From: Parcubacteria group bacterium
Lineage (GTDB): Bacteria; Patescibacteriota; Minisyncoccia; Phycocordibacterales; Phycocordibacteraceae
Length of the DNA stretch: 64,000 nt
Direction: 5' to 3'
Assembly (NCBI GenBank): GCA_028286615.1
Contig: JAQBRG010000004.1
Span: 36,480-100,479, forward strand
Shown here: positions 1-64,000 of the stretch, one piece after another
Layout of the letters: each line of letters starts with the position of its first letter
How positions within the stretch are numbered: the first letter of the stretch is position 1
Made by a program: the position numbers and the translations under genes
The notes under the pieces: generated by a model
The model's database searches: none
What the model was told of the DNA's origin: nothing
What the model saw: only the letters and a program-made list of their open reading frames with translations

Positions 1-199
1 CCCAAGCAGAGCTTTTTAGCTTGTTTTCTGTCGAACTCAAGAAAAGAGACGTCAAAGGCGGAACTATAATCATGCGGTTCGGCGACACTGACTACACAGG
101 CGGCACCGTTGAGCACCTGCACGCGCAACTCGTTTCAGGCGCGAAGAGAGGCAAGGGACGAGAGATGATACTAACCGCACTCGGGTACAAAACCAAAAA

Positions 200-1054
200 C
201 TAAACGTTTTGTACCAAGATTATTTCTATACCAGCATTCTTAAGAATTCCGTCTGCATCTAGGCGTGAGTAGCCTTGCGAATAATAGACTTTTGATATTC
301 CCGATCGTGCTATTAAAAAAGCGCAGTTGATGCAAGGGAAAGTACTTGAATACATTGACGCTCCAGCAAGCGAGATCCCTTCTTTTGCTGCCTGAGATAT
401 CAAGTCCGCTTCTGCATGCATGGAAATATACAGATCCGGCCGCTCTCCAAAATCTACGGTTATTCGTGGCGTACCGAAAATATCGAGGGCAAGGTCCGAA
501 GGGAAATAACGCACATGGGCAACGGCAACGACCTCCCCATTCTTTACTATCAATGCACCTATTTGTCTCCACCAATCAGCACTCTTATCCCCTTCCTGGA
601 TAGCTCGCAGCATAAAATCCTGATGCAGTACATCTGTCGTGATTACACGATCAGACGGTACTTCATTTTCTTTGTTAGAAAATACTCCATCCCATCTCAA
701 GAAGATGTTTTCTAGAGTGATTTGTTTACCTGCAAGAAACTTTTCCGCAAAATCTCTAGACACATCTTCATTTGGAAGTATGAATTCCGCAAAGACAGCA
801 AGGTCTTCAACCTTGTCTATCTCAAGAACCGAGACGTGATCATGTAACTTTAGAGCGTGCAGCGCAGCAACTGCTTCGATAGGTTTAAGTGCCCTCAAGT
901 CTCTATTTAAACGCGGGTACGCGTCTATAAAAGAAGTGCCGAGCACAAATACGTGTGCGTCAGGGTACTTCTTAAAAAAGTTCACGTACCCCGCATGCAG
1001 CGCAGGGACATACGCAATGATTGCCTTACTGTGATCGGAATTTTCGGAGTGCAT
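200..1054 (-). CDS. two-domain protein: N-terminal nucleotidyltransferase-like domain (degenerate HxGH: ALHAGY) fused to C-terminal dCMP/cytidine deaminase zinc domain
   Basis: C-terminal HAEADLI ... PCINCAFLI (CDA-fold H/C-A-E and PCxxC zinc motifs). N-terminal IIAYVPALHAGYVNFFKKY...VFVLG parallels the HxGH nucleotidyltransferase signature of the adjacent gene. Confidence 0.55.
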   Translation of the reverse strand: MHSENSDHSKAIIAYVPALHAGYVNFFKKYPDAHVFVLGTSFIDAYPRLNRDLRALKPIEAVAALHALKLHDHVSVLEIDKVEDLAVFAEFILPNEDVSRDFAEKFLAGKQITLENIFLRWDGVFSNKENEVPSDRVITTDVLHQDFMLRAIQEGDKSADWWRQIGALIVKNGEVVAVAHVRYFPSDLALDIFGTPRITVDFGERPDLYISMHAEADLISQAAKEGISLAGASMYSSTFPCINCAFLIARSGISKVYYSQGYSRLDADGILKNAGIEIILVQNV

Positions 1055-1664
1055 TTTCTACCAGTTGCGGGACACCCGCACTTATCTCCTTAGCGAGCTG
1101 ATCTGCACCACTAATGGTAAGCAGGCGTACGCGTGCCGTTGTCGATGTTGCCGCCTGAGGAGGGAGCACGACAATTTCCCCACAGCAGTTTTTGTATTCC
1201 ATCATTTCCTTTTTGGAAAAGTCTTTTGTTGATGCGGAAGTGATCAAAACATCCGGCTTCACAGTTCGAATGAGTTTCTCCATACCGTGCTCCAATTCTC
1301 GAACAGTAAGTATGCTTACTGAGCGTAAGTGCGCGAGCATCTGGAGACGTTCTGATTGCGGAACAATTGGACGTGTTGGTCCTTTGCGAGCGCTAGTGAG
1401 CTCATCTGAATCCACACCCACAATCAGCAGGTCACCGTATGAGAGTGCCTTCTCTAAATAGCGTGCGTGACCTTCATGGAGCATGTCGTACACACCTTGC
1501 GTAAGCACGATCTTGTACCCCATCCGCTTTAAGTCACTCACCACTCCTTCAAGCTCTTTCATATCAGGAATGAGACGGTCCTCAAGATTAGATCCTGAAG
1601 AAAGAATGTTTTTAACCGTTACTGGTTTTCGCTTGATGGTCTTGGCAGCGCTTTTTGAAGACAT
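1026..1664 (-). CDS. cytidylyltransferase-family nucleotidyltransferase (TagD / RfaE-domain-II-like)
   Basis: IVLTQGVYDMLHEGHARYLEKA...LLIVGVDSDE...EIVVLP...STT pattern of HxGH nucleotidyltransferases. Overlaps the upstream gene by 29 nt. Confidence 0.55.
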   Translation of the reverse strand: MSSKSAAKTIKRKPVTVKNILSSGSNLEDRLIPDMKELEGVVSDLKRMGYKIVLTQGVYDMLHEGHARYLEKALSYGDLLIVGVDSDELTSARKGPTRPIVPQSERLQMLAHLRSVSILTVRELEHGMEKLIRTVKPDVLITSASTKDFSKKEMMEYKNCCGEIVVLPPQAATSTTARVRLLTISGADQLAKEISAGVPQLVENALRKFRSQ

Positions 1665-1710
1665 ATATTCAGTTGGATTATGCTGATAGTATACGAGTAC
1701 TTACCTAGCT

Positions 1711-2232
1711 ATGCACACCGTTGACGATACCGAAAAAAGAAGCCGAATATCACTTATCGCTGCTCTCGGAGAGAACCGAGTCATAGGCAAGGAAGGAACT
1801 CTTCCTTGGCATCTTCCTGAAGATCTTAAACGCTTCAAGCAATTAACAATCGGCCACCCCGTTATCATGGGCCGCAAGACTTGGGAATCTATTCCCGAGA
1901 AGTTCCGTCCTCTTCCTGGACGCACTAACTTTGTTATAACTCGAGACCCCGACTACGAAGCTCCTGGCGTACTGCTCTCCTTTACACTCGAAGAAGCCAT
2001 TGCTGCAGCAGCATTTATGCCAGGCAGCGAAGAAATATTTATAATTGGCGGAGGACAGATTTACGCTGCTGCGCTTCCCTTTGCAGACCGTCTGTATCTC
2101 ACAGTAATAAAGGGGGCGGTTGACGGAGATGTATTCTTTCCTGAATACACGGAGTTTGCACATGAAATCTCTAGAGAACATGGAGAGCAAGGAGACATCC
2201 AGTTCGACTGGGTTGCGTTAGAGAAGAAATAA
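1711..2232 (+). CDS. folA: dihydrofolate reductase
   Basis: ISLIAALGENRVIGKEGTLPWHLPEDLKRFKQLT...VIMGRKTWESIP...PLPGRTNFVITR, the classic DHFR signature; 173 aa. Confidence 0.9.
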   Translation: MHTVDDTEKRSRISLIAALGENRVIGKEGTLPWHLPEDLKRFKQLTIGHPVIMGRKTWESIPEKFRPLPGRTNFVITRDPDYEAPGVLLSFTLEEAIAAAAFMPGSEEIFIIGGGQIYAAALPFADRLYLTVIKGAVDGDVFFPEYTEFAHEISREHGEQGDIQFDWVALEKK

Positions 2233-2239
2233 AAAAGAA

Positions 2240-2275
2240 CCCCGAGAGCGCCACAACGTGTGATCACTCTCGGGG
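2240..2275 (-). terminator. hairpin (ccccgagag/ctctcgggg) followed by a T-tract on the minus strand; overlaps the stop of the 2264..3421 gene and lies just after folA
   Basis: 9-bp perfect stem; the T-run is on the minus-strand side only. Confidence 0.45.
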
Positions 2276-3421
2276 TCGTAACTCGGGCCAGTCGCCCAGA
2301 TGAAACTGTTCTGTTTCAGTCGTCTTAGCTTTGCTCGCAGTCTTTCGTCTTCCGTCAGTTCGAACTTGTAGGTGGGCTTTCTCGAAAAGCGGCGTTTCCT
2401 TGAGAAGCGGCATGCGCTCGCGAATTCGAGTCCGTATTTCCCCTGTCTGGTAATACGCTCCAGGGAATACGTTGAATTGGCATTCTAGTTCGAGCGGGCA
2501 GATGGCGCAGGTTAAGAGATATGCCTTTTGGTGCGCCGAATTGTTCCAGTTAACCTCGTTGGGTTCTGGATATATCTTCTTATTATTCTCGTCCCGCTGC
2601 ACAGCCGAACTGGTGTTGCCCGGAGACCTGCCGCACATCACAACTGAAAGCATCCAGAGCGCGTTGCCGAGTTCTACAAGAGACACGTTGTGCTTCCGGC
2701 AATAGCCCTCGAGGACTTCAATCCCCTTCGGAGCAACCTGTTCGTATCGAAGCTTGCCCGTGCGGTCTTCGTCGTCCACAAGAACCCGTGAAGCCACGAG
2801 AATCCTGCAAAGATGGAAATCAACTGGCGGCGAAGCGGTGAACTCCGCAACAAGATTAGCTTCCATGAGGTAGTACGCGAGCATGCTCGCCATCTTTTCC
2901 TGAAAGCCGAGGAATCCCCATCCGAAGTGATCAGCCGTCTCCGGCTTCTTGCCCCGAATCCGTTTGTTGGTTATCCGCTCGTACATGTCCGCAGCAGAGG
3001 TCACTTCGTCAAAGATGGTGCGAGGGTCGCCTTGCCAAAACTGGACCAAGCGACAAGAGTTCTCGTACCAGAAGTGGGCGATTTCCTCTTTCTTGTAGGG
3101 AATCTTGGCTCCCAGAACGTCCTGCAGTTCTTGTTGCGAGACAGAGTTAACCACCGAGAAGGGGTCAAAGTATTCCGGATGTTCCTCCCAAACCCGCACC
3201 AGCTGCCTAACAGCATGGTCGCTTTTGATAGTGCCGCGCATGTAGTGACAGATGTAGAACAAGAATCGCGCCCACAGAAGCGGGTCCTGCCGAATTTCCT
3301 TAGGTATAAAGGTTTGCGGCAATGCCCAGTCTTCTCCGTACGGATACTGTTTGTTTCTGAGAGCTGCCAAAAGCTGCCCGCAGACGATCTCAGCTTGAGA
3401 CCAGTCAATGTGTACAGTCAT
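2264..3421 (-). CDS. HhH-GPD superfamily DNA glycosylase-like protein (Ogg-like)
   Basis: RQDPLLWARFLFYICHYMRGTIKSDHAVRQL resembles the OGG1 [23 protein letters not shown] block. A later PPVDFHLCRIL resembles the PVDVHM/VDTHV catalytic-Asp region of HhH-GPD glycosylases. Assignment is by motif only. Confidence 0.4.
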   Translation of the reverse strand: MTVHIDWSQAEIVCGQLLAALRNKQYPYGEDWALPQTFIPKEIRQDPLLWARFLFYICHYMRGTIKSDHAVRQLVRVWEEHPEYFDPFSVVNSVSQQELQDVLGAKIPYKKEEIAHFWYENSCRLVQFWQGDPRTIFDEVTSAADMYERITNKRIRGKKPETADHFGWGFLGFQEKMASMLAYYLMEANLVAEFTASPPVDFHLCRILVASRVLVDDEDRTGKLRYEQVAPKGIEVLEGYCRKHNVSLVELGNALWMLSVVMCGRSPGNTSSAVQRDENNKKIYPEPNEVNWNNSAHQKAYLLTCAICPLELECQFNVFPGAYYQTGEIRTRIRERMPLLKETPLFEKAHLQVRTDGRRKTASKAKTTETEQFHLGDWPELRPRE

Positions 3422-3480
3422 GTGGCGCCCTTTGTTTCAATGAGTCCGGGTTCACTATACGCAGCCACCCAAACGAGTCA

Positions 3481-3510
3481 ATTAAAAGAAAACCGCTCCT
3501 AGTGGAGCGG
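3481..3510 (-). terminator. rho-independent terminator after the ParB-like gene
   Basis: ccgctcc-tagt-ggagcgg stem with a ttttctttt tract on the minus strand. Confidence 0.5.
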
Positions 3511-4764
3511 CGAGGCAGTAGACACCTCTTCAAGTTTTGCGAAGGCTCGTAGGCCTGGAAGAAATTCGGCCATTTCTGGATGGCTTTTCAGAAGACGTTT
3601 CCATCCTCCTCTACCCTCTTTCCGGGCTAGTTCAGCTAGACCTGGAATGATGTTTTCGATTCGTTCAACAACAGCAACTAGCATTCGTATAGGACTGGCT
3701 GGCGAGTAGTAGTGCAGTTCTTCTGACGTCTTGATGGGCGCCATGTAACTTTCCTTCCCAAGCACTCCTGCCCTTCTGAAGTTTTCAACGACTTCAAAGT
3801 AGGCAATGATTTTCCAGAGTGCCGGGACGAGTTCCCGCTTAACCGTACGCCGCATGCGGTGTTCATGTGCAACATCAGATTCTTCGAGATTGAAGAGTGA
3901 GAGCTGCCCGGCTTTTTGGCTTCGCAGGTCTTCAAGATACTCGCTAACCTTGCGTCCGAAGGTTGTGGCATTCAGTTGGCTAGCCACAGCATCACGCACC
4001 CACCGGTGCATGCCTTCTTCGGCGAGCTTTTCTCCCATAAGCAGCTCGTATCCCTCGGCAAGACGCGCGAGATCCACAAGAGCTCCATACGGCAGACGCA
4101 ATTTCCAAGCGTTATCTCCTGTGACAAGTGCCTGGATGCTTGGCGGCAGGGAGCAGAAGCGCAACGCGCTCTTTACCCATTCCGTCGTGCGTCCGATAGT
4201 GCGAGCGTATTGTCCTGGCGTGAGACCTGGATTTTTCCGTCGCTTATGCCGGTAGAATCGCCAAGCAGCTTCTGCTTCTTGGTGAAGTGGGGGCGTGGTG
4301 TGGCGGTTCTCTTGGAACTGAAGCTCGATAGCTCGCTCAGCATCCATGTCGAAATGGAGTTCAGCGAGATACCCGCTCTCGTAGTTTTCCGTGGGCACGT
4401 ACTTGCCAGTCTTGATACCTAGTTCAACGTGCTGGCTCGTTGCGTGTCGCCGGTGTCCCGCGAAGATGGCGAGGTAGTACTCGTCACCGTCGAGTTCAAC
4501 AGGAATTAAGTCATGTACGGTGTGGTGCGAATCGAAGATCGCATTGATTTCATCAACGTACACCCGAGCCTGATGTGGATCGAGTGCGGCAACCATGCCT
4601 GGCGTTAACTGTCCTTGGGACAGGAAGCTTGGCACCAAGTCTTCGTCTATCTCGTAGGTCTTGCGGACCTGCTCAAGCACAGAGAAGCATTCTGCAGGAA
4701 GACGGACCTTAACGACCCGTTGCACCCGCACCGTGATGTCGTCGAGTCGATATGAGGCAAACAT
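3499..4764 (-). CDS. ParB-like nuclease (ParB/Srx N-domain) plus HTH protein, stand-alone
   Basis: LIPVELDGDEYYLAIFAGHRRHATSQHVELG (ParB GxxRxxA-type box), followed by an HTH-like segment GLTPGQYARTIGRTTEWVKSALRF. No parA is present nearby. Confidence 0.5.
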   Translation of the reverse strand: MFASYRLDDITVRVQRVVKVRLPAECFSVLEQVRKTYEIDEDLVPSFLSQGQLTPGMVAALDPHQARVYVDEINAIFDSHHTVHDLIPVELDGDEYYLAIFAGHRRHATSQHVELGIKTGKYVPTENYESGYLAELHFDMDAERAIELQFQENRHTTPPLHQEAEAAWRFYRHKRRKNPGLTPGQYARTIGRTTEWVKSALRFCSLPPSIQALVTGDNAWKLRLPYGALVDLARLAEGYELLMGEKLAEEGMHRWVRDAVASQLNATTFGRKVSEYLEDLRSQKAGQLSLFNLEESDVAHEHRMRRTVKRELVPALWKIIAYFEVVENFRRAGVLGKESYMAPIKTSEELHYYSPASPIRMLVAVVERIENIIPGLAELARKEGRGGWKRLLKSHPEMAEFLPGLRAFAKLEEVSTASPLH

Positions 4765-4852
4765 GTAAAGACCTCTTTATGACAGGTTGTCATTCTGGGC
4801 AAAGAATACTCCCGTGTTCCGGGGGTGGCCAAATGTATAAAAACTCTGTGTA

Positions 4853-5593
4853 CTATGCTCTCTTCCCCCTCTTCCACTTCTTTCCCGTGTGTAGAAATGG
4901 GGCAAAGAGATCGTCGTTAAGTGCAACAACCAGTGGTTCAGGTTTCTGTTTTCTTTCTGTAAACGTAACCTGCGTTGCGTTTCGTATAACGGCTATAGGT
5001 GTCTGCTGGTTTCCTTCTCCCATTTCAAGCACCGCAGCAACCGCAAGCGCGTCTGCGATATTCGCAACTTCCATTTGAAATGGGCGCCCGAATATATCCG
5101 GAGTATCTTTATACGATTGCAGTGGTTCGAACCCGTCCCAGGACAATGCGAATCCAACTGCACCTCGGCGCAGAGGAAGACTAATGGAGTCGGTTATAAC
5201 AACACCGAGTTGTTTGATGCCGTATTCCCTCTTAAGCCAATTGCGTAACCGTCTCGCGCTTTGCATTGGATCTTTGGGATACAGAATGTAGTGCCCGTTT
5301 CCGTTGCTTTCATCTATACCTGAAGCTCCCGCGAGTGCTCCCGCTGAAATGGTATAGAGCTTTTTATACTTGGCCCGGGGAAACTCAATGTATCGCTCTG
5401 CCTCCTGTCTCTTAAGCTTCTCTTTATCTATTCCCTCCATAGGAAGACAGATGCCTTCGTCTATAGAAACAACTTTGGAAGAGATAGCTACAATGTCTCC
5501 TTCTTTCAACTGCATCCTCGATGCCTTAATGGCTTCAAGAAGATTGTCCTTGGGAGGAAGAAGCTTTCGGAGTTTGTACGCAGTTACTTGCAT
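4853..5593 (-). CDS. CofE-like (F420-0:gamma-glutamyl ligase family) protein
   Basis: GDIVAISSKVVSIDEG ... GVVITDS motif pattern; 246 aa. Confidence 0.4.
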   Translation of the reverse strand: MQVTAYKLRKLLPPKDNLLEAIKASRMQLKEGDIVAISSKVVSIDEGICLPMEGIDKEKLKRQEAERYIEFPRAKYKKLYTISAGALAGASGIDESNGNGHYILYPKDPMQSARRLRNWLKREYGIKQLGVVITDSISLPLRRGAVGFALSWDGFEPLQSYKDTPDIFGRPFQMEVANIADALAVAAVLEMGEGNQQTPIAVIRNATQVTFTERKQKPEPLVVALNDDLFAPFLHTGKKWKRGKRA

Positions 5594-5609
5594 TGCCTCA
5601 CCCTAAAGC

Positions 5610-5650
5610 AAAACAGCCCCGGCGCAAGGCCGGGGCTGTTTTGTGTTTTC
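5610..5650 (-). terminator. bidirectional hairpin terminator downstream of rplK
   Basis: aacagccccggc-gcaa-gccggggctgtt stem with T-rich tracts on both strands. Confidence 0.6.
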
Positions 5651-5653
5651 GTA

Positions 5654-6070
5654 TTACTTAACCACTACACCCATGGAACGAGCTGTTCCTTCAACAATAC
5701 GCTCAGCTGCTTCGATAGACCCAGCTGTTAGGTCTGGCATCTTCTCTTCAGCAATTGCGCGAACCTGTTCGCGGGTTAGTGTTCCTGCCTTGGTTGGTGT
5801 CTTGCTTGAACCCTTATCAATACCTGCTGCCTTAAGGATAAGACGAGACATTGGGGATACTTTGAGGATGAACGTGAAGGTACGGTCGTCATACACGGTC
5901 ATTTCAACCGGAATGATAGATCCCATACGGTCACGGGTCTGCTCGTTGAACTTGTTGACGAAGTCGCCAATGTTAACGCCGGCCGGACCGAGTACGGTAC
6001 CGACAGGAGGAGCAGGAGTTGCTTTGCCTGCTGGAATCTGGAGTTTGATTTTCTTTACTACTTTTGCCAT
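5654..6070 (-). CDS. rplK: 50S ribosomal protein L11
   Basis: [42 protein letters not shown]...; canonical L11. Confidence 0.92.
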
Positions 6071-6093
6071 ATCTTTGTATTAAGGACTCTACG

Positions 6094-6663
6094 CTATAGC
6101 TTGCGGACCTGCAAGAAATCGAGCTCAACCGGTGTTTCGCGGCCGAACATGGCTACGAGCACCTTAACCTTGCCTCGATCCTCATCAATCTCCCCTACCT
6201 TCCCTTCAAGATCCTTGAAAGGACCGTCTCCGATAACCACAGGATCATCTTTCTGAAGGTCGATACGGTGCTTAGGAGCTTCCTGGCCCATACGTTTCAT
6301 AAGGGTGGTAACCTCGTTCTCGTCCATAGGTACAGGAGTTACGCCTGAACCAACGAAACCGGTTACGCGAGGCGTGTTGCGGACAACGAACCACGAGTCT
6401 TCGTCTACAATCATGCGCACGAGAATGTAGCCCGGGTATATCTTCTCTTCCTCAACCACACGCTTCCCTGCCTTAACACGAATCTTCTTCTCGGTTGGCA
6501 CAACAACTTCAAAGATCTTGTTCTCCATACCAAGAGATTCGATACGCTGTTTGAGGTTACGTTCAACTGCGTTCTCGTATCCTGCGTAGGTGTGAATGGT
6601 GTACCAACGTGGCTCGAGGTCTGCTGCGTCTTCTGAGAACTGAGGGGCAGTCTTCATTTCCAT
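6094..6663 (-). CDS. nusG: transcription termination/antitermination factor NusG
   Basis: WYTIHTYAGYENAVERNL ... KOW-like C-terminus; secE-nusG-rplK gene order. Confidence 0.9.
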   Translation of the reverse strand: MEMKTAPQFSEDAADLEPRWYTIHTYAGYENAVERNLKQRIESLGMENKIFEVVVPTEKKIRVKAGKRVVEEEKIYPGYILVRMIVDEDSWFVVRNTPRVTGFVGSGVTPVPMDENEVTTLMKRMGQEAPKHRIDLQKDDPVVIGDGPFKDLEGKVGEIDEDRGKVKVLVAMFGRETPVELDFLQVRKL

Positions 6664-6681
6664 AATAAAAGAGATTAGGGA

Positions 6682-6870
6682 CTAAGCGCCCGTGAGGAAC
6701 TTGGCTGCAAGGCTGGTGAAGGCGTAATCGAAGAGACCGATAATAACGGCCACGAGTGCTGAGATGAGAATAATGAGTACGGTGTGCAGAATAGCCATCT
6801 TGCGATTGGGCCATACCACGTGCGTGAGCTCGCCGCGCACATTCTTGAGATAGGTGATGAAGGATTTCAT
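6682..6870 (-). CDS. secE: preprotein translocase subunit SecE
   Basis: 62-aa single-TM protein with VVWPNRKM...; located upstream of nusG. Confidence 0.8.
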   Translation of the reverse strand: MKSFITYLKNVRGELTHVVWPNRKMAILHTVLIILISALVAVIIGLFDYAFTSLAAKFLTGA

Positions 6871-6956
6871 ACCGACTTGATTACGCTTCCAAATAAAAAA
6901 GCCCTGCGGGCCTTGTGTGTGCGTATGATACTACGGCCTAGAATAGGTGTCAAATA

Positions 6957-6990
6957 GAAAAACCGCGATGCTACCCACCGCGGTTTCTCG
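6957..6990 (-). terminator. terminator after the SIMPL-domain gene
   Basis: aaaccgcg...cgcggttt stem with a ttttt tract on the minus strand. Confidence 0.5.
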
Positions 6991-7009
6991 TATCCTTCTG
7001 ATCTGTTAT

Positions 7010-7807
7010 TTAGCGGATTTCGTAGGTAACTGAGACGGTCATATTGGTCTCGTTCTGCCCTACCGGAAGGGTTGGAGCAACTGATGTCTTGGCATCCATC
7101 ATAGTGCCTCCGTATGCCTGGTTGTACATAGGGTATGCGCCGCCTGTGTTCTCAGAGAAGGACACTACGTCCCCAAGGTGCACGCCGAGCTCCTTTGCGA
7201 GAGCACGAGCCTTAGTCTGTGCGTCCTCGATTGCCTTGGAACGAGCTTCGTCCTTAACCTTGCTGTCGTCATCAACAGTGAAGTCTGGTCCTGAAATGTT
7301 CTGGACATTCAAGCCGCCAAGAGACTCAAGTACGGCTCCAGCCTTGCCTGTATCGCGAACCTTAACCTCTACAGACTGAGATACTTCGTATCCAACAATC
7401 TTTGGCGTGCCTGAAACCATTACTGGGCAGATACCGCTGTAGCAAGGCTGTGGGTACTGGTACTTAGGAGACACGTTGTAGTTCGTAGTCTTCGTATCTT
7501 CCTTCTTAACACCCTGGCTCTCAAGAGCGGCAAGAGCAGCGTCAGTCTTATCGGTTGTTGCCTTCTGCGCATCAGCAACATTGGCTGCTGACTCGGTAAC
7601 GGTGAAGGTTATCTTTGCGAGATCAGGAATGGCCACAGCGTCTCCAGTGCCCTCAACGGTAATAGTGTTGAATGGCTGGTTGGGAGAGCGGCTAAAGGCA
7701 GTCTTCCATGCTGAGACGAGGAGGAAGATGGCGAGAAGCACGAGCACTGCAATAGCGGCGAGTCTGAACGCCTTGCTGCTGCTTAGAGAATTCATAAATT
7801 CGGTCAT
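7010..7807 (-). CDS. SIMPL-domain (DUF541) periplasmic/membrane-anchored protein
   Basis: N-terminal TM segment, then the two-lobed SIMPL-like pattern (TITVEGTGDA ... VKVRDTGKAGAVLESL ... KAIEDAQTKARALA). Confidence 0.45.
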   Translation of the reverse strand: MTEFMNSLSSSKAFRLAAIAVLVLLAIFLLVSAWKTAFSRSPNQPFNTITVEGTGDAVAIPDLAKITFTVTESAANVADAQKATTDKTDAALAALESQGVKKEDTKTTNYNVSPKYQYPQPCYSGICPVMVSGTPKIVGYEVSQSVEVKVRDTGKAGAVLESLGGLNVQNISGPDFTVDDDSKVKDEARSKAIEDAQTKARALAKELGVHLGDVVSFSENTGGAYPMYNQAYGGTMMDAKTSVAPTLPVGQNETNMTVSVTYEIR

Positions 7808-7862
7808 AGAGTAAGTATAAATAAATGAGTACCTTTCGGAGGCAAGTGTAGCACGTGGGTAA

Positions 7863-9002
7863 TTAATGACGATGAGAGTGCGAGGAGTCCGCAGTTCCCT
7901 CGCCAGGCAGGCGTGGGCGTACCATCCGAGTCGCTAAGAAGGTAGTTATGGGAACTGCCAGTATGAGGCCGCAAGATCCAATGAGAATGCGTACAACCTC
8001 AGTAGCAAACACTTCTCCGTTTAGGATGTAAGCAAATGGTGCATTCGCATGCTGCAAAAGCAGGAGGAGTGGCAGCGAAACACCTACGTACGCTATAGCA
8101 AGCGTGTTTACCAACGCACCTATATGTTCCCGGCCAATGCGAATGGCTTTCGTGTAGATTTCCTTTTTCGATAGATGTTGCCCTGCACTCATAAGCTCTT
8201 CAACAACAACCGCCTGGCCAATTGCAATATCGTACAAGACTCCAAGGAGGCCGATCATAATTCCCCCCAGAAGGACGCCAACAAGATCGAGAGTGCCGTT
8301 CGATTGGAAGTGTAGATAGGTACTTTCCTCGGAAGAGTACCCGGAAAGGTGCGCAGCGATAACGACATACCAAGCAGCAAGACCCGTAACCACAATGGTA
8401 CTAATCATGCCGAATACTGCGGCAGTGGTGGTGCGATTAAACCCGTGCGTTATATAGGACCCGGCAATAATAATGAGTGACGACACGCCAATAGAAACGA
8501 ATACTGGCGAATACCCTGCGCTTATGCCCGGCAGCAGAACATAGAAGATCAGGAGCAGACTTCCCGCAAGGCTAAGCAGTCCCCTTATTCCCTGAAGACC
8601 TCCAAAAAGAATTATGAGCAGGCCGAATATCAGAGCCACTATTGCAAGCACTGGCAGACGATACGGATCTGCTACTGAATAGAATTCGCTACCGTCAGTC
8701 GGGCTCACAAGATGACGTAAATAAAAGACGTCGCCAGGTTTCAGCTGGGTGAAATCATTCCGAAACTCCACCGTCTTCCCTTTATCTAAACCATCAAGCA
8801 CCACAGCCGTTAAAGTTTGCGAGCGTGATGGCGTTCCAATGCCTGGAAGATCCTCTATACCAAGATCTATAACTGATACGGTCTTCGCTTTTGCGAATGT
8901 CTCAACATCCGGCTGCATTTGAGCATGCGTTCCCCAGGGTAGAAGAAGCAAAAGGAGCAATGTGCCTACACTACATATCTTTTTCATAGAGTTTTCGCGC
9001 AA
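7863..9002 (-). CDS. YibE/F-family polytopic membrane protein
   Basis: Signal or TM segment followed by multiple TM helices in the conserved YibE/F-like arrangement; assigned by overall resemblance only. Confidence 0.4.
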   Translation of the reverse strand: MRENSMKKICSVGTLLLLLLLPWGTHAQMQPDVETFAKAKTVSVIDLGIEDLPGIGTPSRSQTLTAVVLDGLDKGKTVEFRNDFTQLKPGDVFYLRHLVSPTDGSEFYSVADPYRLPVLAIVALIFGLLIILFGGLQGIRGLLSLAGSLLLIFYVLLPGISAGYSPVFVSIGVSSLIIIAGSYITHGFNRTTTAAVFGMISTIVVTGLAAWYVVIAAHLSGYSSEESTYLHFQSNGTLDLVGVLLGGIMIGLLGVLYDIAIGQAVVVEELMSAGQHLSKKEIYTKAIRIGREHIGALVNTLAIAYVGVSLPLLLLLQHANAPFAYILNGEVFATEVVRILIGSCGLILAVPITTFLATRMVRPRLPGEGTADSSHSHRH

Positions 9003-9412
9003 CGCATACAGACTCCAAAGAACTCAAGCGCGTGATCATCAATGCGAGAGAAGCCTGCCGCCTTACGCACCCTTTCGTCTAGTGACGAAGGCAGGCATGC
9101 GGCCACGTCGCGAATAGCATGACATTTTACACAAACGGCATGATGGTGGTGTGAACCAGCAAACTCAAAAAGAGCGCGGCCCTGCCCAAGATCAATACGT
9201 TTTACAAGTCCCTTCCCCGAGAACGCCATGAGCATGCGGTATGCCGTAGCCGTATCAAACGTACGCTTCCCTGCTTTTACCAGGTCTTCTACGGAAAGTG
9301 GATTCGTAGACGCAACAAGTGCTTTGAGTAAGGCTATGCGCTGCTCAGTCGCTCGCAGTCCAGCTTCGCGGAGCAATGGAACAATATCTGCTATCTCTTC
9401 GTTTCTCTTCAT
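8984..9412 (-). CDS. Fur-family transcriptional regulator (probable Zur)
   Basis: 142 aa with an HHHH...CVKC...CMRC metal-site pattern. Divergent from a ZIP zinc transporter gene. Confidence 0.75.
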   Translation of the reverse strand: MKRNEEIADIVPLLREAGLRATEQRIALLKALVASTNPLSVEDLVKAGKRTFDTATAYRMLMAFSGKGLVKRIDLGQGRALFEFAGSHHHHAVCVKCHAIRDVAACLPSSLDERVRKAAGFSRIDDHALEFFGVCMRCAKTL

Positions 9413-9454
9413 TTCTCCATAATACCTTCTCGCGCTTCTTTTTCCACATGCGAA

Positions 9455-9475
9455 CTATTTGCATCTAGGAAATAG
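9455..9475. promoter_or_regulatory. candidate Fur/Zur operator (ctattt-N9-aaatag inverted repeat) immediately upstream of zupT
   Basis: 6-bp perfect inverted repeat with a 9-bp spacer, in the zur-zupT divergent intergenic region. Confidence 0.25.
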
Positions 9476-9477
9476 CC

Positions 9478-10239
9478 GTGTATGCTTGGCGTATGAATCC
9501 TTACCTAATCTTACTCGTGGTGCTGGTGGCTGCGTGCGCTACGTTAATCGGTGGCCTCTTAGCCTTAAGACTTCGCGACCGCTTACATCTCATACTTGGC
9601 TTTTCGGCCGGTGCCATTCTTGCCGTCGCCTTCTTTGATCTATTACCTGAAGCACTCGAGTTAGGAGAAAACTTCTATAGCCCCAGCACCTTACTTACTG
9701 CCACAGCACTCGGTTTCTTCGCGTATGTGATTCTAGACCGCCTCATTCTTCTGCATACTCATAGCGATGAGGAGCAGTGTGAAGCGGGCGTACATAAGAA
9801 TTCGAAGCGTGGCATCTTTGGTGCCAGCAGCCTTTCAGGACACAGCTTCCTTGATGGTGTTGCAATAGGTCTAGCGTTCCAGGCGTCTCCGGCCATAGGT
9901 ATTGTCGTTGCGGCCGCAGTGCTCACCCACGACTTCTCTGACGGCATCAACACCGTAAACCTCGTACTCAAGAATGGCGGTACACGCATTCAGGCTCTTC
10001 GCTGGCTTGCAGTTGATTCCATAGCTCCAATTCTAGGAGCCATAACCACACTCTTCTTTACTCTTCCGGAAAACTATTTGTCGTTGCTGCTCGCCTGCTT
10101 CGCTGGATTCTTCCTCTACATTGGCGCCTCGGACCTTCTCCCTGAAAGTCACCATGCACACCCGAAACTACTCACCACCGTACTAACCCTTATCGGCGCA
10201 GGTACCTTGTATCTCGTTATACAACTAGCAGGTGTTTAA
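9478..10239 (+). CDS. zupT: ZIP-family zinc transporter
   Basis: Multiple TM helices with HSxLDG / HDFSDG metal-binding motifs typical of ZupT. Confidence 0.8.
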   Translation: MYAWRMNPYLILLVVLVAACATLIGGLLALRLRDRLHLILGFSAGAILAVAFFDLLPEALELGENFYSPSTLLTATALGFFAYVILDRLILLHTHSDEEQCEAGVHKNSKRGIFGASSLSGHSFLDGVAIGLAFQASPAIGIVVAAAVLTHDFSDGINTVNLVLKNGGTRIQALRWLAVDSIAPILGAITTLFFTLPENYLSLLLACFAGFFLYIGASDLLPESHHAHPKLLTTVLTLIGAGTLYLVIQLAGV

Positions 10240-10242
10240 GAA

Positions 10243-10268
10243 AAAGGCGGGGAATACCCGCCTTTTTC
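10243..10268. terminator. bidirectional terminator between zupT and the convergent gene
   Basis: aaaaaggcggg-gaatac-ccgccttttt. Confidence 0.6.
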
Positions 10269-10270
10269 TT

Positions 10271-10954
10271 TTACTGTGTCTGCAGTGTCCCCAGCATCTT
10301 TAGGAGTGCTTGATGTTCAGGCAAGTTCTCAACAACAAGGTTCGTATCGCTCCAGTTTGTTACGTCTCGCTCAAGAATCTCAAAGCGAAGCACGTCGTTT
10401 GCTCGTACAAGGAAGTACGCACTTACAACCTGTCCTTCAAAGCGCTCTATAACGGTACTTCTGAAAGTCTTGCCGTTAATAGTCTTTGATGTAAATCGAG
10501 AGAAGTCTTGTGCCTGCATGTCTGAAGGCTGGTATCGAGTGTTCTCGAGAATAATTGCATCTGCTGTCTTTCCAGCAGAAATTGGATAGCTGTAGACACT
10601 TATGTAATGCGGAACAGTTGATGCTCCTGGCTTCTGATAGAAGTCGAGCATATTCTCAACAAAACCGTCAGCTCCTGGTTCCTGTACACCCTTCACATAT
10701 CCCGCAGGAAGCGCAAAGGCGATGCCTGCGCTCGCAAGCTCCACATTCGGTGCTACACACGCTGCAAAGGCACAATTAGGTCCTGTGCGGCCAACTGACG
10801 TGCCGTCTGGGCAGATCTTTGCCTCAAGAGTACACGCAGTATCTCCCGTACCTGTGGCAGTTCCCTGCCCTGGGCGCTCAAGCATGTTGCGATAGAAGAA
10901 TGCGGCGACTCCGAGCACGAGAATAAGTACGGTGCCAGCAATAAGTTGTTTCAT
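10271..10954 (-). CDS. hypothetical membrane-anchored or secreted protein
   Basis: N-terminal TM/signal segment; no recognisable motifs. Confidence 0.45.
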   Translation of the reverse strand: MKQLIAGTVLILVLGVAAFFYRNMLERPGQGTATGTGDTACTLEAKICPDGTSVGRTGPNCAFAACVAPNVELASAGIAFALPAGYVKGVQEPGADGFVENMLDFYQKPGASTVPHYISVYSYPISAGKTADAIILENTRYQPSDMQAQDFSRFTSKTINGKTFRSTVIERFEGQVVSAYFLVRANDVLRFEILERDVTNWSDTNLVVENLPEHQALLKMLGTLQTQ

Positions 10955-10959
10955 AAATA

Positions 10960-11358
10960 TTAGTTAGGTTTTGCTTTAAGCGAATCTCGAATCTCTTCGA
11001 GTACTGCCAACTCGGCACTCTTTGCCTCGGGTGCAACTTCCTGTTGTTTGGCGCGGGCGTGTCGTTCTATACGATTTATAAAACGGATAACGAGGAAGAT
11101 TGCGAGAGCAATAATGATGAAATCGAGAACAGACTGTAGGAAGAGGCCGTACTTGATTTCAACAGTTCCCCCAAGATTAAGAACAAGGTCTTTGAAGTCT
11201 ATCTTCCCCATCAGAAGACCTAGGGGAGGTGTAATGATGTTGGTAACGAGCGAGTTCGTAATGTTGTTAAAGGCAGTACCGATAACCACACCGACTGCCA
11301 AATCAAGCACATTGCCTCGAAGGGCGAATTTCTTAAACTCTTCGAAAAAGGCTTTCAT
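10960..11358 (-). CDS. mscL: large-conductance mechanosensitive channel MscL
   Basis: MKAFFEEFKKFALRGNVLDLAVGVVIGTAF...PPLGLL matches the MscL N-terminus. The ORF-track start (11373) is probably 5 codons too long. Confidence 0.85.
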   Translation of the reverse strand: MKAFFEEFKKFALRGNVLDLAVGVVIGTAFNNITNSLVTNIITPPLGLLMGKIDFKDLVLNLGGTVEIKYGLFLQSVLDFIIIALAIFLVIRFINRIERHARAKQQEVAPEAKSAELAVLEEIRDSLKAKPN

Positions 11359-11426
11359 AGCTCTTATATACACCCAGAATACGTAAAAGCAAAAGGAGGA
11401 AGCCGAAGCCCCCTCCCTATCGCACC

Positions 11427-11990
11427 TTATGCAGCGCGCACCTCGCCCATTTTTAGGGTGTTACCCCTTCTCCACGTGCCATTTTCCCTGAGGAAGACAG
11501 TGAGATCACGGAAGACCATTTCGCCCTGAGGACATTCGATATCCTCAAGTGTCTTCAGAGCGCTTCTTGAGTGCCAGGATTTAATGTTGCGCGCTATGAC
11601 GATTCGCGGTCCTTTGATGCAGAGGTCTTGCTTTGGTACACCGATAAGCATGCCCAGGCTTTCGGTCAGATGCCTGCAGGTTTGTTTAACCAGATCGCCA
11701 TTGACAGACATCTCGATTGTCTCGGACTTCGCATCAAACCTTGGAGGCTCGATGTACGCGCTCACCGCATGCACTTCGAGACCAAGACGTTGAAGCCAGA
11801 CCCATACCCGACTGGCTCGTTCCAACACAGCTTGATACTTGGCCGTGATGAGCAGGTGCGGATCAACATTTGAATCGCACGTTTCTATGCCGTGCTTCTC
11901 TTGAAGAAGTCTTGTCGCTGTCTGATGGTAAAACAGCAGACACTGCGGCACCTCGAGTACCAGCTGCTGCGGATTACTGAATGTATTCAC
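11427..11990 (-). CDS. hypothetical protein (weak 2H-phosphoesterase/LigT-like resemblance)
   Basis: GTG start at 11990 preceded by AAGGGAGG. The longer ORF-track version (to 12176) overlaps tRNA-His and is rejected. Confidence 0.4.
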   Translation of the reverse strand: MNTFSNPQQLVLEVPQCLLFYHQTATRLLQEKHGIETCDSNVDPHLLITAKYQAVLERASRVWVWLQRLGLEVHAVSAYIEPPRFDAKSETIEMSVNGDLVKQTCRHLTESLGMLIGVPKQDLCIKGPRIVIARNIKSWHSRSALKTLEDIECPQGEMVFRDLTVFLRENGTWRRGNTLKMGEVRAA

Positions 11991-12055
11991 GAAAACCTCC
12001 CTTTTGTTCAACCTGAACAAAATGGTACTCCTTCTATTAAACGAATCAACTTTTG

Positions 12056-12128
12056 GGGCGGCTAGAGAGAATTGAACTCTCGATGCGGGTACCACAAACC
12101 CGAGTTTTACCACTAAACTATAGCCGCC
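12056..12128 (-). tRNA. tRNA-His (anticodon GTG), genomically encoded G-1:C73
   Basis: Hand-folded: G-1, acceptor GCGGCTA/TAGCCGC, D-arm GTTT/AAAC, anticodon stem CGGGT/ACCCG with loop TTGTGGT, T-arm GAGAG-TTCAATT-CTCTC, discriminator C. Confidence 0.8.
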
Positions 12129-12607
12129 ATGAATTTCGCACGTTCGCCCTCGTAATGGTGTACCAGAAAATGGCAATTATGACAAAGCCAAGCAAGATTC
12201 TCTAAGGCATTATTCTTTCTATTTTTATCTATGTGATGGACTGCCAGCACTCGAAAGTCTGTTGTGCTACATAATCGACAAGCTTTTACAGAGCCTGACC
12301 TTTTCATTGCGGCCCTGTACGCGCTTCCACCGTTCTTATAGTTCTTATGTTCCTTTCCTACATACAGTTGGTTTCTCCACTTTGTTTGACAGCTTTTACC
12401 GCAGAAATACTTTCCACTCTTTGAACGGTTCAATTCTCTTAACTGTTTATAAGTCACGGAGCCACAGATATCGCATGCAACTTCCTTGCCTTTCTTCTGG
12501 GCTTTGAATTGACAAGCTGTTGAGCAATATTTACCAAAACCCTTCTTAATCCATGAGGGCTTAGCGTAAAAAGATTCTGCGCATTGATTACAGGCGACAT
12601 TTGGCAA
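12113..12607 (-). CDS. HNH endonuclease with N-terminal Cys-rich zinc-ribbon region
   Basis: C-terminal AVHHIDKNRKNNALENLAWLCHNCHFLVHH (HNH motif). N-terminal repeated CxxC...CxxC modules. Its 3' end overlaps the 5' end of tRNA-His by about 16 nt. Confidence 0.7.
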   Translation of the reverse strand: MPNVACNQCAESFYAKPSWIKKGFGKYCSTACQFKAQKKGKEVACDICGSVTYKQLRELNRSKSGKYFCGKSCQTKWRNQLYVGKEHKNYKNGGSAYRAAMKRSGSVKACRLCSTTDFRVLAVHHIDKNRKNNALENLAWLCHNCHFLVHHYEGERAKFMAAIV

Positions 12608-12658
12608 GTCCCCATTATCTCAAAGCAAGCTCATGGAGCTGTTAATTATCGATAAGAT

Positions 12659-13228
12659 TTACCTGTAACTTGGGGACTCATCCTTCACACCTGCTTGGAA
12701 GTTAGCGAGCCTCGCTAAAGCAAACAAAAGCGAAGACAAACGATTGAGATATGCGCGGGTATTTGCTGAAACTATTCGTATTTCAAGATCGTGCACCGCA
12801 ACAACACGTCTCTCTGCTCTGCGTGCGAGCGTGCGCGCAACATCAAGCATCGCTGATATCTCAATTCCTCCAGCAATTGAGAACGAAGTTATAGGAGGAA
12901 TCTCTGCCTCAACTGCCGCAATTAGTGCTTCAACCTTTGTAACCTTCGCCTTCCCCACCTTCTTCGTAGCACCAGCAACTTCTGCCTGCACAATAAAAAG
13001 AGTTTCCTGCACTTCTCTAAGCACAACGGAAGCAAGTACAGATCGCTTTCCAATATGCACTTTTGTCTCTTCTCCGCTTCGTGCTCGCACTTTAGTTAGT
13101 CCCAAGAAAGAATTCAGCTCGTCCAAGGTGCCTAGAGCCTCAGGAAGTTCAGAGGATTTGGAAATACGCTTCTGGTCTACGCCAAATACTTTCGTTGTTC
13201 CCCCGTCTCCTTTGCCGGTATAAAGCAT
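12659..13228 (-). CDS. ATP:cob(I)alamin adenosyltransferase, PduO/MMAB type
   Basis: MLYTGKGDGGTT N-terminus plus the helical-bundle pattern typical of PduO-type transferases. Start taken at the internal Met (13228). Confidence 0.75.
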   Translation of the reverse strand: MLYTGKGDGGTTKVFGVDQKRISKSSELPEALGTLDELNSFLGLTKVRARSGEETKVHIGKRSVLASVVLREVQETLFIVQAEVAGATKKVGKAKVTKVEALIAAVEAEIPPITSFSIAGGIEISAMLDVARTLARRAERRVVAVHDLEIRIVSANTRAYLNRLSSLLFALARLANFQAGVKDESPSYR

Positions 13229-13244
13229 GCGCTCAGTGTACCAA

Positions 13245-13285
13245 AAAGGAGGAAGCCGTAACAAACGTTACGGCTTCCTCCTTTT
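13245..13285. terminator. bidirectional terminator (15-bp perfect stem) downstream of tRNA-Leu
   Basis: ggaggaagccgtaac-aaac-gttacggcttcctcc flanked by T-tracts on both strands. Confidence 0.6.
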
Positions 13286-13370
13286 TGGTGCCCGAGAGAG
13301 GACTTGAACCTCCACGCCTTGCGGCACATCCACCTCAAGGATGCTTGTCTACCAATTTCAACACCCGGGC
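13286..13370 (-). tRNA. tRNA-Leu (anticodon GAG), CCA encoded
   Basis: Hand-folded: acceptor GCCCGGG/CTCGGGC, anticodon stem CATCC/GGATG with loop TTGAGGT, long variable arm, T-arm GGAGG-TTCAAGT-CCTCT, then ACCA. Confidence 0.8.
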
Positions 13371-13395
13371 ATCTATATAGCTCTTACAAGAAAGG

Positions 13396-13425
13396 GCCCG
13401 CTTACTATAGCGGGCCCTTCTCGTA
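13396..13425 (-). terminator. terminator downstream of rplS
   Basis: aagggcccgc-ttactata-gcgggccctt with a T-rich tract on the minus strand. Confidence 0.55.
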
Positions 13426-13441
13426 TTTACAAATCCTGAGC

Positions 13442-13999
13442 TTATTCAGCTGGCTTCTCTTCGGTTGTCTCTTCTATTTCGACAATTTCAGGTGCACCCT
13501 CCTCTTCTTCTACTGGTGTCATCTCTTCGCCTGTTGGAATTTCCGTTGGGTCGTTCTCAATTACTTCTTCTACTGAGACTTCCTCAGGAACCTCTTCTTC
13601 CTTGAAATCGTCGGTTGAGACGTTCATCATGCGCATGTTGCGGAGCTGACGACGTACCTCACGGGCAACCTTCTCACGGATGAAGTAGAGCTTTGCGCGA
13701 CGGACCTTAGAACGACGTACGATTTCGATCTTATCAATAACTGGGGAATATAGGGGGAAGATCTTTTCTACACCGACACCAGACATCATGGCGCGTACGG
13801 TGAACGTAGCACCTGGCTCGGTGCCGTGCTTAACCGCTAGAACGAGACCTTCGAATACCTGAAGACGGGTCTTGCCCTTCTCTATAACCTTCTGGTGTAC
13901 ACGAACGGTGTCACCCGGACGGATGCCGAGTTTCGAGCGCTCATCGGTCTTCACCGGAGTAATAACATTGTGCGTTGACATTGAGCCGTACTCTACCAC
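13442..13999 (-). CDS. rplS: 50S ribosomal protein L19 with acidic C-terminal extension (about 60 aa)
   Basis: L19 core [31 protein letters not shown]...; extended glutamate-rich tail. Alternative start at MSTHNV (13981). Confidence 0.85.
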
Positions 14000-14007
14000 G
14001 CCTCGTT

Positions 14008-14745
14008 TTATGAGGCAACGAAAGCCTCGGTTCCGCTAAATCGGCTCATGGCCTCTTTAAGGTCTTCGGGCACTGGTGCTGAAATAAGCATGCGTTCTCC
14101 AGACATGAGCGGGACATCGAGACTATAGGAATGAAGGCCCAAGCGAGGGATACCCAAATCGCAGGGATGGTTAGGTGCGTAAAGAGCGTCGCATACCACA
14201 GGATGGTGTATTGCCTTAAGATGCACGCGAATCTGGTGAGTGCGGCCAGTCTCGGGCATAACCTTAACCAACGAGTGCGTTCCAATATCGTCAACAACTT
14301 CGTAGCGAGAAATAGCCTCCCGGAGCATGCCCTTGGCCTTTGGCTGAGCAGATCGGAGACGGAAATCCTTGCGTGAGCGTCCGATAGCAAATTCAATAAT
14401 TCCCTTCGGCTCCTTAAGCGTGCCGTACACAAATGCCAGGTAGGTCTTCTTTGCCTCTCGGTTTTGAAACGCTGCCTTGAGATGGAGATGTGCTTCCGGG
14501 GTCTTAGCGAGAATAAGTACCCCTGAGGTCTCACGATCGAGTCTGTGCACAATACCGGGACGGCGAATTTCCTCGCCTGTCTGTAGGCGTTGTGTCTCAC
14601 CCACCTCAGCAGAAGCTGGGTATTTTCTAGCAAACCAGTCACTCACGGTCTCTTCTGTAGAGTGTCCGTCTGGATGCGTCATGACGCCTGAGGGCTTTGC
14701 GATAGCCACCATATCAGCGTCTTCATAGATAACAGGAAGTTCCAT
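14008..14745 (-). CDS. RluA-family pseudouridine synthase
   Basis: [16 protein letters not shown] catalytic-Asp motif ... THQIRVHL. Confidence 0.85.
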
Positions 14746-14786
14746 ATACCTACCCTACAGCCCAAAAGCGGTATCGGCCAGTATTT

Positions 14787-15521
14787 CTATTTCCCCAGAC
14801 GTCGTTCGCGAGATGCAAAGTCTGTGAGAATGGAAGTGAATTCTTCTTTGGAGAAGTCCGGCCACTTGGTGTCGGTAAAGAAAAGTTCGCTGTATACGGA
14901 CTGCCAGGTTAAGAAATTAGAGAGGCGGTGCTCTCCTCCTGTACGAATAATTAAATCTGGGTCGAGGAGCCCTTCGCTCCACATGGCTTTCTTAAAATCA
15001 GCCTCGGTTACTTCTTTCCTCCCTTCTTGAAGAAGCTTATTTGTTGCAGCAAGAATCTCAGGACGCCCGCCATACGAGAACGCGATAATTAATGTGCCCG
15101 CTTCCCCACCAGCAGATTCTTTTTCGGCTTCTTCCATCTTGCTTCTAAGTTTTTCTTCAACCAAATCCCTGTCCCCGACGAAACGAATGCGTACCTCTTG
15201 TTCTCGAATGTCTTTTAAAAGGGTTTTGAATCCGGCATTGAAAAGCTCCATGAGGTACGCCACTTCTTCTGGAGCACGGTTCCAATTCTCAGTTGAGAAT
15301 GCATAGATAGTTACCTCCTTAATACCCGCATCTCGCGACCACTGCATTAATTCTCTCATCTTCTCAAAGCCCGCGCGGTGTCCCTCAAGACTTGGCAGAT
15401 TTCTTTCCTTAGCCCAGCGACGATTCCCGTCCATGATTACACCAATGGCCTGTGGAACGTTAGACATAGGAGATAACAAACTTCTTGAATTCTCCTGTTG
15501 CCGGAAGCCATATCTCTTCAA
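14787..15521 (-). CDS. uppS: undecaprenyl diphosphate synthase (isoprenyl transferase)
   Basis: GVIMDGNRRWAKE ... TIYAFSTENWNR ... RTGGEHRLSNF motifs. Start may be the internal Met at 15467. Confidence 0.85.
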   Translation of the reverse strand: MKRYGFRQQENSRSLLSPMSNVPQAIGVIMDGNRRWAKERNLPSLEGHRAGFEKMRELMQWSRDAGIKEVTIYAFSTENWNRAPEEVAYLMELFNAGFKTLLKDIREQEVRIRFVGDRDLVEEKLRSKMEEAEKESAGGEAGTLIIAFSYGGRPEILAATNKLLQEGRKEVTEADFKKAMWSEGLLDPDLIIRTGGEHRLSNFLTWQSVYSELFFTDTKWPDFSKEEFTSILTDFASRERRLGK

Positions 15522-15738
15522 CCTTCTCTACGTGTGCGAGAAGCGATCCTCTGTGAAGTTTGGCGAGATATTTCTCAAGTCTTTCTCGTGTTCCTTCAGC
15601 AACAACTAACACCCTGCCGTCCGGGAGATTCTGCACGGTGCCCGTTAGCTTAAGACCGCTCGCTTTTCTTTGGGCAAAGTCTCTATACATAACCATCTGC
15701 ACCCTTCCGTATATATACGCCTCGAGTCGTTCATTCAT
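15460..15738 (-). CDS. acyP: acylphosphatase
   Basis: YGRVQMVMYRDFAQRKASGLKLTGTVQNLPDGRVLVVAEG. Start taken at MNERLE (15738) because the longer ORF abuts tRNA-Val. Confidence 0.7.
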   Translation of the reverse strand: MNERLEAYIYGRVQMVMYRDFAQRKASGLKLTGTVQNLPDGRVLVVAEGTRERLEKYLAKLHRGSLLAHVEKVEEIWLPATGEFKKFVISYV

Positions 15739-15807
15739 AGAAAGGTATAGCGTACCTCGCAAGGGGCTCTTTAAAAAGTTTGAAAGATGCGGTATGGTTC
15801 TACCCAA

Positions 15808-15880
15808 GGGCGATTAGCTCAGTTGGTAGAGCGCTTCATTTACACTGAAGATGTCGGGGGTTCGAGCCCTCCATCGCCCA
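15808..15880 (+). tRNA. tRNA-Val (anticodon TAC)
   Basis: GGGCGAT acceptor, D-arm GCTC/GAGC, anticodon stem CTTCA/TGAAG with loop TTTACAC, T-loop TTCGAGC. No encoded CCA. Confidence 0.8.
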
Positions 15881-15887
15881 CACGAAA

Positions 15888-15922
15888 CAAAAACCGGCTG
15901 GTATACCAGCCGGTTTTTGTTT
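15888..15922. terminator. bidirectional terminator after tRNA-Val
   Basis: aaaaccggctgg-tata-ccagccggtttt. Confidence 0.6.
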
Positions 15923-15929
15923 ACCGTCC

Positions 15930-16367
15930 TTAGGACTTCTGCCTGACCTCTATCTTCTTTTCTTCAGCGTTCCAACCAACAAGGTTTGTGCAGAGCTGAA
16001 AAAGAGTCGCGAGTGCTGCGATAGAGAGCACGAGGACGATTGGCATAACCGCTTCACGGTTAAAGCAGTACCCTGCGTACGCAATAAAGCCAAACCAGAC
16101 TCCAGTGCACCATGGGCAGCCGAGGAGATCTTTCAGTGTTCCAACGAACGTACCCGAGCGGGCTGGCGCAATCCAATCACGAATGAACTCTGTGATGTGG
16201 TCGTAAGTAAAAAGACGAACCAAGCGGAAGGACGCGAGCGAAAGAAGGACAAGATCGGTCCATGAGATTTCAGTTCTAAGCAGACCGTTCATACCGAGGT
16301 ATCTAAACGTAGCAACTACGAGTCCGAGAAAGAACAACGAGAACAAAATGCTCCAGAAAGATTTCAT
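15930..16367 (-). CDS. DUF1360-like small membrane protein
   Basis: Multi-TM protein with a CPWCTGVW motif. Confidence 0.4.
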   Translation of the reverse strand: MKSFWSILFSLFFLGLVVATFRYLGMNGLLRTEISWTDLVLLSLASFRLVRLFTYDHITEFIRDWIAPARSGTFVGTLKDLLGCPWCTGVWFGFIAYAGYCFNREAVMPIVLVLSIAALATLFQLCTNLVGWNAEEKKIEVRQKS

Positions 16368-16438
16368 GTCAAAAGAGTATCACGATGGTGTCCTGCTCTA
16401 GTCTCGAACTGATTGGTAATTGAGAATTAGTCTCATAT

Positions 16439-16813
16439 TTATAGGCGCCGCCTGTCTCCTGGCAGCAAAGTGTAGTGCTGCGGGTTTGTCCAGATGAGAG
16501 CCCCTGCATCATCTCGTATTGCTTTTACATTATCGATCATCATGTCTACTGATGTGCCGTCCACAATCATACGTACAGCCTGGATAGAATCTTTAGAGTA
16601 ATTGGGAGTACCTTTCGAGGATTTGATGTAAGGGCCAGAGAGACGTCCTCTAGGGAAAACTAGGATATGAGGATTGCTCGAATCTCGTCTCCAGGTTCTC
16701 GCTGGTTTAGCCTCTGGATCAACAACCTCGATATTAAATGGTCCTTGATATTCAAAGTCTTCCCACGGCTCAAGCACCTTAGGTCCTCTTTCCATCATCC
16801 CTTCAGGTTTCAT
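16439..16813 (-). CDS. hypothetical protein
   Basis: 124-aa ORF with no recognised motif. Confidence 0.45.
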   Translation of the reverse strand: MKPEGMMERGPKVLEPWEDFEYQGPFNIEVVDPEAKPARTWRRDSSNPHILVFPRGRLSGPYIKSSKGTPNYSKDSIQAVRMIVDGTSVDMMIDNVKAIRDDAGALIWTNPQHYTLLPGDRRRL

Positions 16814-16821
16814 AGATAAAC

Positions 16822-16857
16822 CTTAGCACGCACAAATGGGCTAGCGTGTGCGTGCTA
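16822..16857. repeat. 12-bp perfect inverted repeat (ttagcacgcaca ... tgtgcgtgctaa) between tRNA-Arg(TCT) and the downstream gene
   Basis: Seen directly in the sequence. No T-tract follows, so it is not a canonical terminator. Confidence 0.5.
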
Positions 16858-16890
16858 ACAATGCGCCCGCCCTCTTGAATTAGCACTCGG

Positions 16891-16966
16891 TGGTGCCCCC
16901 ACCAGGAATCGAACCTAGATCGACGGCTTAGAAGTCCGCAGCTTTATCCATTAAGCTATGAGGGCC
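16891..16966 (-). tRNA. tRNA-Arg (anticodon TCT), CCA encoded
   Basis: T-arm CTAGG-TTCGATT-CCTGG, anticodon loop CTTCTAA, then ACCA. The anticodon stem has one non-canonical A:G pair, and the acceptor needs either a G:G mismatch or a one-nt register shift. Needs tRNAscan confirmation. Confidence 0.65.
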
Positions 16967-16974
16967 TGTATACC

Positions 16975-17292
16975 TTAGCTGCCTCCCTTCGAAGGGTCAA
17001 CGAAGCGGTATTCGTTCTTATATCGGAGTTCCTCCTTGAGACGTCCCCTGAACGTAGTGCTGGCAACCTCAAGGGAGGATGCAGTTTCAAGTACTGGAGC
17101 AGTTGCTGCATCGTTTCCTACAACCTCTCCCTGCCCTATACGTATAAACTGCCATGCGTTCCAGAGAGCACTGGCAAGCAACAAGACGCCGGCCGCTGCC
17201 AGCAGCCATGACCAGTCACGTGAAGGTCGTAGTCGTGCGCCATAACGCAGGCGACTAAAGAAATCTGTGAGCTTTGAGATTAAAGGCTTCAT
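16975..17292 (-). CDS. small membrane protein in the pil cluster (possible PilP-like)
   Basis: Start at MKPLISK immediately after the PilO-like stop; single TM segment. Confidence 0.35.
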   Translation of the reverse strand: MKPLISKLTDFFSRLRYGARLRPSRDWSWLLAAAGVLLLASALWNAWQFIRIGQGEVVGNDAATAPVLETASSLEVASTTFRGRLKEELRYKNEYRFVDPSKGGS

Positions 17293-17819
17293 GGCGTTGT
17301 AACTTTCGTTCCTATCGAGAATACCGCAGACGCAGTCCATACGGGCTGCCCACTTTGCGTAGGAGTTGAAGCAAGAGACAGACTGCTGAGACGACTATCG
17401 TATGGAGCGTATTCGATGGCACCAAGAGTTCTGAAGACTGAATCGAAAGATCCAGTGATGGTAAGCGCGAGTGTGATGTGTGGACGTTGGCTCGTGGTAT
17501 CTGCAGAGACAGACGCAACCTCAACCGAGGCCCCGAGTGCCTTGCCTGTCGCCTCAAGTCCGCTTAGAAACGAAACAATGTCATCGGCACGTATGAAATA
17601 CTGGTTGATACGTCCCTCATCAGCACCGAGACTTTCAAGTGCTTCTTGGGCTGCAGCTACACGTGCTGTTTCTTGTTGCTTAGTTTCAATTGCTTGGCGA
17701 AGTCCCGCGGCTTCAGCACTCGCCTTCCCCACCACGGCAAACCATGCGCCGTATGTTGTAACGACAAGAACCAAGACTACGAGTGTTATGAGGAAGCGAA
17801 TGAAAGAGTTCCGTATCAT
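17289..17819 (-). CDS. pilO: PilO-like type IV pilus assembly protein
   Basis: Single N-terminal TM segment, then coiled-coil and alpha/beta domain; positioned after pilM-pilN. Confidence 0.5.
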   Translation of the reverse strand: MIRNSFIRFLITLVVLVLVVTTYGAWFAVVGKASAEAAGLRQAIETKQQETARVAAAQEALESLGADEGRINQYFIRADDIVSFLSGLEATGKALGASVEVASVSADTTSQRPHITLALTITGSFDSVFRTLGAIEYAPYDSRLSSLSLASTPTQSGQPVWTASAVFSIGTKVTTP

Positions 17820-18457
17820 GGCTTTAGGGTACCGGTGAGGGTAATAGTGAAGTCGATATCGCTCTCTTTTGCATACGCGCTTATGGGTAGGTCTGCACTC
17901 TTCACGAACGGAAGTCCCGCGAGCGCCTGGTTATACTTCCGTAGTGACTCGCGATCTGACGCAACGCCTGACAATGTCATGGTGCCGATTCCATCAGCTT
18001 TAGGTGGGGTGAATGTCACGCCGACAATTGAGATTCCTGGACGAGGGAGCATTATTACCGCTTTTATAGCTGCGGAGGCAGTTGGAATGGTTTGTAGCTG
18101 GGCGAGGTATGCCGCGTCCGCTTCAAGGTTTTTGGTTCGAGCATTTGCTTGTGCCTCGTCAGACCCAGCAAGAGCCGCCGAGAGCGTGTCGAGTTCTGCT
18201 TTTCCTGAGTGTATCTGTTGAGTTGCGTACACGTATGAAGGAATGAGCAAAACAGTGTGTACGAGAGCAATGCCAATAAGAAGCGTGGTTGCAACGGTTA
18301 CAAGACGGAAGAAATAATCTTTGCGGAGAGCCCGCACACGATCTTTCGGGAGAAGATTGGTTAGTTCCGTCATACCTAGGGAGTGTGTTCGCGGAGCGCG
18401 AGACCGATAGCCGTAGCATACGCAAGCGACTCGAGATAATCGATGGGCGGAAGCCAC
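17816..18457 (-). CDS. pilN: PilN-like type IV pilus assembly protein
   Basis: Bitopic protein following pilM. The real start is probably the internal Met near 18373. Confidence 0.5.
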   Translation of the reverse strand: MASAHRLSRVACVCYGYRSRAPRTHSLGMTELTNLLPKDRVRALRKDYFFRLVTVATTLLIGIALVHTVLLIPSYVYATQQIHSGKAELDTLSAALAGSDEAQANARTKNLEADAAYLAQLQTIPTASAAIKAVIMLPRPGISIVGVTFTPPKADGIGTMTLSGVASDRESLRKYNQALAGLPFVKSADLPISAYAKESDIDFTITLTGTLKP

Positions 18458-19464
18458 ACGTCTCTTGAAGCAAGATTTGTAAACACTTCCCCGAGCTCAA
18501 CTGGAAGCTTGAGAGCGGTCTCAAGATACTCAGGGAGGCCACGCACAGTTGCATTCCCTCCCGCGAGCACCACGCGTGTTACGGGTTCGTGCAAACCTCC
18601 TGCAACTGCGTGTGTCTGCCAATAATCTAAGCGGCGGACAATCTCGTCGCGAATAACGGAGACTGTTGAGAGCATGGCTGCGATATATTCTTCGTTCCCA
18701 GCACCAGCGACAAGTCCCTTTTCTGCCTTCACTCGCTTTGCCTCTTCTTCTGTAACACTGAAGTGTTTTTGCACAGCAAGCGTGAGCGCATGTCCTCCTA
18801 TATCGAGCGTTGTAGCAAAACGTGGAATACCGGATCCAACAACACTAAGTTTTGTAGTTGTTCTGCCGATGTCGATAATCAATACAGTTTCGGTATCTCC
18901 GTATGGAAGAAGCGCCCGAGCTACAGAGAAGGTCTCGCTTTCAATAGCACGCGCTGCGATACCTGCCTCGTCAAGCATACGGAGGGATTCCTCTATAACT
19001 CGCCTCGCGTACCCAACACCAACAACCTGTGCTTTCGCGTTCTCAATCTTTACGGGTGCAATATCAAAAGCAACTTCGGTAGAGGGGAGTGGTACGTATT
19101 CATCCAAATGCTGCTCGACAGAAGTGCGCCACTCGCTCAAGTTCGCTCCAGGTGCCTCTGCTTCGAAGAGATAGCTGCGGGATTCAGAAAGTGCAATGTT
19201 CGCAAATCGAATACGATGCTTCCTTGTAAGAGTACGAATTGCGTCAGCCACAACCTGAGGATTACTTATCTCTCCGCCTATGATTACGCCCGGAGCAAGA
19301 CGTTCCTCGCCAAACGCAACGAGTTCAAGTCCATGGAGTTTCTCTTCTATAACGGCGAGTTTAATGCCGCTCGCTGAGATATCGATACCTGCCGCTGGTG
19401 CAGCAAGATACCGTGGAGGTGCTAGTTCCACTCGAGCGATGCGGGCAAGCGTGTTTTTACGCAT
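18376..19464 (-). CDS. pilM: type IV pilus assembly protein PilM (actin-like ATPase fold)
   Basis: GIDISASGIKLAVIE ... LIIDIGRTTTKLSVV ... VVLAGGNATVRGL, FtsA/PilM-like motifs. Confidence 0.8.
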   Translation of the reverse strand: MRKNTLARIARVELAPPRYLAAPAAGIDISASGIKLAVIEEKLHGLELVAFGEERLAPGVIIGGEISNPQVVADAIRTLTRKHRIRFANIALSESRSYLFEAEAPGANLSEWRTSVEQHLDEYVPLPSTEVAFDIAPVKIENAKAQVVGVGYARRVIEESLRMLDEAGIAARAIESETFSVARALLPYGDTETVLIIDIGRTTTKLSVVGSGIPRFATTLDIGGHALTLAVQKHFSVTEEEAKRVKAEKGLVAGAGNEEYIAAMLSTVSVIRDEIVRRLDYWQTHAVAGGLHEPVTRVVLAGGNATVRGLPEYLETALKLPVELGEVFTNLASRDVWLPPIDYLESLAYATAIGLALREHTP

Positions 19465-19492
19465 ACTGTCCGTTAGTATACTGCCTCTTTTG

Positions 19493-19885
19493 TTAGTGCG
19501 CGCCTGTTCCTGGGGGTACTTCCCTGTCCGGAGTTAAGAATGCGAACGTTTCGTCTTTGCCAACTGCAAAAAGCATGCCGTCTGATTCAAGACCTTTAAT
19601 TGTCCGCGGCTTTAAGTTCGTTACGAACGCAAGTTGTTTTCCAATTAGAGATTCTGGTTCTGAAACGTATGCGGCGATGCCTGAAACAATCTGTCTTGGT
19701 CCCTTTTCTTCACCAAAATCTACAGAGAGCTTGAGGAGCTTGTCTGTTTCCGGCACGCGTTCAGCAGCACGCACCGTACCCACTTGCACGATTACCTTTG
19801 AGAGATCGTCTATAGAAATGCGAGGTTCCTCTACAGCTTCAGGAGCTATTTCGGCAATCGGTTCTTCTTTTATTTCTTCGTTCAT
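19493..19885 (-). CDS. tRNA-binding (EMAP/CsaA-like) domain protein
   Basis: VGTVRAAERVPETDKLLKLSVDFGEEKGPRQIVSGI, an OB-fold tRNA-binding motif. Confidence 0.7.
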   Translation of the reverse strand: MNEEIKEEPIAEIAPEAVEEPRISIDDLSKVIVQVGTVRAAERVPETDKLLKLSVDFGEEKGPRQIVSGIAAYVSEPESLIGKQLAFVTNLKPRTIKGLESDGMLFAVGKDETFAFLTPDREVPPGTGAH

Positions 19886-20274
19886 GGTCTTGAGAGAAAG
19901 CTGGTAAGGATAAGTGCTGCGGCTGAAGCGTCTACATCGGTGTGCCCTGGGCCACGGGAACCGTCAAAGAGACGCCGAGCTTCTTGGGTTGTTAGCATTT
20001 CAGGCTCGAAATGTACGGGGATATTCCCTCGCTGTTCAAGCAGTTGAGCGAACGCTTTGGCGTCCTTAGCTACCGCATTGGCGTTCCCTGCAAAATCCTT
20101 AGACTCCCCCATCACAACCGCCTCAACGTTCTTTCGCTCTATAAGGTTGAGGATCTCGTCTATAAGACGGCCGTCGTTCGGGATTATGCCGTGTGGAAAG
20201 CCCATAGCTCCTGCCTCGTCCGAGAGAGCTAGGCCTACTTTTTTGGTGCCGAAATCAATACCGAGGTAACGCAT
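19882..20274 (-). CDS. ruvX: Holliday junction resolvase-like YqgF/RuvX
   Basis: MRYLGIDFGTKKVGLALSDE.... Confidence 0.85.
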   Translation of the reverse strand: MRYLGIDFGTKKVGLALSDEAGAMGFPHGIIPNDGRLIDEILNLIERKNVEAVVMGESKDFAGNANAVAKDAKAFAQLLEQRGNIPVHFEPEMLTTQEARRLFDGSRGPGHTDVDASAAALILTSFLSRP

Positions 20275-20340
20275 ATGAAAATCCTACAAGGTATCTTCCC
20301 TAGATGCTAATTGGTTCCTTGTGGTATAGTCGCTCGCATT

Positions 20341-20425
20341 GGAGGAGTGCGTGAGTGGTCGAAACGAGCGGTCTTGAAAACCGCCAGGCCGAAAGGTCTC
20401 GTGGGTTCGAATCCCACCTCCTCCG
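20341..20425 (+). tRNA. tRNA-Ser (anticodon TGA)
   Basis: GGAGGAG acceptor, anticodon stem GCGGT/ACCGC with loop CTTGAAA, long variable arm, T-arm GTGGG-TTCGAAT-CCCAC. Confidence 0.8.
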
Positions 20426-20436
20426 CAAAATGAATG

Positions 20437-20466
20437 AGCCCCGTAGCTTTCTGCTACGGGGTCTTC
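20437..20466. terminator. hairpin terminator after tRNA-Ser
   Basis: gagccccgtagc-tttct-gctacggggtc. Confidence 0.55.
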
Positions 20467-20482
20467 ATATATCTCCTAATAC

Positions 20483-20845
20483 TTAGAGTTCGTTACGACG
20501 AGCCGCGTGTAGATGGTTCCAGAATGCACGCCAGCTTTTCAGAAGCGAGTTCGTAAATTCCACAAAGTGAGAACGCGCTTGATACTTGAAACGTAAAAAG
20601 GCCTCTTCTTGGCCAAGTTTCAGAACGTTCGCGATTGTCGGATAGTATTCGCGATACAATCCACACTTTTTGGTTAGGCGTTGAAGTTCGAGCGCCAACT
20701 CGATCCTTCTGGAAAGCTCCAGTTGGCATCTTGTTTCGCTCAGACCGGTAAGTTCTGCGGCCAGTCGTTCAATAGGCGAGAGCGTTCTCTCTACCGGAAC
20801 TGCAGAAAAATCCCGCATGCGTGTATCTTCTAACACTAGTGTCAT
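20483..20845 (-). CDS. hypothetical protein
   Basis: 120-aa ORF; no motif recognised. Confidence 0.35.
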   Translation of the reverse strand: MTLVLEDTRMRDFSAVPVERTLSPIERLAAELTGLSETRCQLELSRRIELALELQRLTKKCGLYREYYPTIANVLKLGQEEAFLRFKYQARSHFVEFTNSLLKSWRAFWNHLHAARRNEL

Positions 20846-20944
20846 AACCCCTCACAAAGATCGTTGCCAACTTCTACTTAATCACAAACGTATTCGTTTT
20901 CAAAATTACATCTTCATACGAGTGCTATCATTGCATTAAATACT

Positions 20945-21418
20945 ATGCCTCGTCCTCCGCTGTATGAATGGGATGGAATGGAGTACACCTTTGACGAAAA
21001 AGGTGGTGATTGGTATTGGGCACTCGGTATCATCGCCGTTGCTGGAACCATTGCTTCTGTACTCTTTGGCAACATCATTCTCGCGTTCGTTATCCTTGCT
21101 GCAAGCGGCACGCTCGCACTTCAAACACTGCGTCCTCCTCAGATGCGACACTTCTCCATAACAGAAGCAGGTATCGTTGTTGACGGACGTCTCCATCCTT
21201 ATGAAGAGATGCTTTCTTTCTCTGTGCTTGAATACGCAGACGAAACCATTCCCCCTTCTCTTTCCATAAAGACAAAGAAGCTGCTGTCTCCGCACCTTGT
21301 TATTCCTATAATCGGGCACGATCCCGTTGAAGTGTACGAGCACTTCCTCGACATACTTCCTGAAGGACGTCACGACGAGTCCTTCTTTGACCGCATCATA
21401 GAGATGCTCAGGCTTTGA
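20945..21418 (+). CDS. hypothetical membrane protein
   Basis: Two TM helices near the N-terminus; AT-rich upstream region. Confidence 0.45.
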   Translation: MPRPPLYEWDGMEYTFDEKGGDWYWALGIIAVAGTIASVLFGNIILAFVILAASGTLALQTLRPPQMRHFSITEAGIVVDGRLHPYEEMLSFSVLEYADETIPPSLSIKTKKLLSPHLVIPIIGHDPVEVYEHFLDILPEGRHDESFFDRIIEMLRL

Positions 21419-21451
21419 TTTAAAGGCTCGTGTGCGGTACAGTCCAAAAAC

Positions 21452-21526
21452 GCTCCTGTCGTTCAATGGATAGGACGCAACCTTGCGGAGGTTGTAATGT
21501 TGGTTCGATTCCAACCAGGAGCACCA
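21452..21526 (+). tRNA. tRNA-Arg with anticodon GCG (unusual), CCA encoded
   Basis: Acceptor GCTCCTG/CAGGAGC, D-arm GTTC/GGAC, anticodon stem CAACC/GGTTG with loop TTGCGGA, T-arm GTTGG-TTCGATT-CCAAC, then ACCA. Confidence 0.7.
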
Positions 21527-21537
21527 CCAAAGGCAGT

Positions 21538-22380
21538 CTAGGATTTAATAAAAGAAGTAGTTCCAGAACGCCACTCACTAATAGTCTTAGCCTCACCTCC
21601 AATGTCTAGGCGGGATATTTGATACTCACTTAACTCACCGTGGTCGGTTCGAATAAATCCGTCCCTATCAAAAGAAGATGGCTGCATCTTCTTTGCGAGC
21701 TCCTTATCTCCATACATTTTTTCAAACTCAGGACGGGTGTGTTCCCACGTAGCATCGCTCCCACAAGGACCATAGGGTCCTATCAAGACATATTCCTTCA
21801 CGCTCTTCTCCTCTCTAAAATCCTTTGTCCAGTCTTCGCCATGAGGCATCCACGAAGAAATCACGATATTCGGATGATATTTCTTGAGCGCATCTTTCAC
21901 TTCAAGTTTCTCAACATTCTCCCAAGGAGAATCTATCTCCCAATCGCCGGAATCTGTGGCAACCAGCTTCACTTTTCCACTAGCCACAAGATCTTTCATT
22001 GAATCCTTTAGGAGGTGGCTGAGTTTCCCGTTCCCTGCTCCGACTTCGAGTATCGTTATCGGTTCGTCTCCAGAAGACAGGTTCGCAATTCGTTCCTTAA
22101 GGTAACCTGAGAACTTTTCAATATATTCCTGAGTGAAAACCTCAAAAATATGATTATTCACTGCAAAATCTCGTATGCCATCTTCGCGTGTGGGAAAAAC
22201 ACTGTCTCCCTCCTCATTACTAAAACTGTCGGCAAGTGGTCTCAGTTCAGCATACGAAGGAAAGTAATTGGGATCTTTAAGTTTTTCTTGAAAAGCATGC
22301 GCTCGTTCTTCCAAAGAAGGCTCTCTTTTGATTTCCTTTTCTGGCACCTTTCGGAAGAGGCTGGGGAATCTGTTTTTCAT
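21538..22380 (-). CDS. class I SAM-dependent methyltransferase-like protein
   Basis: ILEVGAGNGKLS glycine-rich SAM motif. No DNA-MTase DPPY/NPPY motif. Confidence 0.45.
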   Translation of the reverse strand: MKNRFPSLFRKVPEKEIKREPSLEERAHAFQEKLKDPNYFPSYAELRPLADSFSNEEGDSVFPTREDGIRDFAVNNHIFEVFTQEYIEKFSGYLKERIANLSSGDEPITILEVGAGNGKLSHLLKDSMKDLVASGKVKLVATDSGDWEIDSPWENVEKLEVKDALKKYHPNIVISSWMPHGEDWTKDFREEKSVKEYVLIGPYGPCGSDATWEHTRPEFEKMYGDKELAKKMQPSSFDRDGFIRTDHGELSEYQISRLDIGGEAKTISEWRSGTTSFIKS

Positions 22381-22440
22381 TTCATCTATCGTAGCATCTG
22401 CCTGTTTAGCAAGTTGGGTCGATTCCGGTTGAGGTTAATA

Positions 22441-22857
22441 CTAATTGGGTCGATACCAGTCCGAGAGCTTAGCTGCCTCTTCTTGAGTAACTACTCCTTC
22501 TTCCTTTCCCCACGCAATCATGCGTAACAAAGGGCTTTGCGCAGTTTCCGCTGCCATTTCTAAATTTCTTGCTTCTTCAGCTGAGACCATGCCCTCCTCA
22601 GATAGAACATCAAACTTTTTAGAAACGTCCTCGCCAGTACCTTGAAAAGATACTCCGCCAGTTTCAGCCAGTTCGGATATAGTTTCCATCAAACCCTCCA
22701 TTGTCTCAATTTCTTCTCTTTGTTCTTGAGGAAGCTCAGGGTCTGCTTTTGCATTCGAAATCCAAGAAGGGCTTAGGTCTCGCCAGTCAAAAGTCTGTGA
22801 TGAGGTTTCCTTTTTAGGTGGAACATTTCCCGACATCTCGAAACGTGATTCTTTCAT
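22441..22857 (-). CDS. hypothetical acidic protein
   Basis: 138-aa ORF. Confidence 0.35.
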   Translation of the reverse strand: MKESRFEMSGNVPPKKETSSQTFDWRDLSPSWISNAKADPELPQEQREEIETMEGLMETISELAETGGVSFQGTGEDVSKKFDVLSEEGMVSAEEARNLEMAAETAQSPLLRMIAWGKEEGVVTQEEAAKLSDWYRPN

Positions 22858-22892
22858 ATGAGAAAGGGTAGCATAAAAGAAAAACCCGCAAT

Positions 22893-22917
22893 TGCGGGTT
22901 TTTCTTTTATTTAAAGG
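22893..22917. terminator. terminator after rpsT
   Basis: aaaaacccgcaattgcgggttttt. Confidence 0.6.
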
Positions 22918-22919
22918 CC

Positions 22920-23189
22920 TTATGCTTTAGCTCCTGCGCGAGCGATTGCCTTAGCAAGGCGGGACTTCTTTCGAGAAGCGGCGTTCTTCTTGATAACACC
23001 AGTCTTAGCTGCCTTATCAATAGCCTGGTATGCGGCTGAAAGGGACTCCTGTGCCTCTCCTACGTTAGTAGAAAGGAGGTTACGTACCTTCTTGGTTGTG
23101 TCTGCAAGAACGCGCTTGCGACGGATATTGAAGACGCGCTTCTTGAGGGATGCGCGGTGTGCCTTCTTTGCTGAAGCTGTGATTGCCAT
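22920..23189 (-). CDS. rpsT: 30S ribosomal protein S20
   Basis: MAITASAKKAHRASLKKRVFN ... KNAASRKKSRLAKAI. Confidence 0.85.
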   Translation of the reverse strand: MAITASAKKAHRASLKKRVFNIRRKRVLADTTKKVRNLLSTNVGEAQESLSAAYQAIDKAAKTGVIKKNAASRKKSRLAKAIARAGAKA

Positions 23190-23257
23190 GTGCCGAGAAT
23201 CCTACTATTTATATGGCGGTTCCGCAAGGGAGCCGCGTAAAATGGTACGATATCCTC

Positions 23258-23812
23258 ATGATTCGAGAGATTCGCGGCACCGTCCTTTCAGTAGAGCTAA
23301 CGGGAGCGGTGGTTAACGTAGGCGGTTGGGGCATCCAAGTCTACCTCCCTTCCACAAACGGCCTTCTGCCTGGAAACGAGGTAGCACTTAAGACATACCT
23401 TTGTATTAAGCAGGATGGTGTTGATTTGTATGGGTTTGAGAACGAAGAAGATCGCAAGTTCTTTGAGCTTTTGCTCTCGGTTTCAGGGGTTGGGCCCAAA
23501 ACAGCCATGTCTATACAAAGGAAGGCTCCTCGCGAAGCACTTGAGAGCGCGATTGGCACTCGAGACATCTCATACCTCACTCGAGTTATTGGCCTCAGCA
23601 AAAAGGCAGCTGAGAAGATCATGGTTGAGGTTTCAGAGAAGGTTGGGAAAGATGCCCGTGCGCATGACGATGCAGACACAGAAGTATTCGATACTCTTGT
23701 TGCTCTTGGATATAACGACCGAGAAGCACGCCTCGCTGTCTCTGGTATTCCTCCAACCATCGTTGGGAAGGACGCCCGACTTAAAGCTGCGCTTACTGCT
23801 GCCTCTCGTTAA
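23258..23812 (+). CDS. ruvA: Holliday junction DNA helicase RuvA
   Basis: MIREIRGTV...VGGWGIQVYLP...LLSVSGVGPKTAMSI (HhH). Start taken at the internal Met at 23258. Confidence 0.85.
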   Translation: MIREIRGTVLSVELTGAVVNVGGWGIQVYLPSTNGLLPGNEVALKTYLCIKQDGVDLYGFENEEDRKFFELLLSVSGVGPKTAMSIQRKAPREALESAIGTRDISYLTRVIGLSKKAAEKIMVEVSEKVGKDARAHDDADTEVFDTLVALGYNDREARLAVSGIPPTIVGKDARLKAALTAASR

Positions 23813-23814
23813 CC

Positions 23815-25083
23815 ATGCACGCGCTTAAACATTTCGCAGAGTCCGTACTTCCCCGTCCGCTCTATCGGACAATTCTTAAGCCCTACCACTTTGTTATTAC
23901 ACTTGTCTCAGCAATTAAGTACGGCTTCCCTGCCAAGAAACTAATAGTTATTGCGGTTACAGGCACCAAAGGAAAATCTTCTGTAACTGAAATGTTGTTT
24001 GCGGTACTCTCGCACGCGGGTATTGCTGCTGCGGTTGCAGGCACTATTCGTTTTGCGATTAAAGAAGAGACTCGTCCGAACCTCTACAAGATGACCATGC
24101 CGGGTCGCGGATTCATTCAGCGTTTCTTAAAGGACGCGGTTGATGCAGGAGCTACGCACGCAATTGTTGAAGTTACCTCTGAGGCGACACTCCAATACCG
24201 CCATCTGTTTCTTTCGCTAAACGGTCTTGTGTTTACGAACCTCCAGAAGGAACATATTGAATCGCACGGTTCGTTTGAGAAGTATGCGAAAGCAAAGCTT
24301 GAGATTGGCAAAGCACTCGCTCGTTCTTCAAAGCGCCCACGCGCCATAATCGCAAACAAAGATAACGTGCACAGTGCCCCATTCCTCGCGCTCCCTATTG
24401 AAGAGAAGCTTCCCTTCTCATACGAAGACGTGAAAGATGTTGAACTTGGTCCTGGTACCGCTGCATTTACATACAAAGAAGTGCGCTTCTCTATCAAGCT
24501 TCCTGGCAGCTTCAGCATAATGAACGCGCTCGCTGTTATTAAGACTGCGCAGTTCCTGGGCGTATCTCTTGAGACGTGTCGCGACGCACTTGCTGCGCTT
24601 GAGCGTATTCCGGGAAGAACCGAACGCATTGAAGAAGGCCAGGCATTCCAAGCCGTTGTTGATTACGCGCACACCCCAGACTCTCTTGCGGCACTGTATG
24701 GCGCATATCCTGTACGAAAGATCTGTGTACTTGGAAACACCGGAGGAGGACGTGACACATGGAAGAGGCCTGAGATGGGCCGCATTGCAGACCAAGCGTG
24801 TGAGGAAGTTATTCTCACAAACGAAGATCCGTATGACGAAGACCCGCGCGCAATTCTGAACTCGATGATGCGAGGTATGAAACGGGAGCCCCGAATTATC
24901 ATGGATAGGCGTGAAGCAATTCGCACCGCCCTCTCGCTTGCACGTCCCGGAGACGCGGTACTCGTAACCGGAAAAGGTACTGACCCATACATCATGGAAG
25001 CGAATGACGTTAAGACTCCGTGGAGCGATGCACAGGTAGTACGTGAAGAACTGCAGAAACTAAACCAAGGCGGAGTATCATAA
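23815..25083 (+). CDS. Mur ligase family protein (MurE-like, short N-terminal domain)
   Basis: VIAVTGTKGKSS P-loop ... VVDYAHTPDSL (MurE-like). Confidence 0.65.
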   Translation: MHALKHFAESVLPRPLYRTILKPYHFVITLVSAIKYGFPAKKLIVIAVTGTKGKSSVTEMLFAVLSHAGIAAAVAGTIRFAIKEETRPNLYKMTMPGRGFIQRFLKDAVDAGATHAIVEVTSEATLQYRHLFLSLNGLVFTNLQKEHIESHGSFEKYAKAKLEIGKALARSSKRPRAIIANKDNVHSAPFLALPIEEKLPFSYEDVKDVELGPGTAAFTYKEVRFSIKLPGSFSIMNALAVIKTAQFLGVSLETCRDALAALERIPGRTERIEEGQAFQAVVDYAHTPDSLAALYGAYPVRKICVLGNTGGGRDTWKRPEMGRIADQACEEVILTNEDPYDEDPRAILNSMMRGMKREPRIIMDRREAIRTALSLARPGDAVLVTGKGTDPYIMEANDVKTPWSDAQVVREELQKLNQGGVS

Positions 25084-25087
25084 GCGC

Positions 25088-25975
25088 ATGGGTAACGACT
25101 TTCTCCTTTTCGTAGGTATTCTTATATTCTTTTTCGTTCTTTGGTTTGCATCAGGCGGACCAACTAAACCTATTTCATTTGCAGGCCCTTACATAACTCC
25201 CATAACAGACGTTGGGGATGTGCAGTCTGGATACGATGACGGTACATGGAAAGGGTTTGGTGGTTTTTGGAATGGCAATGACGAGGCGATTAGCGGCAGC
25301 GTCTCGAGCTATAGAGATCAGGTCTATCTTGATACTTCTTCAGATGGTGTTGACGGTACGCGCGCGAACACTGAGTATCTTACGATTGAGGTTTCCAGCA
25401 GCGCAGCAAACGACGTGTCTCTCAGTGGGTGGCGGCTTGTTAGCGACAAGACGGGGACTAACGTAATCATTCCCCAAGGACGTGAGACACCTCGCACGGG
25501 CAATGTTAATCAGACAGGCGCTATCGTGCTCCATCCTGGAGACCGGGCCATCGTTTCAACAGGCTCCTCCCCTATTGGCGTTTCGTTTAGAGAGAACGCT
25601 TGTGTTGGTTATTTGGGTGACAGCGACGAGTTCACACCAGAACTTTATAACTCATGCCCGAGCGCGACTGACGAGTACTACGATTATTACGACGGCAACA
25701 CCGACAAAGACACGAAATGTTCCGACTATGTAAATACTGTTGATCGGTGCGAGACTCCAAGAGTGTCTTCAAGCCTCTCACGAGCCTGCAAAGACTTTGT
25801 TAGCGACCACCTCAACTACAACGGTTGCGTGAAGGAACATGGAGACGATAGGGACTTCAAGGGCGACACATGGCGGGTATACCTCGGACAGCGAAACGAG
25901 CTATGGAAATCAAGCAACGAGACCATACGGCTTGTGGATCCGTCGGGTAAAACGGTAGACCTGGTCTCGTATTAG
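25088..25975 (+). CDS. lamin-tail-domain (LTD)-like membrane-anchored protein
   Basis: N-terminal TM segment; EYLTIEVSSSAANDVSLSGWRLVS resembles the LTD core motif. Confidence 0.4.
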   Translation: MGNDFLLFVGILIFFFVLWFASGGPTKPISFAGPYITPITDVGDVQSGYDDGTWKGFGGFWNGNDEAISGSVSSYRDQVYLDTSSDGVDGTRANTEYLTIEVSSSAANDVSLSGWRLVSDKTGTNVIIPQGRETPRTGNVNQTGAIVLHPGDRAIVSTGSSPIGVSFRENACVGYLGDSDEFTPELYNSCPSATDEYYDYYDGNTDKDTKCSDYVNTVDRCETPRVSSSLSRACKDFVSDHLNYNGCVKEHGDDRDFKGDTWRVYLGQRNELWKSSNETIRLVDPSGKTVDLVSY

Positions 25976-25994
25976 CGGTATAACATTCACACCT

Positions 25995-26067
25995 CCGCCC
26001 ATAGCTCAGTTGGTAGAGCAGATCCCTTTTAAGGATAAGGTCCCTGGTTCGAGCCCAGGTGGGCGGA
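25995..26067 (+). tRNA. tRNA-Lys (anticodon TTT)
   Basis: Acceptor CCGCCCA/TGGGCGG (C1:G72), canonical D-arm, anticodon stem GATCC/GGATA (one G:A mismatch) with loop CTTTTAA, T-arm CCTGG-TTCGAGC-CCAGG. Confidence 0.7.
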
Positions 26068-26098
26068 CAAATTTAAAGCAAAAGCGACCACGCATATC

Positions 26099-26842
26099 TT
26101 AATGGTGGTCGCAGTTGAGAGTCTGGTGCAGCTGTTGAAGCCGCTTGAAGGTTCTTATTTCGTATTCGCCTGGGACAGTCCCGTTTGGCGGCAAGGCCGT
26201 GACGACGAGCGTCTGCGGTCGAATGACAGGCTTGTCGTTCATGAATTCCTGGCACTCGTCACAAGGATGCAGAGTTTTAATTCTACCCACATCCTCTTCG
26301 CGCAGTTCGCCCACGACAACAATGCCTACCACCCAGCTACAGCCTGCTGCGTAAGCAGAAGAAATCGCTATGGGCTCAGCGCAAACAGGTCGTGAGTTCC
26401 GCGTAACCTTGGTGTTCATTCCGCGATGCACTTCCCACGTTTCCTCATGCACTCTTCCGGGTCTAAACGCGAGCAAAGCGCACCCCACATTAAATTCGCG
26501 GTATGAACTTGCAAGCTCTCGTGCCCGCACTGCCTGCCAGTAAAGATATTCGATAGACTGACGAAACCTTTGATACTGCTCCCATCGTGGGATCTTTCGT
26601 ATATTCCGGCTCGGAAATTCAACTTTCGTTTCAATTATCTGTGGCTGTCCGAATATGTCTGTATGCAGCGGATCGTGCTCAACATAGTTTCCAACAAGCC
26701 AAGGAGTTGAGGAATTCCTAATCCGCTCGGTACCCTTATTCTTTTCCCAGATGAACCGCATCTGGGAGCGTTGATTACGTATAATCATCTCTAATCTCCC
26801 TACAGGACATCTGTATCCAGACAGACTTTGCCATGTTCGCAC
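26099..26842 (-). CDS. cytidine-deaminase-fold (CDA) zinc deaminase with roughly 120-aa N-terminal extension
   Basis: FNVGCALLA ... PVCAEPIA then 36 aa ... LHPCDECQ, matching the CDA [C/H]AE-x(24-36)-PCxxC signature. Confidence 0.55.
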   Translation of the reverse strand: MRTWQSLSGYRCPVGRLEMIIRNQRSQMRFIWEKNKGTERIRNSSTPWLVGNYVEHDPLHTDIFGQPQIIETKVEFPSRNIRKIPRWEQYQRFRQSIEYLYWQAVRARELASSYREFNVGCALLAFRPGRVHEETWEVHRGMNTKVTRNSRPVCAEPIAISSAYAAGCSWVVGIVVVGELREEDVGRIKTLHPCDECQEFMNDKPVIRPQTLVVTALPPNGTVPGEYEIRTFKRLQQLHQTLNCDHH

Positions 26843-26915
26843 TCTTTTGTCACTTGAATCTAGTTATAGTTCCTGGCTCGATCCCTGATGGGCGAGAAGG
26901 TTTAGAGATTTTAAA

Positions 26916-26943
26916 AAATGAGACTACCTGGTGGCAGGTAGTC
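26916..26943 (-). terminator. terminator (11-bp perfect stem) downstream of the 26960..27274 gene
   Basis: gagactacctg-gtgg-caggtagtctc with a T-run on the minus strand. Confidence 0.6.
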
Positions 26944-26959
26944 TCTGTGTTTAGTTGGG

Positions 26960-27274
26960 TTACGTTGATACTTGGTCAGGATCTGCATCAGGACGCTCCT
27001 CGTTATCTTTCTTGATTGCTTCCATCAAAGCGACGAGTGCAAGCCGTGTATTTGTGCTGCGGCCTCCCCCATTGATCATTGAGCAGAATTCGACAACTGC
27101 ATTCTGTTCTCCTGTAACACCGCCGATCGGAATGGGCCCGACTCCTATGGAGACGACAATGTCTCCATCAAAGTTCTGGTGCACTGAAAGGGATTTACGC
27201 GGATGCATGTCCCCAATACGACGTGCGCCTTGTGTAGTCCAGGGTATCTCAGTCACTGGTGTCTCCCTTAACAA
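26960..27274 (-). CDS. hypothetical small protein
   Basis: 104-aa ORF with a terminator downstream. Confidence 0.4.
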   Translation of the reverse strand: MLRETPVTEIPWTTQGARRIGDMHPRKSLSVHQNFDGDIVVSIGVGPIPIGGVTGEQNAVVEFCSMINGGGRSTNTRLALVALMEAIKKDNEERPDADPDQVST

Positions 27275-27319
27275 CCTGCCTTGTCTATAGCACGTAGTAT
27301 AAAAAGCTTCTAGCTGGGC

Positions 27320-27967
27320 TTAAAGAGACAGGGCGAATCTTTCTAAAGATGGACCGAGCGGTAAATCTCCCGAACGAGAATCAGAAAGAAGTTCAATAAG
27401 ATCACGAGAGAGCTTGCGCGCTCCGTCCTTTCCCCATTTCGTACTTCCCTTTTGCATGAGGTCTCGGGCTTTCCAGTGCAAGAGTCCGTGAATCATTTCT
27501 GGCACATCTCCTTGGCGCTCCGCTTTAACTATTTCTTTCCACAAACCCGCTCCGTCTTTTGCAGCAAGAGCATTAACGAGAGACGAATTGAACCCCCTGT
27601 CTCGCTTGGGAGCTGCATCAACAATAAATACCTTTGTAGCAACGGCCTCAATCTTTTTAACGCGAGCTGCAAGAAGTTTTGGCGCAAGAATACCGACTGG
27701 ATTGTCTGACTTGGCCAATGCGTCGAGCATTGAAAGCACGAGTTCCCCCGCTTCGCTTTCTGAGAAGGGATCGTCTACGAGCACGAGAGTCTTTGCAAAG
27801 AAGAGTCCTTGCGAACCAAGTGCGTCTTGGAGAGAACGTTCTGAAAGCTGGTCTGCGGTTATGCGAATGTATGCAGCGTCTGGTGCTTTGGCGCGAGCAG
27901 CAGCTACCCACGCAAATGCTTTTGCGCGAACCCCAGACGCGTCTGACCCGGAGAAGAGATAGATCAT
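27320..27967 (-). CDS. holA: DNA polymerase III delta subunit-like (short HolA)
   Basis: MIYLFSGSD N-terminus typical of delta subunits; 215 aa. Confidence 0.5.
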   Translation of the reverse strand: MIYLFSGSDASGVRAKAFAWVAAARAKAPDAAYIRITADQLSERSLQDALGSQGLFFAKTLVLVDDPFSESEAGELVLSMLDALAKSDNPVGILAPKLLAARVKKIEAVATKVFIVDAAPKRDRGFNSSLVNALAAKDGAGLWKEIVKAERQGDVPEMIHGLLHWKARDLMQKGSTKWGKDGARKLSRDLIELLSDSRSGDLPLGPSLERFALSL

Positions 27968-28052
27968 GTAGAGACAGTATAACTAAAAGATTGAAGACGT
28001 CCTTTCGGGCGTCTTCTTTCTAACGAAAAATCAAAATAGTAAGCGAGACTGC

Positions 28053-28301
28053 TTAGCGCCTGGGCTCGGCCCTGGGCATGAAAGCGAGCTCGACAAGAAC
28101 GAAGATGAGGAAAAACAATCCAACCGTTGCAACGCTCTTGGAGAGGTCTTTGGTCAGAAAGTTCAGCACGAGCACGCACTCAACGATTGCGATGCTGGTG
28201 ATTGTCAACCAAGTGTAGAAGTTACTCCAGTTGAAGCCCGGCTCCTTCATCATTGCGATTCTTGCCTGCAGTGATGGAAACTTCTCTTCTATGCGACGCA
28301 T
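28053..28301 (-). CDS. small membrane protein
   Basis: 82 aa with two TM segments. Confidence 0.35.
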   Translation of the reverse strand: MRRIEEKFPSLQARIAMMKEPGFNWSNFYTWLTITSIAIVECVLVLNFLTKDLSKSVATVGLFFLIFVLVELAFMPRAEPRR

Positions 28302-28354
28302 TTTGTTTCCTCCTTATGCATCCGCGTGCACCTGCCGGTTAGTATGCTCTTGGT

Positions 28355-30742
28355 CTAGCTGTTTGCAAGCGGGGACAGGTTTCCCCAGTCTGGCCCTGAT
28401 TTTGCTTCTGCGATTATCGGCACGCCGTTCGCTTCTTCTGCAGGGAGCGCCTCCTCCATTATCTTCTTTATACCCGCAGCCAGTTCCTGTACTCGTTCGT
28501 TCTTAATCTCAAAGATAAGTTCGTCGTGCACCTGGAGAATAAGGTGTGCGTCTTCTCTTGCACCGGTTTCGCGAAGCCATGCGTCAACTCGTACCATAGC
28601 GAGCTTTATGATGTCTGCCTGGGTTCCTTGTATGGGAGCGTTAATAGCCATGCGTTCTGCTTGTGCACGAACATACGGCAAGGGGGATTTCATTTCAGGA
28701 AATTGTCTGCGACGTCCGAGCAGCGTCTCGGTGTATCCGTTCTTTCGTGCAAAGCCTCGAGTTGATTCCAAATAATGCGCAAGGGTCTCGAAGGTTTGGA
28801 AATAGTCGTCGTAGAACTGGTGCGCTTCTCCTGTTGAAGTTCCGAGCTGTGCCTTAAGCGCGTTAACACCCATGCCGTACAAAATACCGAAGTTGATTAT
28901 CTTCGCTCGTCTGCGCATCTCGTGGTCTACCGCCTCAGGCTTAACACCAAATACAGCTGCGGCAACTTCTTGGTGTACGTCTCGTCCGCTCTTGAAGATG
29001 TTGCAGAGCTTCTCGTCCTTAGAAAGAATTGCTGCGATACGAAGCTCTATCTGGGAATAGTCGAGTGCTACGAGTGTTGATCCTTCGCGGGGAATAAACG
29101 CATTTCGAATGGCACGTCCTTGTTCGGTACGCACTGGAATGTTCTGCAGGCCTGGATTGCTTGATGCCATACGGCCTGTAACCGCGCCGGTTTGAAGGAA
29201 GTGGGCGTGAAGGCGGTTATGCTCGTCTAGAAGTGGTGGGATTGCTTCTATGTAGGTAGAGAGGAGCTTGAGGAGTCCGCGATATTTCAGCACCTCTCCA
29301 ACTATTGGATGTGCGTCGCGAAGTTTCTCAAGCTCAGATTCCTTTGTTGAGCGCTGTCCTGTTGCGGTCTTCTTCTGACCCTTAACTCCAAGACCCAGTT
29401 CGTCAAAAAGCACTTCTCCCAATTGCTTGGGGGAACTCACATTGAACTCTCGCCCCGCAGCTTTGTATATTCCTTTTTGAATTGCTTCGAGTTCCGCACG
29501 ATACGTCTTTTTCAGATCGGCGAGGACCTTTGTATCAATACGGACGCCACACTCTTCCATCCCAAGGATTACGGGAACGAGCGGCTTCTCAATGTTTCTG
29601 TATATCCCTTCCAGGCGCCCCGTCTCCGCAACCTTCTTTTCAAGAGTCGCGTACGCTTCGTCAAAAGTACGCATCTTTGAGTACGCAAGAATGTCTTCGA
29701 GTGTTGGGTTCGTGAAATCAGAGCAAAGGAGCCAGAGCATAACCTGCGCTTCGCGCATGCGTGTTTCGTCTACAACTTCTGCCACTTCCTCAACAACCTC
29801 TACTCCCTCTTCAGGTGCCTCTCCAGAAAGTGCGTTCTGCGCGCGGGACTTGAGCGAACGGAATCCAAACTGATCAAACATTTCCATAACGCGTGGAAGC
29901 GATACTGTATCTTTCCAATGCTTGGGTGGCAGATTGAAAGCAATCGGTGCGTCGGTGCGAATAGTTGCGAGAGCTTTTGAGAAGAGCGCGTCTTCCTCGT
30001 GTTCTTTGAGGAGTCCTATTATGCGAGCTTTGATTCCGGCCTCAAGGAACTGCACTTCATTCTTCTTAAGTGCCTTGTATATCTTCTCTATGCTGCCGAA
30101 CTTCTGTATGAGGTCCGTTGCGGTCTTTTCCCCGATACCCGGAATACCAATTATGTTGTCTGAAGGATCTCCACGAAGTCCTTTGTAGTCTGCGATTAAT
30201 GCCGGAGCAAAGCCGTATCTGTCCTTAACTGCCTGCTCGTCATAGAGGATGGTGTCGTTTAGACCTTTCTTGAGTGTGTAGACCTGCACCTTCTTCTTAT
30301 CTATTAGCTGCATGGTGTCCATGTCTCCCGACGCGATTATAATCTCGGTATCTTTGTCGTCTTCAAGCATCTTAACGATGGTGCCGAGTACGTCGTCAGC
30401 TTCGAACCCTTCCCTCTCGTATATGGTTACGGAAAACGCTTCGAATACTTGGCGAGAAGTATTGAGTTGTGTTGAAAGCGCGTCGTCTATTTTTGAACGG
30501 GTACCTTTATATTCTGCGTACGCTTCGTGACGGATAGTTGGTTTTGGAAGATCGTATGCGGCAACAATGTAGTCCGGAGAAAGGTCTGCAAAGATGCGAA
30601 GGAGCATGGTTGTGAGGCCGTAGAGCGCACCAGTTGGTTGGCCATCGGGTCCCGTGAAATCAGGGAGCGCATGATACGCGCGATGGATGATGGCGTGCGC
30701 GTCGAGTATAACGAGGCGTTTTTTGGTAGAAGTTTTAGGCAT
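28355..30742 (-). CDS. polA: DNA polymerase I (5'-3' exonuclease + polymerase; no obvious 3'-5' exonuclease motifs)
   Basis: RLVILDAHAIIHRAYHA (5' nuclease) ... YSQIELRIAAILS ... VHDELIFE (polymerase motifs A and C). Start probably the internal Met at 30742. Confidence 0.9.
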   Translation of the reverse strand: MPKTSTKKRLVILDAHAIIHRAYHALPDFTGPDGQPTGALYGLTTMLLRIFADLSPDYIVAAYDLPKPTIRHEAYAEYKGTRSKIDDALSTQLNTSRQVFEAFSVTIYEREGFEADDVLGTIVKMLEDDKDTEIIIASGDMDTMQLIDKKKVQVYTLKKGLNDTILYDEQAVKDRYGFAPALIADYKGLRGDPSDNIIGIPGIGEKTATDLIQKFGSIEKIYKALKKNEVQFLEAGIKARIIGLLKEHEEDALFSKALATIRTDAPIAFNLPPKHWKDTVSLPRVMEMFDQFGFRSLKSRAQNALSGEAPEEGVEVVEEVAEVVDETRMREAQVMLWLLCSDFTNPTLEDILAYSKMRTFDEAYATLEKKVAETGRLEGIYRNIEKPLVPVILGMEECGVRIDTKVLADLKKTYRAELEAIQKGIYKAAGREFNVSSPKQLGEVLFDELGLGVKGQKKTATGQRSTKESELEKLRDAHPIVGEVLKYRGLLKLLSTYIEAIPPLLDEHNRLHAHFLQTGAVTGRMASSNPGLQNIPVRTEQGRAIRNAFIPREGSTLVALDYSQIELRIAAILSKDEKLCNIFKSGRDVHQEVAAAVFGVKPEAVDHEMRRRAKIINFGILYGMGVNALKAQLGTSTGEAHQFYDDYFQTFETLAHYLESTRGFARKNGYTETLLGRRRQFPEMKSPLPYVRAQAERMAINAPIQGTQADIIKLAMVRVDAWLRETGAREDAHLILQVHDELIFEIKNERVQELAAGIKKIMEEALPAEEANGVPIIAEAKSGPDWGNLSPLANS

Positions 30743-31172
30743 AGGTGAGAGTGCGTGTTGTGTCAGGATGCACTTCAAGCGTGAGGTGAGCAGTCGGCGT
30801 AGGAAGTCCGTCTGCTACTCGCTCTGGCCACTCAAGTATAACGAGGTTCGCGGAATCATTCATGCGCGTTTCGAACCCAAGTGGCGTAAGGTCGCTCCCT
30901 TTAGAGAGGCGGTATGCGTCGATGTGTATTAAACGTTTGAACGAACTCCCTTCTGGAAGTTCGTATATCTTTTCTAGAACAAAAGTAGGGCTAGTTACAG
31001 AGTCTGTAACACCTAAGGCGAGTGCGACGGCTTGGGTGAAGGTTGTTTTGCCTGCTCCCAATTCTCCAGAGAGCGTTATTAGCGTTGCCCCATCGATGTG
31101 TGGCGCAAGGCCCGTAGCAAAAGTCGCGGCTTCCTGGTTTAGTTCCTCAACACTTGTTAACACCTTTTCCAT
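30735..31172 (-). CDS. tsaE: tRNA threonylcarbamoyladenosine biosynthesis protein TsaE
   Basis: LSGELGAGKTTFTQAVALALGV ... SPTFVL. Confidence 0.85.
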   Translation of the reverse strand: MEKVLTSVEELNQEAATFATGLAPHIDGATLITLSGELGAGKTTFTQAVALALGVTDSVTSPTFVLEKIYELPEGSSFKRLIHIDAYRLSKGSDLTPLGFETRMNDSANLVILEWPERVADGLPTPTAHLTLEVHPDTTRTLTYA

Positions 31173-31187
31173 ATAAAGATTGTACCG

Positions 31188-31233
31188 CCCAAAAGAAAAA
31201 GCGCCCGTTTCCTTCCGAAGAAGAGAAACGAGC
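31188..31233 (-). terminator. long imperfect hairpin (14-bp stem) downstream of the GC-rich gene
   Basis: aaagcgcccgtttc ... gaaacgagcgcttt. Confidence 0.45.
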
Positions 31234-31256
31234 GCTTTGAAGTTGTCCTTGCCGCT

Positions 31257-31844
31257 CTAGCAGAGCAGGCGAGGATCGCGATGGCAGGCATCAGCCCAGT
31301 CGCCAGGGCGCGGACCCGTGGGCCAGCTGCCGTAGCTGCGGCCGTAGGAGCCGCGATGACTGCCGATGTTCGCGACCCGATCCAGCAGGTCGACGACACG
31401 GTTGGCTTGCTCGATTCTGTCGTACCGCGGCGCCTGACCTTGCGGGGAGGAGCCGTAGCCGTACTGAACAGAGGCGGTCTGGCATTCGCGGTATCCGCGA
31501 TTGTTCTGGTAGCAGTCGGAGCTGGAGACGTCGACAGGACGGTTGTCCTGGAAACGTTCTTCCTGCCGTTGCTCCGGGTGCGGTTGCTGGACCGTAAGGC
31601 CCCGCGACGTCGCCTCGGCGCGCGGCAAGTACCTGCAGCCGACGAGTTGCCCGCCGGACTGCCGGCAGAGCCAGACGTGGTCCGGCTTGGGCTCGGCGGT
31701 GCTGCCGTCGGGGCCTCGCAGGAGAACCGGGGCTTCGGCCTTCGGAGAAGGCTTGGCGGCCGGGGCTTGCTTGGCAGTGGCGGCGAAGGCGGGCGAAACG
31801 GTGATGGCCATGGAAAGAGCGGCCAAAAGGGTGAGGAATCTCAT
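31257..31844 (-). CDS. secreted Gly/Arg/Tyr-rich protein encoded in a GC-rich island
   Basis: AAAGGAG SD then ATG; signal peptide MRFLTLLAALSMAITVSPAFAATA. Local GC about 65-70% against about 48% in the flanks. Overlapping ORFs appear in all frames, as expected for high-GC sequence. Confidence 0.55.
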   Translation of the reverse strand: MRFLTLLAALSMAITVSPAFAATAKQAPAAKPSPKAEAPVLLRGPDGSTAEPKPDHVWLCRQSGGQLVGCRYLPRAEATSRGLTVQQPHPEQRQEERFQDNRPVDVSSSDCYQNNRGYRECQTASVQYGYGSSPQGQAPRYDRIEQANRVVDLLDRVANIGSHRGSYGRSYGSWPTGPRPGDWADACHRDPRLLC

Positions 31845-31935
31845 GGGAATCTCCTTTGTTGGTCCCAGATGAAGCTGTATATAAGGTACCAGAATATACG
31901 GTATTTGTCAATAGCTTCCCTTTCTCGGTGCTATT

Positions 31936-33612
31936 ATGGGCCTTATGCCTGCTCATTTTGATACGGACGCCGAAGATAAGCAGCTTGCGGGTATCCGTGA
32001 GCGCGAAGAGGAAGACCTGGCCCAGGTGCTTTCCCAGAAATACGGCTATACCTATACCGATTTAACGGCCATTCCCGTTAACGTAGACGCGCTGCGTATG
32101 ATTCCCGAGAAAGAGGCTCGAGAGGCTGAAGTTGTAGCATTTGATAAGAATGGAAAGCATATTTCTATAGCTCTCCGGAATCCCCAGAATGAGCTTCTTC
32201 CTCAGGTTGAACATGCTCTTGAAGCTCAAGGATTAATCCTTTCTCGTTTCCTTATATCCCGTAAAAGTCTCGAGAAGGCACTTGCTCGATACGAGGAATT
32301 CTCGTACGCCAATCAAAGCAAGACTGGCGTATTCGCAGTTGAAGGAGCTCAACTTGAAGCTCTTTCAAAAGAACTCAGTAGCGTAACCGTAGTGCGGGCC
32401 AAGCTTGATCAGATGTTGGACACGAAGAATGTGCAGGTCTCTCATGTGTTTGAGCTCGTGCTTGCGGGCGCATTTTCTATGCGAGCGTCCGACATACACT
32501 TCGAGCCTGAAGAAGAGACAGTACGTCTTCGCTACCGTCTTGATGGACAACTAACGGATGTCTACGCGTTCTCTCAACATACATACCAACTCATAGCCTC
32601 ACGCATAAAACTTATCTCGGGTCTTAAGTTGAATGTGCATGGGCGGGCGCAGGACGGGCGCTTCTCAGTTCCTCGCCAAGGTACTGAAGTTGAAATTCGC
32701 ACCTCACTCATTCCAGGAGCGTACGGAGAATCTTTTGTTATGCGTCTTCTTGATCCTTCTATCCTTGGTGTTGGCTTCAAGGAGCTTGGTGTCCATCCGA
32801 AGCTGCTCGAGCGTCTTGAACGAGAGATTACTCGTCCTAACGGCATGCTTCTTACAACCGGACCTACGGGTTCAGGAAAGACGACGACTCTCTATTCTTT
32901 CCTGCAGCATATTCACACTCCCGAAATTAAGATTGTTACCATCGAAGACCCTGTTGAATACCATCTTCCCGGTATTGTGCAGACGCAGACAGATGGAAAA
33001 GAATATACATTCGCATCAGGTCTTCGTTCAGTACTTCGTCAGGACCCGGATGTAATCATGGTTGGAGAAATTCGAGACTCAGAAGTTGCTGAAACTGCTA
33101 TTCAAGCAGCTCTCACAGGACACTTCGTATTCTCGACACTTCACACCAACAACGCAGCGGGCACTTTCCCACGTCTTGTAGACCTTGGGTCTGATCCTAA
33201 GGCATTTGCTTCAGCAATTTCTGTGGCTATGGCGCAGCGTCTTGTTCGTACCTTGGATCCTGAGGCCCGCAAACAAGTTCCTGCAACTGAAGAAGAGAAG
33301 AAGGTTATGGAAAGAATTCTATCAACGCTTGAGGACATGACTCTCCTTCCCTCTTCCCTTGAGACTGTGTGGGTTCCTGAGCCAAATGAAACAAGCTCTG
33401 GGTACAAAGGACGTATTGGTCTCTACGAAGCAATCTTTATGGACGAGGAGCTAGGCAACTTGCTTCGAGACAATCCAAGTGAAGGCGAGATCGCAACGAA
33501 TGTACGTCGCCAAGGTTTCCTAACCGTGGCGCAGGACGGTGTGCTCAAAGCTATTGCAGGACAAACCTCACTTGAAGAGGTGTTTAAGGTTGTTGATTTG
33601 CCTCGAGACTAG
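31936..33612 (+). CDS. pilB: type IV pilus assembly ATPase PilB (GspE family)
   Basis: Walker A TGPTGSGKTT, Asp box, Walker B MVGEIRD, His box; 558 aa. Confidence 0.9.
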   Translation: MGLMPAHFDTDAEDKQLAGIREREEEDLAQVLSQKYGYTYTDLTAIPVNVDALRMIPEKEAREAEVVAFDKNGKHISIALRNPQNELLPQVEHALEAQGLILSRFLISRKSLEKALARYEEFSYANQSKTGVFAVEGAQLEALSKELSSVTVVRAKLDQMLDTKNVQVSHVFELVLAGAFSMRASDIHFEPEEETVRLRYRLDGQLTDVYAFSQHTYQLIASRIKLISGLKLNVHGRAQDGRFSVPRQGTEVEIRTSLIPGAYGESFVMRLLDPSILGVGFKELGVHPKLLERLEREITRPNGMLLTTGPTGSGKTTTLYSFLQHIHTPEIKIVTIEDPVEYHLPGIVQTQTDGKEYTFASGLRSVLRQDPDVIMVGEIRDSEVAETAIQAALTGHFVFSTLHTNNAAGTFPRLVDLGSDPKAFASAISVAMAQRLVRTLDPEARKQVPATEEEKKVMERILSTLEDMTLLPSSLETVWVPEPNETSSGYKGRIGLYEAIFMDEELGNLLRDNPSEGEIATNVRRQGFLTVAQDGVLKAIAGQTSLEEVFKVVDLPRD

Positions 33613-34209
33613 TTAGGCGAGTCCTCGCGCTTGGCGTTCTTTGAGGAATGCATCTGCTCTTTTTTGAAGCACTCTTTCTCGCTCACTGAGCAGTTTGCTG
33701 TCCTCGTGGTACTTAGCAACAGCTTCTTGAACCTCAGAACTAAATAGTCTTAATGAGCGACTCTCCCCGAAGTTACTCGTCGTGCTTGGATTAGAATCTT
33801 GAACAAGCACACTTAGAACAGATGGATCTGAACCAAATCCTTTCTGCTCGGAAAGTAAATGCTCGATATTTTTTATACTAGAAAGAACATCTGGAGCCAT
33901 TCCGTCTTTCTCTGAACTTAGTTTCTGAAACTCTTCTTCTGCCTTTGCTGAAAAGTTACTGTTCTTGAAAGCTTTATAATTTTCTGATCTCTCGGTTGTT
34001 AATTCCGTATCTTTCTCCCAGTTTGCAGTGGCGGCAGCTTCAAGTTCCTCATGCGAAAGAGTCGAGAGGTCTCCATCTCCTACCTCATTACCTAAATTCT
34101 CTGCGACAGCTCCTTGAATAGCTCTAGCGTCTGACTTTATCTCTTCAGGACGTAGGCTTCTTGCCTGGTCTGCGTCTCTGCTTTTGAATGAAGAATTTTC
34201 AATGCCCAT
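33613..34209 (-). CDS. hypothetical protein (low complexity, charged)
   Basis: 198-aa ORF. Confidence 0.45.
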   Translation of the reverse strand: MGIENSSFKSRDADQARSLRPEEIKSDARAIQGAVAENLGNEVGDGDLSTLSHEELEAAATANWEKDTELTTERSENYKAFKNSNFSAKAEEEFQKLSSEKDGMAPDVLSSIKNIEHLLSEQKGFGSDPSVLSVLVQDSNPSTTSNFGESRSLRLFSSEVQEAVAKYHEDSKLLSERERVLQKRADAFLKERQARGLA

Positions 34210-34337
34210 AGGATAGTCGTAAGTGGTATGTAGAAATCATACCAGTTTGCTCGGAAATTGTGACTAGGACTTGCTTCGTTATTAGCTTTTTGATTTAATG
34301 GGTCCACGGGCTCACATGAGTCCATTTTCGGGGCAAC

Positions 34338-34375
34338 CCGCGACCCGCGCAGAAATGCGCGGGGTTTATTTTTTA
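34338..34375 (+). terminator. plus-strand rho-independent terminator inside the ORF-poor region
   Basis: gacccgcgc-agaaat-gcgcggggtttattttttat. Confidence 0.55.
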
Positions 34376-34418
34376 TCATCCCGGGATGCCTGCAACACGG
34401 GGATAAGATAAATATGAA

Positions 34419-34501
34419 AAAATCCCGCGCATAACCCTCCAGGCACTCCTTTCTAGAACTTAGAAAGGTGAACAGAATCGCCTGGGGAGACTCCCAGCGC
34501 A
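34419..34501 (+). repeat. 83-bp direct repeat, copy 1
   Basis: Identical over 83 bp to 35559..35641: aaaatcccgcgcataaccctccaggcactcctttctagaacttagaaaggtgaacagaatcgcctggggagactcccagcgca. Confidence 0.9.
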
Positions 34502-34544
34502 TGCGCTAACTGTAAGTACACTCTGTAGACAGACCCCTCTTTGT

Positions 34545-34580
34545 CCCCAGCAGGGGTTTCGCCAGAAACCCCTGCTGGGG
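34545..34580. repeat. perfect 18-bp palindromic hairpin (ccccagcaggggtttc-gcca-gaaacccctgctgggg)
   Basis: Seen directly in the sequence. No T-tract on either side, so it is not a terminator. Confidence 0.85.
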
Positions 34581-35558
34581 GAAGTAATTAAAGCCGTACT
34601 TTAACGGTTCCAGGAATTGAAGGAGTATATTCGCGGTATTCCATATTCATATTCGTATTAACCCTTATCTCCTCCCTGCCCCAGATAACTGTGGTGAGTA
34701 AGAGGAGAAACCACGTAGCAAGTATCAATACAGAAAGCTTAAACCAGTGCTTTTTAAGACTGGTTGGGATGTATGGTTCAGACATGATCTAAAAGTAAGA
34801 GGTTGTTAACGAGTGCACCGCCCCAAATTATGGCTCCCGACAACCTCTTACAGAAGCGAGAACCGTTTGAGACGGTGCATTCGTAAGAGGTTGAGATATG
34901 GGGCGTGTAGGGAAAGGCTAGCGTCCACACGGAAGTGAGTCGAGGTATTTTGAGTTATCCACTTTCTTATGATTCTGCATTTACGTTATACTGGTGAGGT
35001 TCAGGTGTGAAAGCACTTGAGCCCACGAGCGAAGTCTTCAGCCGAAGTTAAGCAAGAGCCTAAGAACACTACTTAACTTTCAAGACCCCAGGAGCATACT
35101 CCACGGCTGAAGGAAGATCCTTCGCCCGTGGAATGTGCTTCTGGGTTTTTGTTTAATTGGTTCCCATCAGTTCCTTGCTAGTTAGAAATTGGTGGGGGCA
35201 AGTTAGATGTAGTATGTAAATACTACACGCCGCCCCCCGCTTCGCACGGCCTGAAAGCGACGTTGGTGAAATGGTCAAAGACTCTGAAGTACACAACAAC
35301 GATGTGGAAGCGTGCCGACAACGGCCGCATCCCGACACCTGCGTTTAGACAAACTCACCCTGAGATTGTCTACAAGCAGACAGTAGTAAAGCGAACTGCC
35401 GCTCCCAAAAGAAGCAGCAGTTCGAAGTAAAAAGTCACGAAACTTTTAACCACATTGGACCCCGCGAGGGGTCTTTTGTGATTTCTATCATTCTATCCTT
35501 GAACTCAAGGTGAAGAGGCACATCTTAAGGTGGATAACGGTAGAGCGTCAAGTAAATC

Positions 35559-35641
35559 AAAATCCCGCGCATAACCCTCCAGGCACTCCTTTCTAGAACT
35601 TAGAAAGGTGAACAGAATCGCCTGGGGAGACTCCCAGCGCA
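35559..35641 (+). repeat. 83-bp direct repeat, copy 2
   Basis: Identical to copy 1. Its 5' 20 nt can pair with ggagggttatatgcgggatt at 35705..35724. Confidence 0.9.
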
Positions 35642-35820
35642 CCACATCAAGTGTGGTACCAAGAGGTCCCTGGGGAAGCGCCCTAAAGCCGTCAAGCCTT
35701 GTCTGGAGGGTTATATGCGGGATTCGTAGTTCGAATCTAAAAAAAGAAAATACCTTCTGCGGAGAAGGTACGTACAGAGCCAACCTCTGATGTGCTAGAA
35801 TGGTAGCATAGTGCAATCTT

Positions 35821-36801
35821 ATGTCAAGTACCCCTGATCCAGTCAAGATAAGAGACCAGGCGCTCGATTCAGCGCTCCGCCCTACTCTGTGGGACGAGTA
35901 CATAGGCCAAGGACACGTGAAGGCCAATGTGCAGGTGGTATTGTCCGCGGCCAAAAAGCGTGGAGACATGCCGGAGCACCTTCTTTTCTACGGACCTCCA
36001 GGTGTTGGAAAGACAACGCTCGCCCATCTTGTGGCCGCTTCTCTTGATGCCCCCCTTAAGACAACTTCCGGTGTTGCTATTGAACGCGCGGGAGACTTGG
36101 CTGCTATTCTAACGAACCTTGAACCTGGTACCGTCCTATTTATAGACGAGATACACCAGCTCTCTTCAAAGATTGAGGAGCTCCTCTACCCTGCCCTTGA
36201 GTCTGGCTCGCTAGATATTATTCTAGGCAAAGGACCTTCAGCTCGTACCGTTGAGCTCGCTCTCCCTCCGTTTACTCTTGTTGGTGCAACCACACGCGTG
36301 TCCCAACTCTCCGCTCCTCTTCGTTCCCGTTTTGGAGGAGGTGTGTATCAGCTCGACTTTTATACAGACGAAGACCTCCGCAGTATTATTCGCCGCTCAG
36401 CAGGAGTGCTCGGTCTTTCCGCTAACGACGAGGTTATAGAACGTATCGCATCGCGAAGCCGCGCAACACCTCGTGTTGCCAATGCTCTTCTAAAGCGTGT
36501 TCGGGATTATTCAGAGGTGCATGAGAGAGAACTCTCAGCAGAAGTGTGTGACCTCGCGTGTGAATTGTTTGGTATCGATTCTCTTGGACTAACCAAAGAC
36601 GACAGGCGTTACCTAGAAACTATCCGAGACTCATTTAAAGGAGGGCCGGCCGGTATTCGTGCGCTTGCTTCTGGACTCCATGAAGATCCTGAGACCGTTG
36701 AGAACGTGTACGAACCGTATCTCTTACGTATTGGTTTTATTGAACGCTCTCCACGTGGACGCATCCTCACGCAGAAAGGAAGAGACTATTTGAGTGCGTA
36801 G
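35821..36801 (+). CDS. ruvB: Holliday junction DNA helicase RuvB
   Basis: LLFYGPPGVGKTTLAHLVA ... LFIDEIHQL ... AAA+ sensor motifs. Confidence 0.95.
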   Translation: MSSTPDPVKIRDQALDSALRPTLWDEYIGQGHVKANVQVVLSAAKKRGDMPEHLLFYGPPGVGKTTLAHLVAASLDAPLKTTSGVAIERAGDLAAILTNLEPGTVLFIDEIHQLSSKIEELLYPALESGSLDIILGKGPSARTVELALPPFTLVGATTRVSQLSAPLRSRFGGGVYQLDFYTDEDLRSIIRRSAGVLGLSANDEVIERIASRSRATPRVANALLKRVRDYSEVHERELSAEVCDLACELFGIDSLGLTKDDRRYLETIRDSFKGGPAGIRALASGLHEDPETVENVYEPYLLRIGFIERSPRGRILTQKGRDYLSA

Positions 36802-36838
36802 CGCTTAAAGGAACAGACGAGACCGCGGAACACAAGCC

Positions 36839-36864
36839 GTCTGGGACGATCTTGGAACCTTTTG
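36839..36864 (+). repeat. 26-bp direct repeat, copy A (gtctgggacgatcttggaaccttttg)
   Basis: 24 of 26 identical to 37286..37311. Flanks the GC-rich cassette. Confidence 0.8.
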
Positions 36865-36967
36865 TTTACTTATGTGATCTCTTCTTACAGAATGTGCGGC
36901 ATAGAGACACTTGACACACGACATGCTTTATGGTACTCTACACATACAGTCAACGGAGGCCTACCTA

Positions 36968-37204
36968 ATGGCGCAAGTCGCTCTTTACATCAACGACACG
37001 GTGCACGTTGTGCTCTCTGAAATGGGTGCAGCTGCAGTGAACAGTTTCGACAGCGGTGCATTCCGTTGTCCATCCGGACAAGACATGGTCGCCGGCCAGA
37101 AGTTCGAGTGCATCCTCGGTGAGGCTCTGATGATCTTCGGGCCGTATGCCAGACCGGGTGTTGCGTTGTTCGCGGACGGCCACATCCATCTCGGCCAACC
37201 CTGA
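36968..37204 (+). CDS. small GC-rich hypothetical protein (possible mini-cupin-like)
   Basis: GGAGG SD 9 nt upstream of the ATG; own downstream terminator. GC about 58%. Confidence 0.45.
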   Translation: MAQVALYINDTVHVVLSEMGAAAVNSFDSGAFRCPSGQDMVAGQKFECILGEALMIFGPYARPGVALFADGHIHLGQP

Positions 37205-37218
37205 ACCAACCGCACCCC

Positions 37219-37260
37219 AAACCCATCGAATGGAGAGCCCATTTCGATGGGTTTCTCTTT
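37219..37260 (+). terminator. terminator of the cassette gene
   Basis: aaacccatcgaa-tggagagcccat-ttcgatgggttt followed by ctctttta. Confidence 0.55.
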
Positions 37261-37285
37261 TATGTGTATCCAGTCTTTGCTGGCA

Positions 37286-37311
37286 GTCTGGGACGATGTT
37301 GGAACTTTTTG
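37286..37311 (+). repeat. 26-bp direct repeat, copy B (gtctgggacgatgttggaactttttg)
   Basis: See copy A. Confidence 0.8.
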
Positions 37312-37328
37312 CAGTTATAATTCACTAC

Positions 37329-38183
37329 ATGAACACAAAGAGTCTCCAGAATGGCTTCTCTCTTCCTGAGCTCGGTCTCGGCACCTGGAAAATAGGCGGG
37401 GAGCGAGAGGCTGATACGTCACGAGATAATGACTGGATACGCTCGATTGAGGAAGCGATAGAAATCGGATACAGGCATATCGACACGGCTGAAATGTATG
37501 GAGCCGGACACGCAGAGGAGCTAATCGGTCAGTCAATCGCAGTCATTCCCAGAGAGGAGCTGAAGATCGCGTCGAAAGTATTCGCGACCAATCTTGCCTA
37601 TGATGATATTAAAAAATCTTTCTTCGCGAGCTTGAAACGTCTGAATCTCGGATATCTCGACCTTTACTACATACACGCACCGAGTGAAGACATTCCTTTG
37701 AAAGAAACCATGCGTGCTTTCGACGAACTCGTAGACGAGGGCTTAGTTAAGAATATAGGAGTTAGCAACTTCACTACGGAGCTTCTTGAGGAAGCCCAGT
37801 CATACTCCCGCAATAAAATTGTTGCGAACCAAATCGAATACAACCTTGTAACTCGAGAACAGAGTAACTACGGAGGTTGTTCAAAGATGGAATCCGAGAT
37901 ACTTCCCTACTGCCAAGCTAATGACATTCTTGTTGTGGCATATAGACCACTTGATCGCGGCATTGTTCTTGAAAAGAACCAAGTTATGGACGAAATGTCT
38001 CAAAAGTACGGAAAGACATATTCCCAAATCGCTATTAACTGGCTTATCTCTCAACAGAACATTGTCGCCATCGTTAAATCAAGTAAAGGTGCTCACCTTG
38101 AGGAAGATATGGGCGGAACTGGCTGGAACTTGGATACAGAAGATGTTGAGAGGCTGCGTCGAGAGTACCCCGCCAAGGCTTAG
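37329..38183 (+). CDS. aldo/keto reductase
   Basis: LGLGTWKIG ... IDTAEMYG ... the AKR catalytic tetrad pattern. Start taken at MNTKSL. Confidence 0.85.
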   Translation: MNTKSLQNGFSLPELGLGTWKIGGEREADTSRDNDWIRSIEEAIEIGYRHIDTAEMYGAGHAEELIGQSIAVIPREELKIASKVFATNLAYDDIKKSFFASLKRLNLGYLDLYYIHAPSEDIPLKETMRAFDELVDEGLVKNIGVSNFTTELLEEAQSYSRNKIVANQIEYNLVTREQSNYGGCSKMESEILPYCQANDILVVAYRPLDRGIVLEKNQVMDEMSQKYGKTYSQIAINWLISQQNIVAIVKSSKGAHLEEDMGGTGWNLDTEDVERLRREYPAKA

Positions 38184-38239
38184 ATTATTGCTGGCGGACT
38201 AGGGATCAAACCCTCTCCCACATTTGATATAGTGAATAT

Positions 38240-38800
38240 ATGTCAGGACACAGTAAATGGTCTCAAATAAAGCGCCAGAAAGGCGTAACGGATGCTGCTA
38301 AGAGCAAAACCTTCTCTCGTTTTGCCCAGCTCATAACCCTTGAATCCAAGAAAGCTGCAGGAAACATCTCCTCCCCTGCTCTCGCAGCTGTTATCGAACG
38401 CGCTAAGGCTGCGAACATGCCTAAAGACAATATTGAACGAGCTGTTGCTAAGGGCTCTAGTAAAGAAGCTGGCAATCTCGAACAAGTTGTATACGAATGG
38501 TATGGACCAGGAGGTGTAGCGATAATCATCGACGCACTCACCGACAACAAGAATCGAACAACCGCTGAGATAAAACACCTTATATCAAAGAACGGTTTTG
38601 AACTTGGTGCACAAGGAAGTGCAGCGTGGGCATTTATGAAATCTCCAGACGGCACCTTCACACCGAACGAACCTCTTATGGATCTTTCCCCCGAAGACGA
38701 AGCGTCTCTTGGAAACATCTTTGACCTGCTTGATGACAATGATGATGTGCAACGCGTGTTCACCAATGCCCGCGGCTACGAAAACGCCGACAGCGACTAA
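38240..38800 (+). CDS. yebC: YebC/PmpR-family protein (short, 186 aa)
   Basis: MSGHSKWSQIKRQKG N-terminus. Precedes ruvC, as is usual. Confidence 0.75.
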   Translation: MSGHSKWSQIKRQKGVTDAAKSKTFSRFAQLITLESKKAAGNISSPALAAVIERAKAANMPKDNIERAVAKGSSKEAGNLEQVVYEWYGPGGVAIIIDALTDNKNRTTAEIKHLISKNGFELGAQGSAAWAFMKSPDGTFTPNEPLMDLSPEDEASLGNIFDLLDDNDDVQRVFTNARGYENADSD

Positions 38801-39294
38801 TGCGCGTACTTGCTATAGACCCAGGGTTTGATCGCATGGGACTTGCGGTTATTGAAGGAGACCCAAGCAAGCCCAAGCACGTGTGGAGCGATTGCATCAT
38901 TCCTCCTAAGGGTTCAGTTGAAGAAAGACTCTCGCATATTCACGCCGCAGTTAGCGTTGCCATACAGGAGTACTCTCCAGAAATCGTTGCTATAGAAACT
39001 CTGTTCTGGAGCACGAATAACAAACGAAGCGCGCTTGGTGTTGCTGAAGCAAGAGGTGCAGCACTCTCGGCCGCAGGGGCTGCCGGCCTCCCTATTCTTG
39101 AATGTTCTCCTCAGCAAGTGAAGCTTGCGGTTACGGGATACGGAGGCGCAGACAAGAAGGCTATCGCAACTATGATTCCTCGCTTAATTGCACTCCCACC
39201 TAAAAAGAGGTTGGACGACGAGCTTGATGCCATCGCTCTGGCGCTCGCTGCACTTCCCCAAGCCCGAGCGCTATCCACACAAAAGACTGGGTGA
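38800..39294 (+). CDS. ruvC: crossover junction endodeoxyribonuclease RuvC
   Basis: MRVLAIDPGFDRMGLAVIE ... catalytic acidic residues. Confidence 0.9.
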   Translation: MRVLAIDPGFDRMGLAVIEGDPSKPKHVWSDCIIPPKGSVEERLSHIHAAVSVAIQEYSPEIVAIETLFWSTNNKRSALGVAEARGAALSAAGAAGLPILECSPQQVKLAVTGYGGADKKAIATMIPRLIALPPKKRLDDELDAIALALAALPQARALSTQKTG

Positions 39295-39374
39295 GCTTGC
39301 AAAGGATTTGTTATTTGTTCAAATAGAGGCTGCTCTGATGCAAGAGCGAAATAATCTTAAAATCATTTCCATAT

Positions 39375-39494
39375 GATGGATGACGACACAATACTTCCCG
39401 AAGAAGAACCTAAGGAGGGTGAGGAGGAAGAGGAGCTTAATGACGATGCCGCAGTTGCGGACTTCGAAGAAGAGGAAGAAAATCCTCTATAAGA
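39375..39494 (+). CDS. small acidic ORF (39 aa; not in the supplied ORF track)
   Basis: MMDDDTILPEEEPKEGEEEEELNDDAAVADFEEEEENPL, followed by a hairpin terminator. Speculative. Confidence 0.25.
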
Positions 39495-39499
39495 GAAAT

Positions 39500-39526
39500 A
39501 AAACGGCCCTCACGGGGCCGTTTCTC
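39500..39526 (+). terminator. hairpin terminator
   Basis: aaacggccc-tcac-ggggccgttt. Confidence 0.5.
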
Positions 39527-39549
39527 GTGGTAGCATACATGAGCAAATT

Positions 39550-41781
39550 ATGACGCGCCGACACGCTAAAAAGCGTACTCTTGCCTCCCTTATTGAAAAT
39601 CCGCACCCCCTCCTGCGTATTGCGTGTATCGGTGCCGGAATTGTGCTTCTTTTGGTTTCCGTAAGCATATTGTGGGTAGCATTTACGCCAATTCCAGACC
39701 TCAACTCCTTCGATTCCCGAAAGATGATGGAGTCTACAAAGATCTATGATCGTACGGGAAAAACAGTGCTCTACGACCTTAACCGAGACGTGCGCAGGAA
39801 CGTAGTTCCTCTTTCAGAAATCTCTCCCCTTCTTCAGCACGCCAGCATTGCGATTGAGGACGCAAACTTCTACCACCACGGCGGCGTTTCTTTCACAGCG
39901 ATCCTTCGTTCTATCCTCGTAGATATTCAGCGCGGCGAGCTAGCTCAGGGAGGATCAACTATTACTCAGCAGGTTGTTAAAAACACCATCCTTACCGGCA
40001 AGAAGAGCGTAGTGCGTAAAGTGCAGGAATGGATCTTGGCCTTTAAGCTTGAAGGAAAGTATTCCAAGGATGAGATTCTTGAGTTCTATCTGAATGTATC
40101 TCCATACGGCGGCACTCTCTACGGAGCTGAGGCAGCAAGCCGTGCATTCTTTGGAAAGGACGCGAACGCTCTCACGCTTGCCGAAGCTGCGTATCTCGCC
40201 GCCCTTCCTCAGTCTCCAACCTATTACTCTCCGTACGGCAACAACCGTGATGCGCTCGACGCAAGAAAGAACACGGTGCTTGATCGCATGGAAGAGCTTG
40301 GCTACATAACCGCCGAGGAACATGCGCAAGCCAAAGATGAGAAAGTTACCTTCAGCCGTCAACAGAACAGTTCCATTATCGCGCCGCACTTTGTCTTCTA
40401 TATCGAGCAGCAGCTGGAGACGATGTACGGACCAAACGTGGTTAACCAAGGACTTGCAGTTATAACAACCATAGATGCAGACCTGCAGAACCAGGCAGAG
40501 GAAATTGTTAACCGTTATGCCACTGCTAACGAAAAGAAATTCAACGCAAGCAACGCGGCCTTGGTTGCGATAGACCCTAAGACTGGGCAGATTATTGCTA
40601 TGGTTGGATCTCGAGATTACTTTGATGAGGACATCGACGGAAGTTACAACTCTGCACTCGCCCTTCGCCAACCAGGATCTTCTTTCAAGCCTTTCGTGTA
40701 CGCGACAGCACTTACCAAAGGTTATACACCAGAGTCTGTTGTCTTTGATCTTCCAACGCAGTTCTCAACCGCGTGTGCCGCATCTGATACCTCCAATAGC
40801 GAGCCGCCTTGTTACGCTCCGGGGAACTACGACGACAAGTTCCGTGGGCCAATGACGTTCACCACAGCACTTCAGCAATCTATTAACATTCCTGCGGTTG
40901 AGACGCTCTACCTTGCCGGCATCAAGAACGTTATCGCTCTCGCGCAGCATATGGGTATTGATTCTCTTGGAGAGGCAAAAGACTACGGGCTCTCCTTTGC
41001 GCTTGGTGCTGCCGAAGTTCGTCTTCTGGATCTCACAAGCGCATACGGCGTGTTCGCAAACGACGGAGTGCGCAACCCTGCTACCGGCATCCTTGAGATT
41101 CGCGATACGCAGGGCAAGGTACTTAAAAAGTTCGAGTCTTCTCCTGAGCAGGTTATAGACAGCGGCATTGCGCGCCAGATGGACAGCATTCTTTCAAACA
41201 ACGAGGCTCGCTTCCCTGAGTATCCTCCTCAGAACCCTCTTCACTTTGACGAGTACGACGTAGCTGCCAAGACCGGTACAACGAACGAGTCTCGTGACGC
41301 ATGGACCGTTGGTTTCAGTCCTTCTATCGCAGTTGGTGTGTGGGCCGGCAACAATGACAACACACCAATGGTTAAGGAGATTGCCGGATACATTGTTGCG
41401 CCTATGTGGCACGAGTTTATGGCAGCTGCCCTCGCTAAATATCCCAAGGAATACTTCGCAGAGGCTCCAGCGATACCAGAAACTGCACCCGCAGCACTCA
41501 GGGGTGTTATCTACGTGCCTCAAGCTGACGGGTCAACGGGAGTACACAGTCTTTTGCACTGGACTGACAAGAACAATCCTCAAGGCGCGCCTCCCGCAAA
41601 CCCTTGGAGCGATTCGCAGTACGCTTATTGGGAATATCCTATTCAAACTTGGCTAGCCGGAGCCGCCACACAGGCAGCGTCAGTTGCTACTTCAACAAAC
41701 GCCACTGTTGATACTGCAAACGTAGATCCAAACGAAACGAGGGCTGAGCGAAGACGTCGCCTCGATGGGGAGGGCAACTAA
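39550..41781 (+). CDS. class A penicillin-binding protein (GT51 transglycosylase + transpeptidase)
   Basis: EDANFYHHGG ... GGSTITQQ (GT51 motifs); SSFKP and KTGT transpeptidase motifs. Confidence 0.9.
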   Translation: MTRRHAKKRTLASLIENPHPLLRIACIGAGIVLLLVSVSILWVAFTPIPDLNSFDSRKMMESTKIYDRTGKTVLYDLNRDVRRNVVPLSEISPLLQHASIAIEDANFYHHGGVSFTAILRSILVDIQRGELAQGGSTITQQVVKNTILTGKKSVVRKVQEWILAFKLEGKYSKDEILEFYLNVSPYGGTLYGAEAASRAFFGKDANALTLAEAAYLAALPQSPTYYSPYGNNRDALDARKNTVLDRMEELGYITAEEHAQAKDEKVTFSRQQNSSIIAPHFVFYIEQQLETMYGPNVVNQGLAVITTIDADLQNQAEEIVNRYATANEKKFNASNAALVAIDPKTGQIIAMVGSRDYFDEDIDGSYNSALALRQPGSSFKPFVYATALTKGYTPESVVFDLPTQFSTACAASDTSNSEPPCYAPGNYDDKFRGPMTFTTALQQSINIPAVETLYLAGIKNVIALAQHMGIDSLGEAKDYGLSFALGAAEVRLLDLTSAYGVFANDGVRNPATGILEIRDTQGKVLKKFESSPEQVIDSGIARQMDSILSNNEARFPEYPPQNPLHFDEYDVAAKTGTTNESRDAWTVGFSPSIAVGVWAGNNDNTPMVKEIAGYIVAPMWHEFMAAALAKYPKEYFAEAPAIPETAPAALRGVIYVPQADGSTGVHSLLHWTDKNNPQGAPPANPWSDSQYAYWEYPIQTWLAGAATQAASVATSTNATVDTANVDPNETRAERRRRLDGEGN

Positions 41782-42029
41782 CGAACGTCTGTAAAAGCAA
41801 TGCCGCGAGAAGAGAGCTCTGAGCGGAGCTCTTCTTTTTTAAGTGAGAGTGCAGACTTAACTATTGGAGAAAGAGACACGGAGAGCATTCCATCACTATA
41901 CTGAACCTGAGAAGCTCTTACAGGGAGACCTATGACGCGTGAGAGAGCTTCAGCACAGGCGTGGCGACGTAGAGAAAGACGGATGCCCGGAACTGGGTGT
42001 CGTGCGATTAGTTCGGCGAGGGTCTTCAT
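41778..42029 (-). CDS. small hypothetical protein (DUF721-like position downstream of dnaN)
   Basis: 83-aa ORF; assignment is by position only. Confidence 0.3.
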   Translation of the reverse strand: MKTLAELIARHPVPGIRLSLRRHACAEALSRVIGLPVRASQVQYSDGMLSVSLSPIVKSALSLKKEELRSELSSRGIAFTDVR

Positions 42030-42086
42030 TGCTTTCTAGTATACCCTCCTCCTTCAGCCCGCTCACGGTATCCGCACCGCTGCTCT

Positions 42087-42587
42087 TTAGAACTCAAGCC
42101 TTGTGCCTCGTAGGAGATCGAAACCTTTGCGCAATGCTCGGATTTCATGGTCATCAGCGGGTTTGCCTGCAGATATCGCCTTTTCTATTTCATCATCAGC
42201 AAGCCACTCGAACTCAGAATGGTCGCTGGGGTGTATCTGGATATTTTCTATAGGGTCTTCAAATTGCGCAAAGTAAATGACTTCGATAGAGTGCGAGCCT
42301 TTTATATGATTTGTGTAGGTAAAAACATAAAAAGGATCGCCTACCCTGACGTTCATTCCATTCTCTTCCATGATCTCTCGCTTAAGTCCTTCGACAGGGT
42401 CTTCATCAAATTCGATATGGCCGCCAGGAAGCTCAAGAATGCCTGGCATAAACTTTTTCGTTTCTGCTCTGCGGGGCATGAATACTTTCTCTACACCATC
42501 AAAATTATGGTGGATGAAGGCGCAAGCGGTTATTACTTGCTGTCCGTGAGCTGGAGTTTCGCTATCGTGAGAGATAATGTGTTCCAT
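42087..42587 (-). CDS. NUDIX hydrolase
   Basis: GGHIEFDEDPVEGLKREIMEENG, a Nudix box. Confidence 0.8.
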   Translation of the reverse strand: MEHIISHDSETPAHGQQVITACAFIHHNFDGVEKVFMPRRAETKKFMPGILELPGGHIEFDEDPVEGLKREIMEENGMNVRVGDPFYVFTYTNHIKGSHSIEVIYFAQFEDPIENIQIHPSDHSEFEWLADDEIEKAISAGKPADDHEIRALRKGFDLLRGTRLEF

Positions 42588-43687
42588 TACTGATTCATCG
42601 GCATCACAAGATACAAGAATGACGTATCTCCTGTGCCCCGAATAATAAGAGCACGTCCAATACCGCTGGCTGAAAGATTAATACTCTCTGTACCGATAGC
42701 TCCAAGGGGTGCTGAAAGATACCTGTGGTTGAAAGAGAGCTCAACTCCCTCCCCTGTTAGGTTTCCAGTGATGCTTTCGCTCGATTCTCCAACATCTGCG
42801 TTCTGTGCCGCGAGCGTAACCTTCTTCTCTCCTGGATCAAACGTCATGCGAACCTTCTGGAAGGTATCCGAGAAAATACTTGTTCGCTTAAGTACTGATT
42901 CAAAGTCTTTCTTAAGCACTGTTGCCTCTGCAATTGAGGTCTTAGGGATAATCTGTGCGTAGTCTGGGTAGCTGGCGGTAACAAGACGAGTAACAAGCAG
43001 GCCCTGGTCCCAAGAAAACACACACTGATGGTCGTCGAGAGTAATCTTTATGTCCGTATCAGGGATAGTTTGAATAACATCAACTGCATTTCGTGCGGGA
43101 ATAAGTATTGAAAAGGCAGGAACTGCTCCAGATAGAGCTATTTTCTTCTCTGCAAGACGGAAAGAGTCTGTTGATACCGCTTTCATCATCCCTCCTTCAA
43201 CTGCAACAAGAACACTCGCAAGTTCAGGACGAACTGTTGAAGGAGATGCATAACTAACAACTGAAGACACGAGTGTACGGAAGAGTGCCCCTGGAAGCGA
43301 AAATTCTGCCGTTGGTGCGTCTGGAATAGGAAGGATTGGGAAATCCTCGTACGCAAGAGTTTTAATCGTGCTCTTGCCCGTTCCAGAGGAAATACGAACA
43401 GTGTCTCCTGAGTGTTCGAGTGTAAGAGTGCCTGTACCTGAGAAAGAAGTTGTTATCTCTCGAAGTACTTGCGCTGGAAGAGCGACAACACCCGGTTCTT
43501 TAATAGTTGCTGCAATCTTTAGATCTATTCCTGTCTCAAGGTTCGTTGCCCTAAGCTTCACTCCATCGTCTCCAGCGATAAGTGCTATTCCTGAAAGAAC
43601 AGGTAGTGTCGCAGATCTTCGCTCCGCAAATCTTGCGACTGTGTGAACTGCGTCTGCGAATTCCTTTTTATCTAAAATAATGACCAT
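42587..43687 (-). CDS. dnaN: DNA polymerase III beta sliding clamp
   Basis: 366 aa directly downstream of dnaA; three-domain clamp-like layout. Confidence 0.85.
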   Translation of the reverse strand: MVIILDKKEFADAVHTVARFAERRSATLPVLSGIALIAGDDGVKLRATNLETGIDLKIAATIKEPGVVALPAQVLREITTSFSGTGTLTLEHSGDTVRISSGTGKSTIKTLAYEDFPILPIPDAPTAEFSLPGALFRTLVSSVVSYASPSTVRPELASVLVAVEGGMMKAVSTDSFRLAEKKIALSGAVPAFSILIPARNAVDVIQTIPDTDIKITLDDHQCVFSWDQGLLVTRLVTASYPDYAQIIPKTSIAEATVLKKDFESVLKRTSIFSDTFQKVRMTFDPGEKKVTLAAQNADVGESSESITGNLTGEGVELSFNHRYLSAPLGAIGTESINLSASGIGRALIIRGTGDTSFLYLVMPMNQ

Positions 43688-43923
43688 ACGCTATTACTAT
43701 TAGGGGTGTTGATAGTGGGGACAGCTCATTTGGTCGCGTACCTACAGCATAGATTCTAGGGAGCCTTTTGTACAACCTGTTAGAAACGAGCCTGTAACAC
43801 CCTGCTTCCCTGGGGGTAACTAGGTAGGGGTTATTTTGTCCCCAACACTGTCCTTCATTGTCCCCATACTTCTTCTTCAGTTTTCCTTTAGTTATCCTCC
43901 CCCTTATACACAGAGTTATCCCC
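43688..43923. promoter_or_regulatory. candidate oriC: cluster of DnaA-box-like 9-mers between dnaA and dnaN
   Basis: TTGTCCCCA at 43836 and 43858, TTATCCTCC at 43892, TTATCCCCT at 43916, plus an inverted TGTCCCCAC near 43711. One more TTATCCCC lies on the other strand at about 45305, between dnaA and rpmH. Confidence 0.5.
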
Positions 43924-45285
43924 TTATACGAGAAGTGTTCGAATATCTGCCACCTCCTTAGCTAGTTCGGTATCGTCCACAATCTCTCTTTTAACCTTCT
44001 CGCACGAGTGAATAACGGTAGTGTGGTCGCGTCCTCCAAGCTTCGAACCAATGGTTGGATACGAAACACTGAAGTCTTCACGAAGGATGTACATAATCAC
44101 CTGACGAGGGCGTACAACCTCCCTTCTGCGTGTCTTTTCATACACGCTTTCTTCATCTATTCCGTAGTACTCAGCAACCTTAGACACCACATGCTTAACA
44201 GACACAGTCTTCTGAGGACGAGAGAAGGAACGAAGAGACTGACGGATCTCTGCTAGGTCTGGTGGCACACCTTTAACTTGGGTGTGACAAACAACTGAGT
44301 TAATAACCCCCTCAAGCTCTCGAATGCTTCCTGAAATAGAGGTGGCAATGTGCTCAACAACCTCGTCTGAAAGAATAACGCCATGAGAAGCTGCCTTCTT
44401 TCGTACGATTTCCATACGAGACTCAACATCTGGCTCGCTAATATCAACCGTCATGCCGCTCGCAAGACGTCCACGAAGACGATCTGCAATATCAGGGATA
44501 GAAACAGGTGCGCGGTCTGAAGAGAATACGATCTGCTTGTTGTTGTCGTACAACGAGTTGAACAAATGGAAGAGCTCTTCCTGGAATTTGTCCTTCTTAG
44601 AGAAGAACTGCACATCATCAATGATTAACAGGTCGAATTGGCGGTACTTCTCCTTGAAACGATTGGCAGTTCCTGCTTGAAGCGAGTCTGTGTACTCGTT
44701 TCCGAAGCGGTCTGAGGTTAAGTAGAAGACCTTTCTGTTTGGATACAGCTTCTTGTATTGGTTTCCCATGGCCTGGATGAGGTGGGTCTTCCCTCTTCCC
44801 GTGTCTCCATAGATAAAGAATGGGTTGTACGTTATTCCTGGACGCTTTATAGCTGCTTGAGCTGCCGTGTGTGCGAGTTCGTTGAAGGTACCAACAACAA
44901 ACGTGTCGAAGGTGTAGCGAGGATTGAGGTTGTCGCTCTTGTTGATGTAGAAGTCGTCCAAAGGAAGCTCAGCAACCTGCTGCATAACAGGACGGCGCAC
45001 TTCTTTTGGCTTCCTACGGTCATCTTTAACGATCTGGTACTCAATATTTCTGTACTCGTGCGAAATGCTACGGATAGATTTAAGAAGAAGCGTGTGGAAT
45101 TTCTTTATGTACCAGTCTCGGAAGAACTGGCTTGGTACGCCGATGTATACAATGCCGTCTTCGATCTTAACTATAGAGCTGTCACGGAACCAGGTGTTGA
45201 AGTTCGCAGGAGATATAGACAATTCGACTTGGGAAAGAACGTATTCCCACAACTCACGCACATCAAGTCGATTGATAGTGTTCAT
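43924..45285 (-). CDS. dnaA: chromosomal replication initiator DnaA
   Basis: GDTGRGKTHL Walker A ... LIIDDVQF ... C-terminal DNA-binding domain. Confidence 0.95.
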   Translation of the reverse strand: MNTINRLDVRELWEYVLSQVELSISPANFNTWFRDSSIVKIEDGIVYIGVPSQFFRDWYIKKFHTLLLKSIRSISHEYRNIEYQIVKDDRRKPKEVRRPVMQQVAELPLDDFYINKSDNLNPRYTFDTFVVGTFNELAHTAAQAAIKRPGITYNPFFIYGDTGRGKTHLIQAMGNQYKKLYPNRKVFYLTSDRFGNEYTDSLQAGTANRFKEKYRQFDLLIIDDVQFFSKKDKFQEELFHLFNSLYDNNKQIVFSSDRAPVSIPDIADRLRGRLASGMTVDISEPDVESRMEIVRKKAASHGVILSDEVVEHIATSISGSIRELEGVINSVVCHTQVKGVPPDLAEIRQSLRSFSRPQKTVSVKHVVSKVAEYYGIDEESVYEKTRRREVVRPRQVIMYILREDFSVSYPTIGSKLGGRDHTTVIHSCEKVKREIVDDTELAKEVADIRTLLV

Positions 45286-45377
45286 TTATCCACAAGTATA
45301 CCGGGGTTGGGGATAAAGTGCGAAAGCGAGGTATTTCTTGCTCCATTTGATGCAACCTGTTAATATCCTGTGTATAT

Positions 45378-45515
45378 ATGCCTAAGCGAACATACCAGCC
45401 CAAAAAGAAGAAGCGAGCCCGAACCCACGGATTCCGTGCCCGCCTAGCAACCGCTGCTGGCAGGAAGCTCCTACTTCGCCGTCGCCGTAAGGGACGTTCG
45501 AAGCTAACAGTCTAA
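45378..45515 (+). CDS. rpmH: 50S ribosomal protein L34 (not in the ORF track; 45 aa)
   Basis: [45 protein letters not shown]. Confidence 0.9.
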
Positions 45516-45856
45516 TGATTCCCCGTCGATTGCGCCTTTCCCGGGCGCATTTTGCGTCCATTCCGGGAAAACCAGGAGAAAAACGAGCCGCTAGCCCGCA
45601 TTTCTCTGTATCGGTGTGTAAAAGCGAGGGAAATGGCGGTTCTGCTGCCGTTATCTCTAAAAAGGTTGAGAAGACCTCGGTTGGAAGACATCGCCTGAAA
45701 CGCCGTGTTTTGGCCGTTTTGGCTCCTTTGAGCTCTAAAAACCAGGCAGTTATTGTGTTTGCTCGAGCTGGAAGCCAGAAACTCCCCTACTCCCTACTAA
45801 AAGAGGAGCTTTTCGAGCTTCTAAGTCGCGTTATGGGCGGTTCGCGGTTAAACTAA
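45515..45856 (+). CDS. rnpA: RNase P protein component
   Basis: Basic 113-aa protein immediately after rpmH, with an RNR-like motif. Confidence 0.8.
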   Translation: MIPRRLRLSRAHFASIPGKPGEKRAASPHFSVSVCKSEGNGGSAAVISKKVEKTSVGRHRLKRRVLAVLAPLSSKNQAVIVFARAGSQKLPYSLLKEELFELLSRVMGGSRLN

Positions 45857-45863
45857 AGACCAC

Positions 45864-46595
45864 ATGATCTCTTTCTTCCATACCGTTCTTTACATACCTA
45901 TATATAACCTTCTCATCTTCCTTGTGGACGTTATCCCTGGAGGCGATATTGGCCTCGCTGTTATCGCAGCCACCATCATCGTAAAGGTTGTAATCATGCC
46001 GCTCTCCTTCGCTGCTCTACGCACCTCCCGCGCGGTTAAGGCTATAGAGCCAGAACTCAAGACACTCAAGGAAGAGTACAAGGACGACAAGGAGGGGCTC
46101 GCAAGAGAAACCTTCGCTATCTATAAAAAGTACGGCATCAATCCGTTTGCTGGCATCCTCACTCTTTTCATTCAGTTCCCTATTGTCATCACGCTCTACT
46201 GGGTATTCCGCACCGAATCTCTTCCAGGTGTTGATGCGTCACTTCTCTATTCATTCATTCACGCACCGGACACCGCCTCCCCTCTTTTCCTTGGTCTCAT
46301 TCTTATAACAAGTTCGAGTCTTATTCTTGCAGTACTGGTTGGCATAACTTCATACATTCAAGCAGTGTACGCACTTCCCCTTCCAGCAAAGCCGGAGCCA
46401 GGAGCAAAGCCAAACATGCAGGCAGACATAGGGCGCGCCATGGCACTCCAGATGCGCTACATACTTCCTATTCTCACTGCAGTTATTGCATACGCATCAG
46501 CTGCGCTCGCTCTCTATTTCATAACAAGCAATCTTCTTAGTATCTTCCAGGAATATATTGTTCGTTTGAAGAAACTTCCTACGCCTTCAGTCTAA
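45864..46595 (+). CDS. yidC: YidC/Oxa1-family membrane protein insertase (short form)
   Basis: Five TM segments with a conserved loop; follows rnpA. Confidence 0.8.
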   Translation: MISFFHTVLYIPIYNLLIFLVDVIPGGDIGLAVIAATIIVKVVIMPLSFAALRTSRAVKAIEPELKTLKEEYKDDKEGLARETFAIYKKYGINPFAGILTLFIQFPIVITLYWVFRTESLPGVDASLLYSFIHAPDTASPLFLGLILITSSSLILAVLVGITSYIQAVYALPLPAKPEPGAKPNMQADIGRAMALQMRYILPILTAVIAYASAALALYFITSNLLSIFQEYIVRLKKLPTPSV

Positions 46596-47809
46596 AGGTC
46601 GTACATCCAAAGCGAAGAGTCTGCTTTGTTGGTGAATATAAGCACATCGGACTGCGAGTCGATTGTTAGAGCAACGGCATCAATAGATTCTTTGGCGAGC
46701 TCTGAAGGATCAACAATAAGCGTTGCTACACGAGTATCAAGATCAATACTCCATATTCTGTCGTTAAAGGTACGCGCGCCTTGGTACCACTCGTCTGGAA
46801 GCTTTCCTGTAAGCGCTGTTGGTACACCGCAGTAGATTGCACGGCTGTCGCGACGCCAGACACACTTATCTGCAAGTGTTGAAAGAGGAATTGGTGTAGC
46901 GGTGTGATTCAGAACATCAAGTACTTGCGTGTAGAGTTTGCCGCGATCGGTATAGCTATAAAGTACGTACGCTCCTGAAGGACTTGGCAGTGTCGAGAGT
47001 CCGTTTAGAGGACCAAGTACGCGCGTAAAGGAGCCTGCAGCGTCAACACTGAAGCTGTAGCCTGCCATGTCGCTTGAAGCTTTCGTTGTTGCTAGATAGC
47101 TCGTACCCAAGAAGCCAAGACGAAGTGCTGAAAGCGCAGAAGAGAAAAGAGTGCGTGTGTTGGTGCCATCAAGATTGGAAAGACTTGCAAGAGAGCCAGC
47201 ACTACTTGGAAGAAGTGTAAGAACTGTAGAGGTGCCGCGTACAGATGCTTGAGCAAGGTTCTGTTCTAGGAAGAACCCCCCTTCCCCGTTTGATTGCAGT
47301 GCGTAGGTATCAGTTCGCTCAGAACCGTCAGTTGTACGCTCAAGGAAACGTGCAAAGACACGAGATCCATCGCTTGCCCAAGAAGCTTCTTGAATACCCG
47401 GAAGCGTTTTGTTTGAAAGCCTGGTCTGCACACGCTCATGTGCACGATACGCATATATGTTTCCGCTAGCTCGGTCTATGTAACGCACCTCTACATCTGC
47501 AGGCTTGCTTGGAACAGTGCTGCTGGCTGTCGTGCTGCCAACAACCTCGGGAATATAAATCGCAACCGAACCTTCCGCTACCGGCTTATCCGTTATCTTA
47601 ATAAGATGCGGGGCAACAACCTCCCCTGCTCCATTAATAGCGGTCCCTGAATCTGGTGTTGTAACCGTGGCGTCCCCGCTTGTTCCGAAAGGATTAGCAA
47701 TACTCGGCTCTAGTGTTGCTGCACCATTGGCAAAGAAGAAGAACCAAATACCCACACCGATGCCGATGAGGACGATGATGCTGGCGACGATAATCAGGAT
47801 CCGCTTCAT
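46592..47809 (-). CDS. hypothetical membrane-anchored protein
   Basis: N-terminal TM segment; 405 aa. Confidence 0.45.
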   Translation of the reverse strand: MKRILIIVASIIVLIGIGVGIWFFFFANGAATLEPSIANPFGTSGDATVTTPDSGTAINGAGEVVAPHLIKITDKPVAEGSVAIYIPEVVGSTTASSTVPSKPADVEVRYIDRASGNIYAYRAHERVQTRLSNKTLPGIQEASWASDGSRVFARFLERTTDGSERTDTYALQSNGEGGFFLEQNLAQASVRGTSTVLTLLPSSAGSLASLSNLDGTNTRTLFSSALSALRLGFLGTSYLATTKASSDMAGYSFSVDAAGSFTRVLGPLNGLSTLPSPSGAYVLYSYTDRGKLYTQVLDVLNHTATPIPLSTLADKCVWRRDSRAIYCGVPTALTGKLPDEWYQGARTFNDRIWSIDLDTRVATLIVDPSELAKESIDAVALTIDSQSDVLIFTNKADSSLWMYDL

Positions 47810-47812
47810 AGT

Positions 47813-48724
47813 TTATATTTTGAGAGCTGGGTTGGCGCACACAGGCAGCTTCGAAAGAGTTGCGTAGCTGTCCGCCGGAGTATTTGCCGCGGGACTTCCT
47901 ACAGGAGAACAGGCGCGAGACGAATACTGGATATTGGAAACCTTGGCTTTCTTGCCGTTGTATTCAGAATCGCAGGCCGCTTGAGTTGGAAGTGTGCCTG
48001 TTGAAATCATTACACATGCTTCCTGGCTACGATCTCCTACCTCATAACTCTTGTACATGATGCCGTAGTTGTAAGAGGTCGCCGTCGCTGCCGGAGCAGC
48101 AGGCGTATCTTGTTTGACAGTCGCAGGTGTTGTTTTGTTAACGCCGCAGCAAATCCAACCCGACTGTCCTTTAGGTGCCGGTGCGCAGCAAGAATCAGAA
48201 ACCTTACCCCACCCTTCTCCAGGCAAAGAGCTGCAAGTATTATTTTTTAACTGAGCAACCTTTGCATAATCTACGCACGCGGTTGCGGCGCTTGCTCCAG
48301 CGGGCGAGGTCGTTGTATCAGTAGGAGTATTTTGTGGAAGCTGAAGCTGGTCAATTCCTCCAATCTTAAGCTTCAAGATATCAGGGTTAATTATCGAGAA
48401 AACAATAACCGGAGAAAGGATAAGAAGAAGTCCTATGAGAGAGTCACGAATAAGACCTCGAGCCTGGGTTATTTTCTCTGAATTATCTCCTGCAGTCATC
48501 CACGTAACACCTGCTCGCATAATCTGGAGAACAGCGAGTGTTGCTGCAATTCCAATCAATACCTTATAGAGGTTGTTGAGAAATGCCGGCATCGTATCTA
48601 CATTCCCCGCTCCCTGAAGGAAGGGTGCGTTTGTCAGAGACTTAAAGCCATTCTCTTGTGCAAACGCCACCGCCGGAAGCGCGAAGGCACTTAGTATCAG
48701 GAATGCGTAGAGATGTGATTTCAT
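47813..48724 (-). CDS. TrbC/VirB2-like pilin domain protein with Cys-rich C-terminal extension
   Basis: Signal peptide, then two hydrophobic helices (YKVLIGIAATLAVLQIMRAG ... LIGLLLILSPVIVFSII) as in VirB2/TrbC pilins. An unusual Cys-rich tail of about 190 aa follows. Confidence 0.4.
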   Translation of the reverse strand: MKSHLYAFLILSAFALPAVAFAQENGFKSLTNAPFLQGAGNVDTMPAFLNNLYKVLIGIAATLAVLQIMRAGVTWMTAGDNSEKITQARGLIRDSLIGLLLILSPVIVFSIINPDILKLKIGGIDQLQLPQNTPTDTTTSPAGASAATACVDYAKVAQLKNNTCSSLPGEGWGKVSDSCCAPAPKGQSGWICCGVNKTTPATVKQDTPAAPAATATSYNYGIMYKSYEVGDRSQEACVMISTGTLPTQAACDSEYNGKKAKVSNIQYSSRACSPVGSPAANTPADSYATLSKLPVCANPALKI

Positions 48725-48726
48725 AG

Positions 48727-49707
48727 TTATAGACCAAATATGCCAAGGCCCTTAGACGCACCAAACTTAACAGAGAATCCACCCTGTGCCGTTTGATGGA
48801 AGTCCGGATGCTTTGCCGAGACAGAAACCGCAGAAGTGCCCGCTCCATTTCCGGTTGCACGTACGGTTAGATCTTTGTCTTCTCCGCTCATGCTCCCCCC
48901 AACCGTCCAAGCAATATTTGGAGGAGCTCCGAAGAAGTACGGAACAGCGCGGAAAGTTGTTTCTGTGTCAGCCATAGAATAGGTACCTGAAAGCGCCGCT
49001 CCAAACAAAGGACCCAAGAGAGGATCGTTCCTATATATACGTACGACAGGGTCTGCGGGAGCCACTACAACAGACTGCTCAGCCACAATACTGCTGTCTA
49101 CAGTGCTTACCGTTACCGTAACAACCGTATCTCTGTATCGGACGGGAGCCGTCGCACTTAGAACAGACTTCCCGATGCCGGAAGAAGACTGGAGGATTTG
49201 GTCTCCTAGTCTCCACATGTAGACGAGGCTGCTAGGAGAAAGACGCACGTTTGCATCGTTACGGATATCTGGAATCGCAACTATACGTACTCGTCCTTCG
49301 GAGGCAACCAAACTCGCTCCTTTATAAAACGGGGGGACTGTTGAGGAAGGCTCAAGTATAAGAGATACGTCAGCAGGACGGATAGTTACTTGCTTGGCAT
49401 GACTCTGTCCGTCAGGAGTAATAACCGTAACTAGAATCGTCGTGCGTGTACCTGCGGCCCCAACGCGCACTGCTGCTGCTTGGGTGCCGCTCCCCTTCTG
49501 CACAACAGATCCATTAGCCGATATCGTTACGCTGCTTGAAGGCAGGTCTAGAAGTGTGCTGCCGGGGGTAACGGTGATGGTATCGAAAGGTTTTGGATAC
49601 TGCGGACTAATGCTGACGGTGAGCGGGTCTGCTCCAATTTCCTGTGCATGAATAGGGAGTGCGCCAAAGATAAGTAGTGCGAGAACGAGGAGCGAGAGGC
49701 GCTGCAT
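48727..49707 (-). CDS. secreted hypothetical protein
   Basis: Signal peptide; 326 aa. Confidence 0.45.
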   Translation of the reverse strand: MQRLSLLVLALLIFGALPIHAQEIGADPLTVSISPQYPKPFDTITVTPGSTLLDLPSSSVTISANGSVVQKGSGTQAAAVRVGAAGTRTTILVTVITPDGQSHAKQVTIRPADVSLILEPSSTVPPFYKGASLVASEGRVRIVAIPDIRNDANVRLSPSSLVYMWRLGDQILQSSSGIGKSVLSATAPVRYRDTVVTVTVSTVDSSIVAEQSVVVAPADPVVRIYRNDPLLGPLFGAALSGTYSMADTETTFRAVPYFFGAPPNIAWTVGGSMSGEDKDLTVRATGNGAGTSAVSVSAKHPDFHQTAQGGFSVKFGASKGLGIFGL

Positions 49708-49760
49708 ATAAAGGTAGTATACCGTCTTCTCTTACGTGTTTGTGGTAGAGGCGTGGGTAT

Positions 49761-50240
49761 CTAAGATTCTTCCTCAGAAGTTTCCGAAGGCCTTCTCATC
49801 TGCTGTGCTTGGCGAGCAATCCTACCCGCCTCCATCGCATTGCTTTTTGCTAAGAGTCTTTGTGCCATTCGGGCTGCAGCTCGCGCTTTTATGGGATCCA
49901 TCTCTGCCCCCTTACCCTTTCTATCCTCGCTCCTGCTTTGGGCTATGAGCGCGACGACACCGAGAGTTATCGCAGGAAGCGCATCAATAACAGGAACCAG
50001 TTCGGTTATAACTGACGCCATGCTTATAAGTGCTTTTTTAGCCGCGTTCTGTTTGAAAATGCTCTCACCCAAAAGAGCGAACCAAAGTGCAAATACGATA
50101 GTTGCCAATATAGTAACCAGAAACGTTACTAAAGAACCAATAACGGTAAGAGTAAGTAAAAACTGGATAGCGTCAAAAAGAATCGCGGTACCGATCATGA
50201 ACCCTGCAGCAGTTCCTCCAATTCGGTATTTCTTTTTCAT
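49761..50240 (-). CDS. membrane protein with charged C-terminal tail
   Basis: Three TM segments. Confidence 0.4.
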   Translation of the reverse strand: MKKKYRIGGTAAGFMIGTAILFDAIQFLLTLTVIGSLVTFLVTILATIVFALWFALLGESIFKQNAAKKALISMASVITELVPVIDALPAITLGVVALIAQSRSEDRKGKGAEMDPIKARAAARMAQRLLAKSNAMEAGRIARQAQQMRRPSETSEEES

Positions 50241-50246
50241 GCCAAG

Positions 50247-52067
50247 CTATACGCCCGCAGACTCCTGTCGTTGTTTTTCTTGTTTAATGGCGAGTAGCTG
50301 CGAAGGGTCTGAGGTTATGATCTGATCCTCGGTGTATGACGCAACGATCTTGATAGCCACATGCTTAAGACCCGCAAAGAAAAGTCCCTCCCCCACTCCA
50401 GACTCAAGGAGCAAGAACTTCTCCTCGTCGGTTAGGTTGAATGTTTCCTGCAGAACATTAATAGTTGTCGGAGATTGCTTAAGAAGAAGCTGCATCGAAG
50501 AGTTTGTAAGAATCGGTTTGCCGTATGGACTACGCAAGAAGTCCTCAACGTCCTGAGTTATGGTTGCGAGTCCGAGGTAGTACTTACGTCCGCGCTTAGC
50601 AAGACTGTAGAGGAATGACGCAGTGTCTTCTGCTTTCATCATCCACCACGCCTCGTCAATGATCATAAGGCGCTTCTTGAGTTCGTGACGGACTTCGTTC
50701 CAGATGAAGTGCATGATGATATACATCGCTACAGGCTTGAGCTCGTCTTCCATGTCGCGCACTGAGAACACAACAAACTGTTTCTTAATATCAACGTTTG
50801 TTGGCTGGTTAAGGAACCCAGACCAAGTACCGTGCGTGTATTTTGAGAGCCTAGTTACTAGGGATTCTGAGCCCTCCATACCTGAAAGGACATTCTCAAA
50901 GTCTGAAAGAAGAGGAGGCTCTACACCTGTGAAGTCGTTGTCGCCGGTTATGTCTTTAAGTGCGTACGTCTCTGTTACTGCGCGATCTACAATGGCGTCC
51001 TCCTCTGGAGAAAGACCCCCAAGCATGATGCGGAAGAGTCCCACGAGGTTAATGATGTTTGAACGGAGAATGTCAGCCGGCTCCTCGTCTTCTTTAACAG
51101 GAGGCAGGTCAAACGGATTGATATGGTGTTCGCTTGAAAGAGAAATGTTGAAGGTACGTCCGCCTGCTGCTTCAGCGAGTTGGGTGTATTCGTCTTCAGG
51201 GTCTATAACAATAACGTCGGTATCGAACATGAGGGAGCGAAGAATCTCGAGCTTAACAGCATAAGACTTTCCCGAACCAGATTTAGCAAACACAACGGAG
51301 TTGTAGTTCTCAAGCGAGAAGCGATCGAAGAGAATGAGTGAAGAGTTGTGGCGGTTAATGCCGTAGAGAATGCCATGGTCGCTCGTGAGGTCGAAAGATA
51401 CGAATGGGAAGATAGATGAAAGCGGAGACGAGTTCATTTTGCTGTTAACAGCAAGTTCGTCGAGCGCAAGAGGAAGTGTTGAACGGAATCCTTGTTCTTG
51501 CTGGAAGAGTGCGGGCTTGGTGTATACAAGCTTCGCGTCGAGAATACCTCGTATCTCCCCTTCCACCTTGTCGAGTATCTCCTTAGAGTCTCCGTATATG
51601 GTTATGTACAGACCAACTTCGAAGAGTCTTTCCTGTGCTTGCTGGAGCTGGTCACGAAGGTTCTCAAGATCTTGGTATGCAGTATCAAGCATCGGGTCAC
51701 GCACAAGCCCCTTCTCTTCTCGTGTTTGTATCTGGCTTTGAATTTCGGCAACTTTCTTCTGGAAGCCACGAAGTGCGGGGCCTGTTTCAAGCGGATGAAT
51801 GAAGATGGCAACATCGAATACCTTGTCGAGGTTAATTATTGGCGTAAACCAACCATCAGCAAGGAAGCGCGGGTATGAAATGGTGTAGAAAGTACGGGAA
51901 AACTTCTCCCCGAGCTCTATCTCTTTAGATCCAATCTTAAGAGCCGCAGGAGCTATGGCGTCAGCAAGCTGAAGCTCCCCTTCCGCGTATATATCTCGAG
52001 GAAGTACAGCAGCCACTCTTGGCTCTGCTTCATCTTTTTTCTTACCGAGGAAATCAAGGAGTGCCAT
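50247..52067 (-). CDS. VirB4/TrbE-like T4SS ATPase, C-terminal ATPase portion
   Basis: Walker A VFAKSGSGKSY, Walker B MIIDEAWWMM, GRKYYLGLATITQD motif C. Starts 1 codon after an in-frame TAA that ends the upstream fragment. Confidence 0.65.
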   Translation of the reverse strand: MALLDFLGKKKDEAEPRVAAVLPRDIYAEGELQLADAIAPAALKIGSKEIELGEKFSRTFYTISYPRFLADGWFTPIINLDKVFDVAIFIHPLETGPALRGFQKKVAEIQSQIQTREEKGLVRDPMLDTAYQDLENLRDQLQQAQERLFEVGLYITIYGDSKEILDKVEGEIRGILDAKLVYTKPALFQQEQGFRSTLPLALDELAVNSKMNSSPLSSIFPFVSFDLTSDHGILYGINRHNSSLILFDRFSLENYNSVVFAKSGSGKSYAVKLEILRSLMFDTDVIVIDPEDEYTQLAEAAGGRTFNISLSSEHHINPFDLPPVKEDEEPADILRSNIINLVGLFRIMLGGLSPEEDAIVDRAVTETYALKDITGDNDFTGVEPPLLSDFENVLSGMEGSESLVTRLSKYTHGTWSGFLNQPTNVDIKKQFVVFSVRDMEDELKPVAMYIIMHFIWNEVRHELKKRLMIIDEAWWMMKAEDTASFLYSLAKRGRKYYLGLATITQDVEDFLRSPYGKPILTNSSMQLLLKQSPTTINVLQETFNLTDEEKFLLLESGVGEGLFFAGLKHVAIKIVASYTEDQIITSDPSQLLAIKQEKQRQESAGV

Positions 52068-52070
52068 ATC

Positions 52071-52703
52071 TTAGGAATTTGTTAAAGGAATAGGAGTTTC
52101 TACATCTCCCAGATTGAACGAATGGTACAAAAGTTCGATTATCTCTTCAGTACCAAGCGGAACTGCACGTACTCCTGCCGAAGCGAGACCTCCAGCGGCT
52201 AGTGCCATACGTTGCTCGAGCTGCACGCGGTGTTCGTTAAATGAGTCCTCCCCAGGTGTTTCTGAAGTGCTCTTCCTTCCAATGAAAGGAATATTACCCG
52301 CAACTTCGTTCGCTATTGCGGGAGCGTATGGGATAACGAGATAGAAAATCTTCGTCATGATGTCAGTAGTTTCAAGAAAGCTCTTGATGAACTGCATGTA
52401 TTCGCGAAGCTGTAGACGCATAAGATCAGAGGTCTGAAACGCCATGCGCTCCTGCAAGAGTGCAAGATACGGACGAATATCCATGCGACGTGAATGGGCA
52501 ACGATTTCAACAGAGAAATCGAGCGTGTTAAGGAAGTTCTGGAACCCGCCAACAATGGCTCGCTGCTCGTCTTCAGACTTAAGCGCGAAGTTAACGGAAG
52601 AACACATAAGAATGCCTCTATACCCGTCGTCTTTAAGAATAACTACGCCATTGCGTACTTCTTTAACCGGCACGAATGCTTGTGTTGCTTTAGGTGCAGC
52701 CAT
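52071..52703 (-). CDS. VirB4-like N-terminal domain fragment
   Basis: VPVKEVRNGVVILKDDGYRGILMCSSVNFALKSEDEQRAIVGGFQNFLNTL matches the conserved N-terminal block of VirB4/TrbE. Same reading frame as 50247..52067. Confidence 0.5.
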   Translation of the reverse strand: MAAPKATQAFVPVKEVRNGVVILKDDGYRGILMCSSVNFALKSEDEQRAIVGGFQNFLNTLDFSVEIVAHSRRMDIRPYLALLQERMAFQTSDLMRLQLREYMQFIKSFLETTDIMTKIFYLVIPYAPAIANEVAGNIPFIGRKSTSETPGEDSFNEHRVQLEQRMALAAGGLASAGVRAVPLGTEEIIELLYHSFNLGDVETPIPLTNS

Positions 52704-52704
52704 A

Positions 52705-53121
52705 TTACTCAGTTGGGGTTTGTTGATCCTTAATGTCTAGAGACCAAGCTAATTCCTCAAGCTTCCCGCGGGTTAGGCCAAGCTTTTGGCGAACCGGTTC
52801 AGCAGCAGGAGTTGCTACAGGCATTGAAGATTTGTTTGATTGCATTTCTTTTTTCCAAAGGTAGAGGCGACCTCCTATGTAGTATTTAAAGCCTGCCTCA
52901 AGAATGTCCGCAAAGGTCTTGTTGTTAATCTTGTAGAACGCGAGAGCACCAGCAAGAGCTGCTACGGGAATTGCGAGAATAATACCAAGAAGACGTGGAA
53001 GATAGAGGACAAGAACGGCACAAAGCCCTGCTCCGCCAGCTATGTAAATGAATTGCTTCAACGTAAACGGGCCGAATATTTTGTCTTCAACCTCGATAAA
53101 TTGAGGAACTTGGTACTCCAT
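52705..53121 (-). CDS. PrgI/VirB3-like small membrane protein
   Basis: PQFIEVEDKIFGPFTLKQFIYIAG followed by TM helices, immediately upstream of the VirB4-like gene. Confidence 0.45.
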   Translation of the reverse strand: MEYQVPQFIEVEDKIFGPFTLKQFIYIAGGAGLCAVLVLYLPRLLGIILAIPVAALAGALAFYKINNKTFADILEAGFKYYIGGRLYLWKKEMQSNKSSMPVATPAAEPVRQKLGLTRGKLEELAWSLDIKDQQTPTE

Positions 53122-53166
53122 TGCTGATAAGTATACCAGCTACTTATTACTTCTATTATGAATTCC

Positions 53167-54066
53167 CTACTCAACAGGCTCTCTGTAAGGATCAGTGCCG
53201 TAGTTTTTCATATCAGGAGCCTTCCTGAATGGAGAAGCGGAAGGCACTGGAGTATGAGGTAGATTTAAAGGAATCGGCACGTATTCTTCTTGGAACGCAC
53301 GTTTTGGAGCCTCCGGTACTTCTGGTGTTGTGTTTGCTAGTGGATTGATACCATTTTTAAGCATCTCCATGTCTTTTGCCATGGTGCGCATTTCCCTGTG
53401 TTCAGGTTGCGACACGGAGACGTCAGGTGGCTGTGTAGTAGGAGTCTCTGCTTTTGGAATTGGCGCGGACCACGTTACCGGTACTTCGACAGGCTTGCCT
53501 TCAGGCACGAGCTCTGAAGACCCAGGAAGTGTTACTGGCAAAGCCGGAGCAGGCTGAATAATTGGTGCTAGCGCCTGATGCGGCGCTGAATTTATAACGT
53601 TAATTGGCGAAGGAATTGATGACGCAGGCACAGGAAGTGCGACGGGAGCCGGTGCGACTGGTAGCGATGGGGGCGGAACAAGCGCAGGGACTGGCAAAGG
53701 ATCAGGTTTTTGAGGCTGTGTCTGAATAGGTTGTGGAGGCTGCGGCTCACGAACACCGTCTCTTTCGGCTTTCCTTAATGGCGTAAAGACTTCTCGGTTC
53801 ACGTCGGCGACAATTGCTGTAACTGTAGCAGGGTCCAACTGCATCGCATTGAGAGACTCAACAAAGGTTTCAGGAGTCTCCTGTCCTAAAAGCATTAGCA
53901 ATAGCTCACGTTCCAGTGCCCCGCCCTGGTCAATGTGGAGAGAGTACCTCTCCATAATGGCGTGTGCCGTATCAGGCAGATCGTTAAGAATGAAGTCGCG
54001 CACAGGGAACGGCACCTTAGCTATAAGGCTTGAGATGCTTTGTTCTAGAGCCAGATTCTCATCCAT
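53167..54066 (-). CDS. proline-rich hypothetical protein
   Basis: Long proline-rich low-complexity middle region. Confidence 0.4.
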   Translation of the reverse strand: MDENLALEQSISSLIAKVPFPVRDFILNDLPDTAHAIMERYSLHIDQGGALERELLLMLLGQETPETFVESLNAMQLDPATVTAIVADVNREVFTPLRKAERDGVREPQPPQPIQTQPQKPDPLPVPALVPPPSLPVAPAPVALPVPASSIPSPINVINSAPHQALAPIIQPAPALPVTLPGSSELVPEGKPVEVPVTWSAPIPKAETPTTQPPDVSVSQPEHREMRTMAKDMEMLKNGINPLANTTPEVPEAPKRAFQEEYVPIPLNLPHTPVPSASPFRKAPDMKNYGTDPYREPVE

Positions 54067-54071
54067 ACTTT

Positions 54072-56534
54072 CTAAGTGTGTGGAGCAGCACCATGAGCGT
54101 CACCTCCTGCTGGTGCGCCGGCAGGAGCGTGCGCCGGCGCTGCTGGCGCGTCTTCCTCATCATCCTTTTCAGCTGCCTTCTTGATTTTTGCCAGAGCTTG
54201 ATCAAGATCGCTACCCTTGCCCTTACGAATATTCGCCGCTGCTTCATGGTCGGCATGGTTTCCAACCGATCCAGGAAGGTATACATTTCCATGCAGGCCT
54301 TCAAGGTATGTATCAGTCTTCTGTTGCTCAGCTCGATTGCTCCATGCCTTTAACCTGACTTCAAGCTCTTTCTGTTGTGCTGCCAAACGCTTACCATCAG
54401 CGTCTCCTTCTATAATCTCGTCACCGATCTTTACGTCAGCACCATTCAAACGATCGTACTCAGTTGTTCGTCGCTTGAGTTCCTCACGTGCACGCTCAAG
54501 ACCCGCCTTATCGTTTGCAAGACGTGCTTTCTGCACCTTTACACGTTGCTCCTCAATAAGGTTTAGCTGATCGGCCAAATGCTCCGCGCGCCGCTTCTTA
54601 ACTTCAATTAGCTCCTCCTCTACCTCGGTTGCAACGCCTCGCTGCTTCTCGCTTGGTTTGAGGGTCTTCTTTAGGAAGTCCTCTCGGTCCTTAACTGCCT
54701 TCTCCTCAATACCATGGAAACCGTGTGCCGCAGTCTTGTTTGCTTGGCCAAAATCCAACTTAACTTTTCCATTTTTTCCAGCAGCCGTTGCCAGATTTCG
54801 TGCGCTATAGCTCGCAGTAGCCCCCTTGTTTGCGAAATTGTATGCAAGTCTTGCCTGTCCCGGATGATTCTGTGCCCACTCAGAAGTTCTAATGCGCTGC
54901 GCCACTGAATTTGATGCTGCTCCAAGAGTTCGTCTCCCAAGGAATCCATAGGTACCAAGAGCGAGACCTCCTGCTGTTTTCGTTGCATAACCTGCCCCTG
55001 CAGCCCCCAGCTTGGTTGCAGCCATTAAAGACGCAACCATGAATCCAATAACAATAAGAAATATCAATACAACCTGCATATTTCCTGCCACACCATTTCC
55101 TTGCAGAAGAGCATCTGCAAGCGAGGCTTTTCCTTGCATGAGCCCCTCAGTCAACTTGAGACTGATGAAAATGAGAAGGAGATATACAGGAGCAAAGAAT
55201 GACTGAGAAATTAGGGCCTTCCACCAGCTTTTCGCCATTTCTGAAAAGGCGGGTATTGCCATACCCGCGAATCCAATAGGAGATGTGACCATCAAGAGAG
55301 ACAGAACAACCACACGAATGACGAGCATAATCGCGCCCGCCAGGAGTACAACGGCTGTAATAGTTACGAAAATACTCAGACATAGGAGAAAGATTGTATA
55401 TGAGTAGGGCTGCTGGCTTATATTTTTCCACTCATCTCCGAAAGCCGAGCCAATAGTTGAAAGACTAAAAATCTTATCCATGCCCGCGGCATGCATTACG
55501 GCTCCCGCAATACCAACTTGAGAGCAGGCCTCGGGACTTTGGCCCGCAATACAATTCTGTCCAGCTTGTGCGGTAAACACCGACGCAAAGCCATTTGCCA
55601 CATCTATAACAGCCTGTGATGCAAACAAGCTAAAGTTAAGAAGAACAGCAAAAATAATGAGGCCGGGGAGCGCTTTCTTTGCGGTATACCCCTCAACAGC
55701 ACCTGTATTCAAGATGGTTGCAATGCCCATAAATATGAAACCAAAGAGCAGCACAATGTTTCCAATGTCTCGAAGCACTCCCCATGCAATAAGCGTACCC
55801 GCTGAACTTCCGAAGTACGTTCCAAATTCAAACACGGTTCGTATAACTACCCAGTTAAATACAGCTCCTGAGATAGCTAGAAGTATGCCCGAGATACCCA
55901 GAACAATAAGTGCCAGGAAAGAAAAGATGACGCCTGGAATGTTTAAGACACACTGAACAAGATTTGTTATGGAACAACTCTTAAACGCGGCAGCTTGAGT
56001 CTCCGCGCCAGCCAGGTCTTTATCAGCCGCCACCCCACTTGAAGTTTCAACCAAAGGCGTGCCTCCCGTTGCCTGACTTCTGCCGATTGTTTTTCCGGTC
56101 GCGTCATAGAATTGATAACTACTGCTCTCACCAGATACAGCGAGACGACTCTTGTCTGAAGCTACGATATTACATGTGCCTTTGCGAAGAGTTCCCTGAC
56201 TGTCAATCTCAGTTGCTGCGACACAGGTAACACCATAATTCTTGCCACCTGCCGTCAATGTTTTATTGCAGTTCTTTTGAAACGACTGGCTTAGAAGTTC
56301 TGTTGCGGGTGATGTCTTAGTCTCACCGAAACATCCAGACACTAAACTGTCGATATCAGAATTTTGAAGACTAGCAATGATCGCTGTTGTCGACTGGGCG
56401 TGGGCTGCCTGAGGAATTAAAGAGACTGTTCCAAAGAACGAAAATACTACGATAACGCACATGCCAGTAAAGGCACTTTTAAAAAGTGCTTTCGCGTCCA
56501 CTCGTTCGTGTTGAGTACGTCGGAGTGTCTGCAT
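54072..56534 (-). CDS. VirB6/TrbL-like polytopic membrane protein with C-terminal coiled-coil/charged domain
   Basis: Signal peptide, large extracytoplasmic region, then many TM helices, then a charged coiled-coil tail; 820 aa. Confidence 0.45.
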   Translation of the reverse strand: MQTLRRTQHERVDAKALFKSAFTGMCVIVVFSFFGTVSLIPQAAHAQSTTAIIASLQNSDIDSLVSGCFGETKTSPATELLSQSFQKNCNKTLTAGGKNYGVTCVAATEIDSQGTLRKGTCNIVASDKSRLAVSGESSSYQFYDATGKTIGRSQATGGTPLVETSSGVAADKDLAGAETQAAAFKSCSITNLVQCVLNIPGVIFSFLALIVLGISGILLAISGAVFNWVVIRTVFEFGTYFGSSAGTLIAWGVLRDIGNIVLLFGFIFMGIATILNTGAVEGYTAKKALPGLIIFAVLLNFSLFASQAVIDVANGFASVFTAQAGQNCIAGQSPEACSQVGIAGAVMHAAGMDKIFSLSTIGSAFGDEWKNISQQPYSYTIFLLCLSIFVTITAVVLLAGAIMLVIRVVVLSLLMVTSPIGFAGMAIPAFSEMAKSWWKALISQSFFAPVYLLLIFISLKLTEGLMQGKASLADALLQGNGVAGNMQVVLIFLIVIGFMVASLMAATKLGAAGAGYATKTAGGLALGTYGFLGRRTLGAASNSVAQRIRTSEWAQNHPGQARLAYNFANKGATASYSARNLATAAGKNGKVKLDFGQANKTAAHGFHGIEEKAVKDREDFLKKTLKPSEKQRGVATEVEEELIEVKKRRAEHLADQLNLIEEQRVKVQKARLANDKAGLERAREELKRRTTEYDRLNGADVKIGDEIIEGDADGKRLAAQQKELEVRLKAWSNRAEQQKTDTYLEGLHGNVYLPGSVGNHADHEAAANIRKGKGSDLDQALAKIKKAAEKDDEEDAPAAPAHAPAGAPAGGDAHGAAPHT

Positions 56535-56538
56535 ATAG

Positions 56539-57939
56539 CTAGTTTATAACGCAGCTTACCGAAAGCTGGCTCAGCTGAGATAGCAACGAATCAGTACCCG
56601 CTGATGCTTGTGATTCTGACTCTGCAACTTCAGTAGGTGTTGGGAGAATGTCTGAGTTCGGCCCGTCAAAACCCTGGAAGTCTTCAGACAATTTGTTTAG
56701 ATCAGCAAGCTTGCCACCAGTTGCAATTGCGCTTTTCGCTTGAGATTGAAGCTTGCCAAGTTCGGCCGTGGCATTAGCTGCTTTAACTAGTGCGGCAGAA
56801 GCGCTATTGAGTGCGGGCTGCACAATGGTACTTATCGCCTGCGTGTTGTTTCGACTAGAACATGCACTAAGTGCCTGCTGCCCCGCCGCTTGTATACGCT
56901 GCCAGTTACTTTGGTAATTACTTACCTGACCCAATTCTTCAGTAATTGTTTGAAGGAATGCCTGAGAAAGACTGGCACTCTGCGTATTCGATGCGTTTGT
57001 AAGGTTGTCTGCGTATGAACTGCCTCCTCCTGTAGAAGGTTTGGATAACCCTGCAATGCCACCTTTGCTAAAGGCTTCATTTAGCAGATTGAGTATAGGA
57101 GCACTCGCAAACTCACTGACCTCATCAGCACTGACGGTCTTGTCTATACCCGCACCGAGAGTATGTACAAGGGTGTCGTGAAGTACTGATCCGTTAATTA
57201 TGATTGGCGAATTGGGACACTCCTTGGATGAACCTAAGGAGACATCTCCTGAAGATCCACACGTCCCGTGGTATGAACCGATTCCCTGTCCCCAGTTAAT
57301 TTCTGTAAGCCTGTTCCCCTCCGCGTTTCCTACGCTGCCTTCAAACGCTTGCTGGGTAAGAAGTGTAGAACCATAAGGATTATTCTGTGGATTCATAAAG
57401 CTCGAGAATAGAGCATCAAGGCCTCCTTTGGAGAAGTCTCCGTTTGTGAATGCGGCCGGGTCTGAACTGACTTGATCAAGGGTAAAAGGATTTTGGTTAA
57501 AGACACCGCCTGCACCTGTAGAGCGGTAACGATACTCTCGGAGGTTTTGGCTTAAGTCGTCTCTCCATGGAGATTTAACACTGTTACTCGATTCAAGCTC
57601 TTTCAAAAACGCCTCAGCTTGCGCGTCCCCAACAGAAAGCATGGTCTTGTTAATGTCAGTTACAAAAGCAGGAGAACCATCAAAACCAGAGTTCACAAAG
57701 TTAATCATGCTCTTGTTAAGAGACTGAAGAGCAGAAATACTTTGAATCCAGGCAAGACGGTCGCTTGTAAGCTCTTTAAAAATACCTTTATTTTCAAGAG
57801 CCGCACTCAGTGCATTCTTTACAAGGTTAACTGGGTCAAGAACTGTCTGATACGCCTCTGTTCGTGCGGGCATGGCTGTTAACCCTATACCTAATGCAAG
57901 GGTGAAGACCAAACAAGTTTTTAAGAAGGAGATTTTCAT
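56539..57939 (-). CDS. secreted hypothetical protein
   Basis: Signal peptide; 466 aa. Confidence 0.45.
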   Translation of the reverse strand: MKISFLKTCLVFTLALGIGLTAMPARTEAYQTVLDPVNLVKNALSAALENKGIFKELTSDRLAWIQSISALQSLNKSMINFVNSGFDGSPAFVTDINKTMLSVGDAQAEAFLKELESSNSVKSPWRDDLSQNLREYRYRSTGAGGVFNQNPFTLDQVSSDPAAFTNGDFSKGGLDALFSSFMNPQNNPYGSTLLTQQAFEGSVGNAEGNRLTEINWGQGIGSYHGTCGSSGDVSLGSSKECPNSPIIINGSVLHDTLVHTLGAGIDKTVSADEVSEFASAPILNLLNEAFSKGGIAGLSKPSTGGGSSYADNLTNASNTQSASLSQAFLQTITEELGQVSNYQSNWQRIQAAGQQALSACSSRNNTQAISTIVQPALNSASAALVKAANATAELGKLQSQAKSAIATGGKLADLNKLSEDFQGFDGPNSDILPTPTEVAESESQASAGTDSLLSQLSQLSVSCVIN

Positions 57940-58970
57940 GGTTGTTCATTAGCGACGGCGTCTGCTGCACGTTTAGCAACTTGAACAATAGATGCGCCAG
58001 AAGTTCCGTCTGGGATGTTTGCGCCAACTGCATCAAATACTCCGTTAAGGTTTGCGAATGCGCGTCCAAGATTCGCTCCCCTCTCTTGGTACATTCCAAT
58101 TCCGAAGACTGCTAGAACAGGATCAGTTTTTGTTGCAGCCATGTCAGCCGTTGTCTCACTCATATGCATAAGCGCATTCGCAATTGAAAGATGGGCGTTG
58201 CGTGCTTCGGAAGGAACAGAAAGTTTCATAGCTGCTCGTGCGATGGCTGCGTATGATTTGCTAATTGCAAAAAGTTTCGTGATGGCAGACGAGTCATTCT
58301 TGCTAACCGCGTCTGAGAAATATTCGAGATCCGTTTTGTCCGTAGGGACTGTGTATGTTGCAAAGACCTGCTCAAGATTTGCCGCATAGGTTGCAAGCGC
58401 ATCTGCGCCGCTTCCTCCTGCAACGATGTCCGAAGTGCTATACGTATCCGTTTCAATTTCTTCTGCTTTAAAACTCTGAAGTCCTTGTTCTACGAATGCG
58501 CTTAACTCGGCGGGAGTTGGAGGTGTTGGGCCACGAGTCTTTAGATATTGCGTAAGGAGGCTACGAGCGAATCTGTCTGTAACAGTCGTTGGACCCGCAT
58601 TTACGCCAGGAACGGGGGTATTAACAAGTGAAGTGGAGGTCGCGGTTAATACTTTTGGTTTAACCAGCCCTTGGGAAACAGCGTCTCCATCCTTAGTTCC
58701 CTTCCGCACAGATTCAGGATTGTTTGGATCTGTTCCGTACAACGCTTCTTGCCAATCTGGAAGCTGGTCTCCATCAGTATCTTTTGCTGCGTAACTCTTA
58801 AGGAGTTCTGCAGAAGATTCTGCATCAGCTACATTTGTCTTTCCAAGAAATGGAATTGGTCCCGATGTTGCGTATGCTCCGCCAACAAGGACAACCGCAA
58901 TTACTGATGCGATGATTATGCTAACGGTGCGAGGAGAAGAACCAGCCATATGTTTCCATAATAATAGCAC
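57936..58970 (-). CDS. membrane-anchored hypothetical protein
   Basis: N-terminal TM segment; 344 aa. Confidence 0.45.
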   Translation of the reverse strand: MLLLWKHMAGSSPRTVSIIIASVIAVVLVGGAYATSGPIPFLGKTNVADAESSAELLKSYAAKDTDGDQLPDWQEALYGTDPNNPESVRKGTKDGDAVSQGLVKPKVLTATSTSLVNTPVPGVNAGPTTVTDRFARSLLTQYLKTRGPTPPTPAELSAFVEQGLQSFKAEEIETDTYSTSDIVAGGSGADALATYAANLEQVFATYTVPTDKTDLEYFSDAVSKNDSSAITKLFAISKSYAAIARAAMKLSVPSEARNAHLSIANALMHMSETTADMAATKTDPVLAVFGIGMYQERGANLGRAFANLNGVFDAVGANIPDGTSGASIVQVAKRAADAVANEQP

Positions 58971-59012
58971 CGCTACATCAATCCTTCAGGAAAATGAAGG
59001 ACTTAATGTGTA

Positions 59013-59786
59013 TTAGATTTTCTTTGCAAGCGCGCTCCAAGCAGCAAGAGAAAGATCTTCAGCACGAGCTTTTGGCATTAGCCCAACTTCTTCGAACGCT
59101 AGATATATTTTCTCGAGTGGAGCGAGGATTTCGAGGTTACGCGCGAGGAGTTTTCGCTTATGAGCAAACCCAGCCTTAAGTACTGCAAAAAAGCGTACTT
59201 CCTCGGCAGAGGACTCAAAAAGATCCCCAGAGATGTTTTGAATTGAAAGAACTGCAGAATCTACGTTAGGTGCGGGTATAAAAGCTCCGCAAGGGACAGT
59301 AAAGGCGTATTTGGGAGTCCCATACGCCTTAACTGAGAGTGAAAGAAGGCTTTCTTTCTCGCTTCGGGCAATACGCACCGCCACTTCCTTCTGCACCAGG
59401 AGCGTCATGGAGGTTGGTTTATGGCTGGCAGTCAGGAACTGGCGAATAATCTCTCCAGTTATGTAGTACGGGATGTTTGCTACTAAAACGTAGGGTTTTG
59501 CTAGTGATGTCGGATCAAAAGACCGCACGTCTTGCTGTATAAGTACCAGTCTCCCCTCTTTAATTTCCCCAGCAAAGGTCTCCTCTAGCTGAGGTATCAG
59601 CTCGTTATCTGCCTCAATGGCGATAACTTTCGCTGCTTTCTTGAGCAAGGCACGCGTTAACATTCCGGTTCCAGGGCCTATTTCAAGGACCGTAGCGTTT
59701 TCTGGGAGTTTTGCAGCCTCAACAATGCGCTCCCCTGTCTGGGCGTGCATGAGAAAGTTCTGTCCGAGAGATTTCTTTGCGTACAT
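59013..59786 (-). CDS. rsmA: 16S rRNA (adenine1518/1519-N6)-dimethyltransferase
   Basis: QNFL ... VLEIGPGTGMLT ... NIPYYIT. Confidence 0.9.
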   Translation of the reverse strand: MYAKKSLGQNFLMHAQTGERIVEAAKLPENATVLEIGPGTGMLTRALLKKAAKVIAIEADNELIPQLEETFAGEIKEGRLVLIQQDVRSFDPTSLAKPYVLVANIPYYITGEIIRQFLTASHKPTSMTLLVQKEVAVRIARSEKESLLSLSVKAYGTPKYAFTVPCGAFIPAPNVDSAVLSIQNISGDLFESSAEEVRFFAVLKAGFAHKRKLLARNLEILAPLEKIYLAFEEVGLMPKARAEDLSLAAWSALAKKI

Positions 59787-59791
59787 AGTAT

Positions 59792-61738
59792 CTATATATG
59801 TATAACCTGTTCCCCGTCCGTATCGTCCCCATAGCTAACTTCCATGAGGCTGTCATCAATATCAGCTATAAAAGCAGAGGGCTCTGAGAAGAAATCCGTA
59901 CCATATATACGTCGAATGCGAGCGAGCGTTAGAATAAGCCGTTTCTTAGCTCTTGTAACAGCTACATAGAACAATCTACGCTCCTCTTCCTCGTCTCTCT
60001 CCTCGTTTCCCATGCCCTCATGCGGGAAAAGTCCTTGTTCTAGGCCAGATACGAAAACAGTGTCGAATTCGAGCCCTTTCGCGGCATGAACCGTCATAAG
60101 AGTAACGCCTGTTTTGGTTTTGTCGCGATCTAGTTCGTCCTGGTCTCCGGCAAGTGCCGTATCAGCAAGGAAATTGGCTATTCCCTCCTCTCCAACGAGC
60201 GTATCGTACCGGCTGGCTAGGGTTGCGAGCTCCTTAACGTTTTCTAGGCGTTCCTGGTCTTCTTCCCCTCCCTTTGCAAGGGCATCTCCCATACCGCTTC
60301 GCTCGATAACCAAACGAACAAAGGCTGAAGGAATCATTTCCTTCATTTCTTCGTGTAGTCCCGCGACAACCGCTTCAAATGCTTCAACCTTTAGACGAGC
60401 TGCTGCCGGCAACCCGTCCTTTTGCCCTGCCGCAATCTTTCCAAGGGTAACTTTCCCGATGCCTCGAGAAGGAGATTGCACAGCACGCATGCGATCTGAT
60501 TCGCGTGCAGGATCAAGCGCTAAACGAACCCACGAGAGCACATCCTTAACTTCTTTTCGGTCCAAGAAGCGTGTGCCTAGAAGTTTGTACGGCACTCCCC
60601 CATGCAAGAATGCTTCTTCAATAGCGCGTGACTGGAAGTTTGTTCTATACAGCACTGCTATTTCTTCTGGAGGCGTTCCATTTCGCATGGCTCTCATTGC
60701 CGTACGAGCAATCCAAGTCGCTTCAGCTTCAGCAGTATCAGCAACGTACAAACGTATCTTCTCCCCGTCTGGATTGCTTGTTACCGAATGCTTGTCTTTA
60801 CGATTCCTATTCTTCTCAATTATAGAGTTGGCGGCATCAACAATTGTTTTTGTTGAACGATAGTTATGAGCAAGAACAATGGTTTTTGCTTGAGGATAGG
60901 TCTTTTCGAAAGCGAGAAGGTTCTCGATTGTTGCTCCGCGCCACGTGTAAATTGTTTGATCAATATCCCCCACGACGAACAAATTCTGATGCACGTTCGC
61001 AAGCAGACCTGTAAAACGAGCCTGCAATTCATTGGTGTCCTGGTATTCGTCTACGTGGATGTGGCTGTAAAGCTGCTCTGCTTCTGCGCGGATGTCGGCG
61101 TGTTCTGAAAGAAGTCGTACAGGAAGACAAATGAGATCGTCGAAGTCTAAAGACTTTTCAGCCTTCAGAGTTTTCTCGTATCGAAGCCATACTTCTGCAG
61201 CAATGCGCGAACGGAAACTATCTCTTCCATGTTTCTCATGGAATTCCTGCGCTGTCTTCCCTTCCCCTTTGGCTTTACTAATGCGGCCAAGAATAGCGCG
61301 CGGAGGCATTTCTTTGGGATCTACATCAAGTGCTTTCAATGCTTCGCGGACTGCTCGTTCTGAATCGTCCCGGTCGTAGATAGTGAAATAACGAGGCACT
61401 CCGATGCGAGATCCGTATTTTTCAAGAATCACGCGGCCTAATCCATGGAACGTTGCAACGAGCGGCAGCGGACTGTCGCCCAAGCGCAGAGCAAGACGCT
61501 CTCGCATCTCCCGGGCAGCTTTGTTGGTGAAGGTAACTGCAAGGATTCGATGTGCGGGCACCCCCTCTTTGATGAGATGGTAGATACGAGTAGTTAGAAC
61601 GCGAGTTTTTCCGGACCCAGCTCCAGCAAGGACAGAAATTGGACCGTCTGTGGTTAAGACCGCTTCTCGTTGCGCCTCATTTAATCCTTCAAGGTGCTGC
61701 ATGACTTGCCAAGTATACGCGAATGACGCTCTCCACAC
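59792..61738 (-). CDS. pcrA: UvrD/PcrA-family ATP-dependent DNA helicase
   Basis: AGAGSGKTRVLT Walker A, UvrD motifs. Confidence 0.9.
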   Translation of the reverse strand: MWRASFAYTWQVMQHLEGLNEAQREAVLTTDGPISVLAGAGSGKTRVLTTRIYHLIKEGVPAHRILAVTFTNKAAREMRERLALRLGDSPLPLVATFHGLGRVILEKYGSRIGVPRYFTIYDRDDSERAVREALKALDVDPKEMPPRAILGRISKAKGEGKTAQEFHEKHGRDSFRSRIAAEVWLRYEKTLKAEKSLDFDDLICLPVRLLSEHADIRAEAEQLYSHIHVDEYQDTNELQARFTGLLANVHQNLFVVGDIDQTIYTWRGATIENLLAFEKTYPQAKTIVLAHNYRSTKTIVDAANSIIEKNRNRKDKHSVTSNPDGEKIRLYVADTAEAEATWIARTAMRAMRNGTPPEEIAVLYRTNFQSRAIEEAFLHGGVPYKLLGTRFLDRKEVKDVLSWVRLALDPARESDRMRAVQSPSRGIGKVTLGKIAAGQKDGLPAAARLKVEAFEAVVAGLHEEMKEMIPSAFVRLVIERSGMGDALAKGGEEDQERLENVKELATLASRYDTLVGEEGIANFLADTALAGDQDELDRDKTKTGVTLMTVHAAKGLEFDTVFVSGLEQGLFPHEGMGNEERDEEEERRLFYVAVTRAKKRLILTLARIRRIYGTDFFSEPSAFIADIDDSLMEVSYGDDTDGEQVIHI

Positions 61739-61909
61739 CCGTCTTTTATCTTGGTTGACCCCCTTTCTACAGCGTTTATACTATCCTCATAGAACGAAAC
61801 GACTGCACGCAAGAATGGCTTACATAAGCCATTTTGTAATCTGAAGAACGACTGAAGCTCCCTTGTTCCCCCTATCCAGCACCACACAAAAACTTCTGAC
61901 CCTTCCCCT

Positions 61910-63037
61910 GTGTCTTCGGGACAGAATGCATACTGGATTCCTGGCGCCGTAATCGCCGCAAGCCTACTTCTTGGGATAGGAATCGCCCTAACACCGCACT
62001 CTGCAGGTGCTTTCTGGCCATTTTCTGTAACAAACGCCGCTTCTGGTGTTGATTCTCCTATTATTCATGACAGCAGCATCGATCTTTTGGATGCTGCAAC
62101 CAATTCGGATCCCAATCCAAGCAAGGGAGAGGGCTCCATTGCCATGACTGAGGGATCTGCCCTTATCTCAAACGCGGGTCCTGAGGGAACGGTTTCTGAC
62201 GCAGATCATGGCTCTTCTGGTCAAATTAGTACGTACGTAGTGCGTGATGGGGACTCAATCTCAGAGATTGCAGACACTTTTAACGTTTCTGTTAGTACCA
62301 TCCTTTGGGCAAACGGCCTTACAGCCAAGAGTGCCATTAACCCAGGCATGAAACTGGTTATCCTCCCTGTCTCAGGTGTCAGGCATACTGTTGCTAAGGG
62401 CGAGACGCTTGCGGGTATTGCAAAGAAATATGGCGCAGATACTAGCGATATCGGTTCTTACAACGGCGTGGACGAGGATGCCTCTGTTGCTGTAGGCGAC
62501 GTGCTTATAATTCCTGGTGGAGAAATACAAGCTGCGGCAACAACCAAGGCCAAGACTTCTACAACTAAAACAGCCGCTAAGAGCACCATTAAGACCGGAG
62601 GCAGTCTCTCATCAGTACAGTCAAACCCATTCAAGGGAGGATCTGGCGCTGCTCTTCCTGGATACTTTGGAAATCCTGTTCCGGGCGGACGCCTAACCCA
62701 GGGAGTACACGGCTGGAATGGTGTTGATATAGGCGCTCCTTCAGGTACCCCAGTGTACGCCGCAGCTGCTGGAACCGTTATTGTCTCTCGTGTAGGTGGC
62801 TGGAACGGAGGATACGGCAACTATGTGGTTATAGACCATGGTAACGGCACTCAAAGCCTCTACGCGCACCTCTCAGCAGACAGTGTTTCCGTTGGCGAAA
62901 CAGTAAGCAAGGGTGAAACTGTCGGTTCTGTGGGCAAGACAGGAGAAGCAACAGGTTTCCATCTCCACTTTGAAGTCCGAGGTGCAAAGAACCCATTTGC
63001 AGGCTGTGCGGCTATGAGTTTCTGTAGCCCAGAATAA
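61910..63037 (+). CDS. LysM-domain M23 peptidase
   Basis: Two LysM repeats (YVVRDGDSISEIA..., HTVAKGETLAGIA...), then an M23 HxxxD ... HLHFE zinc motif. Confidence 0.85.
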   Translation: MSSGQNAYWIPGAVIAASLLLGIGIALTPHSAGAFWPFSVTNAASGVDSPIIHDSSIDLLDAATNSDPNPSKGEGSIAMTEGSALISNAGPEGTVSDADHGSSGQISTYVVRDGDSISEIADTFNVSVSTILWANGLTAKSAINPGMKLVILPVSGVRHTVAKGETLAGIAKKYGADTSDIGSYNGVDEDASVAVGDVLIIPGGEIQAAATTKAKTSTTKTAAKSTIKTGGSLSSVQSNPFKGGSGAALPGYFGNPVPGGRLTQGVHGWNGVDIGAPSGTPVYAAAAGTVIVSRVGGWNGGYGNYVVIDHGNGTQSLYAHLSADSVSVGETVSKGETVGSVGKTGEATGFHLHFEVRGAKNPFAGCAAMSFCSPE

Positions 63038-63094
63038 GCTTTGGTAAAGCAAAACGGCCCTCTAGAGAGGGCCGTTTTGCTTTACCTTCCAATA

Positions 63095-63445
63095 CTAAAG
63101 GTGTGCTTTGCAGGTTGGCGCAGCAGGATCTGCTCCAAGACGGTCTTCTTCAATCTCCTCCCCTCCAACCAGACAGACACCGTAGGTTCCAGCTTCGATG
63201 CGTGCGATTGCGGCAAGAACTTCGTTGTATCGAATCTCAAGTTCCTTAAGAATCGCAGTATTGTCTTCAAAGTGTGTAATTAGGTCAGCAGCATCGTTAG
63301 GATCTGCTTCCTTGCCAGTCTCCTGAGGAACAGGCTCCCAATCGTTAGGGTTTTCCGGATTGCGACGGCCAACAGTTAAGAGTTCTGCTTCAAGTGTGGT
63401 CTTCTCCTCTTCGAGGATGGTGCGGTAGTGTGCGGTGTCTTTCAT
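63095..63445 (-). CDS. DksA/TraR-like C-terminal zinc-finger protein (weak)
   Basis: 116 aa with an acidic helical N-terminus and a C-terminal Cys pair. Confidence 0.35.
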   Translation of the reverse strand: MKDTAHYRTILEEEKTTLEAELLTVGRRNPENPNDWEPVPQETGKEADPNDAADLITHFEDNTAILKELEIRYNEVLAAIARIEAGTYGVCLVGGEEIEEDRLGADPAAPTCKAHL

Positions 63446-63485
63446 GGCGCGTACTGTAACACACCGTAGAGGTGTGTACTACACG

Positions 63486-63986
63486 CTACGGCTTAAGACG
63501 TGCGAGAAGTGCGGTAAACGCAGCTTCGTTGCGAGCGATAATGAGTGTCTCTTTGTCAGTATATCCGTAGAGGAGAATCGATCTTCCTGCTGAGTCGCGA
63601 AGTATACGCACGTCATGGTTTGCAACAATCGCATCAACAAATGTTGCAGAGGCATACGCGCTTGAAGAAGGAACGGTAACAGCATCAGGCACGAGTGCAT
63701 CGCTTGAATACGCAGGATAGAGTGCTGCGAGGTCCCGAGCGATACTTGGTTCCCAGGTAAGCATTCCGGCAAAAGTGCGCTCGTATGAGGTGGTGCGCAG
63801 GACAAAGAAGACTCGTGATTCGCTCGCGACATTAATTGCACCAACCGTACTCTCAAGATTTACATTGCGAAGAAGAATGTCTGGAGCTGGAAGTTGAAGT
63901 GCGGCAATAAGGGAGCCTCCCGGAAGTGCCTCCGTCTGCGTAACTCCCTTGCTGTCTGTGTTTGAAGAACTTAGATGCAGTACCAA
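63486..63986 (-). CDS. hypothetical protein
   Basis: 166-aa ORF near the window edge. Confidence 0.35.
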   Translation of the reverse strand: MVLHLSSSNTDSKGVTQTEALPGGSLIAALQLPAPDILLRNVNLESTVGAINVASESRVFFVLRTTSYERTFAGMLTWEPSIARDLAALYPAYSSDALVPDAVTVPSSSAYASATFVDAIVANHDVRILRDSAGRSILLYGYTDKETLIIARNEAAFTALLARLKP

Positions 63987-64000
63987 GACTTTCCCTTCTC

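Follow-up and report, generated by a model that had tools for sequence, protein, structure and literature searches.

A thymidylate/folate gene block and an adjacent ParB-type/glycosylase-like gene pair in a Parcubacteria chromosome

All five open reading frames reported in the earlier note were found as described in the analysed stretch of DNA (i.e. the window; 64,000 nt), and the base composition of the region is unremarkable. Beyond that account, an adjoining sixth gene (i.e. g6) and a HIT-like gene fragment were recognised, and the five genes were seen to fall into two blocks (Table 1). The intrinsic terminator downstream of rplK is the boundary of the ribosomal-protein operon. Loci used for comparison are denoted by L and a number.

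Table 1. Genes and sequence elements at the locus, in window coordinates
Feature	Position	Strand	Remarks
HIT-like gene fragment	3..203	+	C-terminal 66 codons, cut by window start; part of thymidylate block
g1: N-domain (aa 1-140) plus dCMP deaminase, 284 aa	200..1054	-	Pfam PF00383
g2: cytidylyl/adenylyltransferase-family, 212 aa, HEGH motif	1026..1664	-	Pfam CTP_transf_like
g3: dihydrofolate reductase (folA), 173 aa	1711..2232	+	Pfam DHFR_1, 4.9e-53
g4: divergent HhH-GPD-superfamily, putative [4Fe-4S] DNA glycosylase/AP-lyase-like, 385 aa	2264..3421	-	
Palindrome, perfect 14 bp, GCGAGCATGCTCGC	2877..2890	.	Inside g4, codons A178-S-M-L-A182
Terminator-like hairpin and promoter-like site	3454..3511	-	Consensus scan only
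g5: divergent ParB/Noc/KorB-type protein, 421 aa	3499..4764	-	
g6: CofE-like gamma-glutamyl ligase	4853..5593	-	Pfam F420_ligase, 2.5e-34
Intrinsic terminator, downstream of rplK	5609..5643	-	15-bp perfect inverted repeat, then T-run

The earlier assignments of g1, g2 and g3 to a dCMP deaminase, a nucleotidyltransferase-like protein and dihydrofolate reductase (DHFR) were upheld, the last by the Pfam match in Table 1. The C-terminal domain of g1 matches PF00383 (2e-14; aa 144-259), contains the invariant zinc motifs HAE and PCxxC (i.e. residues H213, E215, C241 and C244) and has the T4 and cyanophage dCMP deaminases as PDB matches. The g2 protein, which has an HEGH motif, matches CTP_transf_like at 1.6e-17 and, among NCBIfam models, scores above cutoff with TIGR00125 and below cutoff with RfaE domain II (103 bits; cutoff 181.5). 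The claim that the N-domain of g1 is a nucleotidyltransferase paralogous to g2 was not borne out, as BLASTP of g1 against g2 gave E = 11 and hhalign placed HxGY on HxGH at only E = 0.04 and 1% probability. This domain carries the motifs VPALHAGY, PRLNRDxRAL, LPDEDVSR and FLRWD. At least 292 homologues of g1 were found. Full length (~280 aa) is the rule among the 120 listed, with a few shorter proteins (209-247 aa); these 120 exhibit no Pfam domain beyond two deaminase models and, where named by source, are from Parcubacteria. The g2 and g1 genes are translationally coupled, with a 29-nt overlap that recurs between g2 and the deaminase gene in L002, L064, L065 and L066. The g6 product is nearest to a putative folate gamma-glutamate ligase model (TIGR04132; 1.1e-64; 218 bits, below the cutoff of 350), and the gene is grouped with the folate genes rather than with g4 and g5.

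Relatives share a conserved block with the order DHFR, g2-g1, HIT-like, ThyA and SHMT, in which ThyA and SHMT lie just past the point matching the window edge. The HIT-like fragment is 66% identical to the C-terminus of the gene at 16302-16775 in L002; full-length relatives (134-166 aa) give sub-threshold HIT, DcpS_C and DUF4931_N matches and are always located between the deaminase gene and thyA. Such a thymidylate/folate block, housekeeping in function, is characteristic of this Parcubacteria clade and would convert dCMP to dUMP and recycle dihydrofolate. The dCMP deaminase and DHFR genes, called a thymidylate-pathway pairing in the earlier note, are both part of the conserved block.

The same note had suggested that all five genes form one nucleotide/DNA-modification or salvage system. 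The genes are adjacent in the window, and g5-g4 is also next to DHFR in L007, L062, L067 and L068. However, the thymidylate block occurs without g4 and g5 in three loci, directly abutting rplK in L064 and L065 and at another place in L066, whilst in most loci of the candidate phyla radiation (CPR) the pair is present and the block is not. Moreover, DCD replaces g1/g2 in the block of L062 and L067, and the pair does not keep to one side of g6: it is on the DHFR side of the folate ligase gene in the window, inserted between rplK and folA, and on the rplK side in L062 and L068. The pair is ~5 kb from the thymidylate block in L002, away from it in L001 and has unrelated surroundings in other CPR lineages. 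The neighbourhood data thus largely dispose of a single five-gene system, which is extremely improbable; the region consists of two independent units side by side, the thymidylate/folate block and a g5-g4 module. Comparison of CPR genomes went against co-occurrence of the five genes and in favour of g4-g5 adjacency; the pair does not share the fate of the cluster because its pairing is conserved and its ParB-like protein is distinct.

The predicted structure of g5 (AF2 pLDDT 79) comprises a ParB/Noc/KorB N-domain followed by an HTH, with ParB-CDP, ParB-CTPgammaS, Noc, KorB and Spo0J as top Foldseek matches. Alignment to B. subtilis Spo0J with hhalign gave 79% probability (E = 1.6e-5) and a profile search of the PDB returned only ParB/Noc/Spo0J, confirming the domains proposed earlier. 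Relatives of g5 reach the gathering scores of Pfam ParB_N and HTH_ParB; the window protein is below every Pfam threshold. Its N-terminal NTP-binding-fold domain contains Q32-x-R34, G103-H-R-R106 and E152-N153, boxes I and II being separated by an insertion of 33 aa. After this domain come the HTH (~aa 180-215) and a C-terminal part (297-417) that is helical. Boxes I (Q-x-R), II and III are conserved, some family members having canonical GERR in box II; the window protein has GHRR (i.e. catalytic Glu to His). A further ParB-like gene was looked for in the window and not found and, in agreement with the earlier note, there was no parA-like gene among the called genes next to g5 in the window and related loci. 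Canonical ParBs in L023 and L038 lack the g5 insertion, indicating that g5 is not an ordinary segregation ParB and is a distinct ParB branch.

Searches with the window g4 and g5 proteins gave no Pfam or PHROGs match and no meaningful NCBIfam or PADLOC match; for g4, the Pfam HhH-GPD and NCBIfam nth matches were absent, and its relatives had no Pfam match apart from weak AGOG. Candidate functional residues of g4 are the HhH lysine K176, D201 and Cys263/305/308/314. Among sequences with identities as low as 27%, K176 and the four cysteines do not vary and D201 shows at least 90% conservation. K176 and D201 would correspond to K120 and D138 of Nth, an equivalence taken from where the motifs lie in the model rather than from superposition. 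When HhH glycosylases and Qng1 are considered together, a Lys and an Asp are the sole invariant residues (PMC9881137). Conservation of these catalytic and ligand residues points to g4 as a putative catalytically competent [4Fe-4S]-type HhH-GPD enzyme, and the retained HhH lysine suggests lyase chemistry. At its N-terminus the protein has an additional helical region, in which the motif CHYMRGxIKS is invariant, and its family was found only in CPR bacteria (55 distinct loci).

In structure, g4 matches the 7-deazaguanine-nucleotide glycosylase Qng1 best (13-14% identity), and a ~20-aa insertion in the HhH hairpin of g4 is in the same place as that of Qng1, before the HhH lysine. This insertion, and the nucleotide-metabolism genes adjoining g4 in the window, would fit a salvage function in which g4, as a glycosidase like Qng1, cleaves free (modified) nucleotides for an auxotrophic CPR cell and its adjacency to g5 is of no mechanistic significance. 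Such a function is highly improbable: g4 has four invariant cysteines with an EndoIII-like C-x2-C-x5-C, a DNA-binding element absent from Qng1; its partners are DNA-binding or nuclease-like; no Qng1/DUF2419 model matches it, because no Pfam family does (only weak AGOG in relatives); and the proximity to nucleotide genes is specific to the lineage.

Of the 55 g4 loci, 21 have a g5-like gene immediately alongside, and no other neighbour family of g4 is widespread; reciprocally, g5 loci mostly carry g4. The two genes adjoin each other in Paceibacteria, Wolfebacteria and Saccharibacteria and in no fewer than three g4 clades, and all four orientations occur (tandem, reverse-tandem, convergent and divergent). 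The identity matrix of g4 correlates with that of g5 (r = 0.52, Mantel p ~2e-4). The ParB-like protein beside a glycosylase, singled out in the earlier note as unexpected, is indeed the unusual part, the pairing being conserved across CPR classes. Since ~60% of g4 loci lack g5 in the flanking sequence available, and L004 and L005 have g5 but no g4, the partnership is non-obligatory, at least in cis. In other g4 clades the abutting gene encodes a PD-(D/E)xK-like D..ExK..Q protein (6 loci) or a His-Me/HNH nuclease (3 loci), and reverse transcriptases are near g4 in three Saccharibacteria loci (typed as retron-type for L020 only). Saccharibacteria maintain the pair in a stable syntenic position, so that it looks more housekeeping than mobile, and no relatives were found on viral contigs. 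The literature searched yielded no account of such a ParB-type/glycosylase pair, and the module is apparently undescribed.

The palindrome inside g4 is identical in five orthologues with 46-65% protein identity, is conserved at synonymous sites and is the only three-codon run conserved in all five (7.9% of columns are conserved overall); it is absent from L001, L008 and L009. It is a candidate cis-element, possibly a parS-like site. A terminator-like hairpin spans the g5 stop codon (3511-3492) and a promoter-like TTGACT-16-TATAGT (3481-3454) is ahead of g4, suggesting separate transcription. A possible g4 promoter after a terminator would suit a lineage-specific housekeeping BER glycosylase (i.e. 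an Nth/Ogg substitute) beside a KorB-like regulator or unrelated nucleoid protein with no catalytic or targeting role, as would the palindrome if repressor-bound, the presence of KorB among the g5 structural matches, the Saccharibacteria synteny and the lack of an adjacent g5 for more than half of g4 genes. This alternative is nevertheless unlikely, as adjacency outlasts all four orientation changes and g5 identities of ~20%, the other partners of g4 are nuclease-like and not regulators, and the nucleotide-pocket residues of g5 are conserved.

The preferred reading, given a probability of about 0.55, is that the two units are independent and that g5 targets, loads or activates an active glycosylase/lyase, g4. 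As a putative dimer whose nucleotide pocket is largely intact, g5 would bind DNA via its HTH and act on g4 in parallel to DpdB for DpdA and the phage ParB for 5mYOX dioxygenases; g4 would flip a base out of DNA and excise it, perhaps with lyase chemistry too. The favoured role would be accessory DNA surveillance, with removal of unusual (foreign, modified or damaged) bases; a conflict/defence-like role is possible at somewhat below even odds, and a plain repair role is more doubtful. The PADLOC check proposed earlier detected no defence system, giving only a partial deaminase-core match and one negligible g5 match. The nuclease-like neighbours of other g4 clades and the reverse transcriptases of the three Saccharibacteria loci, a DNA-directed context, were counted for the proposal. 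Counted against it were the non-obligatory partnership, the signs of separate transcription, the Saccharibacteria synteny, the reading of the K176/D201 equivalence from motif position, the structural match and insertion site shared with Qng1, which acts on a free nucleotide, the box II His of the window g5, the lack of a defence-library match or viral-contig relatives, and the unremarkable base composition.

Alternatively, the pair could perform DpdA/DpdB-like base exchange, with g4 swapping a normal for a modified base and g5 hydrolysing NTP, given that DpdA transglycosylation needs a ParB-fold NTPase (PMC10164549). HhH enzymes can form covalent C1' intermediates, and the structural match to Qng1 is also in keeping with exchange. 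However, no queC/D/E, folE or restriction partner is beside the pair in any locus inspected, and g5 has GHRR/GERR, not the DGQQR of DpdB. Base insertion is not known for any HhH-GPD enzyme, and base exchange is improbable.

Among known systems, the thymidylate-cycle cluster (dCMP deaminase, ThyA, DHFR and SHMT; TIGR04132-type ligase) is matched by the families of the g1 C-domain, g3 and g6 and by synteny in relatives; here, in contrast, the deaminase has a conserved 140-aa N-domain and is coupled to a cytidylyltransferase-like protein, and a HIT-like gene is included. EndoIII/MutY/ROS1-type glycosylases share with g4 an HhH helix starting with the conserved Lys, a Pro-rich loop, an Asp at a helix N-cap and a C-terminal C-x2-C-x5-C with an upstream Cys ending a Trp-containing helix, but in g4 the spacing between the first and second Cys is 41 residues instead of 6, and g4 is CPR-only, matches no sequence model and has the hairpin insertion and extra N-terminal region. 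Qng1/DUF2419 (queuosine-5'-monophosphate glycosylase) resembles g4 in size, Lys/Asp pair and insertion, but differs in its low identity to g4, which has no Pfam match, in lacking the Cys4 cluster motif and in acting on a free nucleotide without ParB or nuclease partners. ParB/Noc/KorB CTP-dependent clamps have the same order of ParB fold and HTH as g5, the same boxes (box II G-x-R-R, box III E-N) and, as in g5, a C-terminal helical part with the potential for dimerisation. Unlike them, g5 lacks the LG(K/R)GL N-terminal ParA-interaction motif (as read from sequence) and a parA gene among called neighbours, has the 33-aa insertion and, in its subclade, the box II His, and has a glycosylase as its conserved neighbour.

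In Brig1 and END nucleases, a base-flipping glycosylase-fold module recognises non-canonical DNA bases, sometimes with a nuclease (PMC12191111); some g4 clades likewise abut HNH or PD-(D/E)xK-like genes, with retron-type RTs nearby. The EndoIII domain of END is catalytically dead and fused to a nuclease, whereas g4 is a separate protein that keeps Lys and Asp; and, in contrast to these antiphage systems, the pair has no PADLOC match and its defence role is putative. ParB-fold partners of DNA base-acting enzymes have been experimentally established for DpdB-DpdA (PMC10164549) and the ParB-dependent T-dioxygenases (PMC13229309). In both DpdB-DpdA and the phage 5mYOX thymine dioxygenase systems, as in the g5-g4 pair with its putative DNA glycosylase, a ParB-fold gene is beside that for an enzyme acting on duplex-DNA bases, and in both the ParB-fold protein is required for the neighbouring enzyme (PMC10164549, PMC13229309). 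The present pair differs in that its enzyme is an HhH-GPD glycosylase and not a TGT-fold transglycosylase or Fe/2OG dioxygenase, in the box II motif that separates g5 from DpdB, in retention of the HTH that is absent from the 5mYOX ParBs, and in its location on a CPR chromosome rather than in a phage or dpd island.

The five open reading frames at 200-4764 of the window, which the earlier note had proposed to form one module for nucleotide or DNA modification or salvage, were analysed together with their neighbours. The coordinates and the gene-level reading (i.e. a deaminase, a member of a nucleotidyltransferase family, DHFR and a ParB-like protein) proved largely right. Base composition was unremarkable, with a GC of 0.47-0.52 that matches the remainder of the window. 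At the far end of the window, Rfam assigned one stretch to STnc70, an sRNA of enterobacteria, with 42 bits versus a gathering score of 40; in a CPR genome this match is probably spurious.

Features of window 1-6100, one distal RNA match and features of related loci (L numbers) in other genomes
Feature	Locus	Coordinates	Strand	Remarks
ORF fragment	window	3-203	+	66 codons; C-terminus of HIT-like gene, cut by window start
g1, N-domain plus dCMP deaminase	window	200-1054	-	284 aa
g2, cytidylyltransferase-like	window	1026-1664	-	212 aa; 29-nt overlap with g1 (1026-1054)
g3, DHFR	window	1711-2232	+	173 aa
g4, glycosylase-like	window	2264-3421	-	385 aa
14-bp palindrome GCGAGCATGCTCGC	window	2877-2890		perfect; over g4 codons A178-S-M-L-A182
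Terminator-like hairpin, then promoter-like site	window	3454-3511	-	hairpin spans g5 stop
g5, ParB-type	window	3499-4764	-	421 aa
g6, CofE-like ligase	window	4853-5593	-	246 aa
Strong terminator (rplK)	window	5609-5643		only strong hairpin among intergenic regions scanned
rplK, nusG, secE	window	beyond 5643	-	
Match to STnc70	window	62941-63085	+	probably spurious
HIT-like gene	L064	5827-6237		
HIT-like gene	L066	5806-6306		
HIT-like gene	L002	16302-16775		
14-bp palindrome	L002	8529		
14-bp palindrome	L007	3649		
14-bp palindrome	L062	9904		
14-bp palindrome	L067	635		
g5 homologue, split	L001	6640-7923		352-aa and 69-aa ORFs
HNH/RT neighbour	L020	3494-5204		
HNH neighbour	L048	6916-7581		
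HNH/RT neighbours	L055	2438-3397 and 6654-7169		
RT neighbour	L052	165-1117		

The proposal of a single five-gene system was wrong, as the neighbourhood splits in two in related loci (L002, L004, L062 and L064-L068). The order in L064 and L065 was SecE-NusG-L11, DHFR (-), a CTP_transf-like gene, the deaminase fusion, a HIT-like gene (-), ThyA (-) and SHMT, with no g4, g5 or g6 present. The same thymidylate block occupied a different location in L066 and lay ~5 kb from the g5-g4 pair in L002, with unrelated genes between. L062 and L068 exhibited the order L11-g5-g4-ligase-DHFR, such that the pair is on the opposite side of g6 as compared to the window; L004 contained L11-g5-DHFR without g4, and DCD replaced g1/g2 in L062 and L067. 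Since the block occurs without the pair and the position of the pair varies among loci, these are two separate units: g1-g2-g3 (with g6) is a housekeeping thymidylate/folate block, and g5-g4 is a unit that in this lineage lies between rplK and folA.

Within the thymidylate block, the C-terminal domain of g1 belonged to the dCMP deaminase family by Pfam (PF00383, 2e-14, 53.7 bits versus a cutoff of 25), and the residues of its zinc motifs HAE and PCxxC (i.e. H213, E215, C241 and C244) were invariant in an alignment of homologues. The dCMP deaminase family of PHROGs was also matched, and the best PDB sequences were the T4 and cyanophage S-TIM5 dCMP deaminases. An assignment of g1 to the anti-phage dCTP deaminase NF041025 was rejected, with a score of 63.6 bits versus a cutoff of 400 and an aligned core of aa 211-274 only; in PADLOC, the match to the dCTPase model covered its deaminase core only. 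The N-terminal 140 residues were strongly conserved among at least 292 homologues. Nearly all of the 120 homologues listed were full-length, the named ones being Kaiser- or Adlerbacteria or Paceibacterota, and no Pfam domain beyond two deaminase models was detected in g1 or in these 120 proteins. This N-domain had been taken for an HxGH nucleotidyltransferase paralogous to g2, a relationship that was not supported by BLASTP (E=11) or by hhalign, which set HAGY of g1 on HEGH of g2 (E=0.04) and on HWGH of TagD (E=0.16), both with a probability of 1% or less.

By sequence model, g2 is a bona fide protein of the cytidylyl/adenylyltransferase family (PF01467, 64.4 bits, cutoff 21; TIGR00125, 58 bits, cutoff 27.7) with an HxGH motif, and it scored below the specific equivalogs RfaE-II (103 versus 181.5) and PPAT (40.7 versus 104). 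Pfam identified g3 as DHFR. Because g6 matched TIGR04132 over its full length with 218 bits versus a curated cutoff of 350 while passing Pfam F420_ligase, its predicted class is that of the CofE-like gamma-glutamyl ligases, nearest to the putative folate type TIGR04132 but with no certified membership. A HIT-like protein of 134-166 aa, with an HxHxQ motif and sub-threshold HIT and DcpS_C matches, was also conserved in the block, its gene always lying between the deaminase fusion and thyA. The overlap of g2 and g1 was 29 nt in every locus seen (i.e. the window, L002, L064, L065 and L066), and this recurrence suggests that the two genes are translationally coupled and that their products possibly act in a complex. 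The deaminase N-domain, the putatively coupled cytidylyltransferase-like protein and the HIT-like protein are three conserved block components without an assigned role, and they may point to a way of supplying dCMP/dUMP in these auxotrophs that has gone unrecognised.

The g4 and g5 proteins, listed as JWN64_490 and JWN64_491 on a contig of 186 kb from a Parcubacteria-group MAG, returned no family match in Pfam. No match to g4 was detected in Pfam, NCBIfam, PHROGs, PADLOC or PDB sequences, a PDB profile search was also blank, and the sequence models PF00730, AGOG, OGG and nth/mutY did not place it among HhH-GPD proteins. Pfam matches of its relatives were limited to weak AGOG matches in 3/46 (E=0.004) and otherwise to DUF3974. 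With 705 clusters at 50% identity (E<=1e-3) among 1.84 billion, the family is moderately sized. A subclade of g4 relatives (P0207, P0280, P0284, P0286 and P0305) carried mutually homologous N-terminal extensions of ~120 aa that lacked a Pfam match.

Structures of g4 and g5 were modelled with AlphaFold2 from family alignments. The g4 model (pLDDT 86, pTM 0.83) was all-helical and two-lobed with a central helix-hairpin-helix, a predicted HhH-GPD fold. In the HhH element, GFLGFQE-K176-MASML, K176 opens a modelled helix (175-187) and is followed by a Pro-rich loop and by D201, which caps helix 202-210 (ASPPV-D201-FHLCR; compare VD138THIFRV of Nth). The HhH-Gly/Pro loop-Asp pattern is thereby present, the equivalence of K176 and D201 being one of motif position in the model, with no superposition. 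An hhalign alignment of the g4 family to E. coli Nth covered the Cys motif alone, with C305-x2-C308-x5-C314 set on C194/C197/C203 of Nth. C263, the fourth cysteine, stands at the end of a helix that contains Trp (ALWMLSVVMC; compare HHWLILHGRYTC187 of Nth) and lies 41 residues upstream of the next Cys, versus 6 in the C-x6-C-x2-C-x5-C of Nth. K176 and all four Cys were invariant and D201 was at least 90% conserved across 46 diverse members with identities down to 27%. No residues other than the HhH Lys and Asp are invariant when HhH glycosylases are compared together with Qng1 (PMC9881137). An identification of g4 as Qng1/DUF2419 was rejected, with no Pfam match and a disordered and variable C-terminus (354-385). 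Qng1 closes its DNA cleft with beta-hairpins and with a C-terminal tail that enters the active site; g4 has in common with it only an insertion before the HhH Lys. The model and alignments show for g4 the predicted fold of an active HhH-GPD enzyme, together with conserved catalytic residues and conserved candidate ligands of an Fe-S cluster.

Searches with g5 likewise produced no match in Pfam, PHROGs or PDB sequences; the sole NCBIfam match was TIGR00180 (20.8 bits versus a cutoff of 58), and the sole PADLOC match (PDC-M54B, E=0.009) was negligible. The family members of L013, L020 and L029 passed Pfam ParB_N or HTH_ParB, the window protein falling below. Foldseek matches of the g5 model (pLDDT 79) were exclusively to ParB-CDP, ParB-CTPgammaS, Noc, KorB and Spo0J, covering both the N-domain and the HTH, with a probability of 1.0 to 6sdk, 7bnk, 7nfu, 8qa9, 1vz0 and 6t1f over ~260-275 columns. 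A PDB profile search found ParB/Noc only. Both domains were also covered in an hhalign alignment to B. subtilis Spo0J (E=1.6e-5), in which Q32/R34 correspond to Q37/R39, G103-H-R-R106 to G77-E-R-R80 and E152-N153 to E111-N112, and a 33-residue insertion separates box I from box II of g5. Q32, R34, R105, R106, E152 and N153 were conserved in the family; the box II Glu is His104 in the window protein, and the canonical GERR Glu occurs in L008, L013, L029, L030 and L056. With a ParB-type (CTPase) N-terminal domain ahead of an HTH in the model, g5 has the predicted fold, and most of the putative nucleotide-pocket residues, of ParB-type clamps. Its function as a ParABS partition protein was rejected: no ParA-like gene was called beside g5 in the window or any inspected locus, the N-terminus as read from the sequence lacks the ParA-interaction motif LG(K/R)GL, and the lone site candidate is an intragenic palindrome. 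A second ParB-like gene was not found in the window. The g5 homologue of L001 is split into two ORFs, a possible pseudogene.

The adjacency of a ParB-like gene and a glycosylase gene had been singled out as unexpected, and this was borne out by a pairing conserved across CPR loci. A scan of GTDB species representatives detected 51 g4 loci, and every locus with a named lineage was from CPR (i.e. Paceibacteria, Saccharibacteria, Wolfe-, Lipton-, Zambryski-, Falkow- and Campbellbacteria and Moraniibacteriota). Iterated HMMs placed a g5-like gene immediately adjacent to g4 in 21/55 distinct loci and 5 kb away in one more; the canonical ParBs of L023 and L038, at a distance of 3.5-4 kb from g4, were left out of this count because they lack the family insertion. 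Reciprocally, g4 was present at most g5 loci with enough flank, L004 and L005/L060 being the exceptions. The pair occurred in tandem, reverse-tandem, convergent and divergent arrangements, the ParB-linked g4 genes fell in at least three clades of the g4 tree, and clustering of all neighbours identified the g5-like gene as the only widespread partner of g4. The identity matrices of the two proteins were correlated (r=0.52, Mantel p ~2e-4), a correlation explained in part by shared phylogeny. These observations show that g4 and g5 are evolutionarily linked. A metagenome scan with g5 yielded four short loci only, and no relatives of either protein were found on viral contigs. Integration of the pair as an island at tRNA/tmRNA genes was rejected, with a tmRNA near the pair in L029 and L030 only. 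In the window, a terminator-like hairpin at the g5 stop is followed by a promoter-like TTGACT-16-TATAGT, identified by consensus matches, ahead of g4; separate transcription of the two tandem genes is thus possible.

Other partners of g4 were restricted to particular clades. A neighbour family of ~266 aa lay directly 3' of the g4 homologue in six loci of one g4 clade (L010, L017, L032, L035, L039 and L041), where it takes the abutting place of the ParB-like gene. Its invariant D...E-x-K...Q motif, read by eye, appears PD-(D/E)xK-like, and no library or PDB support for this class was obtained. Genes for His-Me/HNH endonucleases abutted the g4 homologue, in addition to g5, in the Saccharibacteria loci L020, L048 and L055, and L020, L052 and L055 had a reverse-transcriptase family beside the pair. 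Of this family, the protein of L020 alone was scanned, and it matched retron-type RT models of Pfam and PADLOC. Apart from retron-type RT and homing-endonuclease matches of neighbouring genes, PADLOC had no match among the relatives.

A perfect 14-bp palindrome, GCGAGCATGCTCGC, lies within g4 over codons for the predicted catalytic HhH helix and recurs in L002, L007, L062 and L067, with one copy per locus. Codon usage was compared for these four g4 orthologues and the window (protein identity 46-65%), L067 having been fetched afterwards as a test. Only 8/101 invariant degenerate positions (7.9%) keep one codon in all five. The palindrome contributes three of them, its consecutive codons for Ala, Ser and Leu, which are 4-, 6- and 6-fold degenerate and not preferred codons. 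Fixation of these synonymous codons while the flanking codons vary freely indicates that the palindrome, although noticed post hoc, is probably under nucleotide-level selection. ParB-family HTH dimers bind sites such as 14-bp palindromes, and the strongest B. subtilis parS is inside spo0J; g5 may use the g4 palindrome as a parS-like site. An alternative reading is an RNA hairpin. The palindrome was absent from L001, where g5 is split and the codons read GCA GCG ATG CTT (KMAAML), from L008/L009 and from the other more distant pairs checked, and a related 12-bp palindrome occupied the same g4 codons in the ParB-less loci L003 and L039. No parS-like palindromes were detected in the intergenic regions of the window. 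GCATGC-centred palindromes beside g5 in L005, L008 and L009 were rejected as sites; as long GC-rich hairpins preceding T-runs, these are terminators.

For the mechanism, it is proposed that g5 would bind DNA and then target, load or activate g4. In the specific form of this proposal, to which we assign roughly one chance in four, g5 would act as a ParB-type clamp gated by NTP. After nucleating on the g4 palindrome, or on sites like it, this clamp would deliver the Fe-S glycosylase g4 along DNA or activate it there, in a CPR-confined, ParB-guided base excision. Such excision would police foreign or modified DNA or serve as clamp-assisted repair. Several features suggest a function in conflict or defence: alternative partners that resemble nucleases, RT genes nearby, a patchy distribution and the mixing of taxa on the tree. 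Others suggest repair, namely the stable synteny in Saccharibacteria and the lack of a defence-library match; none of the known anti-phage systems of PADLOC 2.0 was detected by HMM matching of components, and g4 had no match.

If true, ParB-guided excision would represent a class of function new to the ParB-CTPase fold and to HhH-GPD glycosylases alike. ParB-fold proteins are now seen as general NTP-gated switches, with few partner enzymes demonstrated experimentally (i.e. a transglycosylase and a dioxygenase), and pairing with a base-excision enzyme would make a third chemistry. The pair would also provide a simple two-protein test of a clamp-aided search for rare bases, the speed-stability problem of lesion search. 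Little is known of the DNA-repair and defence repertoires of CPR bacteria, and g4 and g5 define two families there that escape Pfam, PHROGs and PADLOC, as well as NCBIfam save for one sub-threshold ParB match of g5.

A survey of ParB-CTPases (PMC12704722) mentions neither glycosylases nor Patescibacteria, and no description of a ParB-like/glycosylase pair was found in the literature searched; the ParA-TAG interaction of mycobacteria was considered and is unrelated. Membership of the Dpd 7-deazaguanine system was rejected, with no TGT-like or que genes in any neighbourhood, GHRR rather than DGQQR in g5 and no PADLOC match. For the proposed help of g5 to g4, parallels are provided by DpdB, whose ATPase activity is needed for transglycosylation by DpdA (PMC10164549), and by phage ParB proteins that are needed by certain 5mYOX thymine dioxygenases (PMC13229309). 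END nucleases and Brig1 (PMC12191111) are the known parallels for a defence-like role. Set beside these systems, g4-g5 is apparently an undescribed, CPR-restricted variant of a theme in which a ParB-fold partner is combined with an enzyme acting on DNA bases.

What the first reader, a model, noticed from the sequence alone, without database searches (positions are those of the whole stretch)
34210..35820. 1.6-kb ORF-poor, hairpin-dense region with an 83-bp perfect direct repeat: candidate large structured ncRNA or non-coding insertion
A 1.6-kb stretch between a hypothetical gene and ruvB has no ORF with a Shine-Dalgarno sequence or recognisable protein motif, in a genome that is otherwise almost gap-free. 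The only ORFs the track finds there are minus-strand artefacts that translate the repeat. The stretch contains an 83-bp perfectly identical direct repeat (34419-34501 and 35559-35641), about 1.06 kb apart. The first 20 nt of copy 2 can form a near-perfect long-range helix with 35705-35724 (ggagggttatatgcgggatt, with one 2x2 internal loop). That helix would enclose a domain with several perfect local hairpins: cctttctag...tagaaagg, ccaca...tgtgg, and gattcg-tagtt-cgaatc. Copy 1 lacks this 3' partner, so the two copies could compete for the single pairing strand. The region also holds a plus-strand intrinsic terminator (34338-34375), an 18-bp perfect palindrome hairpin (34545-34580), and nested GC-clamped hairpins around 35195-35245 (tgggggc ... 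gtagta-tgtaaa-tactac ... gcccccc). No RNase P, tmRNA, SRP or group II consensus blocks were recognisable by eye. Identical copies with no A-specific substitutions and no reverse transcriptase argue against a DGR template/variable-repeat pair.
Basis: seen in the sequence. Interest (0 to 1): 0.7.

Follow-up and report, generated by a model that had tools for sequence, protein, structure and literature searches.

The report
Small RNA gene split by insertion
The 1.6-kb "gene-poor" stretch is not one big RNA: it is a conserved, previously uncatalogued ~165-nt structured small RNA gene beside ruvB (read from the opposite strand), plus about 1 kb of foreign, hairpin-rich DNA inserted at the RNA gene's 3' end, which left an 83-bp duplicate of that end, as mobile elements do at tRNA genes.

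Summary
The 83-bp perfect direct repeat (34419-34501, 35559-35641) and the long-range helix are real, and the region is significantly hairpin-rich.

The interpretation needs revising. Window 35559-35725 is a structured RNA gene of about 165 nt. It is conserved immediately upstream of ruvB, in divergent orientation, in 36 related Patescibacteria (Paceibacteria/Kaiserbacteria-type) loci. It is encoded on the minus strand:
- G·U pattern in the closing helix
- minus strand more stable in 34 of 35 sequences
- UUCG apical loops only on the minus strand
- U-run after the closing helix

Covariation is strong: 34 of 52 pairs show compensatory changes, and 0 of 500 shuffles reach the observed values. 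No Rfam 15 family matches.

The 83-bp repeat is exactly the 3' half of this RNA, ending at its U-tail. It brackets 1,057 bp (34502-35558) that no relative has and that matches nothing known.

Best reading: a Campbell-type (att-like) integration of a small element with no integrase of its own into the 3' end of the RNA gene. This rebuilt an intact gene and left an orphan 3' fragment.

The mechanism, the RNA's function (6S-like is one guess) and the assembly path across the repeat remain unproven.

The parts
35559..35725 (-). Conserved structured small RNA gene of about 165 nt. It has a closing helix P1 (arms 35700-35724 and 35561-35585), an invariant 5' segment AAGGCUUGACGGCUU, a long irregular arm with a variable apical hairpin, a 3' hairpin, and a U-tail at 35562-35559.
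   Evidence: Covariance model R1 hit at 35557-35726, minus strand, 145.8 bits. Homologues lie next to ruvB in 36 relatives. Covariation. Strand assignment.
35559..35641 (-). Repeat copy 2. It is the 3' half of the intact RNA gene: the 3' strand of the long arm, the 3' hairpin, the 3' arm of P1 and UUUU.
   Evidence: The inner boundary falls at the base of the apical hairpin and the outer boundary at the end of the U4 tail.
34419..34501 (-). Repeat copy 1. It is an orphan 3' half of the RNA gene (att-like fragment) with no 5' partner. On the minus strand it is followed by a longer U-run, as in relatives.
   Evidence: Weak partial R1 hit at 34417-34571, 23-34 bits. No relative has such a fragment.
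34502..35558 (.). Lineage-specific insert of 1,057 bp between the repeats. It is structure-rich and has no detectable homologue.
   Evidence: No blastn or tblastn similarity to 38 related loci or to the rest of the window. No match to phages or plasmids, to Pfam or PHROGs or to Rfam. Structure z-scores. Assembled as a separate 1,117-bp Logan contig, L083.
34588..34785 (-). 65-aa ORF with one predicted transmembrane stretch (NCBI hypothetical protein JWN64_532). It is possible cargo of the insert.
   Evidence: Codon-usage score 0.14 per codon, inside the range of real genes. The only database match is itself. No family hit.
34545..34580 (.). Perfect palindromic hairpin (16-nt arms, 4-nt loop) just downstream of the 65-aa ORF on the minus strand.
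   Evidence: I5. z about -4.5 to -4.9.
34796..34905 (.). Segment with alternative pairings. GTAAGAGGTTG occurs twice, flanking CAACCTCTTAC, and CACCGCCCCA pairs with TGGGGCGTG. It lies directly upstream of the 65-aa ORF on the minus strand.
   Evidence: Read from the sequence. z -3.3 to -4.8 on both strands.
35084..35150 (+). Long imperfect hairpin followed by a T-run, terminator-like on the plus strand.
   Evidence: hairpin-type alignments only. z = -8.8.
35457..35484 (+). Terminator-like hairpin followed by a T-run, downstream of a doubtful 55-aa basic ORF (35263-35430).
   Evidence: The ORF's codon score is borderline at 0.01. No family hit.
35522..35551 (-). Sigma-70-like promoter match (TTGACG-18-TAAGAT) at the right end of the insert, pointing into the insert.
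   Evidence: This is a consensus match only.
35791..35827 (.). Back-to-back promoter block between the RNA gene and ruvB. Plus strand: TGcTAGAAT (ruvB). Minus strand: TTGACA-16-TGcTACCAT (RNA side).
   Evidence: The block TG-N-TAGAAT-GCTAGCA is conserved in the relatives.
35750..35771 (-). Extra hairpin between that promoter and the U-run that precedes P1. About half of the relatives have a different hairpin at the same place.
   Evidence: Its role is unexplained.
33613..34418 (-). Flank outside the repeats. It holds the orphan 198-aa gene (33613-34209, JWN64_531), a promoter-like site for it (34264-34236) and a plus-strand terminator-like hairpin (34344-34363). It is also absent from relatives, where pilB abuts the RNA gene or other genes fill the gap.
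   Evidence: coding-like score 0.205; no homologue.

Best explanation
The region is a composite of three parts.

**1. A small RNA gene (shown).** Window 35725 to 35559 on the minus strand is a conserved gene for a structured small RNA of about 165 nt. It is transcribed divergently from ruvB and ends in a long closing helix followed by a U-run.

**2. The repeat and the insert (shown).** The 83-bp repeat is the 3' half of that gene. One copy belongs to the intact gene. The other is an orphan fragment 1,057 bp further downstream of the gene. The DNA between them is absent from all sampled relatives.

**3. The mechanism (inferred).** A small circular DNA carried a copy of the RNA's last 83 nt, an attP-like segment. 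It recombined with the chromosomal gene by a Campbell-type single crossover. The recombination was either site-specific, with the recombinase supplied in trans, or homologous.
- This rebuilds a complete RNA gene at one junction and leaves the displaced 3' fragment at the other. Islands that integrate into tRNA and tmRNA genes do the same.
- The element has no recombinase of its own. It is therefore either a non-autonomous mini-element or the remnant of a larger one.
- Its cargo may be a 65-aa membrane peptide gene embedded in highly structured RNA.

**Function of the RNA.** It is unknown. My working guess is a trans-acting housekeeping or regulatory RNA, possibly a 6S-like RNA polymerase binder.
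For: **The RNA gene**
- The 35559-35725 segment is conserved at 68-80% identity directly upstream of ruvB in relatives whose RuvB is 59-88% identical.
- Model R1 finds exactly one full copy per locus in 36 loci, at 102-170 bits, plus one copy in a metagenome contig.
- On a structure-blind MAFFT alignment, 94.8% of cells are paired and 34 of 52 pairs change on both sides. 0 of 500 shuffles reach the observed values, and slid controls give 38-50% pairing.

**Strand**
- In P1, C·A/A·C cells on the plus strand (G·U on the minus strand) outnumber plus-strand G·T cells 77 to 22.
- The minus strand is the more stable in 34 of 35 sequences, mean -75.8 against -62.5 kcal/mol, p = 2e-10.
- The consensus fold gives -60.5 (minus) against -29.9 (plus).
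- The apical loop is UUCG in 14 of 35 sequences on the minus strand and in none on the plus strand.
- A U-run follows P1 on the minus strand.

**The insertion**
- Relatives go from the end of pilB straight to the RNA gene, or carry unrelated genes there. None has the 1,057 bp or a second RNA fragment.
- The identity block is sharply bounded.
- Its outer end coincides with the RNA's 3' end. This is expected if the incoming DNA only had to restore the gene.
- The intact copy keeps all its pairings: 1 non-pair in P1 and 0 in the long arm.
Against: - No integrase, excisionase or any recognisable mobile-element gene lies in the insert or nearby.
- The insert was not found anywhere else: not as a free element or in another genome, and not in viral contigs through its att-like sequence.
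- Only this one genome shows the duplication, so recurrent use of the site by elements is not demonstrated. The variable genes that relatives carry at this spot are ordinary single genes without att-like repeats.
- The order of segments across an 83-bp repeat rests on the source assembly. An independent k=31 assembly of SRR13312974 breaks at the repeat into three contigs. That is equally compatible with an empty site plus a 1,140-bp circle.
- Transcription of the RNA has not been observed.
Confidence: 0.6

Rival explanations
1. Assembly-graph ambiguity or population mixture. The chromosome has the RNA gene intact with no insert, and the 1,057 bp plus one 83-bp copy is a separate 1,140-bp circular molecule (an excised or free element), or is present in only part of the population. 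The window would then show one possible walk through a repeat loop.
For: The Logan k=31 assembly of SRR13312974 gives three contigs that end 30 nt inside the repeat. One of them is a 1,117-bp contig equal to the insert plus 30-nt overlaps at both ends. This graph fits both arrangements. A repeat that is perfectly identical is what a collapsed graph node looks like.
Against: The source record is a 186-kb NCBI contig. Its assembler probably used k-mers or read pairs longer than 83 bp, which would resolve the path. A 1.14-kb replicon with no replication gene is implausible except as a transient excision product, and that would still mean an integrating element. I could not inspect reads or coverage.
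Confidence: 0.12
2. No mobile element is involved. Foreign or rearranged DNA entered next to the RNA gene by homology-facilitated or illegitimate recombination (for example after natural transformation), or by a replication error, and the 83 bp were duplicated as a by-product. The insert is simply a cluster of small genes or sRNAs acquired at a plastic intergenic spot.
For: - The pilB-to-RNA spacer is plastic across relatives, from 0 to about 1.3 kb, and is filled with unrelated single genes: amine oxidase, TerC/DUF475, Ham1, GGACT, a Panacea-domain protein.
- None of these carries an integrase or att-like repeats.
- No recombinase lies in the insert.
Against: A single-anchor illegitimate event does not by itself create a direct repeat. 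The repeat's outer boundary sits exactly at the functional 3' end of the RNA, which random duplication does not predict. The identity is perfect and sharply bounded.
Confidence: 0.18
3. One reading: one large plus-strand structured ncRNA of about 1.6 kb, or a riboswitch-like device in which the two repeat copies compete for the single 3' pairing strand.
For: The region is ORF-poor and significantly structured on both strands. The helix between copy 2 and 35700-35724 is real.
Against: - Only 35559-35725 is conserved. The remaining 1.4 kb has no counterpart in 36 relatives.
- The conserved part reads as a minus-strand RNA.
- No large-RNA family matches.
- No relative has a second copy that could compete.
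- The left 200 bp hold the promoter region of the 198-aa gene.
Confidence: 0.02

Closest known systems
Genomic islands and prophages integrated into the 3' part of tRNA and tmRNA genes (attL/attR direct repeats; Williams 2002 and the Islander database as cited in PMC9897764)
   Same: [quoted passage not shown] The duplicated block is the 3' portion of the gene and stops at the gene's end. The intact gene is functionally complete after insertion (PMC9897764).
   Different: The target is neither a tRNA nor a tmRNA but an uncatalogued small RNA. The element is only 1,057 bp and encodes no integrase. The identity block of 83 bp is long. No excision product or second occurrence is known.
Non-autonomous att-flanked elements mobilised in trans (for example the cis-mobilisable elements, CIMEs, described in streptococci; recalled from memory, not checked here)
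   Same: Short DNA bounded by att-type direct repeats and lacking its own recombination genes.
   Different: No cognate autonomous element or recombinase has been identified in this genome or clade, so trans-mobilisation is pure inference.
6S RNA and the related Ms1 RNA (RNA-polymerase-binding RNAs; features as summarised in PMC9130861)
   Same: - Size near the lower end of the 6S range: about 165 nt, against about 160 nt for Aquifex.
- A long closing helix and a long second helical arm separated by a conserved non-helical centre.
- Conserved synteny within a clade but no sequence similarity to other clades, as for 6S and Ms1.
   Different: - No match to the Rfam 6S model or any other model at E<=10.
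- The centre is not a plain bubble. Its 3' side is a covarying hairpin and its 5' side can form a 4-5 bp mini-hairpin, which gives a multi-branch junction.
- No evidence of polymerase binding or pRNA synthesis.
Type I toxin-antitoxin modules (small hydrophobic peptide plus antisense RNA)
   Same: A 65-aa single-helix peptide ORF has a heavily structured 5' region. Plus-strand terminator-like hairpins are placed so that a plus-strand RNA would be antisense to that region.
   Different: No homology to any known toxin family. No evidence of either transcript. This concerns only the cargo of the insert.

Membership tests
Integrative element at an RNA gene (tRNA/tmRNA-island type) | [quoted passage not shown] | tested here: met
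   83/83 direct repeat. Full R1 hit at 35557-35726 and partial hit at 34417-34571.
Integrative element at an RNA gene (tRNA/tmRNA-island type) | The duplicated block is the 3' part of the gene and ends at or near the gene's 3' end | tested here: met
   With the minus-strand assignment, the block covers RNA nt ~85-167 including the U4 tail. No similarity continues beyond it.
Integrative element at an RNA gene (tRNA/tmRNA-island type) | The element is absent from the same site in related genomes | tested here: met
   No similarity to the insert in 38 related loci, and no second RNA fragment in them.
Integrative element at an RNA gene (tRNA/tmRNA-island type) | An integrase (tyrosine or serine recombinase) is encoded in the element | tested here: not met
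   No Pfam or PHROG hit for any ORF of 33613-35558. No recombinase motif in window ORFs by a crude pattern search.
Integrative element at an RNA gene (tRNA/tmRNA-island type) | Excision and integration are demonstrable (circular junction or empty site) | not testable with these tools
   Only contigs were available, not reads. The Logan contigs break at the repeat.
Integrative element at an RNA gene (tRNA/tmRNA-island type) | The target is a tRNA or tmRNA gene | tested here: not met
   ARAGORN and Rfam find no tRNA or tmRNA in 34100-35900.
6S RNA (Rfam RF00013) | Match to the family covariance model | tested here: not met
   No 6S hit at E<=10 for the window RNA or for the consensus-like relative L028.
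6S RNA (Rfam RF00013) | About 160-200 nt, largely double-stranded, with a closing stem, a central unpaired bubble and a terminal stem (PMC9130861) | tested here: inconclusive
   The length of about 165 nt and the two long helical parts fit. The centre contains a covarying hairpin and a possible mini-hairpin rather than a simple bubble.
6S RNA (Rfam RF00013) | Binds the RNA polymerase holoenzyme and templates pRNA | not testable with these tools
   Needs biochemistry or small-RNA sequencing.
Known large structured RNAs (GOLLD, ROOL, OLE, HEARO, raiA) and RNase P, SRP, group I/II introns | Match to the Rfam model, and conservation of the whole stretch | tested here: not met
   No such hits at gathering score or at E<=10. 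34210-35558 is not conserved in relatives.
DGR template/variable repeat pair | Nearby reverse transcriptase, and A-specific differences between the repeats | tested here: not met
   The repeats are identical. No RT or any other domain hit in the region's ORFs.
   145.8 bits, model positions 1-166. All helices are paired. The window sequence was part of the seed alignment, so this match is partly by construction.

The most novel reading that the evidence does not exclude
The ruvB-adjacent RNA is a previously unrecognised housekeeping RNA of Paceibacteria-type Patescibacteria, for instance their missing 6S-like RNA-polymerase regulator. Its 3' end would serve as a chromosomal attachment site for tiny integrase-less elements. 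This would extend the "integrate into an RNA gene and rebuild it" strategy beyond tRNA and tmRNA genes, and reveal a kind of mobile DNA in CPR bacteria that current tools miss.
Probability: 0.2. Interest if true: 0.75.

Novelty: new variant of a known kind. Interest (0 to 1): 0.55.

Why it matters
Patescibacteria (CPR) have tiny genomes, and their non-coding RNAs and mobile elements are poorly charted.

- **A new RNA family.** This locus yields a well-supported structured RNA family that is absent from Rfam 15, with a ready covariance model and a fixed genomic address next to ruvB. It can be searched across CPR genomes and tested by RNA-seq.
- **A possible new attachment site.** If the duplication reflects site-specific integration, a small-RNA gene other than tRNA or tmRNA acts as an attachment site, and a 1-kb element without an integrase can occupy it. 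Island-finding software keyed to tRNA/tmRNA genes and integrases would miss this.
- **A practical lesson for annotation.** "Empty" hairpin-rich gaps in CPR genomes can hide an antisense-oriented RNA gene plus an insertion. Folding only the strand of the neighbouring genes gives the wrong picture.

Tried and rejected
**Known RNA families.** Rfam at gathering score on the whole window, and at E<=10 on 34100-35900 and on relative L028, gave only hairpin-type noise. ARAGORN found nothing in the region.

**SRP-like and RNase-P-like impressions.** GGUCC..GGAAGC and AGAAAGUCC caught my eye on the plus strand. I dropped them because no model matches and the RNA lies on the other strand.

**Decayed coding sequence.** Six-frame segments of 33613-35558 searched by tblastn against 80+ loci and the rest of the window hit only the organism's own contigs.

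**Protein families and homologues.**
- Pfam and PHROGs gave no significant hit for any ORF of the region. The only match below E = 0.1 is a marginal one to a PHROG of unknown function (phrog_4994, E = 0.0017) for the 198-aa ORF.
- The 65-aa and 198-aa proteins have no homologue among 5.8 billion clusters.

**Excisionase idea.** The 55-aa basic ORF (35263-35430) loosely resembled an AlpA/excisionase helix-turn-helix by eye. Pfam, PHROGs and PDB sequence searches do not support this, so I rejected it.

**Searches for the element elsewhere.**
- Phage and plasmid collections: no match.
- Viral contigs searched with the RNA core, the window's att-like segment and a degenerate 3'-half motif: only chance hits.
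- Metagenome scan with the insert's palindrome: nothing.
- My second and last metagenome scan used a wrongly fixed 12-nt gap and returned a single RNA homologue. The wider distribution therefore could not be surveyed.

**Other checks on the locus.**
- A third, degenerate att copy near pilB was not found.
- There is no residual homology beyond the repeat ends.
- The idea that the intact gene is a visibly chimeric, mis-paired hybrid was rejected, because it pairs as well as any relative.
- Resemblance of GCGCATAA to a dif/Xer site was judged coincidental, because it is not conserved in relatives.
- No terminal inverted repeats lie at the insert ends.
Full report
**What is there**

The window comes from a Parcubacteria-group MAG. 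The two ORFs of the region are NCBI hypothetical proteins JWN64_531 and JWN64_532 on a 186-kb contig. The same organism occurs in run SRR13312974.

The flagged stretch lies between a GspE/PilB-type ATPase gene (31936-33612, plus strand; Pfam T2SSE) and ruvB (35821-36801, plus strand).

- The 83-bp direct repeat is exact: 34419-34501 and 35559-35641, with 1,057 bp between the copies. It occurs only twice in the window. It is sharply bounded, with no residual similarity beyond either end.
- The long-range helix is real: 35561-35585 pairs with 35700-35724, 22 of 25 positions.
- The region contains far more local structure than shuffled sequence. Four clusters reach z = -4 to -9, while the neighbouring coding sequence sits at z about 0.

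**The key comparative result**

I fetched the ruvB neighbourhoods of related genomes. About 37 are Patescibacteria records labelled Paceibacteria, Kaiserbacteria, Zambryskibacteria or Parcubacteria, with RuvB 59-88% identical.

blastn of window 33501-36000 against these loci shows that only two parts of the intergenic region are conserved.
- One is the last ~100 bp of pilB.
- The other is 35559-35725, which is repeat copy 2 plus its 3' pairing partner.

In many relatives the end of pilB is followed within 10-50 bp by the conserved element (for example L005, L006, L012, L016, L028). Nothing between 33613 and 35558 has a counterpart in any relative or elsewhere in the window. Copy 1 matches the relatives only because it duplicates part of the conserved element.

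**The conserved element is an RNA gene on the minus strand**

A MAFFT alignment of 35 sequences shows an invariant core (GGCTTGACGGCTT on the minus strand) flanked by helices whose sequences differ while the pairing is kept.

Four independent lines assign the strand.
1. In the closing helix P1, plus-strand C·A/A·C cells number 77 against 22 G·T cells. On the minus strand these C·A/A·C cells are G·U wobbles. Typical columns read UG/UA/CG on the minus strand.
2. The minus strand folds more stably in 34 of 35 sequences, mean -75.8 against -62.5 kcal/mol, Wilcoxon p = 2e-10. The window itself is the only near-tie.
3. RNAalifold gives -60.5 kcal/mol and 52 pairs on the minus strand, against -29.9 and 33 pairs on the plus strand.
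4. The apical hairpin carries a UUCG tetraloop in 14 of 35 sequences on the minus strand, with UCCG or CUUG in several more, and in none on the plus strand. In addition, a U-run follows the 3' arm of P1 on the minus strand in most sequences.

Covariation on the structure-blind alignment is strong.
- 94.8% of cells are paired.
- 34 of 52 pairs have changes on both sides.
- All five measures exceed all 500 shuffles.
- Sliding the partners by 1-3 columns drops pairing to 38-50%.

The architecture, 5' to 3', is:
- a U-rich 5' lead
- P1 (22-24 bp)
- the invariant AAGGCUUGACGGCUU segment, which can form a 4-5 bp mini-hairpin
- a long irregular arm with conserved internal loops and a variable apical hairpin
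- a covarying 6-bp hairpin
- the 3' arm of P1
- a U-tail

A covariance model built from this alignment (R1) finds exactly one full copy per related locus, always next to ruvB (36 loci, 102-170 bits). It also finds a weaker copy in L037, and none in the ruvB loci of other phyla.

No Rfam 15 family matches at gathering score or at E<=10, for either the window or a consensus-like relative. Literature searches for 6S RNA in Patescibacteria or CPR found nothing relevant.

**Promoter side**

The RNA gene and ruvB are separated by a conserved block, TG-N-TAGAAT-GCTAGCA. It reads as an extended -10 element on both strands.
- In the window, the plus strand has TGcTAGAAT.
- The minus strand has TTGACA-16-TGcTACCAT, at 35827 to 35800.

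In the shortest relatives this places the minus-strand start about 10 nt before P1.

About half of the relatives, including the window (35771 to 35750), carry an additional hairpin between the promoter and the U-run that precedes P1. I cannot explain this hairpin.

Because ruvB has its own promoter in this block, the element is not a ruvB leader.

**What the repeat is**

With the strand settled, the 83 bp are RNA nt ~85-167. They comprise the 3' strand of the long arm, the 3' hairpin, the 3' arm of P1 and the first four U's of the tail.
- The inner boundary sits exactly at the base of the apical hairpin.
- The outer boundary sits at the RNA's 3' end.

Read in the direction of the RNA, the layout is: intact gene, 1,057 bp of DNA unique to this genome, then an orphan 3' half-gene.

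This is the classic outcome of Campbell-type integration into the 3' part of an RNA gene by an element that carries a replacement 3' segment. [quoted passage not shown]

Three details fit that reading.
- The identity block stops at the functional end of the gene.
- The intact copy pairs as well as any relative's: 1 non-pair in P1 and none in the arm.
- On the minus strand the orphan copy is followed by the longer U-run typical of the native 3' flank.

**What does not fit**

- The insert encodes no recombinase or any recognisable protein, and a crude motif scan finds none in the window.
- It has no relative in phage, plasmid, viral or metagenome collections as far as I could search.
- No other genome in the sample shows a half-gene fragment.
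- The pilB-to-RNA spacer is plastic in this clade, from 0 to about 1.3 kb. It holds an amine oxidase, a TerC/DUF475 protein, Ham1, GGACT, a Panacea-domain protein or orphans, but without att-like repeats. Plasticity alone therefore does not prove site-specific integration.
- The 806 bp to the left of copy 1 are also lineage-specific but lie outside the repeats. They hold the orphan 198-aa gene with coding-like codon usage, its promoter-like site and a terminator-like hairpin. They were presumably there before the event.

**Assembly caveat**

An independent k=31 assembly (Logan) of SRR13312974 breaks into three contigs, each ending 30 nt inside the repeat. One is a 1,117-bp contig for the insert.

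That graph is compatible with the integrated order. It is equally compatible with an empty site plus a 1,140-bp circle. I could not look at reads.

**Content of the insert**

The insert is not conserved, so it is not a demonstrable RNA family. It contains the following.
- A 65-aa minus-strand ORF with one hydrophobic helix and gene-like codon usage.
- A perfect 16-bp-arm palindrome downstream of that ORF.
- A segment with mutually exclusive pairings just upstream of the ORF, with GTAAGAGGTTG twice around CAACCTCTTAC.
- Two plus-strand terminator-like hairpins, at 35084-35150 and 35457-35474.
- A promoter-like site at its right end pointing inwards.

The layout is reminiscent of a type I toxin-antitoxin module. 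That is speculation only.

**Function of the RNA**

The function is unknown.
- Its size (about 165 nt), its two long helical parts around a highly conserved centre, and its clade-restricted sequence with fixed synteny recall 6S and Ms1 RNAs (features per PMC9130861).
- However, the 6S model does not match, and the centre is a multi-branch junction rather than a plain bubble.

I rate a 6S-like role at roughly one in five.

**Verdict**

- The "large structured ncRNA" reading is wrong in size and strand.
- The "insertion with duplicated flanks" reading is essentially right and can be sharpened: a small, integrase-less, orphan element (or its remnant) sits in the 3' end of a newly recognised, well-supported small RNA gene.

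Confidence by claim:
- about 0.9 that the RNA gene exists and that the repeat is its 3' half
- about 0.6 for the full explanation including the integration mechanism

Noticed in passing
window 35791-35827 and the equivalent positions in L002-L039: A conserved block TG-N-TAGAAT-GCTAGCA lies between the RNA gene and ruvB. It reads as an extended -10 promoter on both strands. In the window the minus-strand -35 (TTGACA) overlaps the ruvB start codon. This looks like back-to-back overlapping promoters that could couple ruvB and RNA expression.
   Followed up: partly
window 35750-35771 (minus strand); L002, L004-L007, L010, L003, L036, L011, L013, L016, L020, L029, L034, L038 at the same relative position: An extra hairpin, different in sequence between subgroups, sits between the shared promoter block and the U-run that precedes helix P1. 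Together with the U-run it looks like an intrinsic terminator placed in front of the RNA gene. It could be a leader or attenuator, a 5' stabiliser or an insulator. This is unexplained.
   Followed up: partly
window 34588-35150: The 65-aa single-helix peptide ORF (minus strand) has a strongly structured upstream region with alternative pairings. Plus-strand terminator-like hairpins are positioned so that a plus-strand RNA would be antisense to its 5' region. The layout resembles a type I toxin-antitoxin module. No homology supports this.
   Followed up: partly
window 31200-31950: A GC-rich block (0.65-0.69 against about 0.48 elsewhere) lies between tsaE and pilB. Long ORFs run on both strands (195 aa minus, 226 aa plus) and neither has a Pfam hit. 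It may be foreign DNA or an unusual gene.
   Followed up: partly
window 62941-63085 (+): Rfam reports the enterobacterial sRNA STnc70 just above its gathering score (42 against 40 bits), overlapping the 3' end of an M23/LysM peptidase ORF. In a Patescibacteria genome this is most likely a false positive.
   Followed up: no
window 50247-58970 (minus strand): A cluster of large genes includes a TraG-type P-loop ATPase (50247-52067) and an 820-aa protein without a Pfam hit. It looks like a type IV secretion or DNA-transfer apparatus, possibly relevant to how foreign DNA reaches this genome.
   Followed up: partly
L020 4793-5365 (minus strand), between pilB and the RNA gene: One relative carries a SocA/Panacea-domain (antitoxin-like) protein at the same variable spot downstream of the RNA gene. 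Other relatives carry an amine oxidase, TerC/DUF475, Ham1 or GGACT genes there. The spot is a hot spot for single-gene gain and loss.
   Followed up: partly
window 34344-34375 (+) and L028 7775-7825: The plus-strand terminator-like hairpin (CCCGCGCA-gaaa-TGCGCGGG plus a T-run) has no plus-strand gene upstream of it in the window. It is 86% identical over 51 nt to a sequence downstream of ruvB in relative L028. Its 3' half is also complementary to the end of repeat copy 1 (16 nt, 88%).
   Followed up: no

Follow-up and report, generated by a model that had tools for sequence, protein, structure and literature searches.

CPR bacteria (Patescibacteria) have tiny genomes and live as obligate symbionts, and little is understood about how accessory genes enter and leave these genomes; according to published surveys, many genomic islands are present in the group. 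Among the closest described systems to the arrays reported here are integron arrays (sedentary chromosomal integrons and CALINs), which likewise are chromosomal rows of mostly single, promoter-poor and unrelated accessory genes, with one site 3' of most ORFs, uniform polarity, cassettes of ~0.4-1.3 kb, similar cargo families and differences between related strains. They differ in the site—a 57-141-nt structure-conserved attC hairpin in integrons and a 35-nt sequence-conserved motif here—and the present arrays have no GTTRRRY/RYYYAAC pair and no IntI, attI or Pc nearby, are anchored at tRNA-Gln, include 27% reversed genes, and reside in CPR hosts. Tandem-accretion islands at tRNA genes (CIME/ICE and the tycheposons of Prochlorococcus) share the anchor on the 3' side of a tRNA gene, repeats that are co-directional with the tRNA and by eye resemble its 3' end, partial tRNA duplications, and integrase-less modules that could move in trans. 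The repeat described here, however, does not copy the host's own tRNA 3' end: it has a sequence of its own, with a 5-nt insert and stronger conservation. Each module comprises one gene of ~0.5 kb, where accreted elements measure several kb; the tRNA-proximal end has no integrase, and secondary sites exist, such as that between ruvB and yebC.

Three other systems offer partial parallels. The SCC and psi-SCC elements at rlmH (orfX) of staphylococci are tandem cassettes with short direct repeats at one chromosomal hotspot, and many SCC units rely on a large serine recombinase in trans, a gene for which is found near five arrays here. SCC units are 3-60 kb long, though, with repeats of ~15-18 nt from the end of a protein-coding gene, and their dependence on CcrAB is proven, whereas the link to a serine recombinase here is purely positional (5/123 loci). 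PeSL (promoter-early stem-loop) cassettes of T4-type phages and 'mobile promoters' have a short conserved intergenic sequence around unrelated small ORFs and a possible exchange by homologous recombination, but PeSL repeats are functional promoter-plus-terminator units of phage genomes, whereas the present motif has no fixed -10 or hairpin of its own and its hosts are cellular chromosomes. The pdif modules of Acinetobacter plasmids (XerC/D-dependent) are small gene modules with ~28-nt sites and a housekeeping recombinase encoded elsewhere; pdif are dyad-symmetric XerC/XerD sites in alternating orientation, whereas the motif here is asymmetric and all copies are co-oriented.

The locus examined here lies in a 64-kb stretch of DNA, analysed as a whole and referred to as the window, with the neighbours polA, tsaE, a pilB-like gene, ruvB, an aldo/keto reductase (AKR) gene, yebC, ruvC, PBP, NUDIX, dnaN, dnaA, rnpA and yidC. 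It contains two direct repeats, DR1 and DR2, and on balance we favor the interpretation that these are two copies of a conserved, oriented site of ~35 nt that borders accessory-gene cassettes in integron-like arrays of Patescibacteria, with the cassettes exchanged by site-specific recombination. The local organization, as read from the sequence, is that of a two-cassette array: ruvB, DR1, a 78-aa gene, DR2, the AKR gene, a weak tRNA-Gln-3'-like site (DR3) and yebC. The features are as follows.

35821..36801, + strand: ruvB, left border of the insertion hotspot (Pfam RuvB_N / AAA_lid_4 / RuvB_C)
36836..36864, + strand: DR1, 5'-truncated copy of the putative cassette-boundary motif, GCCGTCTGGGACGATCTTGGAACCTTTTG (profile match 36836-36863, E 7.9e-8, profile positions 9-36)
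36909..37262, + strand: cargo of cassette 1, a self-contained gene module with promoter, SD, ORF and terminator all inside
36968-37201, stop 37202-37204, + strand: small ORF of 78 aa, coding, homologue P0002
37276..37311, + strand: DR2, full-length motif copy, TTTGCTGGCAGTCTGGGACGATGTTGGAACTTTTTG (profile match 37277-37310, E 7.4e-12)
37316..38183, + strand: cargo of cassette 2, the AKR gene (Pfam PF00248, E 9e-61)
38188..38213, - strand: DR3 (probable), TTGCTGGCGGACTAGGGATCAAACC on the + strand (tRNA-Gln profile positions 49-72, E 0.14; weak alone)
38240..38800, + strand: yebC, right border of the insertion hotspot (Pfam; order ruvB-yebC-ruvC kept in relatives)
38800-39294: ruvC, after yebC (order kept in relatives)

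The original prediction of two near-identical 26-bp direct repeats was confirmed: 36839-36864 and 37286-37311 match ungapped at 24/26 positions, a match that can be lengthened to 29 nt (36836-36864 and 37283-37311, 26/29). The window contains no further copy, even with three mismatches allowed, and none was seen in 100 shuffles. DR1, the leftmost site of the array, begins 35 nt from the ruvB stop and is without TTGCTGGC, the left third of the site; in DR2 this left part fits the family consensus although it is absent from the pattern used to search for the family. DR2 lies 13 nt past the T run of the terminator of the small gene and 4 nt upstream of the AKR -10 hexamer, and the DR1-DR2 spacing of 447 nt is typical of the family intervals described below. 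A Logan contig break within DR2 (37305) was considered as a sign of several motif copies in the sample, a reading weakened by a second break at 37718, which is free of repeats.

Comparison with relatives had been proposed to see whether ruvB directly adjoins the AKR gene with a single copy of the 26-mer. In most of ~35 relatives ruvB, yebC and ruvC are instead contiguous or nearly so, and the AKR gene is there in none; neither the small gene nor the AKR gene occurs at this site in relatives. The view of the segment as an inserted unit with one self-contained gene, bounded by the repeats, is thus upheld, as the ~35 relatives are without the segment and mostly have ruvB adjoining yebC. The AKR gene, in contrast, had been taken for a resident flanking gene, and its absence between ruvB and yebC in every one of the ~35 relatives indicates that it is itself an inserted cassette; it is this pair of observations, ruvB next to yebC and no AKR gene between them, that argues for two cassettes in the window. 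One relative (L010) has in the same gap a single motif copy (E 6.5e-10) and a 204-aa gene ending on the motif.

The small gene of cassette 1 is 78 codons long, one fewer than originally given. The NCBI version is 93 aa, with its start at ATG 36923, but the Met of the 78-aa form is also where the homologue P0002 (51% identical, E 1.4e-15) begins. The predicted GGAGG Shine-Dalgarno sequence is present at 36955-36959, with a gap of 8 nt rather than 9 to the ATG at 36968, and the TTGACA-like -35 element is found at 36911-36916, with a candidate -10 (TACTCT, 36934-36939) 17 nt downstream; the pair falls just under the promoter-scanner threshold, and a scan of 36700-37450 returned no promoter-like site. 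The intrinsic terminator predicted near 37219-37260 is real, with a perfect 12-bp stem (37219-37230 and 37243-37254) followed by a T run to 37262. A GC content of ~58% had been attributed to the whole segment; this holds for the ORF (57.8%, 98.9th percentile of 237-nt windows), but the entire inter-repeat segment is at 52.4% (87th percentile), with the flanks at 50.2% and 47.4%.

A single homologue of the small gene was found, in locus L082, between two degenerate motif copies in an array anchored at tRNA-Gln and adjoining tRNA-Gln-dnaX. Nucleotide homology (to L082 9943-10296) begins at the promoter and ends at the T run, with 40/43 positions matching in the terminator; the -35 hexamer, 5' UTR and SD region all align, and the -10 of L082 differs (TAGAAT). 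In L082 the module and four other genes share one motif-bounded interval, so it is not a minimal cassette there. A search of the 78-aa protein, for which a cupin-like identity had been raised as a question, found no Pfam family and no PHROG or PDB-profile match; its AlphaFold (AF2) model has a pLDDT of 59, which is too low for a fold search. A non-coding RNA in the GC-rich segment was also considered and set aside: no Rfam 15 covariance model matches 33500-38500 at E<=1, and coding is supported by the protein homologue, which is full-length and shares the start.

In cassette 2, a TATAAT (37316-37321) is separated by 7 nt from the AKR ATG (37329; stop 38181-38183), a leaderless-type layout, and the NCBI record P0006 uses the identical ATG. 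An AKR orthologue in L209, 70% identical, has the same motif-TATAAT-ATG layout with a second motif variant past its stop, and another orthologue, in L215, is followed by a motif variant. DR3, which comes after the AKR stop and ahead of the yebC promoter (TATAGT 38228-38233, ATG 38240), is a probable reverse complement of the tRNA-Gln 3' end (T loop, T stem, acceptor and discriminator). There is no tRNA-Gln gene in the window, only this weak remnant. At the equivalent syntenic site the tRNA-Gln profile matches with E 0.0066 in L010 and E 0.51 in L005, and a DR3-like sequence was seen by eye in insert-free L003 too. The statement that no integrase or transposase is nearby was borne out: the ORFs tested between about -8 kb and +11 kb contain no recombinase domain.

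DR1 and DR2 belong to a motif family with sharp edges that forms arrays of uniform polarity, usually with a single unrelated gene between neighbouring copies, with stop codons that abut the motif, and with a hotspot at tRNA-Gln/dnaX. All of the family figures rest on contigs from a metagenome pattern scan with YYTGGGACGAWSTTRGAACYTTT, which gave at least 120 contigs against a rough chance expectation of a handful. The oriented consensus of ~35 nt is TTGCTGGCnGTCTGGGACGA[T/A]GTT[G/A]GAAC[C/T]TTTT, visibly without the dyad symmetry of classical tyrosine- or serine-recombinase core sites; the left flank is conserved as ttGCTGGCnG though unconstrained by the search pattern, and conservation falls to background beyond ~35 nt, in contigs of 31-65% GC. 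The variable motif positions 9, 12, 21 and 30 share one codon phase.

A profile search identified, among the matches listed, ~240 copies in 123 loci, 61 of which have more than one copy; none of the 123 listed loci has mixed motif orientation within one contig, and the longest arrays among them have eight copies in 4.8 kb. The 121 motif-to-motif intervals among the listed matches have a median length of 556 nt, and 88 contain a single ORF. ORFs of at least 70 aa end within 20 nt of the motif at ~56 of 145 copies; in L139, for example, ORFs with stops at 1101, 3529 and 4078 are followed by motif copies beginning at 1102, 3530 and 4079. Cassette ORFs are antiparallel to the motif and end on it in 73% of cases and are reversed in 27%, where motif polarity is unchanged. 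The cargo consists of unrelated accessory genes, including NUDIX (five), GNAT (three), isochorismatase, AhpC, APH, DAGK and UDG.

Several identities for the motif were excluded. Motif spacings of 339-4769 nt rule out a CRISPR-like array, and Rfam 15 gave no covariance-model match at E<=1 at 10 motif-bearing loci. A phage or plasmid element was dismissed: phage and plasmid collections yielded no motif match, and three matches in IMG/VR are coding sequence within C5 methyltransferase genes. A protein-coding origin was likewise rejected, as no ORF runs through the motif and the codon-phase pattern has a rough probability of 0.05-0.14. Searches of the literature, sequence strings included, found no description of the motif, and a survey of genomic islands in Patescibacteria (PMC12455944) mentions neither tRNA, repeat, integrase nor cassette.

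Many of the arrays lie 3' of tRNA-Gln and adjoin dnaX, with the reverse-complemented motif co-directional with the tRNA and a recurrent synteny of ABC-F / HI0933, array, and tRNA-Gln-dnaX. Among the tRNA genes in the 123 listed loci, 22/26 are tRNA-Gln, all in one configuration that is seen also in L082, although these are not independent events because many of the tRNA-Gln loci are orthologous. Partial tRNA-Gln duplications occur 3' of the tRNA in L192, L085, L191 and L082, and in L215 one motif variant contains ATTCGAAC, which is the canonical T loop in reverse complement. By eye, the reverse complement of the motif matches the tRNA-Gln 3' end at 18/23 positions plus a 5-nt insert; the tRNA-Gln profile has no match at E<=1 to DR1 or DR2, and matches DR3 only at E 0.14.

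Evidence of movement comes from two comparisons. L145 and L183 are 99-100% identical on both sides of ~2.1-2.2 kb that differs between two motif positions, the only clean strain-pair replacement among the matches listed, and L118 and L200 have one cassette in common, motif to motif at 82% identity, beside different neighbours. The breakpoints vary, being at the left edges of the motif in L145/L183, while the homology of L102/L187 stops within the motif or to its right. A crossover at 'CGAT' splitting the motif in L215 was discarded, as the supposed left halves are full-length variants with the right part ATCCGAAC / ATTCGAAC. No integrase is present in the 25 most frequent Pfam families of 93 cassette or terminal and 54 flanking ORFs from 16 arrays, and no recombinase gene recurs beside these 16 arrays. 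A large serine recombinase gene is consistently placed 1.7-5.4 kb from the array in 5 of the 123 loci. It was not accepted as the enzyme, being missing from most arrays and without a second att half-site near the loci that have it, and it is a candidate only.

Gain and exchange of cassettes by site-specific recombination, with a recombinase encoded elsewhere, is the most likely explanation of these observations, but the shuffling could have other origins. Conceivably the motif is primarily something else, such as a protein-binding or insulator site, and shuffling arises incidentally, in PeSL fashion, when natural transformation brings in DNA that recombines homologously at the ~35-nt copies. 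RecA-mediated exchange needs a minimum of roughly 35 near-identical bases, competence is widespread among CPR bacteria, and the window encodes a pilB-like type IV pilus ATPase; the motif also lies between transcription units, often right after a terminator hairpin and ahead of a promoter, strain-pair breakpoints are not at one fixed position, and no dedicated recombinase was found in the 16 arrays or from -8 to +11 kb in the window. We nonetheless consider this unlikely: the primary role is unspecified, strict array polarity whatever the gene direction is left unexplained, near-invariance over hosts of 31-65% GC demands a strong sequence-specific constraint, and stop codons abutting the site and anchoring at tRNA-Gln are hallmarks of att-type sites. 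It is less probable still that the repeats are a shared regulatory element (a promoter -35/UP region or an operator) of the small gene and the AKR gene, with the arrays as similarly regulated operons. DR2 does contain TTGGAA and ends 4 nt before the AKR TATAAT, an arrangement shared by the L209 orthologue, and at ~10/145 copies a conserved downstream block, TTGGAA-18 nt-TGGTAGGTT, precedes the SD and ATG of varied ORFs. The TTGGAA-to-TATAAT spacing at DR2 is just 11 nt, however, compared with 16-18 nt for a sigma-70-type promoter; the family has no -10 at a fixed distance, with information content right of the motif below 0.35 bits except for one T; and DR1 is 104 nt upstream of a gene with its own TTGACA promoter, which is conserved motif-free in L082. 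Motif polarity is independent of gene polarity, and its constancy even at reversed cassette genes argues against any gene-expression signal; because 73% of cassette ORFs are antiparallel to the motif and end on it, a promoter within it would fire antisense. The possibility raised originally, that the 26-mer is a common promoter or RBS motif, is right in that it is common across genomes, but it does not behave as a promoter or RBS.

The integron-cassette-like interpretation first offered for the segment stands insofar as the cassettes are co-oriented and mostly single-ORF with a site 3' of the ORF, but there is no attC and no IntI nearby. That these are true integron arrays (CALINs) with overlooked attC sites is very improbable, despite an array topology, cassette size, cargo (NUDIX, GNAT, isochorismatase, APH) and site placement 3' of most ORFs like those of sedentary chromosomal integrons. 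A complementary right arm, forming a ~52-nt imperfect two-stem hairpin, is found in only a minority (~10/145) of copies, and over 90% of the 35-nt sites lack an inverted-repeat partner; checked for attC-like structure as had been proposed, DR1 and DR2 have no R''/L''...L'/R' partner and do not fold into such a hairpin. GTTGGAA or GTTAGAA misfits GTTRRRY at the last base (position 7 is A, not Y), with no separate inverse core; sequence rather than structure is conserved, the opposite of attC; and no IntI-type integrase is in or beside the 16 arrays. Direct repeats around a compositionally distinct single-gene unit had also suggested a target-site duplication made by a ~0.45-kb MITE-like or transposon-borne element inserted upstream of a resident AKR gene, and to this we attach almost no probability. 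The repeat is not local but a pre-existing conserved motif, the same 35-mer occurring in at least 120 unrelated contigs with unrelated flanks; DR2 reaches the family consensus leftward and DR1 does not, which is unexpected for a duplication; and duplications of 26-29 nt far exceed those that known transposases make. A MITE-borne gene is contradicted by the co-orientation of motif copies within each contig and the lack of terminal inverted repeats, the ends of 36865-37282 showing none (only the terminator and a chance pair reaching into the AKR gene), and the AKR gene is not resident.

Under site-specific exchange at the motif, the main array of a genome would typically lie 3' of tRNA-Gln, by dnaX, with a motif whose reverse complement by eye resembles the tRNA-Gln 3' end with a 5-nt insert, and the ruvB-yebC spacer, where the closest relatives appear to carry a tRNA-Gln-3'-like remnant, would hold a secondary array of two cassettes. 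Cassettes would be gained, lost and swapped by conservative site-specific recombination between sites, in an att-like tandem accretion, with the recombinase supplied from elsewhere in the genome or by a helper element. The site-specific nature of the recombination, the enzyme involved and the position of the crossover are all features that we infer.

More broadly, and tentatively, CPR bacteria may carry an unrecognised cassette acquisition system that parallels the integron in function, with a sequence-conserved 35-nt site, possibly derived from tRNA-Gln, a main array at tRNA-Gln/dnaX, secondary arrays as at ruvB-yebC, and a remote recombinase that moves single genes across hosts of 31-65% GC. 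A conserved 35-nt border marker that is simple to search for would allow accessory cassettes to be catalogued directly from metagenomes and the recombinase to be identified through phylogenetic profiling, and a defined att-like sequence could provide genetic tools for a phylum that is very hard to manipulate. Should the motif be regulatory or an RNA instead, it would still be among the most conserved non-coding elements in these genomes and in need of explanation. If the proposal is true, an integron-like architecture would have arisen with another kind of site.

The two direct repeats of the original prediction are present as described: 36839-36864 and 37286-37311 are identical at 24 of 26 positions without gaps, and the match reaches 29 nt (26/29; 36836-36864 and 37283-37311, here DR1 and DR2). 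A search of the 64-kb window for further copies, allowing up to three mismatches, found these two only, and none were found in 100 shuffles. The repeats enclose a complete small transcription unit, with these elements:

36911-36916, TTGACA, promoter of the small gene
36955-36959, GGAGG, Shine-Dalgarno sequence (SD), 8 nt before the ATG
36968, ATG of the small-gene ORF, 78 aa
37219-37230 / 37243-37254, terminator hairpin, perfect 12-bp stem followed by a T run

The self-contained gene that had been proposed therefore has all of its signals, although the ORF is one residue shorter than the 79 aa first given and the SD gap is 8 nt. The GC content of about 58% claimed for the segment holds for the ORF (57.8%, the 98.9th percentile among equal-sized windows) but not for the whole inter-repeat segment (52.4%, 87th percentile; window mean 49.1%).

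About 35 genomes of Paceibacteria/Kaiserbacteria type were compared in a RuvB-anchored scan (RuvB identity 71-88%). All keep the order ruvB-yebC-ruvC, usually with a spacing of 15-60 nt, and none has the small gene or the aldo/keto reductase (AKR) gene in the ruvB-yebC gap; both genes in the 1.44-kb ruvB-yebC interval of the window are therefore inserts, including the AKR gene, which had been treated as a resident flank. The relatives hold different inserts there – an EEP-like nuclease, NYN-domain proteins, an IS200-type TnpA, and others – so the gap is an insertion hotspot, and one for more than one mechanism. A displaced second ruvB 3' end follows the insert in L028 (8230-8301) and L030 (about 6290-6346), two relatives, and an IS200-type TnpA is part of the L030 insert. 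In the window itself, the 17 nt directly after the ruvB stop codon (36802-36818) weakly repeat the ruvB 3' end (14/17). As dnaN, dnaA, rnpA and yidC (42587-46595) lie 5-9 kb downstream, the hotspot is near a probable replication origin.

Directly before ruvB, a stretch of about 165 nt is a candidate structured RNA closed by a long helix (35561-35724, plus strand; MFE -79.7 kcal/mol, z -6.6). In about 35 relatives it is conserved at the same place before ruvB; a 14-sequence alignment shows compensatory changes at 22 predicted pairs, and Rfam has no match at E<=1. A perfect 83-nt direct repeat (34419-34501 and 35559-35641, 1140 nt apart) brackets a 1057-nt segment (34502-35558), and because the downstream copy forms the 5' portion of that RNA, this segment appears to have entered the RNA gene, duplicating the RNA 5' end. 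It carries three hairpins and a 65-aa membrane-type ORF (34588-34785, minus strand). It makes a second insertion next to ruvB that is flanked by repeats, the repeat being unlike DR1 and DR2. Upstream of the 83-nt repeat, a region resembling a terminator hairpin (34324-34372) matches L028 7775-7825 (86% over 51 nt), within the L028 ruvB-yebC insert. Elsewhere in the window, Rfam gives a marginal match to the enterobacterial sRNA STnc70 at 62941-63085 (42 bits against a threshold of 40). It coincides in part with a 21-nt perfect inverted repeat (63043-63086), and a terminator has probably produced a false positive here. Three overlapping long ORFs of 195-226 aa share, on both strands, the same ~700 nt (31257-31961), the composition of which may be unusual; one of them (31257-31841, minus strand) has no Pfam match.

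L010, one of the relatives, also has an insert between ruvB and yebC, and 33 nt of that insert match DR2 together with the sequence to its left. A degenerate pattern built to cover DR1, DR2 and L010, YYTGGGACGAWSTTRGAACYTTT, matches at least 120 contigs in the metagenome collection, against an estimated few expected by chance; the GC content of motif-bearing contigs ranges from 31 to 65%. Among 145 aligned instances the left flank, which the pattern leaves unconstrained, is conserved as ttGCTGGCnG, and outside a stretch of about 35 nt conservation on either side is at background level. A profile search found about 240 copies in 123 loci, with more than one copy in 61 loci, mixed orientation in none, and eight copies within 4.8 kb in the largest array. 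The core GTCTGGGACGA-GTT-GAAC is 97-100% invariant. DR2 is a perfect full-length copy (37276-37311), and DR1 is without the TTGCTGGC part. The motif has no match in Rfam or in phage or plasmid collections, and full-text literature searches found no description of its sequence. Three IMG/VR matches are internal to C5-methyltransferase genes, in which the core is translated as VWDDV[G/R]TF and the flanks are unlike the motif; we regard them as pattern-driven coincidences. The 23-nt core also occurs in frame (VWDDV[G/R]TFDG...PCQ) in phage-type C5 DNA methyltransferase genes of L100, L134, L189 (the same as L206), L205 and L207, with differing flanks and probably by coincidence. The four most variable internal positions among 238 copies (9, 12, 21 and 30) are all multiples of three and would be synonymous in the reverse frame K K V P T S S Q T A S, a codon-phase pattern with a rough probability of 0.05-0.14; no ORF passes through the motif.

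The 121 motif-to-motif intervals have a median length of 556 nt (IQR 435-734), the 447-nt repeat spacing in the window being typical, and 88 contain a single ORF. Most cassette ORFs (73%) are antiparallel to the motif as written, with stop codons that overlap or abut its T-rich end; in L139, ORFs end at 1101, 3529 and 4078, and motifs start at 1102, 3530 and 4079. The remaining 27%, including both window genes, are parallel, and motif polarity is unchanged where gene orientation flips. The cargo consists of unrelated accessory genes: NUDIX (five), GNAT (three), isochorismatase, AhpC, NADAR, APH, DAGK, UDG, radical SAM, and others. Housekeeping genes flank the arrays, and no recombinase recurs among the Pfam families listed for 16 arrays. 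About ten motif copies bear a conserved right-hand block, TTGCAACATATGGTAGGTTCTGTCCAGA, followed by the SD and ATG of varied ORFs; two readings of the block are possible, a promoter and the second arm of an imperfect hairpin of ~52 nt. A LOOT RNA (RF03000, 68 bits) is located at 952-1065 of L172, a few kb from a five-copy array.

The small gene is genuine, but close to being an orphan. Its product has no match in Pfam, PHROG or PDB; the AlphaFold model is poor (pLDDT 59), and a word-indexed search of 5.8 billion proteins returned only its own entry, a Parcubacteria hypothetical protein. A full HMMER search of 1.8 billion representatives recovered a single true homologue, P0002 (79 aa; E 1.4e-15), with 51% identity by the search and 49% by pairwise alignment, collinear from the same start Met and with conserved His, Cys and Asp residues. 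DNA homology with its contig, L082, starts at the TTGACA promoter, spans the 5'UTR, SD and ORF, and stops at the terminator T run (67% identity overall), so the conserved unit is promoter-ORF-terminator (36909-37262). The terminators (37219-37262 and L082 10254-10296) are identical at 40 of 43 positions, unusually strong conservation for an intrinsic terminator. The repeats lie outside the unit, 44 nt away on the left and, on the right, 20 nt (29-nt repeat) or 13 nt (full-length motif). In L082 the P0002 gene is between two degenerate motif copies (9308-9330 and 11593-11619), next to dnaX, a tRNA-Gln gene (12026-12097) and a partial copy of the tRNA (11957-12002); the sole homologue is thus within a canonical array.

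tRNA-Gln accounts for 22 of the 26 tRNA genes in motif-bearing loci, without exception on one side and antiparallel to the motif; along the majority cassette-gene direction the order is tRNA-Gln, cassettes, reverse-complemented motif. Many of these loci share one synteny (ABC-F / HI0933-like ... array ... tRNA-Gln-dnaX), and orthologues of L082 proteins in more than 16 loci show 48-90% identity. Since many are the same syntenic region, the 22 cases do not count as separate events, but together they mark a conserved hotspot. In several loci the tRNA is directly followed by a partial duplication of tRNA-Gln. The reverse complement of the motif, GTTCCAAC-ATCGT-CCCAG-ACTGCCA-G-C, looks by eye like the tRNA-Gln segment made up of T loop, T stem, acceptor strand and discriminator (18/23 with its 3' end, plus a 5-nt insert), and an L215 variant has the canonical T-loop sequence. 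The tRNA-Gln profile gives no significant score on the motif, so derivation from the tRNA-Gln 3' end is a lead, not a result.

AKR orthologues (70% identity) in L209 and L215 also behave like cassettes. In L209 a motif variant is followed by GTATAAT, 7 nt and the AKR ATG, as in the window (DR2, TATAAT, 7 nt, ATG), and a second variant lies past the AKR stop; in L215 a variant follows the stop at a distance of 55 nt, and the contig bears three further copies. A further site lies between the AKR stop and the yebC promoter of the window:

38188-38212, probable DR3, TTGCTGGCGGACTAGGGATCAAACC, reverse complement of a tRNA-Gln 3' end

With the tRNA-Gln profile DR3 has a weak E-value of 0.14, and the same syntenic place 0.0066 in L010 and 0.51 in L005; by eye, the site is also in the insert-free L003. 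Given the array around the P0002 gene, the motif-flanked AKR orthologues, and this site before yebC, we read the locus as ruvB / DR1 - cassette 1 (the small gene) - DR2 - cassette 2 (AKR) - DR3 / yebC, an array in a secondary, tRNA-Gln-like site. At the starts of AKR (37316-37331) and yebC (38228-38242) a TATAAT/TATAGT hexamer precedes the ATG by 6-7 nt, with no SD, and the TGnTATAGT-ATG layout before yebC is conserved in relatives, which suggests that leaderless mRNAs are common in this lineage.

L145 and L183 are 99-100% identical on both sides of a differing block (2125 nt with two more motif copies in L145, 2201 nt of unrelated sequence in L183) that spans the stretch between the left edges of two successive motif positions. 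L118 and L200 have one cassette in common, motif to motif (82% identity), with different neighbours, and homology between L102 and L187 stops inside or at the right edge of a motif, so that the breakpoints do not agree on one crossover position. These motif-bounded strain differences, together with the uniform polarity, sharp motif edges, abutting stops, unrelated cargo, tRNA anchoring and partial tRNA copies, favour att-type site-specific recombination, which fits best and towards which we lean slightly; the architecture itself is shown, and the recombination chemistry and the enzyme are what we infer. Integrase-less cassettes would pile up in tandem at motif sites, with the recombining enzyme provided in trans. 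As originally noted, no recombinase is near the window's cassettes, among the ORFs tested from about -8 kb to +11 kb. Only a large serine recombinase recurs elsewhere as a candidate enzyme; in five loci its gene lies at a distance of 1.7-5.4 kb from the array, on a constant side and strand relative to the motif:

L165 2869-4194, large serine recombinase gene
L141 111-1568, large serine recombinase gene
L174 6334-7830, large serine recombinase gene
L135 11680-12255, large serine recombinase gene
L172 1-495, large serine recombinase gene

It is a candidate for the trans-acting enzyme; no second att half-site was found at these loci. The main rival, homologous recombination between copies of a motif with some other primary role, we consider unlikely. 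A purely regulatory role is more doubtful still, because the motif has no fixed -10, the majority of genes point into it, and its polarity ignores that of the genes. The idea of insertion as a cassette stands, but not the mechanisms originally proposed for it: target-site duplication or a MITE is contradicted by the motif's occurrence in at least 120 contigs, and a true attC by conservation over about 35 nt with no IntI-type integrase among the families listed in or beside 16 arrays.

The repeats expose an integron-like cassette architecture that is widespread in CPR bacteria and apparently undescribed so far.
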